Shown in pieces: positions 1 through 64,000 of a stretch of DNA of 64,000 nt (position 1 is its first letter; each line of letters opens with the position of its first letter). Below the pieces are notes generated by a model. That model made no database searches and was not told where the DNA came from. It was given only the letters and a program-made list of their open reading frames with translations. The DNA is taken from positions 2,563,455 through 2,627,454 of the forward strand of contig OZ316899.1 of assembly GCA_973895155.1 (NCBI GenBank), read 5' to 3'. The position numbers and the translations under genes were made by a program. The stretch comes from Marsupella aquatica. Taxonomy: Eukaryota > Plantae > Marchantiophyta.

Positions 1-1256
1 AGATAGACCTGTGCCTTGCCGATCTCTACCCTCGGCAAGTTACAATGCATGGTCACCCGCAAGAAGTCGATCATCTCTCCTATGTGCGGGTTGGTGCAGG
101 TGTTCCGGAAGAAGCCATTCTTCGTTGATGGCCCAGGGAACGACCGGAACTCCTTGTCAGGCAAGGTCTTCCTGGTATCAACTTTGGTCTTATTGCCTAT
201 CGGCAAGCCAAACACTTCGGCAATTACCTTGGGAGTAAGATAGAAATCCTTCCCATATATCCTCGTGCAATTGGTCTCGGGTTCCCATGACCCCACGAAT
301 TCTAATAGGTCTGACTCCGGTACCTCCGGCTTCAGCCATGGTAATCTTACAAAGGCCTCTAAGCCGGATCCGGCCATGAAGCCTTGGTACTTCTTGGTCT
401 GCATGGCCGTGAAGCATGCATCCTCCTCCTGTGCAAAATGTAGTTGCACCTCCACCGGTAGGGTTGCCGCCCAGCCCTTCCAGGTGTCATCCCTGGTTGG
501 AATGGCCTTGATGGGATCTACCTCCTCCTCTTCGGCTTCTCCCTGCCTCCTGCTCTGCTACTCGGCTGGCTTCTTTGGTGCCGCCGACCTCGTTCTTTTT
601 GCCGGGGTGGCTTCATCGTTGATGGCTCCCTTCCTCTTCATCTCTGCTGCCGTGGAGGTTTCTCCTAGCACCGTTGCCTGGGTCCACCTTTCCGTGCTTC
701 CCTTTAATTCCCAGTGTATGTCGTTGCAGTTCTTGATGGCCTCTCGGATGCCGACGACGCTGTCTTTGCAAAACAGAAGATCGTCGAGTTGATTGGAAGT
801 AGGCGTCCACAGGAACTCGTCTTTGATGAGTTCGCCTCCTAAGAAAGCCGTCTTCTGCAGCTCCCACAATCGAGCGAGCTCCTGCCGTTCTCGAGCTGCC
901 CTTTCTGATTCCTCGTCTTCGTAAGTCTTGATGTACTCAGTTGCCCGTTCAAACAGGCATCCCCAGAAATGTGCCGCTTGATTGACGTTGCTCATACCCT
1001 CCTTAGGTCGATCGTCGGTATCTACTCTCTCCCCGAGTGCTTGCCTAAGCAGCTGACAGTAGTTGGCCTCCTATAGTCGTCTGCCTAGTTCGTGCTCACA
1101 AATGAGCCACCATCTCCTGCAAGCGCTCCTTACCCCTCTCCTCTGCCGGTCCTTCTTCCCGTTGATCCTTCCTAGCCGCCGACGCTTAACGCGCCCTAAC
1201 CCTAATCGGGTTTTCACCCTCAGCGTCCTTACCTCCGGCCTCGGCCCGGGTTCCAT
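1..1256 (-). pseudogene. N-terminal part of the family A LTR-encoded ORF (MEPGPRPEV...; one in-frame stop)
   Basis: ORF track 1071..1256 and 558..995 plus continuation match the 14253-17894 protein. Confidence 0.85.
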
Positions 1257-1371
1257 GGTTGCCCCTAATGGTTTATATTTTCCTTGTTTTGTCCCTATAC
1301 TAAGGTGTTCCTAGGGTGCCCTCCTGGTTTACCCACTTAACTGGCCGAGTGATTCCTGTCTAGGCATCACA
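1..1371 (-). mobile_element. Family A LTR, 5' (U3-start) part, truncated by the window edge; inserted into gag of element Z
   Basis: Ends ...TAGGCATCACA at 1371, the same terminus as at 18009, 21172, 50812 and (reverse) 27977. Near-identical to 16640-18009. Gag-like reading resumes right after 1371. Confidence 0.9.
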
Positions 1372-3366
1372 GGCCTCGGTTGCCTTGATGTCCTTATCGA
1401 TTGCTTTATGGTATTCCCGAGCTTCGTAGGCCTCCAACTATTTCTTTACCAATTCTTTGATGCGGGGATAAAATAGCTTTGGGTCGTCCCAACGGTAGTC
1501 ATCGTCCTTCTCTGGGGGTATATCTATCGCTGGATGCACTGGAGTAGTATCTTGCTTTTTCCTGCGTTTTTCTTCCTGTTTCTCTTCCTTCCGCTCGGCT
1601 CTTGTTGACACTCGGTAGCACTCAGCCTCGTCCGATGGATTAGGGTGCTCCGCCACGTCCACCAGATTTACCCACTTGGTGTTGTCATCTTGCCATTCCA
1701 CAGCAATCATTTGGACGACTGCATCGCTTGTGGCCGGTCCACCCTGGGCCGGTTTGCTTCGTTTGTTCGAGCGGCTATTACCAATGGACAGTTGGCTGTG
1801 GAGTGAGCTTCTGTTTTGCAGACTTGACATAGTGGTGTGCCTCGACCATCCCCCTGGCGTCTTGGTTTGGTGCATTCCCTCGCAAAGTGGCCTGGCTTCT
1901 CACAGTTGTAACAAACTGGGGATCGCCAAATCCCTGGCTTAGGAGGAATGCTCGGGTTACTGATAACTTGGAAACTTCTGCCATTGTTTGGGTAGGGGTA
2001 TGCATTTCTACCTCCTAAGTTACGCGGACCCACCGTTGAAATCTGATACACCAAATCAGGGGGATCTTCAAAGAAATACTCCGTGGACTCTGATTCAGGT
2101 CCCGGGTTGTCAACATCATCTAATTCCACCTGGTGGACTCGGTTCTTCCATCTTGGGCATTCCTGCACTACATGCCCGGATGGAAACACTTTGAACACCA
2201 CGCATGTGCTCGGGTCTCGGGTGGCTTCTTCTTCTCCGCAGGCTTTTCTGCAAGATGTACTGACAGTGCTTTGAGACAATTCGTGATTTTGTTAAGCTTG
2301 TCTGCTTCGGCGGCCTTTGGATCGGGTATCGTCTTTGAACACGGGGCTTGATTTTTCCCTCCTTCTTAACCCGCCTCTTCTTCTTTTTGCCCTGGCTCTC
2401 GCTCTCCAAATCACTTTCTGATGAGCTAGAAGTGGAGGATCCGCTGGTCGAAGTTGAATCCGAACTAGATTCTGTCTCTGAACTGGACGAGGTCGAATGA
2501 TGTTTCTTCTTCTTCTTGCGTTTCTTCTTCTTCTTGTCGTCTGATTCAGAGTCACTGTCACTGAAGGTCTTGTACTTGCCCTTCTTGCGGCGTGCCCGTT
2601 GGCTTTGCCGGGAGTTATAGGTGGACTCCCGGTAGGTTTTGGCGCACGCTATGGCTGCTTGCATTGAAATTGGGTTATTTTGGCGCACCCAGAATTGCAT
2701 ATTTGTGGGCAAACCATGGAGGAACCACGTAAGCTGGAGCGCGTCACCCGGCCTAGGCCGGATCTTGGCAGCAAGTTTTTGAAACTTCTGAATGAACTTT
2801 TGCAGGGACTCCTTCTTTCCCATGCAAAGCTGGCCGATCTTTAATAAAGAACGCTGCTCTGATCCAATGGCACGAAACTCTTGGAGCAACGCAGCTTGGA
2901 ATTGTGCCCATGTAGTCCCGGGTGGCAGCAAGTTGTACCATGGACAAGCTTCTCACCACATCACTCCGAGGAGGACGGTTAGCTTAATGGCGTCTTCCCC
3001 ATTGGCCTTAGCAGTGGCTTCAAACTCATCCAACCATTCATCCGGATCAACCCCATGACGCCCTTTGAAAGGTCGATAATGGAACCGCGACCGTTGTGAT
3101 ATTTGTGGGGGAGCTTGGGCAGCACGGGCCATAGCCGGTGGGGCGGCTTCCATAGGTACTGGTGGCGGTGGCGGTGCTGGTGGTGGTGCAACATGGACCG
3201 GAGTAGGACCGGCTGGACAAGACCCCGAAGGTCCCGGTGGTATGTTCATTTGTCGAGGTGATTGCGAGTCCTCCGAACCTGAAGAGTCGGAGCTTGTGGG
3301 GGTTGCACTCTCTCGTTTGATGGTCAATCTCCTCAAATAAGCTGCTTGAGAACGAGTGACGGGCAT
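1372..3366 (-). pseudogene. gag: gag of Ty3/gypsy element Z (capsid-like region, Lys/Ser-rich linker, CCHC knuckles), frameshifted
   Basis: MPVTRSQ start; FKGRHGVDPDEWLDEFE capsid motif; LTWFLHGLP; knuckles CYNCEKPGHFAREC and CQVCKTEAHSTANC; collinear with gag at 9781-11700. Confidence 0.9.
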
Positions 3367-3463
3367 TTACTTGTATAAATGCGATGGTTAGTAACTCACA
3401 AGGGCCTGGTGTATTCTGCCCAGGTGCACCTGCACATGTCTCCCCTCTACTATACGTAGAGTG

Positions 3464-3482
3464 CCCCCTCCATCTAGCACCA
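3464..3482 (-). promoter_or_regulatory. Primer binding site of element Z (tRNA-Asn-like)
   Basis: Minus strand TGGTGCTAGATGGAGGGGG just upstream of gag; one mismatch to the PBS at 11782-11800. Resembles the complement of the plant tRNA-Asn(GUU) 3' end as recalled (not database-checked). Confidence 0.75.
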
Positions 3483-4459
3483 AAAACAAAGGCTATGTCA
3501 CGCCGTCAGCCTAGACCTTAACCCGGGCTTTGGCTTAGACAGGCACATCCTTTGTTAAAATGAGGGTTCGGGCAGGGAGGGAGGCACGGAATGCACCTAA
3601 CTCACATAAACTAGTGCTAAGTGCGCCTATAGTCATATACGGACACCTCTTAGGTATGGTTTGTGTTCCGCCGCCGAAACGTACCTCAATCAATAGCAGG
3701 ATCGACCCCGGCTTACGGGCTTCTAAGCCTTCGTGTTGTCCACCTTTGATCCGGATTCGATGGTATGGGTACTCAACCCGGGCTCGCAACCACTCACCCG
3801 CAAGCTGCACCCCGTGCACAACTTGGGTAGTGCATTCGGCCAAGCATTGGCACCTATACACGAGATTCACACATATACATACGCACAAGCATACAATCTC
3901 GATTTACACGAAGGAAATGATGGGAAAGGATTTTACGACATAGGAGACATATGCGTACACTTAGTTGACCCGAAAGCTCTGGAATGAACAGGTCCGAGGC
4001 CGAGGGTGTACACTACAACGGAGCCCGGCTCCGCACTCGCCCAGCGAGCTTAGTCCTACACCCTCCCCTTGTACTCTTTCACTCCCAGAGGTCGGGACTC
4101 CCCGCACATACGGCGGATGTCCAACACTGAGACTAAAAATCCCCCCCCCCTTGCCTCTACCGAGGGGTGCACTAAATACTAAGGGCCGAGGAATGGAGTG
4201 CCCTTGCACCCAAAGATTCACTAACTAAGGTCCTAACTAAGCTGGCTGTCAGGCCAGAAAATGGCTTGTCTTATTAGAAGATCCTAATCTACGCAGGTTG
4301 TACAGCATGGCAGTGCTGCTTCAACTAGGGCAGGTGCTTGTCCCTATAGCCTAATTTAACTACTCCTACTCTATTTTAATCGTACTCTGCCGCTAATGCC
4401 TGGCACGCTTGCCAAAGCCGCCTGAGTGGGAGCGGCTATCCCGCTGCCTTTTGAGCCTG

Positions 4460-5740
4460 TGTGGTGCGTCCCATGGCTCCCTAAACCCAAGAAACCCCTC
4501 TGCTCAAGCCGATTCCCGCAGGTTTCGCTCTTGGCGAGGCCGATTTCGCGGCTTAGCGGCATGGGACGCTGCTAACTTCCTTCTACTACTATTGCTATTA
4601 ACATTTTACTCACATATACTGGACAGATCCTTCATCGGGTCATGAGATACGTAGCCGGCCTATTCTTGGCCTTCCCTTGTCCTCCTCTCTCGGTTTTCCT
4701 TTAGGTATGTTTGGATTCCGCCGCCGGAATGATCCCCAAGTGGCTTGGGTAAGCCGCTAAGACCTCTCTCAGCTCGACACATCCAACTCTTACTACCTTG
4801 CTTACTCCCTTCTTGGTTGATGCGGGCAATCTTCAAACAAGTTAATGCGACACACAAATAGCAAAATGACTCCTTCTGACTGAGTTATACCATGCACTTG
4901 CCATACAAACAGTACTTCTCATATACAAGATTTGCGAACTAAGCCGTGAGGCCAACTCTATTCATTTCTTAGGTATGAGGAAACATGAATATACACAAGG
5001 GTCACAGTATAACTAACCGAGACCTTCTTTAACTACTTGATCCCAGCCCTGCTGGTGCACTAAAAACTTGCTAAGGAAGAAGGCCCTCAACTCCCCGCTG
5101 CCCAGGTACTTATCCTAGTAGTGGATCCGCCTAATTCCTTGCAGCGTAAGCCTAATCTACCTAACTGTAATCTACCTATGTACAGCGAGGCAGGAGCACA
5201 AGTGTTGCTCTTACCAGTGGATCCGCAATCCCACTAAGCTAAGTGTCAGGGCCGCCCCTTGGTCCTGATCTTAATTTTAAACTTGGAGATCTGAGCCCGC
5301 CCTGCCCACTCACGCCTCCTCCCTCGACGTCCGCCCTCCTCAAAAGGAGCGGCCCTCCACCACCGTCATGGCAACGGTGTCTGGTCCTCAATGGACGCCC
5401 CCAACACTTCCTCCATAGCCACTACCCTAGGTCCGTCCTCTGACAGATTACCTGCTCCTGACCGAGTCAACTCTCCATCGGCCTGACTGGGTCCACCCTG
5501 GGCTTCGGCCTCAGCATCAGCATCGGTAGGTCCCAATGTACTCAGTTGCCCGTTCTAACAGGCATCCCAAAAAATGAGTAGCTTGATTGACGTTGCTCAT
5601 ACCCCTCTTGATCTGCTTCCACCCCGAGTGCTTGCCTGAGCAGCGGATAGCAGTTGGCCTCCCGTAGTCGTTTGCTTGGTTTGTGTTTGCAAATGAGCCA
5701 CCAGTCCTTGCGCTCGGTCCTTACCCCCCCCCCCCCTTGG
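4460..5740 (-). repeat. 3' LTR of element Y with two large deletions
   Basis: 4460-5526 matches 11805-12863. 5527-5740 matches the LTR-proximal part near 20730-20955. Joined directly to truncated integrase near 5763. Confidence 0.85.
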
Positions 5741-5762
5741 CCGTAGCCTATGCTGAGGCCGA

Positions 5763-8700
5763 GTGTAAAGTTTACCCGAGAACCTACTATACCTACTATC
5801 ATAAAGTAATACAAGATCTCCTGTGTGGATACTAACTGGTTTCAATCTTTTATCGTATTGCTGCTTCATGGTATTCTGTCTATATTCTACTCTCTCGGCT
5901 GAAATCATTCTTGCTTCTTCTAAAGCTTCTAATCTATATTCTCGCTCCTTTAGGCTTTCCTCCTCAGAGACTCTTTCCTCAATTGTAATTTGAAATGTGG
6001 GTATCTCAAGTTGCATGGGTACCAGAGCTTCTTGCCCAAAGGTTAAGAAAAAGGGTGTATGACCGGTAGTGGATTTATAGGCTAAATTGTAAGCAAAAAC
6101 AGCAGCAAACAATTTATCATCCCAATCGAGTTTGTTCTGAGCTATAGTTTTGTTTAATATTTTTCCTATAATCCCATTGGCTTGTTCTGTCAACCCATTT
6201 GCCTTTGGGTGGTAAGGAGTAGTAGGTCTATGTCTAACTAAATACTGCTTATTTAAACGACTAATTATATCAGTCAGAAAATGGGTTCCTCTATCACTAA
6301 CTAATTCTAAGGGTGCTCCATACCTGGTGAAGATCTGCTCATACATGAATCGAGCCGTAGTAATTGCGTCATCCTTCGTCGTCGGCCTGGCCTCCACCCA
6401 TTTAGTTGCATAATCCGTGGCCAGGATTATGTACTTGTTTCTCTGAGGATGGGTCAATGGTTTCAGAGGTCCCATGAAATCAATACCCCACTTCTTGAAT
6501 GGTGCCAGAGGTAGAATAGGGTGCAGAGGATGTCTTGTGGACGCCCTTGGTCCCCCCGCTCGTTGACAAGGATTGCATTGTTTGATAAATTGATAGACAT
6601 CTTTGTGCAATGTGGGCCACCAATAACCGGCATTTAATATCTTTTTAGACGTGGTTACTGGAGCAAAATGTCCGTCGGCTTCCTCCCCATGCATAGCCCA
6701 TAAGACTCGTTTTACCTCTCCCTTCTCCAAACACCTTTGAATCGTGCCGCTGATTCCATACCTGTGTAGCACACCCTTAATGTACTGATAAGTCTGACCT
6801 TCTGCAGAAAGACTACGGCTTGTTCTCGGGTTAGCCCTGGCTGTAATCTGGACGTGCTGAGAAATTGCAAAATCTCAGGGTACCATGTATCAGCTATTTC
6901 CACAACGAATAGCTCTTTGTCGGGAAATCGGTCATCGATGCAATCTATGGCAGGTTCACCTGTGATCCTTGAAAAGAAGTCGGCATTGGCGTGTAGCTTT
7001 TCCGGCTTGATTTTTAGCTCGTAGTCAAATTCCTGTAATAACAAAATCCATCTTGCTACCCTGCCTGTAAGGTCCGGCTTATTTACTAGGTATTTCAAAC
7101 TTTCATGATCGGTATGAAAGATTACTTTGTACCCTAGCAAATAATGCCTAAACTTTTTACATGAATAAATAACTCCTAAAGCTTCTCTTTCTGTGGTGGA
7201 GTAGTTCCGTTCGGCATCGGCAAGCTGGCGGCTTGCAAAGTATATGGGATGGTCCCTTCCTTTCTCATCTAACTGACTTAGTACTGAGCCAATACACAAG
7301 CCTGAGACATCTACGAAGACATGAAAATCTTTGTTCCAGTCTGGTGCTATCATGACTGGGGCCTCTACTAACTTTTGGTTTAATTCCACCACAGCTGTTA
7401 CTCTTTCTGCTGTGGGTTCAAAGTCTGCGCCTGCCTTGAGCATGTTGGTTAATGGTAAAGCTAGCTTGGCAAAATCCTTGATGAACCGGCAATAATACCC
7501 AATGCACCCATCAATGAAGGATCTCACATCTTTTATGTTTTTAGGTTGCATGATATCAAGCCATACTGCTAGCTTACCCTTGTCAATCTCAATGCCCTTC
7601 TTTGATACTTTGTGCCCTAGCAGCACACCTTCTGTTACTCCAAAGAAACATTTATCTGGGTGTAACTTGAGACCTACCTCTCTGCATCTCATGAAGGTCT
7701 TCCTTAGGTATTTAGCATGCTTCGATGCTTTCCCAAATACTGCAAAGTCATCAATGAAGATTTCCATGAACTTTCTCAAGTAGTCATGGAAAATGTTCAC
7801 TATTAATTGTTGGAACATAGCTGGTGCGTTGCAGAGTCCAAACGGCATACGATTGAAGACATAGATCCCCCATTCCGTGATGAAGGCCGTCTTGATTTGG
7901 TCCTCCTGCCTAATCCTGATTTGATTATAACCAGAGGACCCATCCATGAATGAGTATAATTCATGACTGGCTACCATGTCTAGTACCATATCAGTAAAGG
8001 GTAAAGGAAAATGGTCTTTTAACGTAGCCTCATTCAACTTCCTGTAATCCTGACAAACCCGGATCTTGGGTTTACCATCAGGTCCAGCTTTCTTGGGAAC
8101 TATCACAATTGAGACACCCAGTCTGAATGTAGGACTAGAGTGATGAATCCGGCTTCCACTAGTTTGTCGATTTCAGTTTTGACCATCAGGGAATACTTAG
8201 GGTTCATCCTTCGAATTGGTTGTCGAAATGATTTGGCCCCTAACATGAGATCAATTTGATGTTCTCCTAATTTTGGGTCTACTCCCTTCAGGTCTTGGTG
8301 ACTCCATGCGAACACATCCTGAAATTCAATCAGTAATTCACTGATTTCTTTCTCAAGCTCAGGTGCTAGGTCCGTCCCAAGTTTAGTTCCCTTTCCTTCT
8401 CCTAAGTCGAGCTTTTGGTATTGCCGTGCTTGGATCCTATTAATTTGCTTCTTTAAGTTTGGGTCCAATTCGGCTTCTAGCCTCTCCAGTCTCATACCTC
8501 CATAAACTGGAATCTCGTCCGTACTAGCCAAGTCGGTTTCTACCTGGTTATCCGCAGAGTGTCCCCTCGCCGGACTATTCGGTTTTGAATTGGTGATCGG
8601 TTTCCCTTCCGGCCTAGGCTCTGGTTTATTTCTGTGTATCTCATCCATTGTTGCCTCTTGAGGGTCAGGTCGATGTGCTCTTCCGACTTCTAATAGGGAC

Positions 8701-9780
8701 TCAATTTGTTCTGCCCTTGTAATCGGCTTGTATGCCAATTCCATGGTATTTACTTTATTGCCGACGGCGTTGTGGATCCTGCCGGCTCTGCCACAATGCC
8801 TGAGGAAAATCCATTGGCTTGGGTGCAGCTCCCCACTTAGCCATTTCATCCAACTGGTCCACTTTTTGTGCTTCCTCCGGAATTGAAGCTAAAAAGGTGG
8901 ACTCTATGGCAAAGTAGTCCTCGGTTTTGTCTTCATATTCCTCCAAGTCACTCTCCATAGGTTCTTGCCATAGTCCGCTGGGGGATACCTCTGGTCCAAA
9001 GATACTTTCTTCGGTCAGGTTAGTGAGGCATTCTAGCCAACGTACCTCATCTGCTGACTCCGGTCCATTGTCATACCCGTCTACCTCCCTAATGCTTCTC
9101 CTTCGGTCATCCTTGGTGTCCCAACATACCGTGATAGCGGGGTTTCCAAAAGTGAACTCCTTCTTCCCCCAATCCTCTATTACCTTGGCTAGATACAGCC
9201 ATGGTCTGCCAATCAATAGTCGAAATGACGTAGGGTTTACCGGCTTCATTACTACATAGTTAATGCTAAAGAAGATCCCTCCTATCTCAGTCTTGATGCC
9301 GGTTAACACTCCTGTGGGAATGACCTGATACCCATTGGCCATGTTCAACACTCTTCCAGTCATCTCCGGCGTTAGTCCCCATCCTTTTGCTGTTGAATCA
9401 ATCATAATGCATACCCCTGATCCTCCATCGATGGGTACCCTTAGTAATATTTCTCCTTGAATCATTAATGGTAGTGCGGGGGCTCCTTGATCTTCTTCTA
9501 TCATCAGCACATCGGATCTGGTTGCTACCTTGGGTAATCTCGGCTTACCGAGAATGGCCTTCCTTAACTGCTTTTGAAAGTACGGGCTATTTTTCAATAG
9601 TTGACCTACTGTTGCCGAGACTCTAGATTCTAGTACATCTTTAGCCAAGTCATAGGGGACTATCGGCTTCTCTTCTGCCGATGTCTCTGTATGGGCTTCT
9701 GCCGGTTTTTTCACGCTAGTTTCCACAGCCCTTGGATCCTCCAAAGCGAACAACGCTTTTGCTCATTTCACATCCTTAGC
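5763..9780 (-). pseudogene. pol: pol of element Y (protease, RT, RNase H, integrase), frameshifted
   Basis: IDGGSG protease; YRKLN, FMDGSSGYNQI, MPFGLCNAPA, FIDDF RT; FVDVS/NYSTTERE/TDHESL RNase H; HHCC plus WGIDFMGP, VSDRGTHF, TEQANG integrase. Confidence 0.95.
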
Positions 9781-11700
9781 TATGGCTTTGGTATTCTCCA
9801 GGGTTTCCAATTCTCGCAGTTGTTCCTTAACACTAGCCGTAATAGAGGGGTAAAACAACTTAGGGTGATCTCGATTGAAGTTGCTGTCCTGTGAAGGATT
9901 GGGCTCACTGGTGGGCTCATGGCTTACCTGTGTTGCCGGCGCCCTTCCTTCTCCTTCTGTTGATGTTGATGAAGAGTCAATCTTTTCTTCTTTAACCTTC
10001 CCTTTATTTTTGGCCAGCCCATCCCACCTTTCCTTCCTTCTGGTGGATCAAGTAGAGACCCGATAGCAATCATGATCTAAATCCTCTTCTGAAAATGTTG
10101 ATAGGGCCTCGGCCTCATCATCAGATGGTCCAAACTCTGCCTTGGCATCCACTTGCCATCCGAGTTTGATGTGGTTGATTTGAACTCCTCCTGGGGTAGT
10201 ACCCGGAGGCAAGACCTTGACCGACAAGAGCTTATGATTTGCGGCAAGTCCTGCCAACCAAGTAGGACATTGTCCTAGCATGTGACCTTCCTGTCGGCAT
10301 CCCATACATAGCTGAGCTGGTTGTCCATCACCTTGTTTGCGTGCATTCGGGCATTCTCTAGCAAAATGGCCAGGTTGACCACAATTATAGCATGCCGCAA
10401 ATCGTTGCACATTTGGCCTAGGAGGTACTGACGGATTTTGAATAATCCGAGGATACATTTCTCCCGGAGTGTTCCTTAATCCTGACTAGAGAGATGCAGG
10501 TCGGTTGGATAAGTCTCGTGCTCTAGTCTCACTGATGCCGAAAACACTATCAGCGGCATCCCCTAGAAAGTACTCTACTTCTCCCTGACATGGTCTGACC
10601 TCAGCCACATGCCGAACATGACTAGTATTAAGTTTAGGACATGCGTCTTTATGATGTCCGGTTTTATAACATAAGGCACACCATACCGAGCTATCCTCGA
10701 GTACTACCTTCTTCTTTGGTTTTACCTTTGCTATTATAGCTTTAAGCTGTTCGGTAAGAGCTACGATGTTATCTGGCGTTTTAGCTTCTAACTTGACTTT
10801 CAACTTCCCCCTCCTTCTACCCTTCTTTTTCCGAGATTTTTCTTCTTCAGAACTAGAAGATGACTCACTCTTGCTACCTCCGCTATCCGAGCTTGAGTTA
10901 TCACTTCTTGACTTCTTAGAATGTTTCTTTTTCTTATCTTTTTTCTTATGGGGTGATCCATCCTCCAATGAGGAACTCTCAGACTTTAGCTGTTTTTTCC
11001 GGTTTGTGATATCCGCATTAATGTATAATTGAATATCTCTAATTGCCTTGGCTAAAGTCTCTGGGTTCTCCTTTCTAATTGCAAAACTCATCTTCTATGG
11101 CAAAGCATTTACCAACCATTGAAGTTGCATACCTTTAGATGCATTGGTCTTTGTACGTCTTACCAGCTTTTGGAAGCGTTGCAAGAACTTTCTGAAGGAT
11201 TTGTTCTCCTTGAACTGAAGTCGTCCCAATTTCAGCACTGCTAGCTCTGAGGTTCCAATGGGTCAAAACTCCTTTACAAATAGTGATTTGAAGGTATGCC
11301 AAATGGCTTGATCTTCCACATCCAATGCTCTGTACCAAGGCCTAGCCTCACCCTTGAACAGGCCGGGAAGAATCTGCATCTTGATGGCCGATTCTCCATT
11401 TGCTGCAACGGTCCCTTTGAAGTCATCCAACCATTCATCCGGATCCTCATCTCCTCTTCCATGAAATGCCTTGTAATGAATGCGCGACCGTTGGCTCAGT
11501 CTGGTCCCAGGCCTCTCTTCTGGCCGTGCCTCTGGTTCCCCATGTCGGTTGGGGACTCACTTCTCCCTACCGACTCCTCTTCTAGTATGGCTTCTTCGAC
11601 GCCACTTTCAGTTACGGAATGACTAGCTCCTTCTGCCCCTCTTAGTTGTTGTGTATCATGCCACCCAGCGAGCTGCTACAGACGAACTCTCTCCCATTGA
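9781..11700 (-). pseudogene. gag: gag of element Y with three CCHC knuckles; start approximate
   Basis: Reconstructed FHGRGDEDPDEWLDDF motif; knuckles CALCYKTGHHKDAC, CYNCGQPGHFAREC, CMGCRQEGHMLGQC; several stops. Confidence 0.88.
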
Positions 11701-11781
11701 ATCACTCTTTCCTCCCTTAGCGTAGTTTCAGTCATTACCTACGTTTCCTCCCTGACTTCATATCTCACGGCTTAAGAAATG

Positions 11782-11800
11782 CCCCCTCCATCTAGCGCCA
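11782..11800 (-). promoter_or_regulatory. Primer binding site of element Y (tRNA-Asn-like)
   Basis: Minus strand reads LTR ...CCACA-TTTT-TGGCGCTAGATGGAGGGGG. Confidence 0.85.
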
Positions 11801-13336
11801 AAAATGTGGTGCATCCCATGGCTCCCTAAACCCAAGAAACCCCTCTGCTCAAGCCGATTCCCGTAGGTTTTGCTGTTGGCGAGGCCAATTTTGCGGCTTA
11901 GCAGCATGGGACGCTGCTAACTTCTTTCTACTACTATTGCTATTAACATTTTACTCACATATACTGGACAGATCCTTCATCGGGTCATGAGATACGTAGC
12001 CAGGCATTCTTGGCCTTCCCTTGTCCTCCTCTCTCGGTTTTCCTTTAGGTATGTTTGGATTCCGCCGCCGAAATGATCCCCAACTGGCTTGGGTAAGCCG
12101 CTAAGACCTCTCTCAGCTCGACACATCCAACTCTTACTACCTTGCTTACTCCCTTCTTGGTTGATGCGGGCAATCTTCAAACAAGTTAATGCGACACACA
12201 AATAGCAAAATGACTCCTTCTGACTGAGTTATACCATGCACTTGCCATACAAACAGTACTTCTCATATACAAGATTTGCGAACTAAGCCGTGAGGCCAAC
12301 TCTATTCATTTCTTAGGTATGAGGAAACATGAATATACACAAGGTCACAGTATAACTAACCGAGAGCTTCTTTAACTACTTGATCCCAGCCCTGCTGGTG
12401 CACTAAAAACTTGCTAAGGAAGAAGGCCCTCAACTCCCCGCTGCCCAGGTACTTATCCTAGTAGTGGATCCGCCTAATTCCTTGCAGCGTAAGCCTAATG
12501 TACCTAACTGTAATCTACCTATGTACAGCAAGGCAGGAGCACAAGTGTTGCTCTTACCAGTGGATCCGCAATCCCACTAAGCTAAGTGTCAGGGTCGCCC
12601 CTTGGTCCTGATCTTAATTCTAAACTTGGAGATCTGAGCCTGCCCTGCCCACTCACACCTCCTCCCTCGACGTCCGCCCTCCTCAAAAGGAGCGGCCCTC
12701 CACCATCGTCATGGCAGCCGTGTCTGGTCCTCAATGGACGCCCCCAACACTTCCTCCGTAGCCACTACCGTAGGTCCGTCCTCTGACAGATTACCTGCTC
12801 CTGACCGAGTCAACTCTCCATCGGCCAGATTGGGTCCACCCTCGGCTTCGGCCTCAGCATCGGCCAGGCCTCCCCGACATGTTCTAGTGATGGATCCGGT
12901 ACCCCGGCTTCATCACCGAGTATCCTGGCCCCGGCTTCATCATCCCCGCCTTCTAAGGTAGTTGGATCCTCTACCGTGACCCTGCCTGAGGTTGGTGTTG
13001 GGTTTACCTCCTTGGTCACGACGTCTTGAGGAGTCGTATTACTCCCTGACCCAGAAGGTTTCCGCTTCTTCTTCTTCTTTGGTTTGGCAGCTGGCCCCTT
13101 CCCCTTGCCACTTACCTCCGGCACCGGTGCGAGTGTCTCGGCTTGTCCTTCGGCCAGTACTATACCAGGTAACTTGGTTGCCCCAATTGGAGTTGGTCCT
13201 GAGGAAGCCAAGCACTTAAATACTATGGCCTGTTTCTTCAGCCGCCCCGTTTGGTTGTCGGCTCGGCACTGTAAGTTTTCCATCTTCCGCGTGCTTTCCT
13301 CCAACTCCTCCTGTAATTCATCCAGGTCCTTGCGTG

Positions 13337-16300
13337 TGTGGTGCGTCCCATGGCTCCCTAAACCCAAGAAACCCCCCAGCTCAAGCCGATTCCCGCAGGT
13401 TTTGCGCTTGGCGAGGCCATTTCCGCGGCTTAGCGGCATGGGACGCTGCTAACCTTCTACTACTACTATTAACATTTTACACACATATACTGGACAGATA
13501 CTTCATCGGGTCATGAGATACGTAGCCGGCCTAATCTAGGCCTTCCCTCGTCTTCCCCTTTGTCTTGTTAGGTATGTTTGGATTCCGCCGCCGGAATGAT
13601 CCCCAATAGGCTTGGTTAAGCCGCTAAGACCTCTCTCAGCTCGACACATCCAACTCTCACTCCCCTGCTTACTTTCCTTCCTTCTGTTGGTTGATGTGGG
13701 CACTCTTCACACAAGTTAATGCGACACACAAATAGCAAAATGACTCCTTCTGACTGAGTCATACCATGCACTTGCCATACAAACAGTACATCTCATACAC
13801 AAGCTCTGCGAACTAAGCCGTGAGGCCAACTCTATTCAGCTCTTAGGCATGAGGAAACATGAATATACACAAGGGTCACTGTATGACTAACCGAGAGCTT
13901 CCCTTACTACTTGATCCCAGCCCGGCTGGTGCAAACTAAAAACTTGCTAAAGAAGAGGCCCTGAGCTCCCCGCCGCCCAGGTACTTATCCTGGTAGTGGA
14001 TCCGCCTAATTCTTTGCAGCGTAAGCCTAATCTACCTAACAGTAATCTACTTGCCCGGATCTACCTATGTACAGCAAGGCAGGAGCACAAGTGTTGCTCC
14101 TACCAGTGGAACCGCAGTCCCACAAGCTAAGTGTCAGGGCCGCTCCTGGTCCTGATCCTAATCCTAAACTTGGAGATCAGCGCCCGCCCTGCCCACTCAC
14201 GCCTCCTCCCTCCACGTCCGCCCTTCCTAAAAGGAACGGCGCCCTTGCACCGTCACGACACCGGTGGTGGATCCTCAATGGACGCCCCCAATGCTTCCTC
14301 CTCAGCCACTGCCGTAGGTTCGTTTTCTGACAGATTACCTGCCCTTGACTGAGTCAACTCTCTATCGGCCTGACTGGGTCCACCATCAGCGTCGGCATCG
14401 GCTCGGGAGTCATTCTCGGCTACGGCCTCAGCCTCGGCTATGGTCTCACCGGCCTGCTCAAGAGGCGGATCTGGGATACCGGCCTCATTACTGAGTAGTT
14501 CGGCTTGGGCCGCACCATCCCCACCCTTGATGATAGCGGAATCTATTGCCGTATTCATGCCGGAGGATGGTGCTGGGTCTACCTCCTTGGTCACCACGGC
14601 CTGTGGGGTCGGATTACTCCTTGACCCTGAAGGTTTCCGCTTCTTCTTCCTTTCTGGTTCGGCAGCTGGTCCCTTCCCCTTCCCACTTACCTCCGGCACT
14701 GGTGCAGGTGGCGCGGCTTTTTCTGTGGCCAGTACCACTCCTGGTAACTTGGTTGCCCCAATTGGAGTTGGGCCTGATGAAGACAAGCACTTAAATACTG
14801 TAGCTTGTTTCTTCAGCCGCTCCGTTTGGTTGTCGGCCCGTCGCTGGAGGTTCTCCATCTTCCTCGTGATTTCCTCCAACTCCTCCTGGGTCTCATCCAG
14901 GTCCTTGCGTGCCTCCTCTAGTTCCTTCTGGGCTTCCTCCCGTTCTTGTTTCAAGGTAGTCCTCTCCTCCCGGGTTGCTCTTAGCTCCTTGTCGAGCTCT
15001 GCAATGATGACAGACTCCATCTGGTTCATCTTGGCGTAAGTCTGATCGAGCATCTCGTCCTTCTCCCTTAGGTTGGCCTTGAAGCTGGCCGTCAGGGACG
15101 CAAGCTCCTGCTGCAGCGCCATAATCCCTTGATAGGATTTCCCTAACTCGGCCTCCTTCTGCTCAAGGGCTCCGCGGATTTTCTCGAGCTCCCCCTTCAA
15201 CGCCCATTCCTTTCTTTGGGTCTCCGCCATGGCCCGGCTGTTGGCTGTTATGTGGGCCTCCTCTGTATTCTTCAGCTCTCGCTTCCACTTCTCCCTCTCT
15301 TTGATCGTATCGGCCAACTCTCCCTGCGTCTGAGTCAGTTTATCCTTGATATTCCGATTATCAGCCTGCGCGGTGTCCAACTGCCCCTGCATGATGTTCA
15401 GCTCATGCCGTTTAATCCGCAGTTCATCTTGGGCTTTCTTGGCCGCCCTTAGGTCTTCAATCTCGGCTTCCATTTTCCTAAGCCGCCGAATGACCTCGTC
15501 CTTCTTGCTTCTCTCTAAAGCCACCGCTTCTTCTAATTGGTGCTTCTCCAACTGCTCCCTATGGAAAAAGGGTCCTACCTCCAACTCCTCTCCAAAGATG
15601 CCGAGCGCAAGTTCCCCACACATCTCACCATACTCCATGGCTCTATTCTTAGCGTAGGTGGAGTAAGTAGGAGTGATCGGCATCGCCCATCGCGGCCTCT
15701 GCTCCCAAGCCGTCTTGCGGATCTCTTCAATCGTGGCTAGAGGTTTGCTTCCTTTTTCGGCTAGCCGCCTGATGTCCTCCGGCCAATCTCCTCCTGGTAA
15801 ATCCTTTTCCCTAGCCAGGGCTGCCTCCTCTTCCTGCCTGATTCGCTCCTGAAATTCCTGCGCCGTCTGTTTTATGCCGTCAAAGCTCGGGGGAGCAACA
15901 TCTGGTGGGGGAGACTCAGGGCTACTCTGCTGGTTGGGGTCCCCTCGTACTACCCTTGGAAGCGTGGGGACAAACCGGCCACAGGTCCTTACTCCTGGAA
16001 CGTGATGGTCCGACCCATAGCCGGAATTATCATGGCTGCAGTCCTCCACTGCCTCCTGTACTTCTTGGACATCCGGCTTCTCCCTCTCCTCTTCGTCGGT
16101 AGGAGCTTCAGGCAATTCTGCCTCAGATTCAGAGCTTGAGACTCCCACATACATTCGAACACCTGGCTTGGATTCTGGCCTGATTCTCTCCTTGTCTCCA
16201 GCAAAGGGGTTTTCTCTTGTGAGCCGGTGTAGGCCTACCTCTGGAGTAGTGTCCTGCATTGTTGCCGTTGCCATTGTCGTTGCCGATGCCGATCTCTTTT

Positions 16301-18009
16301 CTTTCTCCAGTAGTTTCAGCAGACTCTGCATGCCTGGTTGCTGCATTGGCAAGTCCTCCGTCCTTGGCCTAAACACCTGCTCGATCGTAGGGCTAACAGG
16401 TGGTTGAGGCTTCTCTGCTAACAGCCTCAGCGTTGGAGCTTCCTCGGGTGCCCTTACCTGCAGGGGAAGTACTGGGGCAAAAGTCTGACCTCTAGCATAC
16501 CGGCACAACAGCGGCATGTGATAGCCAAGCCGCGACACCCTCCCCATGCCGATTACCTACTGCTCCTCCTTTAAGATCTTCTTCAATTGGTTGAGGAGGT
16601 ACCTGTTGTAGTCCCGGCTTGGGTCTGGCCTCTCTGCCAGATAGACCTGTGCTTTGCCGATCTCTGCCCTCAGCAAGTTACAATGCATGGTCACCCGCAA
16701 GAAGTCGATCATCTCTCCTATGTGCGGGTTGGTGCAGGTGTTCCGGAAGAAGCCATTCTTCGTTGATGGCCCGGGGAACGACCGGAACTCCTTGTCAGGC
16801 AAGGTCTTCCTGGTATCAACTTTGGTCTTATTGCCTATCGGCAAGCCAAACACTTCGGCAATCACTTTGGGAGTAAGATAGAAATCCTTCCCATATATCC
16901 TCGTGCAATTGGTCTCGGGTTCCCATGACCCCACGAATTCTAATAGGTCTGACTCCGGTACCTCCGGCTTCAGCCATGGTAATCTTACAAAGGCCTCTAA
17001 GCCGGATCCGGCCATGAAGCCTTGGTACTTCTTGGTCTACATGGCCGTAAAGCATGCATCCTCCTCCCGTGCAAAATGTAGTTGCACCTCCACCGGTAGG
17101 GTTGCCGCCCAGCCCTTCCAGGTGTCATCCCTGGTTGGAATGGCCTTGATGGGATCGACCTCCTCCTCTTCGGCTTCTCCCTGCCTCCTGCTCTGCTGCT
17201 CGGCTGGCTTCTTTGGTGCCGCCGACCTCGTTCTTTTTGCTCGGGTGGCTTCATCGTTGATGGCTCCCTTCCTCTTCATCTCTGCTGCCGTGGAGATTTC
17301 TCCTAGCACCGTTGCTTGGGTCCACCTTTCCGTGCTACCCTTTAATTCCCAGTGTATGTCATTGCAGTTCTTGATGGCCTCTCGGATGCCGACGACGCTG
17401 GCGTTGCAAAACAGAAGATCGTCGAGTTGATTGGAAGTAGGAGTCCACAAGAACTCGTCCTTGACGAGTTCGCCTCCTAAGAAAGCCGTCTTCTGCAGCT
17501 CCCACAATCGAGCGAGCTCCTGCCATTCTCGAGCTGCCCTTTCTGATTCCTCGTCCTCGTAAGTCTTGATGTACTCAGTTGCCCGTTCGAACAGGCATCC
17601 CCAGAAATGTGCTGCTTGATTGACGTTGCTCATACCCTCCTTAGGTCGATCGTCGGTATCTATTCTCTCCCCGAGTGCTTCCCTAAGCAGCTGACAGTAG
17701 TTGGCCTCCCGTAGTCGTCTGCCTAGTTCGTGCTCGCAAATGAGCCACCATCTCCTACAAGCGCTCCTTACCCCTCTCCTCTTCAGGTCCTTCCTCCCGT
17801 TGATCCTTCCTAGCCATCGACGCTTAACGCGCCCTAACCCTAATCGAGTTTTCTCCCCCAGCGTCCTTACCTCCGGCCTCGGCCCGGGTTCCATGGTCGC
17901 CCCTAATTGTTTATATTTTCCTTGTTTTGTCCCTATACTAAGGTGTTTCTAGGGTGCCTTCCTGCTTTACCCACTTAACTGGCCGAGTGATTCCTGTCTA
18001 GGCATCACA
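13337..18009 (-). mobile_element. Solo LTR of family A, 4673 bp, protein-coding
   Basis: TGTG...CACA termini; perfect 5-bp TSD GCGTG (13332-13336, 18010-18014); no gag/pol inside. Confidence 0.93.
14253..17894 (-). pseudogene. LTR-encoded protein of about 1213 aa: N-terminal domain, PMD/Transposase_32-like domain, low-complexity linker, long coiled coil, acidic tail (two in-frame stops)
   Basis: ORFs 17037..17894, 16557..17015 and 14253..16547 share one frame, separated only by TAG codons that are sense codons in other copies. Motif LPW...EFVGSWEPET...YGKDFYLTP.VIAEVFGLP. Confidence 0.85.
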
Positions 18010-21000
18010 GCGTGCCTCCTCCCGCTCCTTCTGGGCTTCCTCTAATTCCTTCTTTAAGGTCGCCCTCTCCTCCTAGGTTGCTCTCAGCTCCTTGTCGAGC
18101 TCCGTAACGACCTTAGACTCCATTTTATTCATCTTGGCATAAGTATGGTCGAGCTGGTCGTCTTTCTTGCGAAGGTCGGCCTTGAAGCTGGCCATCATGG
18201 ATGCGAGCTCCTGCCGCAGCACGATAATCGCCTGATAGGATTTCCCTAACTCGGCCTCCTTCTGCTCAAGGGCTCCGCGGATATCCTCGAGTTCCCCCTT
18301 CAGCGCCCTTTCCCTTCTCTGAGTCTCCGCCATGGCCTGATTATTAGCTGCTATGTGGGCCTCCTCTGCATCTCTCAGCTCTCGCTTCCACTTCTCCTTC
18401 TCCTTGATCGAATCGGCCAGATCACATTGGGTCCGAGTCAGTTTATCCTTGATAATCTGATTATCAGACTGCGCGGTATCCAATTGCCCTTGCATGATGT
18501 TGAGCTCATGCTGCTTAATCCGCAGCTCATCTTGGGCTTTCTTGGACGCCTTCAGGTCTTCTACCTTGGCTTCCTTTGCCCTAAGCCGACGGATGACCTC
18601 GTCCTTCTTGCTTCTTTCCAAAGCCATCGCTTCTTCTAATCGGTGCTTCTCCAACATTTCCCTCTGGAAAAAAGGTTCCTGCTCCAACTCCTCCCCAAAG
18701 ATGCCGAGCGCAAGTTCCCCACACATCTCCCCGTACTCCATGGCTCATTCTTTAGCATAGGCGGAGTGAGCAAAAGTCATCGGCATCATCCACCGCAGCC
18801 TTTGTTCCCACGCAGCCTTGCGGATTTCTTCTATCGTGGCTGGCGGGCTGCTTCATTTTCCTGCAAGCCGTCGGATGTCCTCTGGCCATTCTCCTCCTGG
18901 TAAATCCTTCTCCCTTGCCAGGGCTGCCTCCTCTTCCTCCCTGCATCGTTCCTGAAACTCCTATGCTGTCTGTTTTATGTCGTCAAAACTTGGGGGAGCG
19001 ACATCTGGTGGGGAGACTCGGGGCTGCTCTGCTGGGTCGGGTCCCCTCAAACTACTCTTGGAAGAGTGGGGATGAACCTGCCACAGGTCCTTATTCCTGG
19101 AACATGATGGTCCGACCCGTAGCCGGAGTCATCATTGTCGTAGCCTTCTACCGCCTCCTCCTCGGCTTGTTCTACCGGCTCCCCCGCTGCTGTCCTGGTC
19201 CTGCCGTGAACACAACCCCACAGATCACGGGTCCTGGTTCCTCCGGCTTCCACGTTGATCTCATCTTCTCCCTGTCGTGACCAGGGGCCTCGGACTGCTT
19301 CTCCTCGGCTTTGGGACTTGAAGCTCCTACATACATTTGGACTCCCGACTCGTGTTCCGGCCTCCTTCTCTCCTTGGCTTCGGTAAAGGGGTTTTCCCTG
19401 GTAAGTTGGCTAAGGCCGACCTCGGAAGTAGTATTATGTACTGGCCCCGTTGCCGCTGCCGTTCTCCTTTCCTTCTCCAGCAATTTCAACAGATTCTGCA
19501 TGCCTGGTTGCTGCATCGGCAAGTCCTCCTTCCTTGGCCTAAACACCTACTCAATTGTAGGACTGTCGGGCTGGGTCGGTTTCTCTGTTGCCGGCCTTGG
19601 TTCCGGAACCTCCTCTGGTGCTCTTGCCTGCAGGGGAAGTACCGGGGCGAATATCTGGCTTCGGGCATACCGGCACAACAGCGGCATGTGATAACCAAGC
19701 CGGGACACGCTTCCCATGCCGATCACCAGCTGTTCCTCCTTCAAGATCTTCTTTAGTTGGGTGAGGAGGTACCCGTTGTAGTCTCGGCTTGGGTCTGGCC
19801 TCTCCGCCAGATAGACCTGTGCCTTGCCGATCTCTACCCTCCGCAAGTTACAATGCATGGTCACCCGCAAGAAATCGATCATTTCTCCTATGTGTGGGTT
19901 GGTGCAGGTGTTTCCGAAGAAGCCATTCTTTGTTGATGGCTGTGGAAAGGACCGGAACTTCTTGTCTGGCAAGGTCTTCCTGGTATCTACTTTGGTCTTA
20001 TTGCCCATTGGCAAGCCAAACACTTTGGCAATCACCCGGGGAGTGAGATAGAAATCCTTCCCATACACCCTTGTGGAATTGGTCTCGGGCTCCCATGATC
20101 CCACGAATTCCAGTAAGTCTGAATCCGGTACCTCCGGCTTCAGCCATGGAAACTTTACGAATGCTTCCAAGCCGGATCTGGCCATGAAGCCCTGGTATTT
20201 CCGAGTCTGCATAGCCGTAAAGCATGCATCCTCTTCCCTCGCAAAGTGTAATTGCACCTCCTTGGGGAGGGTCGCCGCCCAGCCTTTCCAGGTGTCATCT
20301 CTTGTTGGAACGGCATTGACGGGGTCGACCTCCTCCTCTTGGGCTTCCGCCTGCCTCCTGCTTCCCTGCTCTGCTGGTTTCCTGGGTGCCGCCGACCTTG
20401 TTCTTATTGCAGGGTTGGCTTCTTCGTTGTTGTTCCCTTTCCTCTTCATAGTGGCTGTCGTGGATGTTTCTCCTAGCATGGTTGCCTTCTTCCACCCCTC
20501 TGTGCTACCCTTCAACTCCCAGTGTATGTCGTTGCAGCGGTTGATGGCCTCCGGGATGCCAACTATCTTGTTCTCACAAAACAGAAGATCGTCAAGTTCG
20601 TCGGCAGTAGGCGTCCACAAGAATTCAGCCGTAATGAGTTTTCCTCCTAAGAAAGCAGACTTCTGCAGCTCCCACAGCCGAGCGAGCTCCTACCATTCTC
20701 AAGCCGCTCTCTCTGATTCTTTGTCCTGGTAGGTCCCAATGTACTCAATTGCCCGTTCTAACAGGCATCCCCAAAATGAGCATCTTGATTGACGTTGCTC
20801 ATACCCCTCTTGAATTGATCGTTGGTATCTGCTTCCACCCCGAGTGCTTGCCTGAGCAGCGGACAGCAGGTGGCCTCCCGTAGTCATCCGCTTGGCTTGT
20901 GTTTGCAAATGAGCCGCCAGTCCTTGCGCTTGGTCCTTACCCCCCCCCCCTTGGCTGGTCTTCCTTCCCGTTAGTAGCCGCCGGTACTTAGCGCTCCCTA

Positions 21001-21172
21001 ACCCTAATCGTGTTTCCCCCGACGTCCTTACTTTCAGCCTCGGCTCGGGTTCCATATTCACCCTTAATTGTTTATATTTCCCTATTTTTGTTACTATACT
21101 AAGGTGTTTCCTAGGGTACACTCCTGATTTTACTAATTAAACTGGCCTAATGATTCCTGGCTAGGCATCACA

Positions 21173-23675
21173 GCCTGTCAGCGTCCTGCTTGAGTAGCTG
21201 GACCTGGTCCAGCAGAGATTCGTTCTCCCGCTTTGCCGCGTCTGCCTCTTCCGCGGCCTCCTGGCATGCCTCTTCCAGTTGCTGGGTGTCGCTCGTCAGC
21301 TTATCCACCAACTGGGCCTGTTTCGTGACTTCTCCTTGAAGCCGCACCACCTCTGCCTTCAGGGTGTCAATCTCGGCTGTGTCCCGCTGAGACCTGGAGT
21401 CAGCTTCCTCCAGATCCTTTTGCCAGCTGACGGCTTGCCCTTGCAAACCGTCAATCTTGGTCCGGAGCCGCGCGATCTCGGCGTCCTTTCCGAGCTTGAC
21501 CTGTACTGCTAACGCTGCTTGGGCCCTAGCCTCGGCAACCTGGTCCTCCGTGGCAGTTACCTGAGGCCGTAGTTGGTGGAGTTCTGCCTCCAGGGTTGCC
21601 ACTTCGTCCTTTAGGTAGGCAGACTCAACCCGATATCGCTCTATTCTCTGCGCTGTCTTTGCCTGTGCATGTCCTGCCCTTACTGCCACAACCAACTCCT
21701 GGTTGAAGAAGTAGGCCACCCTCCAGGCCATGTATTCCCCGGTGTCCTGAGAGATCTGTTGTGAGAAATCTCCCAACAACCTGTTCAAAAATGTGCCCGA
21801 CACAAAGAGTTCCGGATGGTCTAGACTGTGTCCCTCTGGATTTGGGCACGGGCAGACTCCAACCCGTGCGGGAGTAGGAGTGGACACATCCAGCCCTTGA
21901 GGTAAGTTGGTCAAAGGGGCTGGTTCCATTGGAGGTGGGCGGTTCTCCTGCACCACCGCGAGGGGTGGTAATATCCCCTCGGCTATCGTGGCATCTGCTT
22001 TGGGTGCGGCTTCATCTGGCCCGGCTTTGTTTGCATTGTCTAGATTGATCGCGTCTAAGGTCGCGATAACGTCAATGGGTATGCCTGGCGGGGCGGCAGC
22101 GGTTGGTTGCGGGGCCGGGGTAGCAGGACTTGTAGCCCCCAGACTTCAGGCCTTAGGCTGCGGTTGCATCACCTGGGCTGGGAACACCCATTTTGGCGGG
22201 GTCAGCTCGGGCTTGTTGAGACGCGGGAGGCTCCGGCGGTCAAAATGAGCGTACCACTCGATGATGATTTTGATGTGGCTAGCAAAGTATGCCCTTCCGC
22301 CAAGGTACAAAGTCTTCCTTCTCCACTCCATCTCCTCGTGGAACTTCTTGACGAAGAAGGACGCCCACTTCCTGGGCCGATAGTTCTCTACCTGGATGAC
22401 CTAAGCGGCCAAAATTTCTCCTCTGGGTTCCATCATGTAGAGGGCATACCGCTGGAACTCCAGGCGTTCTGCTACCTCCGGGATGAGGCACGTCCTCATT
22501 AAGAACCCATTGCCCACTACCCCCTTGGCCGGGAAGCTAGATGACTGGTATTTAGCTCCCTTGCCCCCAGGAGCCCGCAATTCTACCCGGTTTATCCCCT
22601 CGGGTAAACCAAAAATCATCTTCAAACGTGCCTCATTGAGACACATCACTCTCCCGTGCGCTCGGGTTTGTTGATGGGCCTCGTCAAAGTTCTGAATGAA
22701 CTCCGTCATATCCTGCCCGTAGTACCTACTTCCGTTCCAAGGGAGAGAGGCGAGGTGCTCAAACCCTTGGGTCTTCAGATAGCATGCATGCTTGGGGTGG
22801 AGGATGTTCTTGCGATGCATGGTCAGCTTGGCTACCGCAACCGTGGCCAAAGGCAACCCGGATACGGCTGCGGGCTCCTTCCTCGTCCTACCCCAAGACT
22901 GATTCCCGGGGTGACTAGAAGAGGGGGACATCTCTCCATCCTCTCGGTCGGGTGGTGGTAGCGCGACTACCGTGAGTATTGGTGCCAAAGCCGCTAGAGT
23001 TACCGTGTTATCCTGGAGTGGTGCTGGGTTGTTCGGCGCTTGTTGAGTCATACCCCGCGGCCATCGATTCAGAGGAGGGTGAGCCTCCTCGTCTTTGGAG
23101 GTAATATTTACCGCATTCACCACGGATCGTACTCGGAGAGGCGGTGGGGACCGGCTCGGTTGAGGCCGAGGAGGTGTAGGTGCGGGTACGGGCATGGGTT
23201 GGTCGGCACTCGTTGATGGTAGAGTTGCCATGAAGTTCTGCAAGTGCCGATGGAGGTTCTTCGAAGCAAGTGAAGATGGCCCTGTCGACCGGGCAGTGTT
23301 GAACTCGCTGTTGATGATAGTCCAAACCCGAGCGGGGATGTGGTCAAAGTGGTGCCGCTGCAAGTCGATCGTGCCCGGGATATTGAAGACCTCGTCCGGA
23401 AGCCAAAGCAATGCTTCCCAGGAGCCGATGTATTTGCCTCCGTCAAAGAAGTACCCTGATACTTCTTTGGGTCGGTAAAGCTCGCTCTGGGATGGGTAAT
23501 CAAAGTTAAGGAGATAGTGGTGTCGTCCTGCTAGGCGGATGGCTCTCTCGTATTTGCGTTTGATCTCGTATCAGCGTGGGTTGGCGTGTTTCAATGAGTC
23601 GGCCAAGTGCCCTCCGATAGACAGGAACTGAGTCCAGAATCGTATGGCCGAACTGGAAAGGATCGTGTGCGACAT
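21173..23675 (-). pseudogene. LTR-encoded protein of family Z (about 854 aa with the tail at 4393-4454), homologous to the family A LTR protein
   Basis: ATG at 23675; ORFs 22401..23411, 22146..22331 and 21168..21956 share one frame with three in-frame stops. Continues DRL-KRQRDSRSHSGGFGKRARH* to 4393 once element Y is removed. Confidence 0.8.
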
Positions 23676-24924
23676 TCAGAGGAGATAGTAGGTGACTAAG
23701 GGAAAGCGAGGGAGCCGGGGTCGAAGCTGGCACGTGGACTAAAGAACTGGTGCACTGCAAAGGATCGGCCCCCCTTTTATACCTTGAGAGCTCGTCGACC
23801 GCCTGACGCCTCCTTGTTGCTTATAGGCCGAGCCTTTCACGCTCGCAGTGTACCGGCCCCTTCGCCGGTCCGGGTCAGCTCGTGTTAGTGGCCGCCTCCT
23901 GGAGTTTGTTATACGGACCCGAGGGAGGGAGAAAGGGGGCCCATTACACGCTCGCAACCCGGGCGTGCGAATGGCGACCCGCCACCAGCCCAAACATGAA
24001 TTCCCCTTATTGACTAATGATTTCCTACTCATAATGGCTACCTAAATACTGTTGTTATGCTAATAATAACGGCCTAAGATACCCCTAACGCGCATGCTAA
24101 GCACGGTTAGACCAAATCACTCATTACCCGCCATACCGGCGGCGTCACAAACCTCTTTACCGGGGTCAAGGAGAGAAGGAGGCCGGAACACGAGCCGGGA
24201 GTCCGAATGTATGTAGGAGCTTCAAGTCCCGAAGCCGAGGAAAAGCAGCCCAAAGCTCCTGGTCACGACAGGGAGAAGAAGAGATCAACGTGGAAGCCGG
24301 AGGAACCAAGACCCGTGATCTGTGAGGCCGTGTTCACGGCAAGACTAGGACAGTAGCGGGGGGAGCCGGTAGTCCAAGCCAAGGAGGAGGCGGTAGAAGG
24401 CTACGACAATGATGACTCCGGCTATGGGTCGGACCATCATGTTCCAGGAATAAGGACCTATGGCAGGTTCATCCCCACGCTTCCAAGAGTAGTTTGAGGG
24501 GACCCAACCCAGCAGAGCAGCCCCGGGTCTCCCCCACCAGATGTCGCTCCCCCGAGCTTTGACGGCATAAAACAGACGGCACAGGAATTTCAGGAACAAC
24601 TCAAGGAGGAAGAAGAGGCAGCCCTGGCTAGGGAGAAAGATTTACCAGGAGGAGAATGGCCAGAGGACATCAGGCGGCTTGCAGAAAAATGAAGCAGCCC
24701 TCCAGCCACGATAGAAGAAATCCGCAAGGTGGCTTGGGAACAAAGGCCGCGGTGGATGATGCCGATGACTTCTACTCACTCCGCCTATGCTAAAGAACGA
24801 GCCATGGAGTATGGGGAGATGTGTGGGGAACTCGCGCCCAACATCTTTGGGGAGGAGTTGGAGCAGGGACCCTTTTTTCAGAGGGAAATGTTGGAGAAGC
24901 GTCGATTAGAAGAAGCGGTGGCAT

Positions 24925-27900
24925 AGCGACCTGACCCTCAGGAGGTAGGAATGGATGAGATACACATAAACAAGCCAGAGCCGAGGCCGGAAGGGAAGCC
25001 AACCACCATTTCAAAACCAAATAGTCCGGCAAGGGGACACTCTACGGATAACCAGGGAGAAACCGACTTGGCTAGTACGGCCAAGATTCCAGTTTATGGA
25101 GGTATGAGGCTGGAGAGGCTAGAGGCCAAATTGGACCCAAACTTGAAGAAGCAGATTAATATGATCCAAGCATGGCAATACCAAAAGCTCGACTTAGGAG
25201 AAGGAAGGGAACTGAACTTGGGACGGGACCTAGCACCTGAGCTTGAGAAAGAAATCAGTGAATTACTGATTGAATTTCAGGATGTCTTCGCATGGAGTCA
25301 CCAAGACCTGAAGGGAGTAGACCCAAAATTAGGAGAACATCGTATTGATCTCATGTTAGGGGCCAAATCATTTCGACAACCAATTCAAAGGATGAACCCT
25401 AAGTATTCCCTGATGGTCAAAACTGAAATCGACAAACTAGTGGAAGCCGGATTCATCACTCCAGTCCTGCATTCAGACTGGGTGTCTCCAATTGTGATAG
25501 TTCCCAAGAAAGCTGGACCCGATGGTAAACCCAAGATCTGGGTTTGTCAGGATTACAGGAAGTTAAATGAGGCTACGTTAAAGGACCATTTTCCTTTACC
25601 CTTTACTGATATGGTACTAGACATGGTAGCCAGTCATGGATGGGTACTCGGGTTATAACCAAATCAGGATTAGGCAGGAGGACCAAATCAAGACGGCCTT
25701 CATCACATAATGGGGGATCTATGTCTTCAATCGTATGCCTTTGGACTCTGTAATGCACCAGCTATGTTCCAACGATTAATGGTGAACATTTTCCATGACT
25801 ACTTGAGAAAGTTCATGGAAATCTTCATTGATGACTTTGCAGTATTTGGGAAAGCATCGAAACATGCTAAATATCTAAGGAAGACCTTCATGAGATGCAG
25901 AGAGGTAGTCTCAAGTTACACCCAGATAAATGTTTCTTTGCAGTAACCGAGGGGGTGCTACTAGGTCACAAGGTATCAAGGAAGGGCATTGAGATTGACA
26001 AAGGTAAGCTAGCAGTATGGCTAGATATCATGCAACCTAAGAACATAAAGGATGTGAGATCCTTCTTGGGGTGCATTGGGTATTACCGCCGGTTCATCAA
26101 GGATTTTGCCAAGCTAGCTTTACCATTAACCAACATGCTCAAGGCAGGCGCAGACTTTGAACCCACAGCAGAAAGAGTAATAGCTGTGGTGGAATTAAAG
26201 CAAAAGTTAGTGGAGGCCCCAGTCATGATAGCACCAGATTGGAACAAGGATTTTCATGTCTTCGTAGATGTCTCAGGCTTTTGTATCGGCTCAGTACTAA
26301 GTCAGTTAGATGAGAAAGGAAGGGACCATCCCATATACTTTGCAAGCCGCCAGCTTGCCAATGCCAAACAAAACTACTCCACCACAGAAAGAGAAGCTTT
26401 AGGAGTCATTTATTCATGTAAAAAGTTTCAGCATTATTTGCTAGGGTACAAAGTAATCTTTCATACCGATCATGAAAGTTTGAAGTACCTAGTCAACAGG
26501 CAGGGTAGCAAGATGGATTTTGTTATTACAGGAATTTGACTACGAGCTAAAAATCAAGCCGGAAAAGCTACACGCCAATGCCGACTTCTTTTCAAGGATC
26601 ACAGGTGAACCTGCCATAGATTGCATCGATGACCGATTTCCCGACGAAGAGCTATTCGTTGTGGAAATAGCTGATACATGGTACCCTAAGATTTTGCAAT
26701 TTCTCAACACGTCTAGATTACAGCCAGGGCTAACCCGAGAACAAGCCGCAGTCTTTCTGCGGAAGGTCAGACAGTATCAGTACATTAAGGGTGTGCTACA
26801 CAGGTATGGAATCAGCGGCACAATTCAAAGGTGTTTGGAGAAGGGAGAGGTAAAATGAGTCTTACGGGCTATGCATGGGGAGGAGGCCGGCGGAATTTTG
26901 CTCCAGTAACCTCGTCTAAAAATATATTAAATGCCGGTTACTGGTGGCCCACCTTGCACAAAGATGTCTATCAGTTTATCAAACAATGCAATCCTTGTCA
27001 ATGAGCGGGAGGACCAAGGGCGTCCACAAGACATCCTTTGCACCCTATTCTACCTCTGGCACCATTTGAGAAGTGGGGTATTGATTTCATGGGACCTCTG
27101 AAACCATTGACCCATCCTCGGAGAAACAAGTACATAATCCTGGCCACGGATTATGCAACTAAGTGGGTAGAGGCCAGGCCGACGACAAAGGATGATGCAA
27201 TTACTATGGCTCGATTCATGTATGAGCAGATCTTCACCAGGTATGGAGCACCCCTAGAATTAGTTAGTGATAGAGGAACTTATTTTCTGAATGATATAAT
27301 TAGTCATTTAAATGAGCAGTATTTAGTTAGACATAGACCTACTACTCCTTACCACCCAAAGGCAAATGGGTTGACAAAATGAGCCAATGGGATTATAGGA
27401 AAAATATTAAACAAGACTGTAGCTCAGAACAAACTCGATTGGGATGATAAATTGTTTGCTGTTGTTTTTGCTTACAATTTAGCCTATAAATCCACTACCG
27501 GTCATACACCCTTTTTCTTAACCTTTGGGCAGGAAGCTCTGGTACCCATGCAACTTGAGATACCTACATTTCAAATTACAATTGAGGAAAGAGTCTCTGA
27601 GGAGGAAAGCCTAAAGGAGCGAGAATATAGATTAGAAGCTTTAGAAGAAGCAAGAATGATTTTAGCCGAGAGAGTAGAATATAGACAGAATACCATGAAG
27701 CAGCAGTATGATAAAAGATTGAAACCAGTTAGTATCCACACAGGAGATCTTGTATTACTTTATGATAGTAGGTATAGTAGGTTCCCAGGTAAACTTTACA
27801 CTTGCTGGTTAGGACCCTTCAGGGTAAACATGAAGTTCTCCAATGGCTCCGTGCAATTGGCCAACATTACTGGAGAAATATACCCAATTTGCATTCATTA

Positions 27901-27988
27901 CGACCGCCTCAAGAAATACTATATGGACAAAGATGAAGTTGTTCGCGAGGACGCTTCACAATTAAGTGGGGAGCTATGTGATGCCTAG
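24925..27988 (+). pseudogene. pol: pol (RT-RNase H-integrase), degenerate
   Basis: Near-identical to 5763-8690 in reverse; complete integrase C-terminus ...GELCDA*. Confidence 0.93.
27964..27976 (+). promoter_or_regulatory. Polypurine tract of family A
   Basis: AAGTGGGGAGCTA immediately before the LTR start TGTGATGCC. Confidence 0.75.
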
Positions 27989-30900
27989 CCAGGAATCATT
28001 AGGCCAGTTTAAATAGTAAAATCCGGAGTGTACCCTAGGAAACACCTTAGTATAGTAACAAAAACAGGGAAAATATAAACAATTAAGGGTGACTATGGAA
28101 CCCGAGCCGAGGCCAAAAGTAAGGACGCCGGGGGAGGGAACACGATTAGGGTTACGGTGCGCTAAGTACCGGCGGCTATGGGTAACCAACGGGAAGGAAG
28201 ACTAGCCAGGGGGGGTAAGGACCGATCACAAGGAATGGCGGCTCATTTGCAAGCACGAGCCAAGCGAACGACTACGGGAGGCCAACTACTGTCCGCTGCT
28301 CAGGCAAGCACTCGGGGTGGAAGTAGATACCGACAATCAACTCAAGAAGGGTATGAGCAACGTCAATCAAGCTGCTCATTTTTGGGGATGCCTGTTAGAA
28401 CGGGCAACTGAGTACATTGGGACCTACAAAGACGAAGAATCGGAGAGAGCGGCTTGAGAACGGCAGGAGCTTGCTCGGCTGTGGGAGTTGCAGAAGTCTG
28501 CCTTCTTAGGAGGAGAACTCATTACGGCTGAATTCTTGTGGACGCCTACTGCCGGCAAACTTGACGATCTTCTATTTTGTGAGAACAGAATAGTCGGCAT
28601 CCGGGAGGCCATCAACCGCTGCAACGACATACACTGGGAGTTGAAGGGTAGCACGGAGGGGTGGACGAAGGTAACCGTGCTAGGAGAAACATCCACGGCA
28701 GCCGCTATGAAGAGGAAAGGGAACAACAATGAAGAAGCCACCCCTGCAAAAAGAACGAGGTCGGCAGCACCCAGGATACCAGCAGAGCAGGGAAGCAAGA
28801 GGCAGGTGGAAGCCAAAGAGGAGGAGGTCAATGTCGTTCCAACAAGAGATGACACCTGGAAAGGCTGGGCGGCGACCCTCCCCGAGGAGGTGCAATTACA
28901 CTTTGCACAAGAAGAGGATGCATGCTTTACGGCTATGCAGACTCGGAAATACCAGGGCTTCATGGCCAGATCCGGCTTGGAAGCCTTTGTAAAGTTACCA
29001 TGGCTGAAGCCGGAGGTGCCGGATTCAGACTTACTAGAATTTGTGGGATCATGGGAGCCCGAGACCAATTCCACAAGGGTGTATGGGAAGGATTTCTATC
29101 TCACTCCCCGGGTGATTGCCAAAGTGTTTGGCTTGCCGATGGGCAATAAGACCAAAGTAGATACCAGGAAGACCTTGCCAGACAAGGAGTTCCGGTCCTT
29201 TCCACGGCCATCAACAAAGAATGGCTTCTTCCGAAACACCTGCACAAACCCGCACATAGGAGAAATGATTGATTTCTTGCGGGTGACCATGCATTGCAAC
29301 TTGCCAAGGGCAGAGATCGGCAAGGCACAGGTCTATCTGGCGAAGAGGCCAGACCCAAGCTAGGACTACAACGGGTACCTCCTCACCCAACTAAAGAAGA
29401 TCTTGAAGGAGGAATAGCTGGTGATCAGCATGGGAAGCGTGTCCCGGCTTGGCTATCATATGCCGCTGTTGTGCCGGTATGCCCGAAGTCAAATATTCGC
29501 CCCGGTACTTCCCCTGCAGGCAAGAGCACCAGAGGAGGTTCCGGAACCGAGGCCGGCAACAGAGAAACTGACCCAGCCCAACAATCCTACAATCGAGCAG
29601 GTGTTTAGGCCGAGGAAGGAGGACTTGCCGATGCAGCAACCAGGCATGCAGAATCTGCTGAAATTGCTGGAGAAGGAAAGGAGAACGACAACGGCAACGG
29701 GACCGGTTCAGAATACTGCTCCCGAAGTCGGCCTTAGCCAACTTACCAGGGAAAACCCCTTTACCGGGGTCAAGGAGAGAAGGAGGCCGGAACACGAGCC
29801 GGGAGTCTGAATGTATGTAGGAGCTTCAAGTCCCAAAGTCGAGGAAAAGCAGGCCGAAGCTCCTGGTCGCGACAGGGAGAAGAAGAGATCAACGTGGAAG
29901 CCGGAGGAACCAGGACCCGTGATCTGTGAGGCCGTGTTCACGGCAAGACTAGGACAGCAGCGGGGGGAGCCGGTAGTCCAAGCCGAGGAGGAGGCGGTAG
30001 AAGGTTACGACAATGATGACTCCGGCTACGGGTCGGACCATCATGTTCCAGGAATAAGGACCTGTGGCAGGTTCATCCCCACGCTTCCAAGAGTAGTTCA
30101 AGGGGACCCGACCCAGCAGAGCAGCCCCGAGTCTCCCCCACCAGATGTCGCTCCCCCGAGCTTTGACGGCATAAAACAGACGGCACAGGAATTTCAGGAA
30201 CGACTCAGGGAGGAAGAAGAGGCAGCCCTAGCTAGGGAGAAAGATTTACCAGGAGGAGAATGGCCAGAGGACATCAGGCGGCTTGCAGAAAAATGAAGCA
30301 GCCCTCCAGCCACGATAGAAGAAATTCGCAAGGCGGCTTGGGAACAAAGGCCACAGTGGATGATGCCGATGACTTCTACTCACTCCGCCTATGCTAAAGA
30401 ACGAGCCATGGAGTATGGGGAGATGTGTGGGGAACTTGCGCTCAACATCTTTGGGGAGGAGTTGGAGCAGGGACCCTTTTTCAGAGGGAAATGTTGGAGA
30501 AGCGTCGATTAGAAGAAGCGGTGGCTTTGGAGAGAAGCAAGAAGGACGAGGTCATCCGTCGGCTTAGGGCAAGGGAAGCTGAGGCTCAGGGGTTTCACTT
30601 CCACAAAAATGGCATATCACGTGCGACGAAGGATAGGGTCATTTTATTGGTTCTAAGGGAAGACTTAAGAATTTTTGTAGAAGAACAATAGGATCTTTTA
30701 ATTCAATTTTGAGACTTATAAGAACATTATGGTCTTTTTAATCCAATTTTTAGAATATTCCAAGAATATTCCAACTTTATAGGGGTTTAAAAATTAAAAA
30801 AAATCTTACATTTTAGGGGGTCCGAGGCCTAAAAACGTTGCAGGCGATGGGGAGGTCCCCATATAGTGAGACCCCCGAGAGCTGAGGTAGAAGACCTGAA

Positions 30901-31662
30901 GGTAGCCAAGAAAGCCCAAGATGAGCTGCGAATTAAGCGGCATGAACTCAACATCATGCAGGGGCAATTGGATACCGCGCAGTCTGATAATCAGATTATC
31001 AAGGATAAACTGACTCGGACCCAAGGAGAGTTGGCCAATGCGATCAAGGAGAGGGAGAAGTGGAAGCGAGAGCTGAGGGACGCAGAGGAGGCCCACATAG
31101 CAGCCAACAACCGGGCCATGGCGGAAACCCAGAGAAGGGAGAGGGCGTTGAAGGGGGAGCTTGAGGATATCCGCGGAGCCCTTGAGCAGAAGGAAACCGA
31201 GTTAGGAAAATCCTATCAGGCGATCATTGTGCTACGACAAGAGCTCGCATCCATGACGGCCAGCTTCAAGGCCGACCTCCGTGAGAAAGACAACCAGCTC
31301 GACCAGACTTATGCCAAGATGAATAAAATGGAGTTTGAGGTCGTAACGGAGCTCGACAAGGAGCTACGAGCAACCCTGGAAGAGAGGGCTACCTTAAAAA
31401 AGAAGCTTGAGGAAGCCCAGAGAGAGTTGGAGGAAGCCCAAAAGGAGCGAGAGGAGGCGCGCAAGGACCTGGATGAATTGCAGGAGGAGTTGGAGGAAAG
31501 CACGCGGAAGATGGAGAACTTACAACGGCGAGCCAACAACCAAATGGAGCGGCTGAAGAAATAGGCCGCAGTATTTAAGTGCTTAGCTTCCTCAAGTCCA
31601 ACTCCAATAGGGGCAACCAAGTTGCCAGGAGTAGTACTGGCCGAAGGACAAGCCGAGACACT
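27977..31662 (+). repeat. 3' LTR (truncated) with degenerate LTR-ORF starting at ATG 28095
   Basis: Same terminus and ORF content as 13337-18009 in reverse (28488..29363, 29421..30296, 30866..31564). Confidence 0.88.
30585..30879. mobile_element. 295-bp MITE with 8-bp TSD (hAT- or P-type)
   Basis: TSD AGCTGAGG (30577-30584, 30880-30887); TIRs CTCAGGGGTTTCAC / CTCGGGGGTCTCAC (12/14). Removal restores RLRAREAEVEDL of the LTR-ORF. Confidence 0.88.
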
Positions 31663-32289
31663 TACGTCCAAGCGTGATTTTCCATAATGGATTTTGACTC
31701 TATTGTCGTCAAGATACAATGAGATCAACATACTGTCTAGTGCGCATGCTTCTCAATGCTCATAATAGCTACTATCCTATACCTAGTCTAATCATGGGGT
31801 ACATAACATCATCGGTTATTAGTGGTTGATAACTAATATCAATTATCTCAAAAAATTTAGAATCTCAGCTGAGGAGTTGAGATGGGGTCTTTGGACCTCC
31901 GTGCATCTTAGCTGAGTAGCTGAGGTTGACTCAATCTCGACTGACCTCGCCGAGATGGGCGTACGGACCAAACAAAATTGGGGGGTAAAAAAAATTCCAA
32001 AAAAGAAAATTGAAAAAACAAATCAATTTTTTTTCTCGCATCGTAACTTGGCGGCCTCTTTGAGATGAGGTGGCAGCTAATATTAGGTAGACTAAAGAAA
32101 ATGACTGATAACTCATGAGATTACCTATCTTTGTAATTATAATTGCTCAACTCATAGTTAATTGACGTGGAAAAACCCAATTCCTATTGAAAGAGGTCTA
32201 TTCATAGTGTTTTCCTTGGGCTTAGCGTCAGAGGGAATTGCACCAAGGCAGAAAAAATCAGTTCATTTCCTCTCATATGACTTCACTCG

Positions 32290-33106
32290 GCCAACATTCA
32301 AGTATCAAGGATTTAGGCACTGCCAAGAAAATTCTTGGGATCGAATTTGATTATTCCGGTTTGGTATTACAATGGAGCTACACACTTAAAATCCTCAACA
32401 AATTCAACATGTCTAACTGCATTCCAACATTGACTCCTATCCCAACTGGCATACTCTCCATTGGTTCTAACACACCACCAACTGACCCTCATCTACACTG
32501 TCGGCAAACTCATCTACCTCAGTGATACCCGGTTTGATCTTTCCAAAAGACAAGACCAAGTGAAAACTCAACACTCAACACATTTTTTGCTACCTCAAAC
32601 ATACCCTTCACTACAGCCTGTTCTACCAACGCCGTGCACCTCTGCAGCTTCAAACTTTCACACTCAGTTCTCACCTATCTTATCACCCTCGGTGGTTGCC
32701 TCATCTCCCTCCCACAGTAAATGCCAAGCTACCACCTCCATATCCTCCACTGGATCTGAGTATCTTGCCCTCGCTTGCGGGGCCCAGGAAACCGTGTACC
32801 TTTGATGTCTCCTTTTAGAACTCCACCTTATCAATGATCCTGTCACTCCTATCCACTATACAAACTCCCAGTCACCTTCTGTACGTACTTCCCGTCTGTC
32901 AACCTACCCTTCATTGTGACAACAAGAGCGCCCTCAAACTTCCCAAGAAGCCTACCTTTCATGTGCACACCAAACATATCGAGGCTCATCATCACTTTGT
33001 CCGAAAACGTGTCCTTGAGGGGGAATTACGACTCCAATATATCGCCACTACTGCACAACCAGCCAATATACTCACCAAGGCCCCTTCCCGTCCTCTCTTC
33101 AAATGA
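32290..33106 (+). pseudogene. pol: Ty1/copia RT C-terminus and RNase H remnant
   Basis: DLGTAKKILGIEF; VGKLIYLSDTRFD; SSTGSEYLALACGAQE; CDNKSA...HTKHIEAHHHFVR; QPANILTKA. Confidence 0.9.
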
Positions 33107-33349
33107 CAACAGGTCTCTATTGGAGTAAGTTCCGGATTTAACTTCACCTGGGATCTATGCTTCTCCCGCACCATCTCCCAAATCTCTCCCAAGGTACTCC
33201 CCAAACTCCCCAAACTCTTTGATATTTTGTTTCCCTCACGACAACATCAACTGTAAAACCATCTGCAACACCCTGCTCCATATTATGTTCTTCACCATTA
33301 TGCTTTATCGTGTTTTAATTACTTGACACTTGGTGCGAAGGAGGGTGTT

Positions 33350-34830
33350 AGTCGCGGAACTCGACTACCTTAACACTTAGCTCCGGCGTCGCTGACTCCG
33401 ACGCCGAGCTCCCTTATGGTCCAGGCCCGGATAGGCCACCTGGGGAGGACTTAGCATGGGGAGACTCGTGGGCAATGAGACGTGGCACTGGTGAGGCAAG
33501 GGGCCAAGCTGGAGACACAAACTAAGGACTTGGACTAGCCTATGGCTGGTCGGGTCAAGGGAATAGGGGCCGGGCTCAAGGATGGCCGTCCGGACCGTTG
33601 GATGGGCTTTGAGTTCTGAGGGCTTGGGAGTGAGCTCCTCTTGGGCCCAAGGCCAATGGAGTTGACGCCATTGGCAACGGACGCTTGGGGAGCAAGTTGC
33701 GGCCCGATCTAGGTTGGGCCGGTTGGGGGCCCCGAGCGACAATCAGACCTGAAGGCCTAGGCATGAGCACCGGGTCGGCCCAGTCACAACAGGCTAAGGC
33801 ACTTTGCTTGCGGATGCCTATCAAGAAAGTTATGGGCGTTGCCAGTTGGTGGCGCGCCCATTATGCGCGATGGGATTCGGGTTGGGGGCCAAATGTTTAG
33901 GGACCAAAGCTGGTCCGGGGGTGGCAGGTCTCCAGAAGCATATATGAGGGGAGTGGTGTCTCCCTGGGGGCTAAGGGCGAGCCGAAGTCGTGAGCCGCGG
34001 CGGTCGCGACACTAAGGGAAACCGCCAAACAGAAATGGCGATATCTTTCTAACAGGAAGTCCGTTGGAGGACTTCTTGGGTGCGTTGGAAAGATTTTGAA
34101 GAGGGCTACGCCCTCCTGATCTCAGATGGGTCCGGGGGTGCCATGGGTTCTCGTGGTTTTCGGGTGTTAGCTCGCCCGCTTGCCAAATCCTGCCGAACAG
34201 CAGCCAAGCTGCGTTCAGCCTCCCAAGGGAGCTTGCATTGGGGAGGCAAGGCCAAGTAGGTATGGAGGCAGAGTCCCAAGGTTGCTTGGTCCCTAGACCA
34301 TAGGTGGGGCAAACCGGGAGCGGTTGTTAGAGTCGGGGCCATTATGGTCCCGGCGTGTTGGGACAAGCTTTAGGACAAGCTATGCTATTTGGGCCATGAG
34401 CATGTCCTGAGGTCAGGGCGGTCAGTTGGTGATGGATAGGTACGAGGGGGAACCCGAGCCGCGCCCAAGGAAGGAGCTGTCCTGGACGGATAGTGGGTGT
34501 GGGTTCTGGTTCCGGCTTATGGCATCGAGAGGACCTATCGCTGACCTATTTACCAACGTCTGTTGAGCTTGAGTTAGGATGCTAGACTGGGCGAGTTCTA
34601 GATCCGGAGGGGTTACTTACCGAGATGCTTGGTTGTTTGTGCAGACAGTGAGGACCGTTGAGTAGCGATCGTGTAGGGAGCACGTGCGGCTTTGTATGGG
34701 AGTGGCCGCAGGGGGTGCTAGAGGCACTTGGATGCTTCTCGAGGTATTCCGTGGAGGCGTTCGGGCACCAGGGGCACTTAGGCGCAAGTGCTGGGATTGG
34801 TGAGGGCGCTGGGTAGCGAGGTCCACCACT
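33350..34830. mobile_element. Unclassified 1481-bp GC-rich insertion with AGT...ACT termini and 5-bp TSD
   Basis: TSD GTGTT (33345-33349, 34831-34835); imperfect TIR AGTCGCGGAACTCGACTACC vs AGTGGTGGACCTCG-CTACC. Confidence 0.75.
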
Positions 34831-35065
34831 GTGTTGGAAATCAAAATGATTCCCATATATTTTAAGCTACCAAGTGCTTACATTACTCTTGGTAATGATT
34901 AGTACAACCCCCACTCTCAAGGATCTCAGGGAGCGTTCTCTCTTTTGTGTACTGTGAGCTCCACTTCCTCTTAGTTTACCTCTCTTGTCGCTGCCGTTTG
35001 TACCTAGTTGTTTCTTTCTTGCCCTTAGTTTACCTATTTTGTGGCTGTCATTTGATTTGTACCTA

Positions 35066-35679
35066 CATTGTTCACCATAATTAGTGGGAGTAATACTAAT
35101 TCAAGAGTGCCCATTTTTGGGGTCTACTTGCAAATTAGTGTTAGTCACGCTAATTCCGAGCAAACACTAATTCCGCGCGCACCAAATAGTGTTACCAGAA
35201 TGACGGGACTTCAAGTGTTCTTGGCAACCAGGCCTATCATCACAGGCTCTTTGTTAGGGTATTCAGTTGTCACTCTCGTTCACACTAACATTGATTGATG
35301 AGCACAATGTGAGATGACAGAAAAAGATCCCTAATAGATGCTTTAGCCTCCACGACTATAGAGCTCTCCGCACCTCCAAATGCTCTACTATTGGATGGGA
35401 AATAAAACCTCCAAAAATGATTGCATGCGGGAGTAAATGTGCGGAGCCCCCAAATCCCTTATAGATACTCTAGCCCTCCATGACTATAGAGCTTTCACTT
35501 CCAGAATGCTCTACAGTATTATGTTGAACAAAACATTTAAATAGAACATCAATTTTTTTTTTTTAAACCAACACCAATTAGTGTTACTTTTGCTTCCGGA
35601 TCAAGTTTACATAAATTAATGTAACACTAATTTTAGAATAACACTAATTTTGACATAACACTAATTATGGTTAACAGTG
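35066..35679. mobile_element. Tc1/mariner(pogo)-type MITE, 614 bp
   Basis: TA on both sides; TIR CATTGTTCACCATAATTAGTG vs CACTGTTAACCATAATTAGTG; subterminal CACTAATT repeats. Confidence 0.85.
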
Positions 35680-35681
35680 TA

Positions 35682-35940
35682 GTTGTTTCTTTCTTGCCTG
35701 CATTACATTCAACTCTCCTGTATTTAGATGGGCTTGTTTCTTTCTTGCCTGCATTACATTCAACTCTCCTGTATTTAGATGGGCTCCCCTGCTCCTGTAT
35801 TTAGATCGGCTCCCCTGCTGGGTCCCTCATTCAGTGTAGTTGTTTCTTTCTTGCCTGCATTACATTCAACTCTACTGTATTTAGATGGGCTCCCCTGCTC
35901 CTGTATTTAGATCGGCTCCCCTGCTGGGTCCCTCATTCAT
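35682..35940. repeat. Irregular tandem repeat (GTTGTTTCTTTCTTGCCTGCATTACATTCAACTCT...TGTATTTAGAT units)
   Basis: Three copies of the TTCTTGCCTGCATTAC unit and five of TGTATTTAGAT are visible. Confidence 0.8.
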
Positions 35941-37943
35941 TCAGAGTCAACAAACATTGCTTGAAAAAGTAGTTTGCATGGACAATGACTTGCCAATTTG
36001 GGTAGGAAAAGACACCCTGAACAGTTTGGGTAGTAGGAGCGACTTATCACTTTGGCGAGGATAATCCCAACACACATTTCAGGGCTCCAAATTAAAAGAC
36101 GGATTCCTACCCCGACAACTCTTCAACAGGTCCACAGCCTGTACAGGTGAGGTACCTCGATTCCCCTCCAGTAACTTCCATTATCTGTGAATTTCTATAC
36201 CCATTCTTCACTCCTAATGAGGGCTCTAGACACATTTCATTTCCATGTATCTCAGAAAAGAATACTGGAGGGACCAGGAGAACACCAGGTAGGTGCCAGG
36301 ATGACTCTCTGGAACAGTGATTGTACTTTGCCATGGAGTCATCCGACTGTCAACAAACATTCCCAACAGAGCACGGTAATTTAGGGTTGGGGGTATGGAG
36401 CGACTGGCAAATCCACTCTTCAAAAACCCCACGTTCACAACTGGTGTCGTTTACAACAATAGTCTGATAGTGACTGTAAAATTGCGAAGCGACTGGGAAA
36501 ATTTTAAGCAAGAATGTTGTTGCTTACGTGGATCTCTGTTGGGTTGAAAGTTCTCCCCTGCCTTTCAAAAGCTAGAAGGAAGACCGAACTCTTTAATGAA
36601 AGACTTCAAAGTCTACCCCAAAATAGGTGAATGCATTAATAATGTGCAAAGACGAAGCAGATATGACAGATTCTTGTGGGTCTAAACCCCTAAATTGAAA
36701 ACAACTTTGCCGTCAGTTTTAGATTGAAAGCATCTCTGGATGAATGTGCATTGTGCACGTTAACATCCAAAAGCAAGCTATCCTTTCTACATTCTCCAGT
36801 TAACATTTTCCTCCAGATAAAACCCATCAATTCTCAGAAACTTAGAATTGACCCTACCAATAGTAACCATGAACCTGAGCTTTGAAGTCGACCCAAAGCT
36901 ACATTTCTAAGATAATCCACTATGGAATCAGTTTTGTAAACCGAGGGTCCTTGGAAAGACCGACCTTTTATACCAACTTCAAGCAGGAAATATTTATGCA
37001 GAACGAGAGTGGCCACTACAATTAACAACAGGAAGAATAATAGACTTGAGCTAGATTCGGAAACTTTATCAGTGCTGTAAGGAATCACAAACGCGTAACA
37101 GAAGACAATAGATCTGTGCATAAAATGAGCAATGGCATTCAGAAAGTTGGATCAATTCAGAAGACGAGCGGATGCATTCAGTCTTGAAACAGTTTCTAGA
37201 CATATGATAATTAATGACTTTGAAACGCCACATAGCGGCTTCTTCACTACAGCTGAATAAGCCGTGTAATGTCAACAATTTGACACCTGGACACTTTCCA
37301 AGGTGGTAAACACTGCAATGCCCCGACTGCCTCATGACACACAGCGCAACTTGGCCGGCACCAATCATCCTTCATGATGGAAAGATTACATTTAGACCGT
37401 TACTTTACTGAGTAATAGTGTACATTTCATTGGGGTGAGAAATTTTCACCACTTGGACCAGACGAACAAGGGTTTGCTGAGGAAAAGGGGCGTGATGTTC
37501 AATGCCTGGGGGCAACTAACTTCCGTCACTGGAAGGGAGAAATCCAGGAGCATATTGCTTCTTATTAATACATAAGGAACGCAGAAAAATGGACAGGATA
37601 TTTGAGACAACGTCAAGAAGACGATGAAACAAATAACTTTAATTCTTACACACCTAAAAGTAATATGTACAATAGACACATAGAAGGACCGATACTGATC
37701 TTGACACTGGGGATTGAAAATTTACAAGGAGAACAGGAGAGACAAAACAGAAGGGGGGATGGGCAGAAGATTTCTGTTCCTCGCTCTTTGGAAGTTATAC
37801 ATACAAAGGAAAAAGATACGATGCCAACAGAGGAAGATTCTCTCACCTATCTCATCCAAAGACATTCACAATAAGCCATCTGCCTCATTCTCCATCTCCT
37901 ATTACCGAGATCAAATTGAGAGTGTCCGCCCCCCTCCCCCTCC

Positions 37944-37944
<1 letters not shown>

Positions 37945-37974
<30 letters not shown>
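37945..37974. repeat. (AC)15 microsatellite
   Basis: Direct reading. Confidence 0.95.
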
Positions 37975-37976
<2 letters not shown>

Positions 37977-38373
37977 CTTCCCCTTCTCTCCCCCAGAATG
38001 AAACCTCTACCTTAGAAAGTGCAGAAGAGATGGTGATGAAGTGTGATCGACCTCCCAAGTTAGGCAGGTGGTTTCCCTGCAATGGAAGAAAAACACCAAA
38101 CTTTTAAAAACCAAAATCTTGAAGCGACATCACAAGGAAGGGGAGGACATCTCCGAGCAGTTACCTCTCAGGGGCCAGGGGATTGAAGTCCGAAAGTATA
38201 CAGCTAACGTTCATTCTAGCCAATATATTAATACCATTACATAAATGTATGCCCACGTGCACCTTTCCCGCAAAAAACTATTTCTTTAGAGGGCTTCATC
38301 CATCTAGGGCATATGATCCATCGCTAGAAAACTTTTGAGCAAGCACAAACTCTCTTTAATCGGAACAGCAGCT

Positions 38374-40740
38374 TCAAAATAAAGGTGAATTCAGACACCT
38401 CTTCTTCAGAAAGAATTGCTTACCCGTGTTCTGCTGTTGATCATTGAGCTCGTTGCAGTCAGCATTTCCATTGCATGCAAGAGTTGTGAGATAGCTTTTA
38501 GATGAGCAGTCCGAGACACGAGATTGTGGGTTTGGAGAAGATAGCTGACGTGGAATATTGTCAACTCGCACAGATAAGTCCACACCAGTCAAGGAGGGCA
38601 TACTCAAAGATCCGGACGGCCCAGTCAGAGAAAATTCTGAATTCAGTCCTTCGCTAGTAACCTTTGAGGCCAAATCCGAAAGCTCCTGCAGAGGAGCTTC
38701 CAAATCAGGAGAAGCTGAAGTATGACTAGCAAGAGTCTCTCGCGCTTTCTCTAGAATTGATTGAAGGTACTTTCCCTGAGCTTCAATGCGCAGTTGGAGA
38801 TGTCTTTGCACCTACAACACCAGTTACTGGGCTTTAGTCTGACACTTTTCGAAACACAGCGGCACGCAAATCTACAATGTCAGCACATCTGCCTTGAACT
38901 AATTCGATCCCTACTTGCCATTCATCATGGTCACTTGGATAATTTGCAACCTCTAAGCTATTGATAATTTTTCGCTCTCGAAAGACCATTGCAAAAAAAC
39001 AACTGGTACCTCGAGTTGTTCATGAAGTCTTTTCTGCACTTCCATCTGCAGACGTAGGGCCTCTGTGATTTGCATACTTCTGCAGAAGTGAAAACCAAAT
39101 CAGAAGAGGGATTCTTGAGAGCTTGCGAATTAAAGCTCATACACATGACAGACTATTGCGACCCACACTTATGAATACTTACTCCTTAGGATTTTGAGAG
39201 ACAACATTGTCTGCAGGTGTACCCATAGCTGGTCCTAGTCCTTCAGACGATCCTGGGAACAGGAAAAGGGAGGTGAATTGTCAGGAAAACGGCCTTGAAT
39301 TACTAGCCTCGTTGGTGAGGACCAGCGCGAGTACCACGTTTACTTTCAGCTCAACTGAATTTGAACGTTTCACAAACGAGGAAAAGCAGTATGCGAGCTA
39401 GTCTGCCAGGATTTAGCCTTGTCCAAAAAGTGCAAAGGGGGCTAAGCTACCATAGCACTAATCTTTTGACTAGTACTAGATTGGGGGACTGAACTTTCAA
39501 GCAGGGATCTGATGTTTCTATGATCGGCAGTCCTTAGGGGAGATCGGAAGATGCCTGAAGACAGAGCCTCTTGTGCAGTTATATTTTTCAACGGTTAAAA
39601 AAACTGATGTTCATTCCTTTCAAAATATTTTCCAATTTATACTATCCTTCCTAATGAAGGGGGTCTCCTTGATCTGTCTTCAACGTGCAAGCAATGATTT
39701 CCACTGCACTCTTGCACTGGCAAGTCGCTGTTAGAAAAGATAAATTGAATCACACAATGACTTAGCTGAGCTCATCTCTCCCGCAAAACCGATAAATATA
39801 TCGAAGCATTGCCAGGAGGACACAGCGGGCCTTCACACATGTAGAACGAACTGCATAGATACACCTTTCATACAATGAAAGTAAACAGTGTCTCTGAAAG
39901 GAGTGCAAACCTTGGTCTTTGACTGTTTCAACATTGACCTCCTTGTGTAATTGTTTCCCTAGCCGATATTTCTGCAAGTAATGCCCGAACCTTGTGAGAC
40001 AATCGAATGCACAAAAAGAACACTTACACATCTTGCCCACAAGAAGGGTCCGAGACAGTCCAAGATCCCGAGCATTTGGGCTATCCACAAGACATGCTCT
40101 ATTCCGCCACGGGGAATGTAGTATTAAGAAGGTACTCTAACCACTACTTCGTTACGAAGGCTTTGACGACTGACCTGTGCATGCGTCTTTCTAGCGAGTG
40201 TTTCAATTACATCATCTCCAGTGGGTTTCAGAACAGGAGTTCAAACATTTCCGATCAGACTTGACGAGACGTCGAATTTAGAAACAAAAGTATGATGGTT
40301 TGGACAAGAAAACAAATACCTGGAGATGACTCTTTAAATGATAGAGAGTTAGGCCCTTCACTCCCATCACCCTCATGACTGACTTAGGCGTAGCTTCTGA
40401 AAGGTAACGAATTGTGAGTTCACACAAGTCTACACCAACAACACCGTGTACTGTAGTAGAAACAGTGAGGAACTTTGAAGAAGGAATCCAAAGTTTCCTA
40501 AATGAATGAAGCAAGCAGAGTTCGGTCCTTACTGTCCGCACCCCCCAGCTGAGTAACAGCATCCACAAAGCGTTCATGCAGCTCCGGGGTCCACCGCAGT
40601 CTCGGTTTAGGGTCCGCTGAAGTCACAACCCCTGAATCTCCTGGAAGGCTACCGCCGTACATGGACCTCTCTTGCTGGGACGATGTTGGACCTCGATGTG
40701 GTACAAGCGAAGTATTTGAATATTTCTTCATTTGGTACAT
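38374..40740 (-). CDS. MYB-CC (GARP) transcription factor, PHR1-like/APL-PHL2 type, 307 aa; exons 40533-40740, 40320-40396, 39911-39971, 39183-39252, 39010-39079, 38374-38811
   Basis: DPKPRLRWTPELHERFVDAV...GGADKATPK...LYHLKSHLQKYRL SHAQKY-type MYB; [41 protein letters not shown] coiled coil. All introns are GT-AG and the exons sum to 924 nt in frame. Confidence 0.95.
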
Positions 40741-43700
40741 TCTCTGTCTACCAAAAAATCAAATCGAGCTTCAGCTCACCACCAATCATTTCCAGTAGAC
40801 AAGATAGACCAACATTTGAAACAAATTAGAATCATCTTGACCGTGACACCATTCCAAGCCTTCGGAGCCATCAGGAGTTGGAATATATTACTGCTTCAGA
40901 CAGGCTGCTCTCCGGAAAAAAGCTGCCCGTCACGACTGTCCAACTTTTTAGTCTGGCATTCCACCTATTTCATCCACATATGCAAAGGCAGCTGATCAAC
41001 AAAAACCAATAGCGTCCAACTCAACCTGCTCCTAGCATCTACAACATACGAACTGATTTCAAAAGCGCCGACCACAAATAAGTTTACAACATTCAAGCTC
41101 AGAGAGAGATGCAACCCTTAGCCCATTCGGGTGACGAGCAACGTTTGAGATTTGTCACACGACCGTTTGGATGTTTTGTTAGTACTTCGGTTTTTGACTT
41201 TAAAGCCAACTGCATATACAATGGAAAGAATGATTGTCTGAACAGAAGTATCGTGAAATACCCAAGCGAACCAGAACCAGTACTCATGATGTTCCGAGGA
41301 TCATGAAGGGGCTACGAAAAGGCTACCTGTCTATCGGGCATTTACCCCCTCGAAATTCAGTTCTTCGAGAAACTTTCAATTATACCTATCACTCCACCGC
41401 TAAACACAGTCTCACGGCATTCGGTCCTGGGCGGCGTTCAATTCATCTAGGAGCGTAGAAAACAGCAATTTTGCACCCGAGATGAAATGGAGGACCCCTC
41501 GTCAAATGGGTTCTTAGGACGAAGCGGCTCGACAAAGGGGACAAACATGGAGGGCCCGACCCTGGCCACATGAGAGACCATAAGCAACTCACAATAAATA
41601 GTCTCACCTCCCACCCTGCACAGCGATTGAGAAACTTCCGACTAGCCTTTCGTCCATTGCATCTAGAAATTGATGTACTGGCCAAAAATTGCCAGTTGCT
41701 ACCGCCGATCTCTCATAATTACATGCGTGCTGTGGTCATTTCTAAACAGGTTACAATGTCCTCAACACCCTCCCCAAACTAGATCCCAGGGTCCCTTCAA
41801 GCTACATTCAAAACGCGGCATAATTACGCCCAGGCTTACTATGATATCCTATCCGGTTATGCTCCTCTCTACGTTCTCTTTTGTGTACTTCCCGCACGAG
41901 GGTAAATCGCCTTGACCATTTTATTTTGAACGAAGAGCAACAGAAATGGCGTGAACTTGTCTTCAAAAAATACAAGTCAGATAACTAACAAATCATTGGC
42001 TCTTTCTCAGACACAAATCTTACTCTATTCAATGCTAATCTGCTTTAGCAAAGATTGCCCATTCGAATAGAAATTCTTCGGGCAGAACACCTTCAATTGA
42101 GCTCCCCTGACGAACTACCCTGAAAATCTGATCCTGTACGCGCACTCGATCTACGGAATCCCTATGCATCGCACGCAAATTAATGACTACTGGCATCACT
42201 TTGACCCTTATTGTGCATCTTACCAAATTAGTTTACTTTCTCCTTAGGTGGAGTACAGCCAACTTCTGCGCCTTGATTTCTTACACAAATTTTCCCCACC
42301 TAGACTTGCTTGCAACGATTCTCGTCCCCAGACGTATCAAATCACTGAAAGGTCTTGCCAATCAACTGATCGAAGTAATATTCCAAATTGGCTGCTTGTA
42401 AAATTAAGATCATCTTGCACTCGCTCCTCCCACCCTCGACAAGATCGCACCGGACTGCACTAGACCTAGCTGGAACAACTGGCTCGACTAGACGTAACTT
42501 CCTGTCGCTCAAGTTTAGACTAAACGTAACTTCCTCGTGGCAGCTGTCGAAGTTCGAAACGTGTCGCGAAAGATCTAAAGAGTTTCGAACTGAGCATCAC
42601 TTGCAACTTGCTTGTCGAAATCTGAACGCACCAAAAATGAAAACACAACAGAGTGCGTGTGCAGTGAAACTCAACACGGGAAAAGAACGCACCAACAATG
42701 CAACCCACAACAGAGTTCTTGTGCAGTGAAACTCAACTCAGTAAAATAAAGGTTTGCCTTGCCAGGTACCGCAGAATCGACTTCCAAACAGTCACGTCTA
42801 AGGAAAACTCGGACTGCCATATTTACTTCCCCTGGTGATTCCGTCTTTAGACTTCTCTGCCCGGATGGACTTCAAGGTTTGCTAATATACTTGGATAGAA
42901 TTTTGCAGCAGGGAAGGTCCAAATGTTGATAGTTGCTCAGATAGCACATTTTACACTAAAGATTAAAACTCAAGGTGGTATGAACCACATCTAACCAGTG
43001 CCTGTGGATGATCACCTTCAGGGGTGGATTTTACCACAACCTCTCAAAGTCTCAACATGCACTTTAGCTCATTGGAAAGGGCATCCATGAGCTGTCCGAT
43101 AAGCCAATTTTTTTATCACATTTGGAAACACCTTGCCAAAAGCAAGACAGCTTTCAAGACATCCTCTACTCAGTTGGTCAACCAGTAGACGTCTATATCC
43201 TGTCATGACTAAGGGGTATGAGGTATGACATCCATCTGCATTAGGTCTAGGTCCGTTAGGGCATACATAGAGGGCTTTGCACTTGGATGGACCTTACTTG
43301 GATGGACCTGTGTCAATTAGCCTGACTACCAGGAGGATAAGTGAATAAATGACAGAAGTCTTAGGTCCTTTGTAAATGTACTAGGGACACTAAGACCTAA
43401 GACTGGTACTGGTCCACTAAAAGGTCATTTTCAAATATTATTGTGGGAGATATACTTAGTGGACTCCTACAGCTTCCCAATGAACCAAAGCTTTCAGATT
43501 CTCTTCCAATGGACTCAATGTTTCATATTCTCTCCTAGTCGAGCACACTCCATACAGCCAAGTTCTTGTGAGGGGCTCTACTACCCAGTTCACACTTACA
43601 AAGTAGCCTCATCTGACCATGGTTGGTCCTGTGTAGTAATGGCAAAGGGTGACTGTGGATTGCCACAAGGACTTAGGGCCGTAAGTAATGGAGCATGCAA

Positions 43701-45244
43701 GCGATGTAGCCCCCCGGCATCCCACCTTGAATACATTGTGACAATTGTATTCAAATTACAAAGGAAGGGGTTTTTGGACGCATTAGAGCACCAAACACCA
43801 AGTCGTGGACCTCCCCACAAAGTGCCCTTGTCAAACTTGCTCCCCTCTTGGGCATGGCTCAATTGGCAGCAATAACACGGAAATTTGAATAAACTAACTG
43901 CAGCAACCTCCTCCACTGCGACAAAATATGTAGTTGCATTTATTCCACCAAGATTGATAGTCATTGACTCAACTCCTCCTCAGCCATGGCTTACACAGTC
44001 ATAGACACCGATCCCCAAGGTGAATACTCTAATCAAGGTAGCAAGGGACAACTTGACCATTGTCTTGTCTCAAGTGCAACAATCATAAGTAAATTGATCA
44101 GCAAATAGAACATCCACACTCTGCCAGTCTTGCCATGAGCGGACACAAAGGGTTCATGCCCATTGCTCATCCTAAGCCGGGTCCTAAGCATCTCTACCAG
44201 GCACTAGCTGATCACCCTGTCTCTCGAGGGGTTCACTTCACATGAATTAATTTGGGGTATCACGTGCAATCCTAGCCTAATATAAATACTCCTATTTTAT
44301 AACAAAAATATTCTAAGTATTCAATATCTTCAATATTAATGGTGTATTTACTTTATAAAAGGTATATATTGAGAATATTCAATCAATTTGAGTGTAAAAT
44401 GCCTTCTTTTACTACCTAAGTTTTTAAAATAGCTGATCTCCATCAAAAACACTTTATATTGGATTGCATGTGGTTCTTGCAACTTTTGAAAGTTGAGCCC
44501 CCAACCCTGCCTTCACAACATGCTCATGGCCCTATGTAACTAGCTTGTTGTAAGCCTATTTGAATGTGTCAGGACCAGCCCATGTTTGACTCCATCCCTC
44601 TCAATGAGTACAACTCAACTTAGATCATTTGGGCATGATGAGCTTTTCCCTCAACACCCAAGTCTACTTGCTTGGCGAGGCTGTTGAGTGAAATGACCAT
44701 TACTCATAAGATAGCATGCACATATATAACATCCACCAAATACACAAGTAGTCCACACAGGAAATATGTGGTTGATCTCACTAGAGGTGGCATCTATGAT
44801 GTTAGGGTTTTAACTCAACCTTGGCCACGTTAACTAGAGTAAGTTAATCAAAGTTAACATTACTTAACTAGACACTTCATGAAGATATAACCCTATTTGT
44901 ATCCCATGGAGAGAGTGTACTTAATTGAGAACTTGGTGTGAAAGAGAAAGAGAGTTTTGACTATGGAGCTATGGTGAGATATGCATTTTATGTTCATAGT
45001 GAAGCTTTTGGTGCAACCGTGGACATAGCCCAGACGGGATGAATAGTACGTGTATTTTTGTATTAGTGTACTTGAGTGTTATGTGTTGGATGTTTTTGAG
45101 ATGTGATGTCCATTTCAATCCTATAATTGGTTGTGGAGATTTGGTATGGGATCAACTGGCATCTTTGTGTCTCATCAACAAATTTTGAGATGCAAGGGAT
45201 GTGTTTATGATCCAAATGATGCACCAGTTTAGGGTTTAAATGCT

Positions 45245-45957
45245 CTGTCATGACATACAGTATCGTAGCCATAGTGTATCAAAAACATACAAAGCACTGG
45301 CAATGCACATGTGCAAGCCGCTAGTAATCAACATGCATAGAAAAAGTCCCATCACATTTACAAGTGCCAAGGAAAAGCAAATGAGGTGGTATGTACGTAG
45401 TGGAGGTGTAAACCTCTGTATATAAAAGGCGTAAGAGAAACAAATGTACTGAAATCAAATCAAAAACCGGCGGGATGCCAAGATCGGCCGGGAGCATCTG
45501 ACGAATCACTATGTGAATCCCGTGTATGGAACCGACGAGCACTGTCTGAGCTCTGTCAATAGCAATTCAAGAAGAACTGAAAACCAACAAAGAAAGACAT
45601 GCCCTAAGTAAGCTAAGTCTCGGCGTCACACTAACAAGCGCATTTGCTTCAAGAACACCTTGAATTTGCTATAAGAACATGTTGCTAACTCAAGTAGTAC
45701 ACTAGCCCTAACTACACACCTAGCGGGCATGCGAGGGACGTGTCGATGTGCATAAGAGGCACTGTCCCTTGGCATGACAACTGTCGTGACATATAGTATT
45801 GTAGTCATAGTGTATCGAAAACATACAAAGCACTAGCAATACACATGTGCAAGCCGCTAGTAATCAACATGCATAGAAAAAGTCCCATCACATTTACAAG
45901 TGCCAAGGAAAAGCAAATGAGGTGGTATGTACGTAGTGGAGGTGTAAACCTCTGTAT
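45245..45957. repeat. 177-bp direct repeat (45245-45421 and 45781-45957), probably LTR pieces of the PHD-gypsy element
   Basis: High identity by eye. The right copy abuts a G7 polypurine tract on the minus strand (45958-45964). Confidence 0.7.
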
Positions 45958-46039
45958 CCCCCCCAGACCACAGCCAAAAGGAGGGCTAAAGAAAAGTCAG
46001 GTAGCACATGGAGCACAGGAAGGGCAAAACCATAACCCT

Positions 46040-49000
46040 TGTGGTGCGTCCCATGGCTCCCCAAACCCAAGAAACCCCCCTGCGTAGGCCGATTCCCGCA
46101 GGTTTCATCCTCGGCGAGGCCGTTTCAGCGGCTTAGCGGCATGGGACACTGCTAACTTCCTTCTACTACTATTATTAACATTTTACACACATATACTGGA
46201 CAGATCCTTCATCGGGTCATGAGATACTTAGCCGGCCTAATCTAGGCCTTCCCTTGTATTCCCCTCCTTTTCTTTAGGTATATTTGGATTCCGCCGCCGG
46301 AATGATCCCCAATTGGCTTGGTTAAGCCGCTAAGACCTCTCTCAGCTCGACACATCCAACTCTCACTCCCTTGCTTACTTCCCTTCATCTATTAGTTGAT
46401 GTGGGCACTCTTCACACAAGTTAATGCGACACACAAATAGCAAAATGACTCCTTCTGACTGAGTTATACCATGCACTTGCCATACAAACAGTACATCTCA
46501 TACACAAGTTCTACGAACTAAGCCGTGAGGCCAACTCTTATCAGCTCTTAGGCATGAGGAAACATGAATATACACAAGGGTCACTGTATAACTAACCGAG
46601 AGCTTCTCTTACTACTTGATCCCAGCCCTGCTGGTGCAACTAAAAACTTGCTAAGAAAGAGGCCCTAGACTCCTCGCTGCCCAGGTACTTATCCTGGAAG
46701 TGGATCTGCCAATTCTTAGCAGCGTAAGCTTAATCTATCCTACCTATAATCTACCTAACTGTAATCTACCTAAGTACACCGAGGCAGGAGCACAAGTGTT
46801 GCTCCTACCAGTGGATCCGCAATCCCACTAATCTAAGTGTCAGGGCCATCTCCTGGTCTTGATCCTCAGCCTAAACTTGGAGATCTGAGCCCGCCTGCCC
46901 ACTCACGCCTCCTACCTCCACGTCCGCCCTTCCTAAAAGGAACGACGCCCTTGCACCGTCACGACACCGGTGGTGGATCCTCAATGGACGCCCCCAACGC
47001 TTCCCCCGCAACCACTGCCATCGGTCCTTCCTCTGACAGATTACCTGCCCCGGACCGAGTCAACTCTTCATCGGCCTGACTGGGTCCACCCTCGGCTTTG
47101 GCATCAGTATCGGCCACGGCCTCCCCGACTATGGTTTCCTCGGCTGGCTCTAGTGGTGGGTTTGCTACCACAGCTTCATCAATAGTTGTCCCGGCCTCGG
47201 CCTTGCCATCCCCACCTTCCTTGACAGGTGGATCCATTGTCGTGACCATGTCGGAGGTTGGTGTCGGGTTTACCTCCTTGGTCACAACGGCTGGAGGAGC
47301 CGTATAACTCCCAGACCCAGAAGGTTTTTGCTTCTTCTTCTTCCCTGTTTCGGCAGCTGGTCCCTTCCCTTTGCCACTTACCTCTGGCACCAGGGCGTGT
47401 GTCTTGGCTTGTCCTTCTGCCAGTACCACTCCTGGTAACGGGGTTCCCACAATTGGAGTTGGAACAGATGAAGCTAAGCACTTAAATACTACGGCCTGTT
47501 TCTTCAGCCACTCCGTTTGGTTGTCGGCCCGCCGCTGTAAGTTCTCCATCTTCCGCGTGCTTTCCTCCAACTCCTCCTGCAATTCATCCAGGTCTTTCCT
47601 TGCCTCCTTCAGCTCCTTCTGGGCTTCTTCCAACTCTTTCTGGGCTTCCTCCAACTCTTTCTGGGCTTCCTCCAACTCTTTCTTTAAGGTAGCCCTCTCC
47701 TCCTGGGTTGCTCTCAGCTCCTTGTCGAGCTCCGTAACGACCTCAGACTCCATTTTATTCATCTTGGCATAAGTTTGGTCGAGCTGGTTGTCTTTCTCGC
47801 GGAGGTCGGCCTTGAAGCTGGCCGTCATGGATGCAAGCTCCTGCCGCAACATGATAATCGCCTGATAGGATTTCCCTAACTCGGCCTCCTTCTGCTCTAG
47901 GGCTCCGTGGATATTCTCGAGTTCCCCCTTCAACGCCCTCTCCATTCTCTGAGTCTCCATCATGGCCCGGTTGTTGGCTGCTATGTGGGCCTCCTCTGCG
48001 TCTCTCAGCTCTCGCTTCCACTTCTCCCTTTCTTTGACCGCCTCGGCCAACTCTCCTTGGGTCTGAGTTAGTTTATCCTTGATAATCTGATTATCAGACT
48101 GCGCGGTATCCAACTGCCCCTGCATGATGTTTAGCTCATGCCGTTTAATCCGTAGCTCATCTTGGGCTTTCTTGGCCACCTTTAGGTCTTCCACCTCGGC
48201 TTCCATCTCCCTAAGCCGCCGGATGACCTCGTCCTTCTTGCTTCTCTCCAAAGCCATTGCTTCTTCTAATTGGTGCTTCTCCAATATCTCCCTCTGGAAA
48301 AAGGGTCCCTGCTCCAACTCCTCCCCAAAGATGCTGAGCGCAAGTTCCCCACACATCTCCCCGTACTCCATGGCTCTATCTTTAGCATAGGTGGAGTAAG
48401 TAGAAGTCATCGGCATCAACCACCTCGGCCTCTATTCCCAAGCCGCCCTGCGGATTTCTTCTATGGTGGCAAGAGGGTTGCTTCTTTTTTCGGCAAGCCG
48501 CCTGATGTCCTCCGGCCAATCTCCTCCTGGTAAATCTTTCTCCCTAGCCAGGGCTGCCTTCTCTTCCTCTCTGAGTCACTCCTGAAACTCTTGTGCCGTC
48601 TGCTTTATGCCGTCAAAGCTCGGGGGAGCGACATCTGGTGGGGGGGACTCGGGGCTGCTCTATTGGGTGGGATCCCCTCGAACTACTCTTGGAAGCGTGG
48701 GGATAAAGCAGCCACAGGTTCTTACTCCTGCTACATGATGATCCAACCCATAGCCGGAGTTATCATTGCTGTAGTCCTCCACCGCCTCCTCCACTGCTTG
48801 GACTCCCGGCTTCCCCCTCTGTTCTCCTGGTCCCGTCGTAAAAACGGCCTCATAGATCATGGGCCTTGGTTCCTCCTCTGGCTTCCAGGCTGTCTTCTCC
48901 CTCTGCTTTCCGCGGGCAGGAGCCTTAGGCTGCTCTGCCTCCGATTCGGGGCTAGAGGCTCCCACATACATTCGAACTCCCGGCTCATGTTCTGGCCTCC

Positions 49001-50812
49001 TTCTCACCTTGGCTCCGGTAAAAGAGTTTTCCCTCCTGAGTCGGCTTAGGCCGACCTCTAGGGCAGTGTCCTATACCGGTGCCGTTGCCGGTGCCATTCT
49101 CTTCTCCTTTTCCAGCAATTTCAGCAGATTCTGCATGCCTGATTGCTGCATCGGCAAGTCTTCTTTTCTTGGCCAAAACATTTGCTCGATCGTAGGACTG
49201 GCGGGCTGGTTGGGCTCCTCTGTTGCCGGCCTCTACTCCGGGACTTCCTCTGGTGCCCTCGCCTGCAGGGAAGTACTGGGGCAAAGATCTGACTTCTGGC
49301 ATACCGGCACAACAGCGGCATGTGATAACCAAGCTGGGACACGCTTCCATGCCGATCACCAGCTGTTCCTCCTTCAAGATCTTCTTTAGTTGGGTGAGGA
49401 GGTACCCGTTGTAGTCCCAGCTTGGGTCTGGCCTCTCTGCCAGGTAGACCTGTGCCTTGCCGATCTCTGCCCTTGGCAAGTTGCAATGCATGGTCACCCG
49501 CAAGAAATCGATCATCTCTCCGATGTGCGGGTTGGTGCAGGTGTTCTGGAAGAAGCCATTCTTCGTTGATGGCCCTGGAAATGACCAGAACTCCTTGTCT
49601 GGCAAGGTCTTCCTGGTATCAACTTTGGTCTTATTGCCCATCGGCAAGCCAAACACTTCGGCAATTACATGGGACGTGAGATAGAAATCCTTCCCATACA
49701 CCCTTGTGGAATTGGTCTCGGGCTCCCATGACCCCACAAATTCTAATAAGTCTGAATCCGGCACCTCCGGCTTCAGCCATGGTAATTTTACGAAGGCTTC
49801 CAAGCCGGATCCGGCCATGAAACCCTGGTACTTCTTGGTCTGCATGGCCGTAAAGCATGCATCCTCCTCCCGTGCAAAATGCAGTTGCACTTCTTCTGGT
49901 AGGGTCGCCGCCCAGCCTTTCCAAGTGTCATCCTTTGTTGGAATGGCATTGATGGGATCGACCTCCTCCTCTTTGGCTTCCGCCTGCCTCTTGCTTCCCT
50001 GCTCTGCTGGCTTCCTTGGTGCCGCCGACCTCGTTCTTTTTGCCGGGGTGGCCTCTTTGTTGTTGTTTCCTTTCCTCTTCATCTCGGCTGCCGTGGATGT
50101 TTCTCCTAGCACGGTTGCCTTTGTCCACCCCTCCGTGCTACCCTTCAACTCCCAGTGTATGTTGTTGCAGCGGTTGATGGCTTCCCGAATGCCAACGATC
50201 CTGTTTTCGCAAAACAAAAGGTCGTCAAGTTGATTGGCAGTAGGAGTCCACAGGAACTCGGCCTTGATGAATTCTCCTCCTAAGAAGGCAGATTTCTGCA
50301 GCTCCCACAGTCGAGCGAGCTCCTGCCATTCTAGAGCTGCTCTCTCCGATTCTTCATCCTCGTAAGTCCCAATGTACTCAGTTGCCCGTTCGAACAGGCA
50401 TCCCAAAAAATATGCCGCTTGATTGACGTTTCTCATACCCTCCTTGAGTCGTTCGTTGGTATCTGCTCCCGCCCAGAGTGCTTGTCTAAGTAGCTGACAG
50501 TAGTTGGCCTCCCGTAGTCGTCTGCCCAGTTCGTGCTTGCAAATGAGCCACCATTCCTTGCGAGTTGTCCTTACCCCTCTCCTCCTCTGGTCTTCCCTAT
50601 CGTTGGTTACCCCTAGCCGCCAACACTTAGTGCGCCCTAACCCTAATCGTATTCTCTCCCCCGGCGTCCTTACTTCTGGTCTCGGCCCGGGTTCCATAGT
50701 CACCCTTAATTGTTTATATTTTCCTCATTCTTGTAACTATACTAAGGTATTTCTAGGGTACACTTCTGTTTTCCCACTTAACCGGCCTAGTGATTCCTGG
50801 TTAGGCATCGCA
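46040..50812 (-). mobile_element. Solo LTR of family A, 4773 bp, protein-coding
   Basis: TGTG...CGCA termini; perfect TSD ACCCT (46035-46039, 50813-50817). Confidence 0.93.
46959..50703 (-). pseudogene. LTR-encoded PMD-like/coiled-coil protein, frameshifted copy
   Basis: ORFs 48985..50703 (572 aa) and 46959..48419 (486 aa) are collinear with 14253-17894. Confidence 0.85.
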
Positions 50813-50841
50813 ACCCTTCTGGCACCTAGGTAAGTTCAAGC

Positions 50842-53574
50842 TGTGACGCCGATGACATGGTCCTTATTCTATAATCTGAGTAAGTAGGTTGTTGTATGCA
50901 AGGAGTAGCTATTGATATTGCAAAACAATTAGCAAGCTGGCAAGAATAAGGGCAATCATGGCGTTAAGAGTAGGGATAAAGGTATTTCAGCTTGAAGACT
51001 GCACAACCAAGGCAGACACAATTGAGGTAGTCACTATCAAGGCCACAAAGGAGAAACTGGGGAAGGGAGGATTCAGCTCTTCAAGCATACCATCTTCTTG
51101 ACAAGCAAGATGGAGCATGGAGGCTCTTCAAGACGCCGGTACAGAGGGAGGCGTGGTAATTCAAGGAGACGAGTCTCCATAGCTGAATATGAAGTTGTGG
51201 GGTATGGTGATTGTGCTCGGGATGAAATCTAAATGTCTTGGGTGTGTAGCTTCATTTTGTTAGTTAGGTTAGTGGTTCATAGTCTAGTCTTAGAATGTTA
51301 GGGAAATAAAAGGCTATGTCGCGGGTGGTCGGCGACCATATCTCATTCAATACTTCACCAAATCCGGATTTGTAAAGAGCATTGGAAAGATCTGGTCAAG
51401 GCGAGTAAAATCGATATAAAACACTCGGGAAACGAAGATGTATTAAGGAAGATACAACCTGATTAGTGTGACGGGTTAACTTGTGGCCGGAATTGGCGGA
51501 TTCGGCTTCGGTTTCGCGTTAACCTAAGCTCGGCCACGACTTAGCTTATGTGAGCACGACTTCAGCTTAGCTCATGTAAGCACGACTTCAGCTTAGGCTT
51601 AACCCGGGTTCAGATTAGATTGATCCCGGGTTAGACTGAACTTGGTTTAGCCTAAACTCGGGCTTGGGTTAGCATAGGTAAGTTTGGGTTCGGGCTCAGC
51701 TTAGCCTAGGTTAGCGGATAGCGGGTAGCGGCCTAACCCGAGACCACGGGTTAGCTCTACTTGGGTTAGATAGGATAGCTAGGTTAGCCGAACTCGGGTT
51801 AGCTATGTAACTCGGGTTAGCATAGCAGTGAGTACCCCCTCTCGGTTACGGGGGCATAACTTTCTGTGTATTTGACCAAATCGGCTATAATTGACCTCGT
51901 TGGAAAGAGGAGCTCAAGCCACTTCCAACGTTGCTATCCACGCAGCAAATGGTTGAATAGAGAAATCGGGAGAGGAGGCGCAAGCTCACAAAAACCATGG
52001 AGGAGGGCCAAATCCGAAGTACATAGCCAATTCGAGATAGAAATAAAGTTGCGAGTTAGGGTTCAGTAGTTAGAGATAGTGGCGGCTTTGTTAGGGTTGG
52101 GACAGGGCTCCAGCAGTATAGTATCCACCCATTTGGGCTCAGTATGAGAGTATATAGAGCAGCCCCCCGGTAGAGGTAAGGGGGGGGGAACTTCAGTTGT
52201 GTGATCTCACGTAGACTGAGCAGCAGGGAGGAGCTCTGTGCAAGGAAGGTTGGGCTTGGAAGCTGTGTGTTGGGTAGAGCTTGGTTGTGCTATTAATCAG
52301 GGAGTAATCAGCCACGCTTCACAGCAATAGTTGGCCAGGTTTGCAAGCTGGATTGTGGCTCTTTCTAGTAGGCAACACAACTGGGTTCTTTTCCCCCGAT
52401 ACAGAGCCTTGGTGATAGGTGATGTGTTGGTGATTGTAAACTGTGGGGAGGATTTCAATGTGATTTGCAATGAGCACATTAGGAAGGCTGAGACACTGAT
52501 TGAGGGGCAGCAGGAGGAGCATTTACAGTTCAGTCTGGCAAGGCTACGTGATCCATGGGGAGTCCTGGCCTTTGTCTGGTAGAGAGCACTAAGGGATTTA
52601 TGGCCAGAGCTGAGCTTGTAGGGCAAGCGTGAGGCCGGGCCTCATTGCAGTCTGGGATAGATCATCGTTAGGCCTGGTACCAGCTTTGAAGTCGAGTCAA
52701 CTGTGCATGCATAACTTGACATTCTGAATTGGAGGTGTGAGATCTGTATGTGTCCCCAAGAATGAAGTGCAGTGAAGGAGGTTGAGTTCAGGATTGAGTT
52801 TGCAAGGCAAGTACGGGATTGGTTTGAGTCCAATCTGCCGTCACAATCTGGAGTGAGCCGGGCTCAGGTTCAAGATTGAGCTTGCATGGCAAGCACGGGG
52901 CTTGCAGGGCAAGCACGTCGCAATCTGGAGGAGACAGCCTTCGGGCCTATTGTTCGGATCAGGTGTTCTTAGTGAACTATTGTGCACATCTTTGAATCTA
53001 ACTGAGTTTTCCTCTCAGGCCTCATTTCTCTCATGGATGTGTGTCTGTGTGTGTGTGAGGCAATCTGAGTGTATGATGGGACTAGCATTGCCATTGAGAG
53101 GTGTACCAAATGCATTGAAGTGGGTTGGGTGAGAGCTATCACAGCTCTGATTGCTGAGAGTGGAATGGCAGAGTGGTGGGGCAATGGCTTAGAAGTCCCT
53201 AAGTCGGGAATCAGTCAGGAGTCACTGGTTTATGGGTACATTCCGGCGGCGGAATAGAAATATACCTATGATAGTAAGCATACATATAGACATATGCGCA
53301 TCGTAGCGCTAGGCCCTGTGTGTACGGGCCCGATATGAAGACCCCTTCTCACCAGAACTATCATGAGCACATGATCTGATTCCCAACCTTGGTTCCTAGG
53401 GATTGAGCTTGGGTGATGTGTGACAGAGTCTTGCTATGATAGTCTGGTGTTAAGGGCATAAACTGGTGTTTACCGGCCTTCACAACATCCCTTCGTGATT
53501 CTCAGGTACAAGGAGATGGTTTTGGCACCCATAATGACGTTTTTGGTGTTAAGACCCATGTCAATCGCGTGACA
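50842..53574 (+). mobile_element. Probable solo LTR (family B, 2733 bp, no long ORF)
   Basis: TGTGACGCCG...CGCGTGACA termini; near-TSD CAAGC/CAGGC. Removal restores the PHD reading frame. Confidence 0.78.
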
Positions 53575-55678
53575 CAGGCCGAAGGTGGAAAAGATGGTAC
53601 CCTCCATTGCAATTGTCACATAGCAGCATCTGGTTAGCATCATCAATTTGCAAACACACTTTGCATGGGTAGTCCACAGGTGGAATCCAAGTAGAAGTCA
53701 CAATGGTGGGATCCAGGTTAGGCAGATGACAAGGGGCGCAATTCTTGGCATTGTCAGCAATTGTGCGCCCATCTACCTCTTGTAACTCTAGCACTCTAGA
53801 GGGTCGAATAGCCTTAACCCTGAGGACAGTACGACTGGTAGAGGTGTCCAAGGCGTCATTAGCTTGCCGCTGCAAGTACGCAAAATCTCCCACATCAAAC
53901 TTCCTGACCTTGGGCTGAAAAGTGCCCCCTCGTGTGTGTGCATAACGCAGTGTGTCCCTATGTTGTGTAATGGCCAAATTCTCCATGGCCATGGGAATAA
54001 CCCTCCTGAATAGGGCAGCTCTCTCAGAGATCACATCAGACCAAGTCACGGCTGAATCCAAGTCCACCACCTGAAGCATGTGAGCAGCAATAGCAGAAGG
54101 GGGAACTGGGTGACGACCAAACAACAAGAAGTAGGGAGAAAAGTTAGACAATGATGCATGTCTAGACATCCTATACCCCATAGCAATGTAGGGTAAGGCC
54201 AGGTCCCAATCCTCCTTGTTTTTGGCGAGGCAAATCTTCCAAAGACCCTTCTTGCATGTCTGAACCATTTGCTCTGCCAAGCCATCTGCTTGTGGGTGAT
54301 CTCGTGATGTCCGGCGATCATCAATGTGGGCCTGATCAAGCAGCTCCTGGAACTCTCCTCTGAACTCTGATCCCTGGTCAGTGAGACATTCTGCACAAGC
54401 TCCAAAGCGGCTAAGAACTTGTTGCAGGAATGCCTGGCTGGTGCTACGGGAGGTCTTATCCGGCAATGCCACAAGTTCTATCCACTTGGAGAAATGCTCT
54501 ATCATGATCATGATGTAGAGATTACCCCAAGACGTGAGGGGTAATTCTCCAGCCAAATCACATGACCAGCAATAAAATATGCCCTGAATAGGGAGTGGAT
54601 GAAGTGTGGGTTGCCGAGATGTGAAAGAAGTCCTCACCCTATCACACTGCTCACACCGGGCAATAACATCTCGAACCTGGCCATGCATGCCTCTCCAATG
54701 ATAATGGGGGACCAAGAGGCTATAAGTCCTCTTAACACCAAAATGACCAAGCTCATAATGTACCTTACGTATAAGACCAACACTCTCATGAATGGGTGGA
54801 ACCACCACTTCCCTGTCTAGCAAGCAGCGCACAAGATGATCTCCCTTCCACAAGTAACGCTTGGACCTTTGTTGAATTTGGTCTCTTTGAGCTGCAGTGA
54901 CATGTGTGGGGTATTCCCCATGCTATAGAAATCTCATAGTGTCGCTGTCCTCCCATATTTCCACCACAGGTTGGCCAACAACGTAGCATGGCAGCAAAGC
55001 AAGATAGGTAGATGCATGAAATGTAGGCAGGATGGAACCCTGATCAAAATCCTATCGTGCATCTGAGGGATCATTAGAGGTAATCAAAGGGCTGCGGGAC
55101 ATAGTGTCAGCATTCTGATGTGTCACACCAGGCCTATGAATTACCTCAAAGTCATACTCTTGGAGGATGAGTGCCCAATGAGCAAGCTTGCCAGTAAGCT
55201 TGTCGTTAGTCATCAACCACTTCAAGGGCTGGTGGTTGGTGTAGAGAGTAAACCTGGTCCCATAGAGGTAGGGCCTGTAATGTATGACAGCCCACACAAC
55301 AGCAAGACATTCACCCTCATAAGAAGAAGAATGACTCTCTGCCTGATTGTTGCTCTTGGATGCATAGGCAATGACATACTCCTTACCTTCCTCATCATGT
55401 TGGCCCAGAATGGCACCAATCCCAAGGGCACTCCAATCTGTGTGTAGCACAAAGACCTTGCTGAAATCAGGTCTTCTCAGCACCGGGTATTCTGAGAGCT
55501 TCTCCTTCAAAGTGGCAAATGCTGCCTCAGCATCTGTATTCCATGTCCAAGTCACATTCTCTTTCAACAAAGAGTACAATGGGTGTGCAATGGTATTGAA
55601 ATCTTTGATGTAGATCAGGTAGTAATTGCACAACCCAATAAAGCTCCTAAGAGTGTGAACATCAGTAGGAGTGGGCAC
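53575..55678 (-). pseudogene. pol: pol remnant (RT end, RNase H, integrase, PHD N-half)
   Basis: LRSFIGLC; LHTDWS...AYAS...YEGECLAVVWA; HYELGHFG...CEQC; WSCDLAG, TDQGSEF, GLAEQM; CKVC...LLCDNCNGGYH. Confidence 0.92.
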
Positions 55679-56033
55679 CCTAGGCCCTCAGCTTACGTAA
55701 TCCCGGAAACACGTGCGCCCGCTTGAAGGGTATTTTTTATCCATTTCCTTCTAATAATCATAATTCAATTGGAACCAACCAACCCGCAACTTTATACAAA
55801 AATGGGTTATAAGGAAGAAGGGTATTTCCAAAACAATGGCATATTAACTCAGCCAAACGGGTCCGATAATGTATGTGACATGCGTCATTGTATAAGGGGT
55901 CCACATGGCAAGGTCTCATCGGAACACGTGGTAATGACTTATGTTTCCAAAGTTTGGGGTGTGCCTATCCTAAGGTATAAATAATAGTTTTTGGGGTTAG
56001 GGATCGAGGGGGGTAAGTTTAGTAGAGGTAAAC

Positions 56034-56066
56034 GGGTTCAAGATGGGTTCAAGATGGGTTCAAGAT
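56034..56066. repeat. 3 x GGGTTCAAGAT tandem repeat
   Basis: Direct reading. Confidence 0.85.
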
Positions 56067-56925
56067 ATTTTTGGGGTTTTGACCACCCCATCAATCCCCT
56101 CCCATCCCCGCTAGAGAACCCCGTTTGAACCCTTGTTTGGAAGGGTTTAGGGTCGTTTAGGGTTTCTCATAGCCCACTTACGCTCTCGTTCATTCCCGTC
56201 GGGATTCCTGCCCTCGAGCCCACCTTTGATCCTGCCTTTGGTGCTTGCGTGGGTGCTTGTTGATTGCTCATGCCCCTTTGTCTGCCATAGCTACTGTCCC
56301 TTGTAGTGCCCCCGTTGTTGCCTTGTTGAAGCTTGTTGTTGTTGAGCTCCCAGTCAAGCTCCAACATTACTTGTTTGCCATCGCAATCGCCACTGTTGCG
56401 CAAACTGTACTCGGGGCAACAACGCACTTTGGTAAGCTTTCATTGGGGCTTTCGTTCTCTTTCTTGTACCTCTTCTTGCATCTTGCTTTCTTGATTTTTG
56501 CATCTGTTTGCCCTTCCATTTGCTTGAATGTGTGTTGCGATGCTAGGTTGCGCTGCCTCCCCAGCTGCCTCACAATCCAAGGAACTTAGAAGCCCGCTTA
56601 GAAGTCCATACTTGCATAGCTTGCCCAATAGGTTGGATCAAGAAGTAATGGAAACATTGATGTGTTTTGGGATGTTTTTACATGTGTGCCAGAGCTTGCT
56701 TGTCTTTGCTTAGCATAGCCAGTCGGGGAGCAAGTTGAGAGGTTTTGGTCCCAGCATTCTGCAGATAGAGCGAAAGGCGGAGCGGGGATCTAGGGCCGTG
56801 GGAGTTGAAGCGGGAGCAAGAGCAGAACCAGGAGCGGGACCAAGAGTTGAAGAAGAGAAGTGGACATTACACCCGCATTGGACACCCGACTTGACATTGG
56901 CCTTTCTTGCCTTTGGCAAACTCTA

Positions 56926-56990
56926 GGCTTGCTCCTAGTTCTTCCTTGCAGTCCGGCTTGCTCCTAGTTGTTCCTTGTGGCCCGGCTTGC
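56926..56990. repeat. About 2.3 copies of a 30-bp unit (GGCTTGCTCCTAGTT.TTCCTTG...)
   Basis: Direct reading. Confidence 0.75.
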
Positions 56991-57669
56991 GGCTCTTCAG
57001 CCCTTTGGTAAGCTTCTGATCCCAAATCCAAATCTTCATGACATTCCTTGTGCTAGTAAGAACTACATAAGTCGATGCCCTACTGTTCGGTCGATGTATG
57101 CTGACAGTCACGCTTATGATTCTTGAACTTATTTGTGAATGTGATCGGGAATCCATGAATGTGACATTATTGGCTTCTATAATCCAAGTGTGGGTCCCAG
57201 GATTTTGCGGAAGAAGTGGGGACAAGATCTAGCCATAAACTTCCAAAGTTTAAGCAAGACCAAGAAGCTAGCGGGGAAGCAAGTCCAGAAGGAAGACAAG
57301 TACCGGGGTAAAATCTTAACTTATCTTATTGCTTCTGCATTAGAACATTGTCTTCTAGAGCATTCACTTTCTGCTAGCAGTCGGGCCATTTGTCTAGCAC
57401 AGCTGTTTTGGTTTACTAGACATGGACATGGACAATCATTGGTGACATACTGGAATTCCTGGCAGGGAGCTCAAAGACACCGCATACTTTGAAGGTCATC
57501 GGTTGCTGTATGGGTGGCGCTTCAGATTAATTGCCACCACCATCAATTTGAGGTGGAGTTGTTTGCGAGTAAGACACTGATTATTGCTTTAGGGGAAATG
57601 TACTTGTAGTTGACAGGTTTTGGTTCTATGGTTTCATCACTTTTTGTGGCTGACATGTGTGCATATATT

Positions 57670-59035
57670 GCAGGTGGAGCCAGTGGAGTTATCTGTACAA
57701 TTTGACAGATTTTGCCGGCTACATTGTTGGACGAGCACAGGGACGAGCACAATAAATGCCCCAATCATATTATCGCTGAAGTTCATCAATTTTATGAATG
57801 TATACCTGCAGGTTTGCATTTCTTGTTAGAGTGAAGCCCTAATGTCAATAATCCCTTTGCAGGGGAAGCTCTTTGAAGTTGTGCAATCTTCATTTTGTGG
57901 GGTCGGTGAGTCTGTAGTTGGCAAAAATGGTAACTACCCCAAGCCATTATGTAGGTCTCCTATATGAGAAGGCAGTCAGGTTGCGCACTAAGCTACAAGA
58001 CTTAGGCATGATTAGAGGGAAAGACCCTCTTGCAATTTATTTTGGCTCTAACCGTCCAACTTTGCTCACGCAACGTTCAGCCTGGGCAGATGTTTTGGAG
58101 CCAACTTCTATGATGTTAGCGTGTACTAGGGATGGCACCGAGTACACCATTTTTTCAGGTTGCATCCATCCTCTCGACAAGAGGTGTCCAACATGTGATG
58201 TCCAACAAGATGCAGATGTCAAAGTGTGTGAGAATTTTCTTAGATTGCGCTCTTGGCACGTATGCCAACTTTGGAATAGTGACTCGGTTGTGTTAGGGTT
58301 AGTGGAGCGTGTTCCGCCACGAGTGTGTCTAGCCAAGTCACTGGTGGAATGTCAATGTGGAAACAGAGTAGTTGATTAGGTATGTGCAGGTTTTTGTCTA
58401 GCGATTGTGGTAGAATTTTGTACTCAGCCTCATGGATAGGCAATTTTGTATGAAGCGTTGTGATTCTTGCACATGCTTCTAAGTTTTGTTTAAATATCTC
58501 AACAACATATAAGTCTGTACATGGCAGCATTGATGAAAATGCTCTGAGTTTCTCAAATCTAGAAACGATGATGATCAATCCACATACTTTCTGTTGAACA
58601 GAAGGTAGGGCACCGAATGCGCCCAATACAGATTGATATGCTTGTGGGCTGAATTGGACAGACATTTACAAACTGGGTATGATTGTCTTGCAATGGGGAC
58701 TGTCCACAACCATATGCACTTGAAGAATGACGATAACAATATACCAGGTGGATGCTCAGATTTCTTAACGGCAGTGCTTGTGGTCATTGTTGCAAAGGGG
58801 GGTGCACAGGTAATTAATTCTCATTTAATTCCATTTGTCATTCACGCATCGTCTTTTTGTTCTAGATGCAGGACTCGTTTGCACGGCCAATCAAATTCAA
58901 GGAGACCATTGGGGAAGTGACGTCCCTAGTGGAGAATGCTAGAATTCATCGCCAGCAGTCTAGCGCTCCTTGGAGGAGAGCGCAGGTTGCCTGTGAGGGG
59001 GGGCCTTGGACTTTGCACCCAATGGCATGAGAGAA
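57670..59035 (+). pseudogene. Decayed, probably spliced Cys/His-rich gene of unknown family; boundaries approximate
   Basis: ORFs 57918..58379 and 58633..58920 linked by frames whose stops are TAG/TAA/TGA (C-to-T type); apparent intron 58811-58865 (GTAATT...TTCTAG). Confidence 0.4.
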
Positions 59036-59521
59036 TAGAGCCGAGTCCATCAGGGTTTGGGTGATCCGGGCTTTTTACTTGGTTCTGCTGGTGTTGTCGA
59101 GTCAGGAACAAGTCAGTCTAGAAGAAACAAGTCAATCACACGCCACAATACAATCTTGGAGGAGAGAGATTGGAGTGATGGGCCTAGCCCCGACTGCACA
59201 TGGACCAAGCACGTTTTTGGCACAAGCTTATTGGGACAAGCTTTGTTGGGACAAGCTTTTATGGCCATGTGCAGATCCCATACTTTCTTGTGCTTACGCA
59301 GAATCTGGAGTCTTTGCATGCAAAGGGTAAGTCCCTTCCCACCCAAAAGGAGAAAGCTGTAAGGATCTTACACAAGCCAACCCCACAAGAAATGGCCGGG
59401 ATGGGGCAAGGCCCTCGTGGGATTGGTCCAATGGATGCGGTCTCCAGGAGTGTTAATTTAGGTCTGTTTTGCTACAATCAATTCTAATCTTCCTTTCGAG
59501 TTTGTTGGGTAAGCAAAAACC

Positions 59522-60103
59522 ATGAATTCAGACAGATCCAACCACTTCACGGACTTCAACTCACATGAGGAATTTTCCTGTTTTGAACAGGCAATGTTGG
59601 AGAACCACCAATATCTCCCATGGATAGAACCTCATCATTATGGCAAAGGAGCCCTCTTGGAAGAGCTGAGGAGGCTTGATTCCAACCTTGTTATGCATAT
59701 CATTGGCATCATTTGTAAGCCATGGGACTTGAATTTATATCACTTTTTCCTTGATGAAGATGTGTGGATGATTTACATCCGCTGGGATCAATATCGTAGT
59801 TACAATAGAAGTATTATTTTACTCCTACTCAAGACAGGTGTCGTGAAGAAACTAATCCTTCACTGTTGTCATGTAGTTGATGACAATCCGTTGTATGAAC
59901 CACACTTCTATGCATCCAATAGACAAGCAGCGTTTGATGAGATCCAGGATGTCATTGATGACCTCTTGGAACCTCTTGGCACTGAATTTTTTGTGGACAC
60001 CGGTGGGAAATTGTATTCCTACCGGACGAGGCAAATGCCCCCGCCTGTCCTGTCTGTAGGTTTTTCCCTATCGTTTTTTACTGTGGTCTTTAGACCAGTT
60101 TAA
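59522..60103 (+). CDS. Unknown 193-aa ORF upstream of the transposase
   Basis: ATG-initiated, globular-looking composition; no family recognised. Confidence 0.4.
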   Translation: MNSDRSNHFTDFNSHEEFSCFEQAMLENHQYLPWIEPHHYGKGALLEELRRLDSNLVMHIIGIICKPWDLNLYHFFLDEDVWMIYIRWDQYRSYNRSIILLLLKTGVVKKLILHCCHVVDDNPLYEPHFYASNRQAAFDEIQDVIDDLLEPLGTEFFVDTGGKLYSYRTRQMPPPVLSVGFSLSFFTVVFRPV

Positions 60104-60662
60104 TGGCAAATGGGGAGGTGTGTATGTGCTGCACCCATGCCTGCTGTGACATTCCATCACGCAGATATTCTGTTGCAGTAGCTCATCCCGTTAGCGCGGA
60201 AGTTGAATTTCATTGGCTGTTTGCTTATTCTCATAGGGTGAATCATGTACCCCTTTGGCCTCTCAGAAAGGTTGAAAGAAGGCAACCACACTATGAAGAT
60301 ACTGATTGGGAGAGTGATGGCAACAATTAGTGGAAACAAGACACTTTTTTGCGGATTTAGTCTTAGCCAGGGTATGTCAACCTGGGGTCATTCTTCACCA
60401 AACAAACATGAGTATGTTTGTTAGTAGTAAAAGTCACTTTTGGACTGCGAGGTCAAGGTATTGATGAAGGAGTCCTTTTTTTGTCAATCATGGAAGTCTT
60501 TGGAATGTTTATATATTGGGTACAGACTTGGTTACAAGTCCGTGGTGTATTGTTAGTATGTATATACTGGATGACAAGAGGTGGGTGGTGTTGATGGTTT
60601 TTTGTATTATGAAATCTTTGCAGGGCTATGAGTGGTGCTTAGGGAATCAGAGGTGTTAGAGG

Positions 60663-63600
60663 ATGCCATCTGCCCAGATATTTGAAGTAGACACAATGTC
60701 TGGGGATCGAGTCCCTGTGTCATCTTATAGTTACAAGGATGGGGAAACATTCACAGATGCTAGGAAGCAGTTGGGTACACTGTTTGATTATGACATCCAA
60801 TTTATTGATGTCAGTCTTGTCTCTAGAATGCTAGAGAAATGGGAGAAGGTCAATCGGCTGGAAGATTGTGGCGGAAAGATCATTGTCATCTGCAAGACGA
60901 TCACCAACGACCCACCAAATGATCCTGTCCGTAATGGACCTACTGGGGCGCCACAAGTTCTAGTGAGCAGCAATGCCTCTAATGGACCGACATGGCCAGA
61001 GAGTCAAGAATGGATTGATTCTCCCATCACTGAAGAACCTCAGATACAGGTAGAACCTGACAACCTAGCCGGGATCCAGGAAGAAAAGGAAGAAAAGGAA
61101 GAACAGGAAGAACCACATGCTGTTGCGGCACCAGTGCAAGAGGCTAACCCCCACATTAGGTTTGAGTCAGAATTAATGACAAAAGAGGTCAAAAGAATCT
61201 GGTTGTCAAAAGTGAAAAAATTGAAGAGTCACATGGAGTTCATTAAATGTGGTCACCACAAATGAAGGGCCAGCACATGGGACAAAGACAACCAGGTCCG
61301 TGGGCAACTTGAATGTTTAGAGTGTGACACTCGTCAGGATGGGTGCTCCAAGGGATTGATGGATAGGACTACCATTAGTAATGCCTTCACCAACTACAAG
61401 AGCAAGCACAGTTTGCGTTCAGCAAAGCATGCATCTTGCATGGCAAAGAACAGGGGTGAGCAAGTTGACACTAAGGAGATTGCCAGGAGGGCTGAAACAA
61501 ATACATTGACTGACAGAGCCACACTTGAGCAACATTTGAAACTTGTGGAGAAGGCCAATGAGTCACAAAGAGTCTTGGTTGGGCGGGAGACGTTTACAAT
61601 CATAGGTGATCAAGAGATGGAGTCCTTGCAGCTTCCAAAATTCAAAATTCTCTGCAACTTTTGTACAGACACTCTTACATTGGTCCCAAAACAACGCAAT
61701 TTGGAATCCAACCTTCAAACCCATATTGACAGTGGTGGTCATGTTACTTATGTGGCAAGAAGTCAAAAGCCTACAAGAGGCGATCCTGTATTGTCATGAC
61801 GATCGGGAAGACCCCGTACTGCAGATGGGAGGGATGTGAAACAAAGGACAATCAACGGGTTTTTGACCCGAAGGTCGAATCCAAGTGCCTTGAGCAGTTC
61901 AGATAGAGGTACCATTGAACCCTTTTCATTGTTGTGTTGGGGACTATGGCGTGATGTGGTCCAGGTTGGTGGTCAGACTAGGCCAATCAAGGGAATGTTA
62001 TATGATCTCTTAAGAAATGGAGCAGCGTGGTCCACAGAGCCTGCTGTGAACCAAGAGGTCTTCTGTGTGGATAGTGGTAAGCTTTGTACCATCGTTGGTA
62101 CATTTAGACATTCTGACTGTATGTAGGGTATGAGGGGCTTGGCTTTGAAGACTTGACTTGTGAGAAGTGTTTTAGCATTACCACAGAAGAGGACTTTAGA
62201 GCACGAGTGCATAGAGAGTTCAAGGCGCCTGAGAAAAGAGGGACAAGAGGGACTGGTAAGGGTCATCGGATAGGTTACTTAACAGTTCCTGAGCTGCACA
62301 TTCAAGCTGGAACATACAAGAAACAGATCTTGACTATGCAGAGAACAGAGAGAATGCTTTTACATAAAGTGCTAATGATGAAGAGTTGGGTCCCGAGTAT
62401 CAGTGAAGTGTGTCTTCACTATCAAGAGCCAAATAAAATGATAGTATTCAAGTTTTGCCAATCCATAGTTTTGGCACATAAAAATGGTGCATTCGGTGGA
62501 AGAGGTGCTCTATGGGATTTGTTATCAGACATAGCTTCTAACCTAAACAAGAGCAAGGAGGGATATAGGTTTAAGCCAGGAACAAAGCTTTTGTGCCAGA
62601 CACTATTCTTGCATGGTGGTCGGTGCGTTGTTGATTGCCTCACGAGTAATGGAATAGGCCCTAGTCTAAACACCCTGCAACGCGACAAGCAAGGTATGAT
62701 AATATTTTGAGTTGGTGTCCATGCTGAGCAGTTCCAATTTATTGCTGAGGTGTACTCACAAATCAAAACTCGACTGAACATATCAGGGCCTATTCCCTGC
62801 TATTTGGCAGAGGACAAAACCTGTGTAAAGCGAACAGTCAGGTGCTTTGTTCTTCCTTTCTCTCTTGGGTAATGAAGGTCTGCCATTCTGTCATTTGAAA
62901 TTGCAGAGTTATGTGTGAGCACTGAATGTAAGGGCACTTCTGCCGTTGCTTGCAGATGGTTGCCAAAACATGATACACTCATTGGGTTTTGTGGTCGCAA
63001 AGTCAACCATGAATGTAAGGTCGGCCTGGAGATACCAGTGGGGGAGGGAGAAGGTGGCTTCAACAACATTGTTGAAGCTTTGGGTAATTCCGTTGTAGGG
63101 CATCAGGCAAGGTGTATCATAGTGATTCCCCTGGCTGAAGGGTTTCCTCACTTGTGTGTTGTGGCCAGTACGACATGCAATACGTTTGATGATGCTTTGG
63201 TTAGAAGTGGGTGGGTGGAAGTAGAGGACTTGTGGACTACTCATTGCCTTGAGAAAGTGGGTCCTATCTTGGGGCATGCAAGTGATGGAGATTCTCGAAG
63301 GAGGAAGCTCATGTTGCAGGATTATGTAGGGAGAGGGATAGCAGGCCCAAGGCAGAACCTCAGGTGGGAAGGCTGGCAATTGACACATTCGATGACCACT
63401 AATACACCATTAATTCACGCTGTGGGGCTACACGATCAAGATTATATCCACAATGGGAAGAAGCTAGTGAATCCATTGGATTCTACTTCTAGGACTTTGA
63501 AGTTAGGATCACAAATGGCAAATTTGAGTCACTTAATACACCTAGAGGAGTTATATGATGTAAGTGAGCATGGTCTGAATAAGGTTGACATAAAACAGAC

Positions 63601-64000
63601 TGATAGGCAAAACTGGGCTAGTGCACAACGGCTCTGTAGCCAGAAAGTGAGTCAGACACTAAGGGCATTGCGGATGCGCTTGGATGCAAGAATAGAGCTC
63701 ACTCTTGGGACAGAGGTTTACACACAAATATGTGCAGATTATTTGGACATATTCTGAATACTAGACTCACTTTGCGAGCAGATTGTGTTGTGTGCAAAAG
63801 TGGGCTTCTTTCTAAGGCTTTGGCATCTGTGGTGTTTCCATGGGAACCAGGCAGTGGGGGGAAACACTCAACGGATAACTTTTTCCAAAAATTGCATACC
63901 CATGCAGACTTTCCTTGACATTCAAATGTTTGTTCATTTTGTAGTCCTCTTGATAATCCAGTTTAGGGATGATTTTAGACATCTTGCAGTGCCTACATAC
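60663..64000 (+). pseudogene. Large DDE transposase (P-element/THAP9-like core) with N-terminal globular domain and C2H2-like zinc fingers; runs off the window
   Basis: 60663..61265, 61356..61799 and 61836..62126 share one frame; one frameshift near 62150; putative intron 62842-62955. Motifs LAEDKT, GHASDGDSRRRK, DQDYIHNGKK (D-x2-H), DRQNWASAQRL; CLEC...H and CNFC...H...H fingers. Confidence 0.7.

Follow-up and report, generated by a model that had tools for sequence, protein, structure and literature searches.

A large accessory gene with a predicted VANC/PMD-type core inside the long terminal repeats of Ty3/gypsy retrotransposons from a likely liverwort host

The long terminal repeat (LTR) of a Ty3/gypsy retrotransposon in the window, the whole stretch of 64,000 nucleotides that was analysed, was found to bear a large accessory gene, and we are nearly certain that this is a coding gene carried by the LTR itself. 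Our best explanation, to which we assign a probability of about one half, is that the LTR of an element from a likely liverwort host holds a conserved gene of ~1,126 aa with a core of predicted VANC/PMD-type fold, that this gene is situated in U3, and that its protein likely binds DNA and counteracts, in trans, the silencing of its own family. Features are on the minus strand unless marked (+).

The original prediction had described positions 13337-18009 as a segment bounded by TGTG...CACA and a perfect GCGTG TSD, and had taken the entire 4.7 kb to be an LTR. Both the ends and the 5-bp TSD (at 13332-13336 and 18010-18014) were recovered, delimiting a solo LTR of 4,673 bp (copy A, 13337..18009) that had inserted into the 5' LTR of an older relative from the same family. 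The same ~4.7-kb unit serves in these gypsy elements as the 5' LTR before the PBS, as the 3' LTR after the PPT and as a second solo LTR; its 3' end adjoins the PBS at 11805 and its 5' end directly follows the PPT at 27977. Full LTRs measure 4,673, 4,690 and 4,773 bp, three perfect TSD pairs were found, and the LTR copies are 81-97% identical to one another. The opposite arrangement, a short LTR with the ORF outside it, was also looked for: a self-search of copy A detected no internal terminal repeat, and the unit is therefore not an element in which short LTRs enclose the ORF.

Copy A divides the 5' LTR of the outer element (copy C, 4,690 bp in total) into a 5' part (18015..21172), which matches LTR nt 1-3098, and a 3' part next to the PBS (11805..13336), which matches nt 3099-4673; contigs of run X2 jump by 4,678-4,680 nt at the position of copy A. 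The outer element spans 4460-21172 with the TSD GCCTG, and its two LTRs differ at 26 of 1,059 sites. Its 3' LTR (4460..5741) is internally deleted and retains the start region and the last 49 codons of the gene. The expectation that every element carries two copies of the gene was thus upheld to the extent that both LTRs of one TSD-bounded element contain it, in parts only. That solo LTRs keep the gene was borne out by the two TSD-flanked solo copies within the window, copy A and copy B (46040..50812; 4,773 bp, TSD ACCCT), the latter holding the whole gene, broken by five stops and by frameshifts. Three further copies were identified: a truncated 3' LTR with the gene (copy D, 27977..31661 (+), matching LTR nt 1-3302), located right after the integrase and PPT; a 5' LTR remnant of a plus-strand element (copy G, 24150..24922 (+), 96.5% identical to copy D); and copy E (1..1371, 96.6% identical to copy A), which ends at the window edge. 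The insertions are nested, with A in C, the C-F element in a second family (family 2), family 2 in G, and E in family 2. An element of the first family (family 1) is ~15.6 kb long, with an internal region of 6.2 kb that contains gag-pol only. No tRNA genes were found within the window, and no Rfam matches within 3400-24400.

By its domain order, TG..CA LTRs, TSD, PBS and PPT, the element is a Ty3/gypsy LTR retrotransposon. The PBS (11782..11800), 4 nt past the LTR, is a TGG-initial motif after CACA, and a near-identical motif follows the family-2 LTR. The decayed gag-pol (5762..11781) includes Gag, which matches family-2 Gag, a protease region, RT, RNase H and integrase, the Pfam domains RVT_1, RT_RNaseH, Integrase_H2C2 and rve being recognised in the order RT-RNase H-integrase (RT/RH at 8172-6715, then INT at 6874-5597). 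Four acidic catalytic positions were read by eye in the window RNase H; an additional RNase H was neither found by Pfam in the pol pieces scanned nor listed for the 120 RT matches. As the integrase frame runs through the PPT (27962..27976 (+)) and stops at LTR nt 10-12, the element has no 3' internal region; in run X5 the PPT letters appear as a loose end beyond 18009. The nearest named relatives of both the RT and the accessory gene are from liverworts. In a quick tree of unlabelled RT matches (the 102 of 120 that cover at least 300 residues), the window RT grouped with Calypogeia (SH-aLRT 99) outside the angiosperm clade, and a liverwort host lineage is considered likely. An integrase scan returned three distant loci of 32-45% identity, which have no bearing on this point.

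Within the LTR, a single sense frame (17894-14253) of 1,213 codons, equal to 77.9% of the 4,673 nt, is interrupted, as originally described, by just two TAGs, which lie at codons 286 and 446. The gene itself proved smaller than the ~1213 aa and 78% of the LTR first claimed for it. In codons 1-87, dN/dS was 0.66-1.50 in all ten pairs, and variable sites were distributed over the three codon positions as 31/31/24, versus 26/15/46 in codons 88-200 (Fisher p=0.001); copy C has a frameshift within this upstream part, and the matching Met is the start in three of four long homologues. Since these 87 codons look non-coding, the likely start of the gene is position 17633, from which it would encode ~1,126 aa and occupy 72% of the LTR (14253..17633, with TAGs at 17039-17037 and 16559-16557). 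The ATG at 17894 was rejected as the true start on the same dN/dS values and the lack of third-position bias, and the 87 codons upstream in the open frame (17634..17894) are likely promoter or 5' leader.

The openness of the frame is far beyond chance: codons 88-1213 contain two stops as compared to 22-53 in the other five frames; had the sequence decayed neutrally to the per-lineage divergence, ~16 would be expected (minimum 6 in 500 runs). The gene is under purifying selection between copies, with dN/dS of 0.12-0.30 for all but one of 14 copy pairs; the remaining pair, at 0.52 and not distinguishable from neutral, consists of the two LTRs of one element. Against five other copies the gene of copy A gave 0.16-0.28, and the core of copy D gave 0.09. 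Stops or frameshifts are present in all six family-1 copies compared, and every copy in the window is broken, family 2 included. Both stops of copy A are private to it. A TGA at codon 715 is common to copies C, D and G, so that a truncated subfamily may still have transposed. Transitions of the CG or CHG type account for 17 of the 21 stop sites, so that the LTR copies look methylated.

The layout, a homologous gene borne by the LTR, is common to two diverged families. The 5' LTR of family 2 (3,936 bp, ~3.9 kb) is found in two parts, the first at 21178..24149, with a TATAAA at 23781 (LTR nt 369, upstream of the gene), a putative ATG at 23675 and three in-frame stops, and the last at 3496..4459, with the gene stop at 4395 and the PBS at ~3482, followed by Gag; a contig of run X6 passes from 21175 into the letters of 3496..4459. 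The cores of the two families are 23% identical over 179 aa (E 6e-14).

The N-terminal part of the protein is a conserved domain (17304..17633) for which alignable sequences exist in family 2 and in homologues, some of them from liverworts; it has no Pfam match. It is followed by a core domain (approximately 16465..17140; dN/dS 0.09-0.17), whose structure was modelled on the homologous stretch 19640-20320 with a pLDDT of 88.2, versus 45 in an earlier prediction on five sequences. When this model was compared with 48,161 solved chains, VANC21-DNA was the sole chain with a Z of at least 5 (Z 8.8; next 2.2), 208 residues of 9lnk being aligned with an rmsd of 4.2 and 9% identity. VANC21 was also the top Foldseek row (TM 0.49, next 0.18; E 0.6), and the Atlas leads, all under 0.9, were Transposase_32 (0.88), ATHILA and DUF1985 (0.85) and PMD (0.84). 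A Pfam search of the accessory protein gave no family at threshold, DUF1985 included, and one of 50 homologues had a weak Transposase_32 match (E 0.006). We predict from the model, with good confidence, that the core has a VANC (DUF1985)/PMD-type fold. The VANC21 match is remote, and a shared fold alone shows no function.

Further along, a long coiled coil is predicted (approximately 14805..15557) from an E/K/L-rich composition and sub-threshold coiled-coil Pfam matches; codons 671-1030, which cover this region, have a dN/dS of 0.16-0.28. A basic cluster, RKKKRK (14634..14651, residue 995 from the new start), resembles an NLS, and nuclear targeting is predicted from it. Word-index searches with the accessory protein gave no relatives, scans of viral and metagenome contigs nothing, and a PDB sequence search coiled-coil noise only (best E 0.021).

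As for the position of the gene within the LTR, U3 is favoured because the integrase stops in the LTR and because sunflower Athila has a Transposase_32 3' sense ORF. An Athila-type 3' accessory gene may have become part of the LTR once a polypurine tract at the integrase end was taken into use, after which reverse transcription would copy the gene into both LTRs and LTR-LTR recombination would leave it behind in solo LTRs. The gene would have its own promoter near the LTR 5' end, and the genomic RNA would start downstream of it, in the last ~900 bp. A TATA-like box at LTR nt 95 (17910..17915), the sole TATAAA in LTR A and unchanged in all five copies, is a candidate gene promoter; a U-rich stretch (13778..13869), with four of the 11 TGTA words of the LTR, may be an upstream poly(A) element. 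A non-coding block of ~26 bp common to both families (13568..13593) is a candidate core promoter or R element. This block ends the best local alignment between the 3' non-coding parts of the two families (score 65 against a null maximum of 53.5 in 200 shuffles), and its core is present in all four family-1 3' ends and at 3676. On this evidence, we infer a U3 location with a separate promoter as somewhat the better bet.

The gene, with the same fold, could instead lie in R or U5, as the first cistron of a genomic RNA started at the upstream TATA; expression of gag-pol would then depend on read-through or on a splice, and the arrangement would resemble a 5' extra ORF relocated to the LTR. Since the canonical TATA boxes found, at nt 95 in LTR A and nt 369 in family 2, sit only upstream of the gene, this arrangement fits them as well as U3 does; the family-1 leader also contains two conserved GTAAGG donor-like motifs, and 5' extra ORFs are known in Ogre, TatII and Tekay. 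However, reverse transcription would first have to make a product of ~4.5 kb, the U-rich end signals would have to be read through, no matching donor was seen by eye in family 2, and the sole non-coding block common to both families is downstream of the gene; we consider this arrangement unlikely, though a serious competitor. Far less credible are readings of the 4.7-kb unit as an assembly artefact, as a non-autonomous element with short LTRs or as a DNA transposon, all of them largely ruled out by LTR hallmarks and copy divergence. Mutator-like DNA transposons are known to carry VANC genes, but Pfam gave no transposase match here, no internal terminal repeats were found, and TG..CA ends, 5-bp TSDs and adjacency to PBS and PPT recur in two families; against an artefact stand the 81-97% identity of the copies and contigs of other runs, which contain the PPT junction as well as the two empty sites.

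Regarding function, we propose that the protein would oligomerise via its predicted coiled coil, bind DNA of its own family and oppose methylation-based silencing, a role to which we give even odds. A DNA or chromatin binder with another job (steering integration to its own clusters, plain transcription activation, or dampening of the element) is a less likely alternative. It would suit the insertions piled inside each other within the window and the action of PMD proteins both for and against silencing. A VANC-style motif array, moreover, was not detected in 17 of 18 k-mer tests, which covered exact words in the non-coding LTR parts; the exception was a 7-mer of copy B (uncorrected p=0.005). 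On the other hand, insertions within insertions are frequent in repeat-rich DNA and arise without any targeting factor, and the sole solved match is an anti-silencing factor on DNA. Athila sense ORFs have been proposed to encode env-like or movement proteins, an identity that is very improbable here: although a sense-strand position after pol in the genomic RNA is reminiscent of env-like ORFs, family 1 has no membrane segment (maximum 19-residue hydropathy 0.82), the predicted viral folds of BFVD gave no match at E 0.001 (best E 0.43), and the predicted core fold is of a DNA-binding type. We accordingly rejected the env-like function. The family-2 protein reaches a hydropathy of 1.63, in a proline-rich linker.

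Among retroviruses, MMTV sag is a gene present within both LTRs; it encodes a much smaller membrane protein of unrelated fold, and U3 placement in the present element is by inference. The known relatives are the extra ORFs of Athila and Ogre/Retand (ATHILA PF03078, Transposase_32 PF20167, PMD PF10536; PMC6317226, PMC7264820, PMC11728184), which share a gypsy backbone, a large accessory gene and likely, from Atlas leads under 0.9, the domain superfamily. Their published ORFs are internal, upstream or downstream of gag-pol, whereas here the gene is in the LTR and reaches no Pfam threshold. As in REXdb Athila, there is no additional RNase H, the TSD is 5 bp and ~15.6 kb falls within 7-23 kb; sunflower Athila 14 shares the sense orientation and NLS. 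However, 47% of REXdb Athila members carry an extra ORF downstream of pol but still within the internal region, a segment that the window element lacks. The additional RNase H that defines Tat I-III/Ogre/Retand was not found, and Phygy/Selgy differ in having a 4-bp TSD and a length below 10 kb. Tat Z1/Z2 are similarly liverwort non-chromovirus gypsy elements with an intact native RNase H core and no additional one; the parts of the sources consulted mention neither LTR size nor LTR-borne ORFs for them (PMC10508981, PMC13468544). VANC21 of Arabidopsis VANDAL21 (PDB 9lnk/9lnj; PMC5735166) is likewise transposon-encoded and shares the predicted core fold, but at 9% identity and from a Mutator-like element rather than a gypsy LTR; VANC is also called dicot-specific, and the exact k-mers found no target-motif arrays here. 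PMD-C has been linked with VANC DUF1985, coiled-coil oligomers are predicted for VANC and the Athila domain, and MAIL1/MAIN, which are PMD proteins encoded by the host, have a role in silencing as well.

The gene is large, under selection and common to two diverged families, and were it expressed from solo LTRs, the formation of such LTRs would disarm the family only in part. The structural match would extend VANC/PMD-type domains to a bryophyte retrotransposon and provide a candidate retrotransposon anti-silencing factor in a group with a tractable model (Marchantia). It also bears on PMD origin, whether retrotransposon or host PMD came first being, according to Ikeda et al., a fully open question. 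A bolder proposal, which we think rather improbable, is that the liverwort gypsy LTR is a self-contained anti-silencing cassette, in which any LTR, even a solo one, would make a VANC-fold trans-activator; such genes would also represent an ancient branch of the fold from which angiosperm PMD/VANC proteins later came. The claim that no such plant family had been described agrees with the literature searched, where no plant precedent for an LTR-borne gene was found (Repbase and the Steinbauerova 2011 survey were outside its scope). Because plant extra-ORF surveys use only the classes upstream and downstream of gag-pol, one that lies within the LTR can readily be overlooked. One published phrase on ORFs in the LTR comes from a methods sentence and apparently means ORFs between LTRs; another stands in a preprint and is absent from the version later published. 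Retrosat2/RIRE3 resemble the present elements in their LTRs of >3 kb, extra ORF and many solo LTRs, but their ORF0 lies upstream of gag-pol and is treated apart from the LTR (PMC3485330); Retrosat-2 has been placed among the Tekay/Del chromoviruses.

The segment at 13337-18009 (-) is an LTR over its whole length. Its TGTG...CACA ends on the minus strand and the perfect GCGTG adjoining it on both sides are as originally noted, and self-comparison of the window revealed a nest of LTR copies with mutual identities of 81-97%. An outer element at 4460-21172 (TSD GCCTG) has this solo LTR (copy A) inserted within its 5' LTR (copy C), the two pieces of which (18015-21172 and 11805-13336, -) match LTR nt 1-3098 and 3099-4673 and sum to 4,690 bp. 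Past this 5' LTR lies the PBS (at 11800, -), followed by decayed gag-pol in gypsy order; the 3' LTR has suffered an internal deletion, retaining the gene start region and the last 49 codons, and the LTR pair differs at 26 of 1,059 sites. In a plus-strand element the integrase and PPT are followed immediately by the LTR unit (copy D, 27977-31661), and integrase terminates at LTR nt 10-12. The claim that the entire segment is an LTR is borne out by copies adjoining both PBS and PPT/integrase. A second TSD-flanked solo LTR is also present (copy B, 46040-50812, -; TSD ACCCT). The full element of this family was computed at ~15.6 kb, with an internal region of 6.2 kb. Contigs of four runs gave 22,009, 37,600, 790 and 98 records matching the window; among them are skips over copy A, a loose end at the PPT and an undisrupted site in a second family.

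The frame inside the LTR (17894-14253, -) comprises 1,213 codons, of which numbers 286 and 446 are TAG stops. The five alternative frames each contain 22-53 stops across codons 88-1213, and neutral simulation at 15% divergence (500 runs) produced ~16 stops, with a minimum of 6, versus the 2 observed. From codon 88 onward dN/dS was 0.12-0.30 in 13 of 14 copy pairs, and 0.09-0.17 in the conserved middle domain, or core (~16465-17140, -); the outlier pair (0.52), the two LTRs of one element, was indistinguishable from neutral (p=0.14). Codons 1-87 displayed values of 0.66-1.50 in all ten pairs and lacked third-position bias (Fisher p=0.001). Because this stretch is unselected and a Met matching codon 88 is the start in three of four long homologues, the sequence comparisons indicate a real gene with a later start, at 17633, encoding ~1,126 aa and occupying 72% of the LTR; the predicted coding frame therefore stood, while its size (~1213 aa, 78%) had been overstated.

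Every gene copy compared is broken. Stops occupy 21 sites, of which 18 are private to a single copy and 17 show C-to-T-type changes at CG or CHG, the pattern expected of methylated copies decaying after insertion. A TGA at codon 715, upstream of the predicted coiled coil, is common to copies C, D and G (the last at 24150-24922, +); purifying selection persists downstream of it (dN/dS 0.15), and it may reflect recurrent mutation, an inherited break or read-through. The gene of copy D also carries an insertion of ~300 bp (30584-30880, +).

The host element of the outer element's insertion represents a sister family, with a 5' LTR of 3,936 bp (24149-21178 and 4459-3496, -). Its PBS resembles that of the first family and its Gag is related (50-57% identity in the best blocks); the PBS begins 13 nt past the LTR end (3483-3495, -), compared to 4 nt in the first family. 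This LTR contains a TATAAA at nt 369 and a single sense frame of ~850 codons with three stops, in which a coiled-coil-like region comes after a core homologous to that of the first family (23% over 179 aa, E 6e-14); a non-coding block of ~26 bp near the LTR 3' end is common to both families. The predicted layout of a gene within the LTR accordingly holds in two families, and since the second LTR carries a homologous gene, the layout is likely, on sequence grounds, to be older than their split.

No Pfam family reached threshold for the accessory protein, and among 50 homologues retrieved by a profile search with the core, one gave a weak Transposase_32 match. Language-model neighbours with a family assignment (Transposase_32, 0.88; ATHILA; DUF1985, 0.85; plant mobile domain, PMD, 0.84) served as leads only. 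The core model, built from a 48-sequence alignment (pLDDT 88.2, pTM 0.86), was compared to 48,161 solved chains, and the sole chain at Z of at least 5 was DNA-bound VANC21, of the VANC (DUF1985) anti-silencing proteins of plant transposons (Z 8.8, 208 aligned, rmsd 4.2; next chain Z 2.2). Foldseek also placed VANC21 first, weakly (E 0.6, TM 0.49; others TM ≤0.18). The likeness lies in the predicted core fold, at 9% sequence identity. A sequence check found a basic cluster and no membrane segment in the protein.

According to PMC5735166, VANC proteins bind short motifs and demethylate their own transposon family; published work also describes DUF1985 and PMD-C domains as alike, and coiled-coil oligomerisation as predicted for VANC and the Athila domain. 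By analogy, the protein would be a putative nuclear, oligomeric, DNA-binding factor acting in trans against silencing. Host PMD proteins also enforce silencing, which counts against this reading, and a motif array was not found (17 of 18 tests null).

As to the position of the gene in the LTR, we favour U3, with a probability of roughly 55%, because integrase enters the LTR without a 3' internal region, because a sunflower Athila carries the nearest published relative, a 3' sense ORF, and because the shared non-coding block sits downstream of the gene. In both families, however, the canonical TATA boxes precede the gene, which would instead suit a location in R/U5, the less likely rival in our view. 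Two tandem TTAGGG units occur at LTR nt 167-178 (~17832-17843, -), intact in four of five copies, and a TTTAGGG lies close to where copy A ends on its 3' side (13355-13362, -); such telomere-like words in the LTR were not enriched over shuffles.

Among retroviruses, an LTR-borne gene is familiar from MMTV sag. Extra ORFs of plant elements are placed in the internal region in PMC6317226, PMC7264820 and PMC11728184, whereas here the gene lies inside the LTR; LTRs of up to ~5 kb are known, and the text consulted mentions them without coding content. No plant LTR-borne gene was found in the literature searched, whose coverage was without Repbase, GyDB entries and Steinbauerova et al. 2011. Taken together, and with the fold as predicted by the model, the LTRs of two gypsy families, likely from a liverwort, contain an accessory gene of PMD/VANC fold. 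As originally proposed, solo LTRs may remain armed.

The best named RT matches were from Calypogeia fissa (63-66%) and Riccia sorocarpa (51-54%), with angiosperm matches at 44-48%, and a quick tree built from 102 of these 120 matches placed the window RT beside Calypogeia (SH-aLRT 99) and not within the angiosperm clade. For 21 of the 50 core homologues the source was looked up; eight were from C. fissa and one from R. sorocarpa. These RT and core matches make a liverwort the likely host. An additional RNase H was not found in the element, which may be Athila-like or Tat Z1/Z2; by their descriptions, it fits neither Phygy nor Selgy. Two C. fissa copies of the homologous gene (CAM6101869/70 and CAM6101879/80), 98-99% identical and separated by ten accession numbers on a single contig, both have a first piece ending at residue 171; they are a possible LTR pair, but the piece order suggests opposite strands.

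At 1-31661 the two sister families form a nest, members of each being inserted in LTRs and gag of the other. The five flanking sequences, three of them TSDs and two of them single (GCGTG, GCCTG, ACCCT, GGCCT, AACCT), are all purine-first, too small a number to establish a preference. An unrelated gypsy pol fragment (RNase H, integrase) occupies 53561-55687 (-), and its integrase terminates in part of a PHD finger (PF00628; E 1e-4, short of the cut-off). Compound, near-perfect tandem duplications with periods of 26, 51 and 106 bp occupy 35622-35939.
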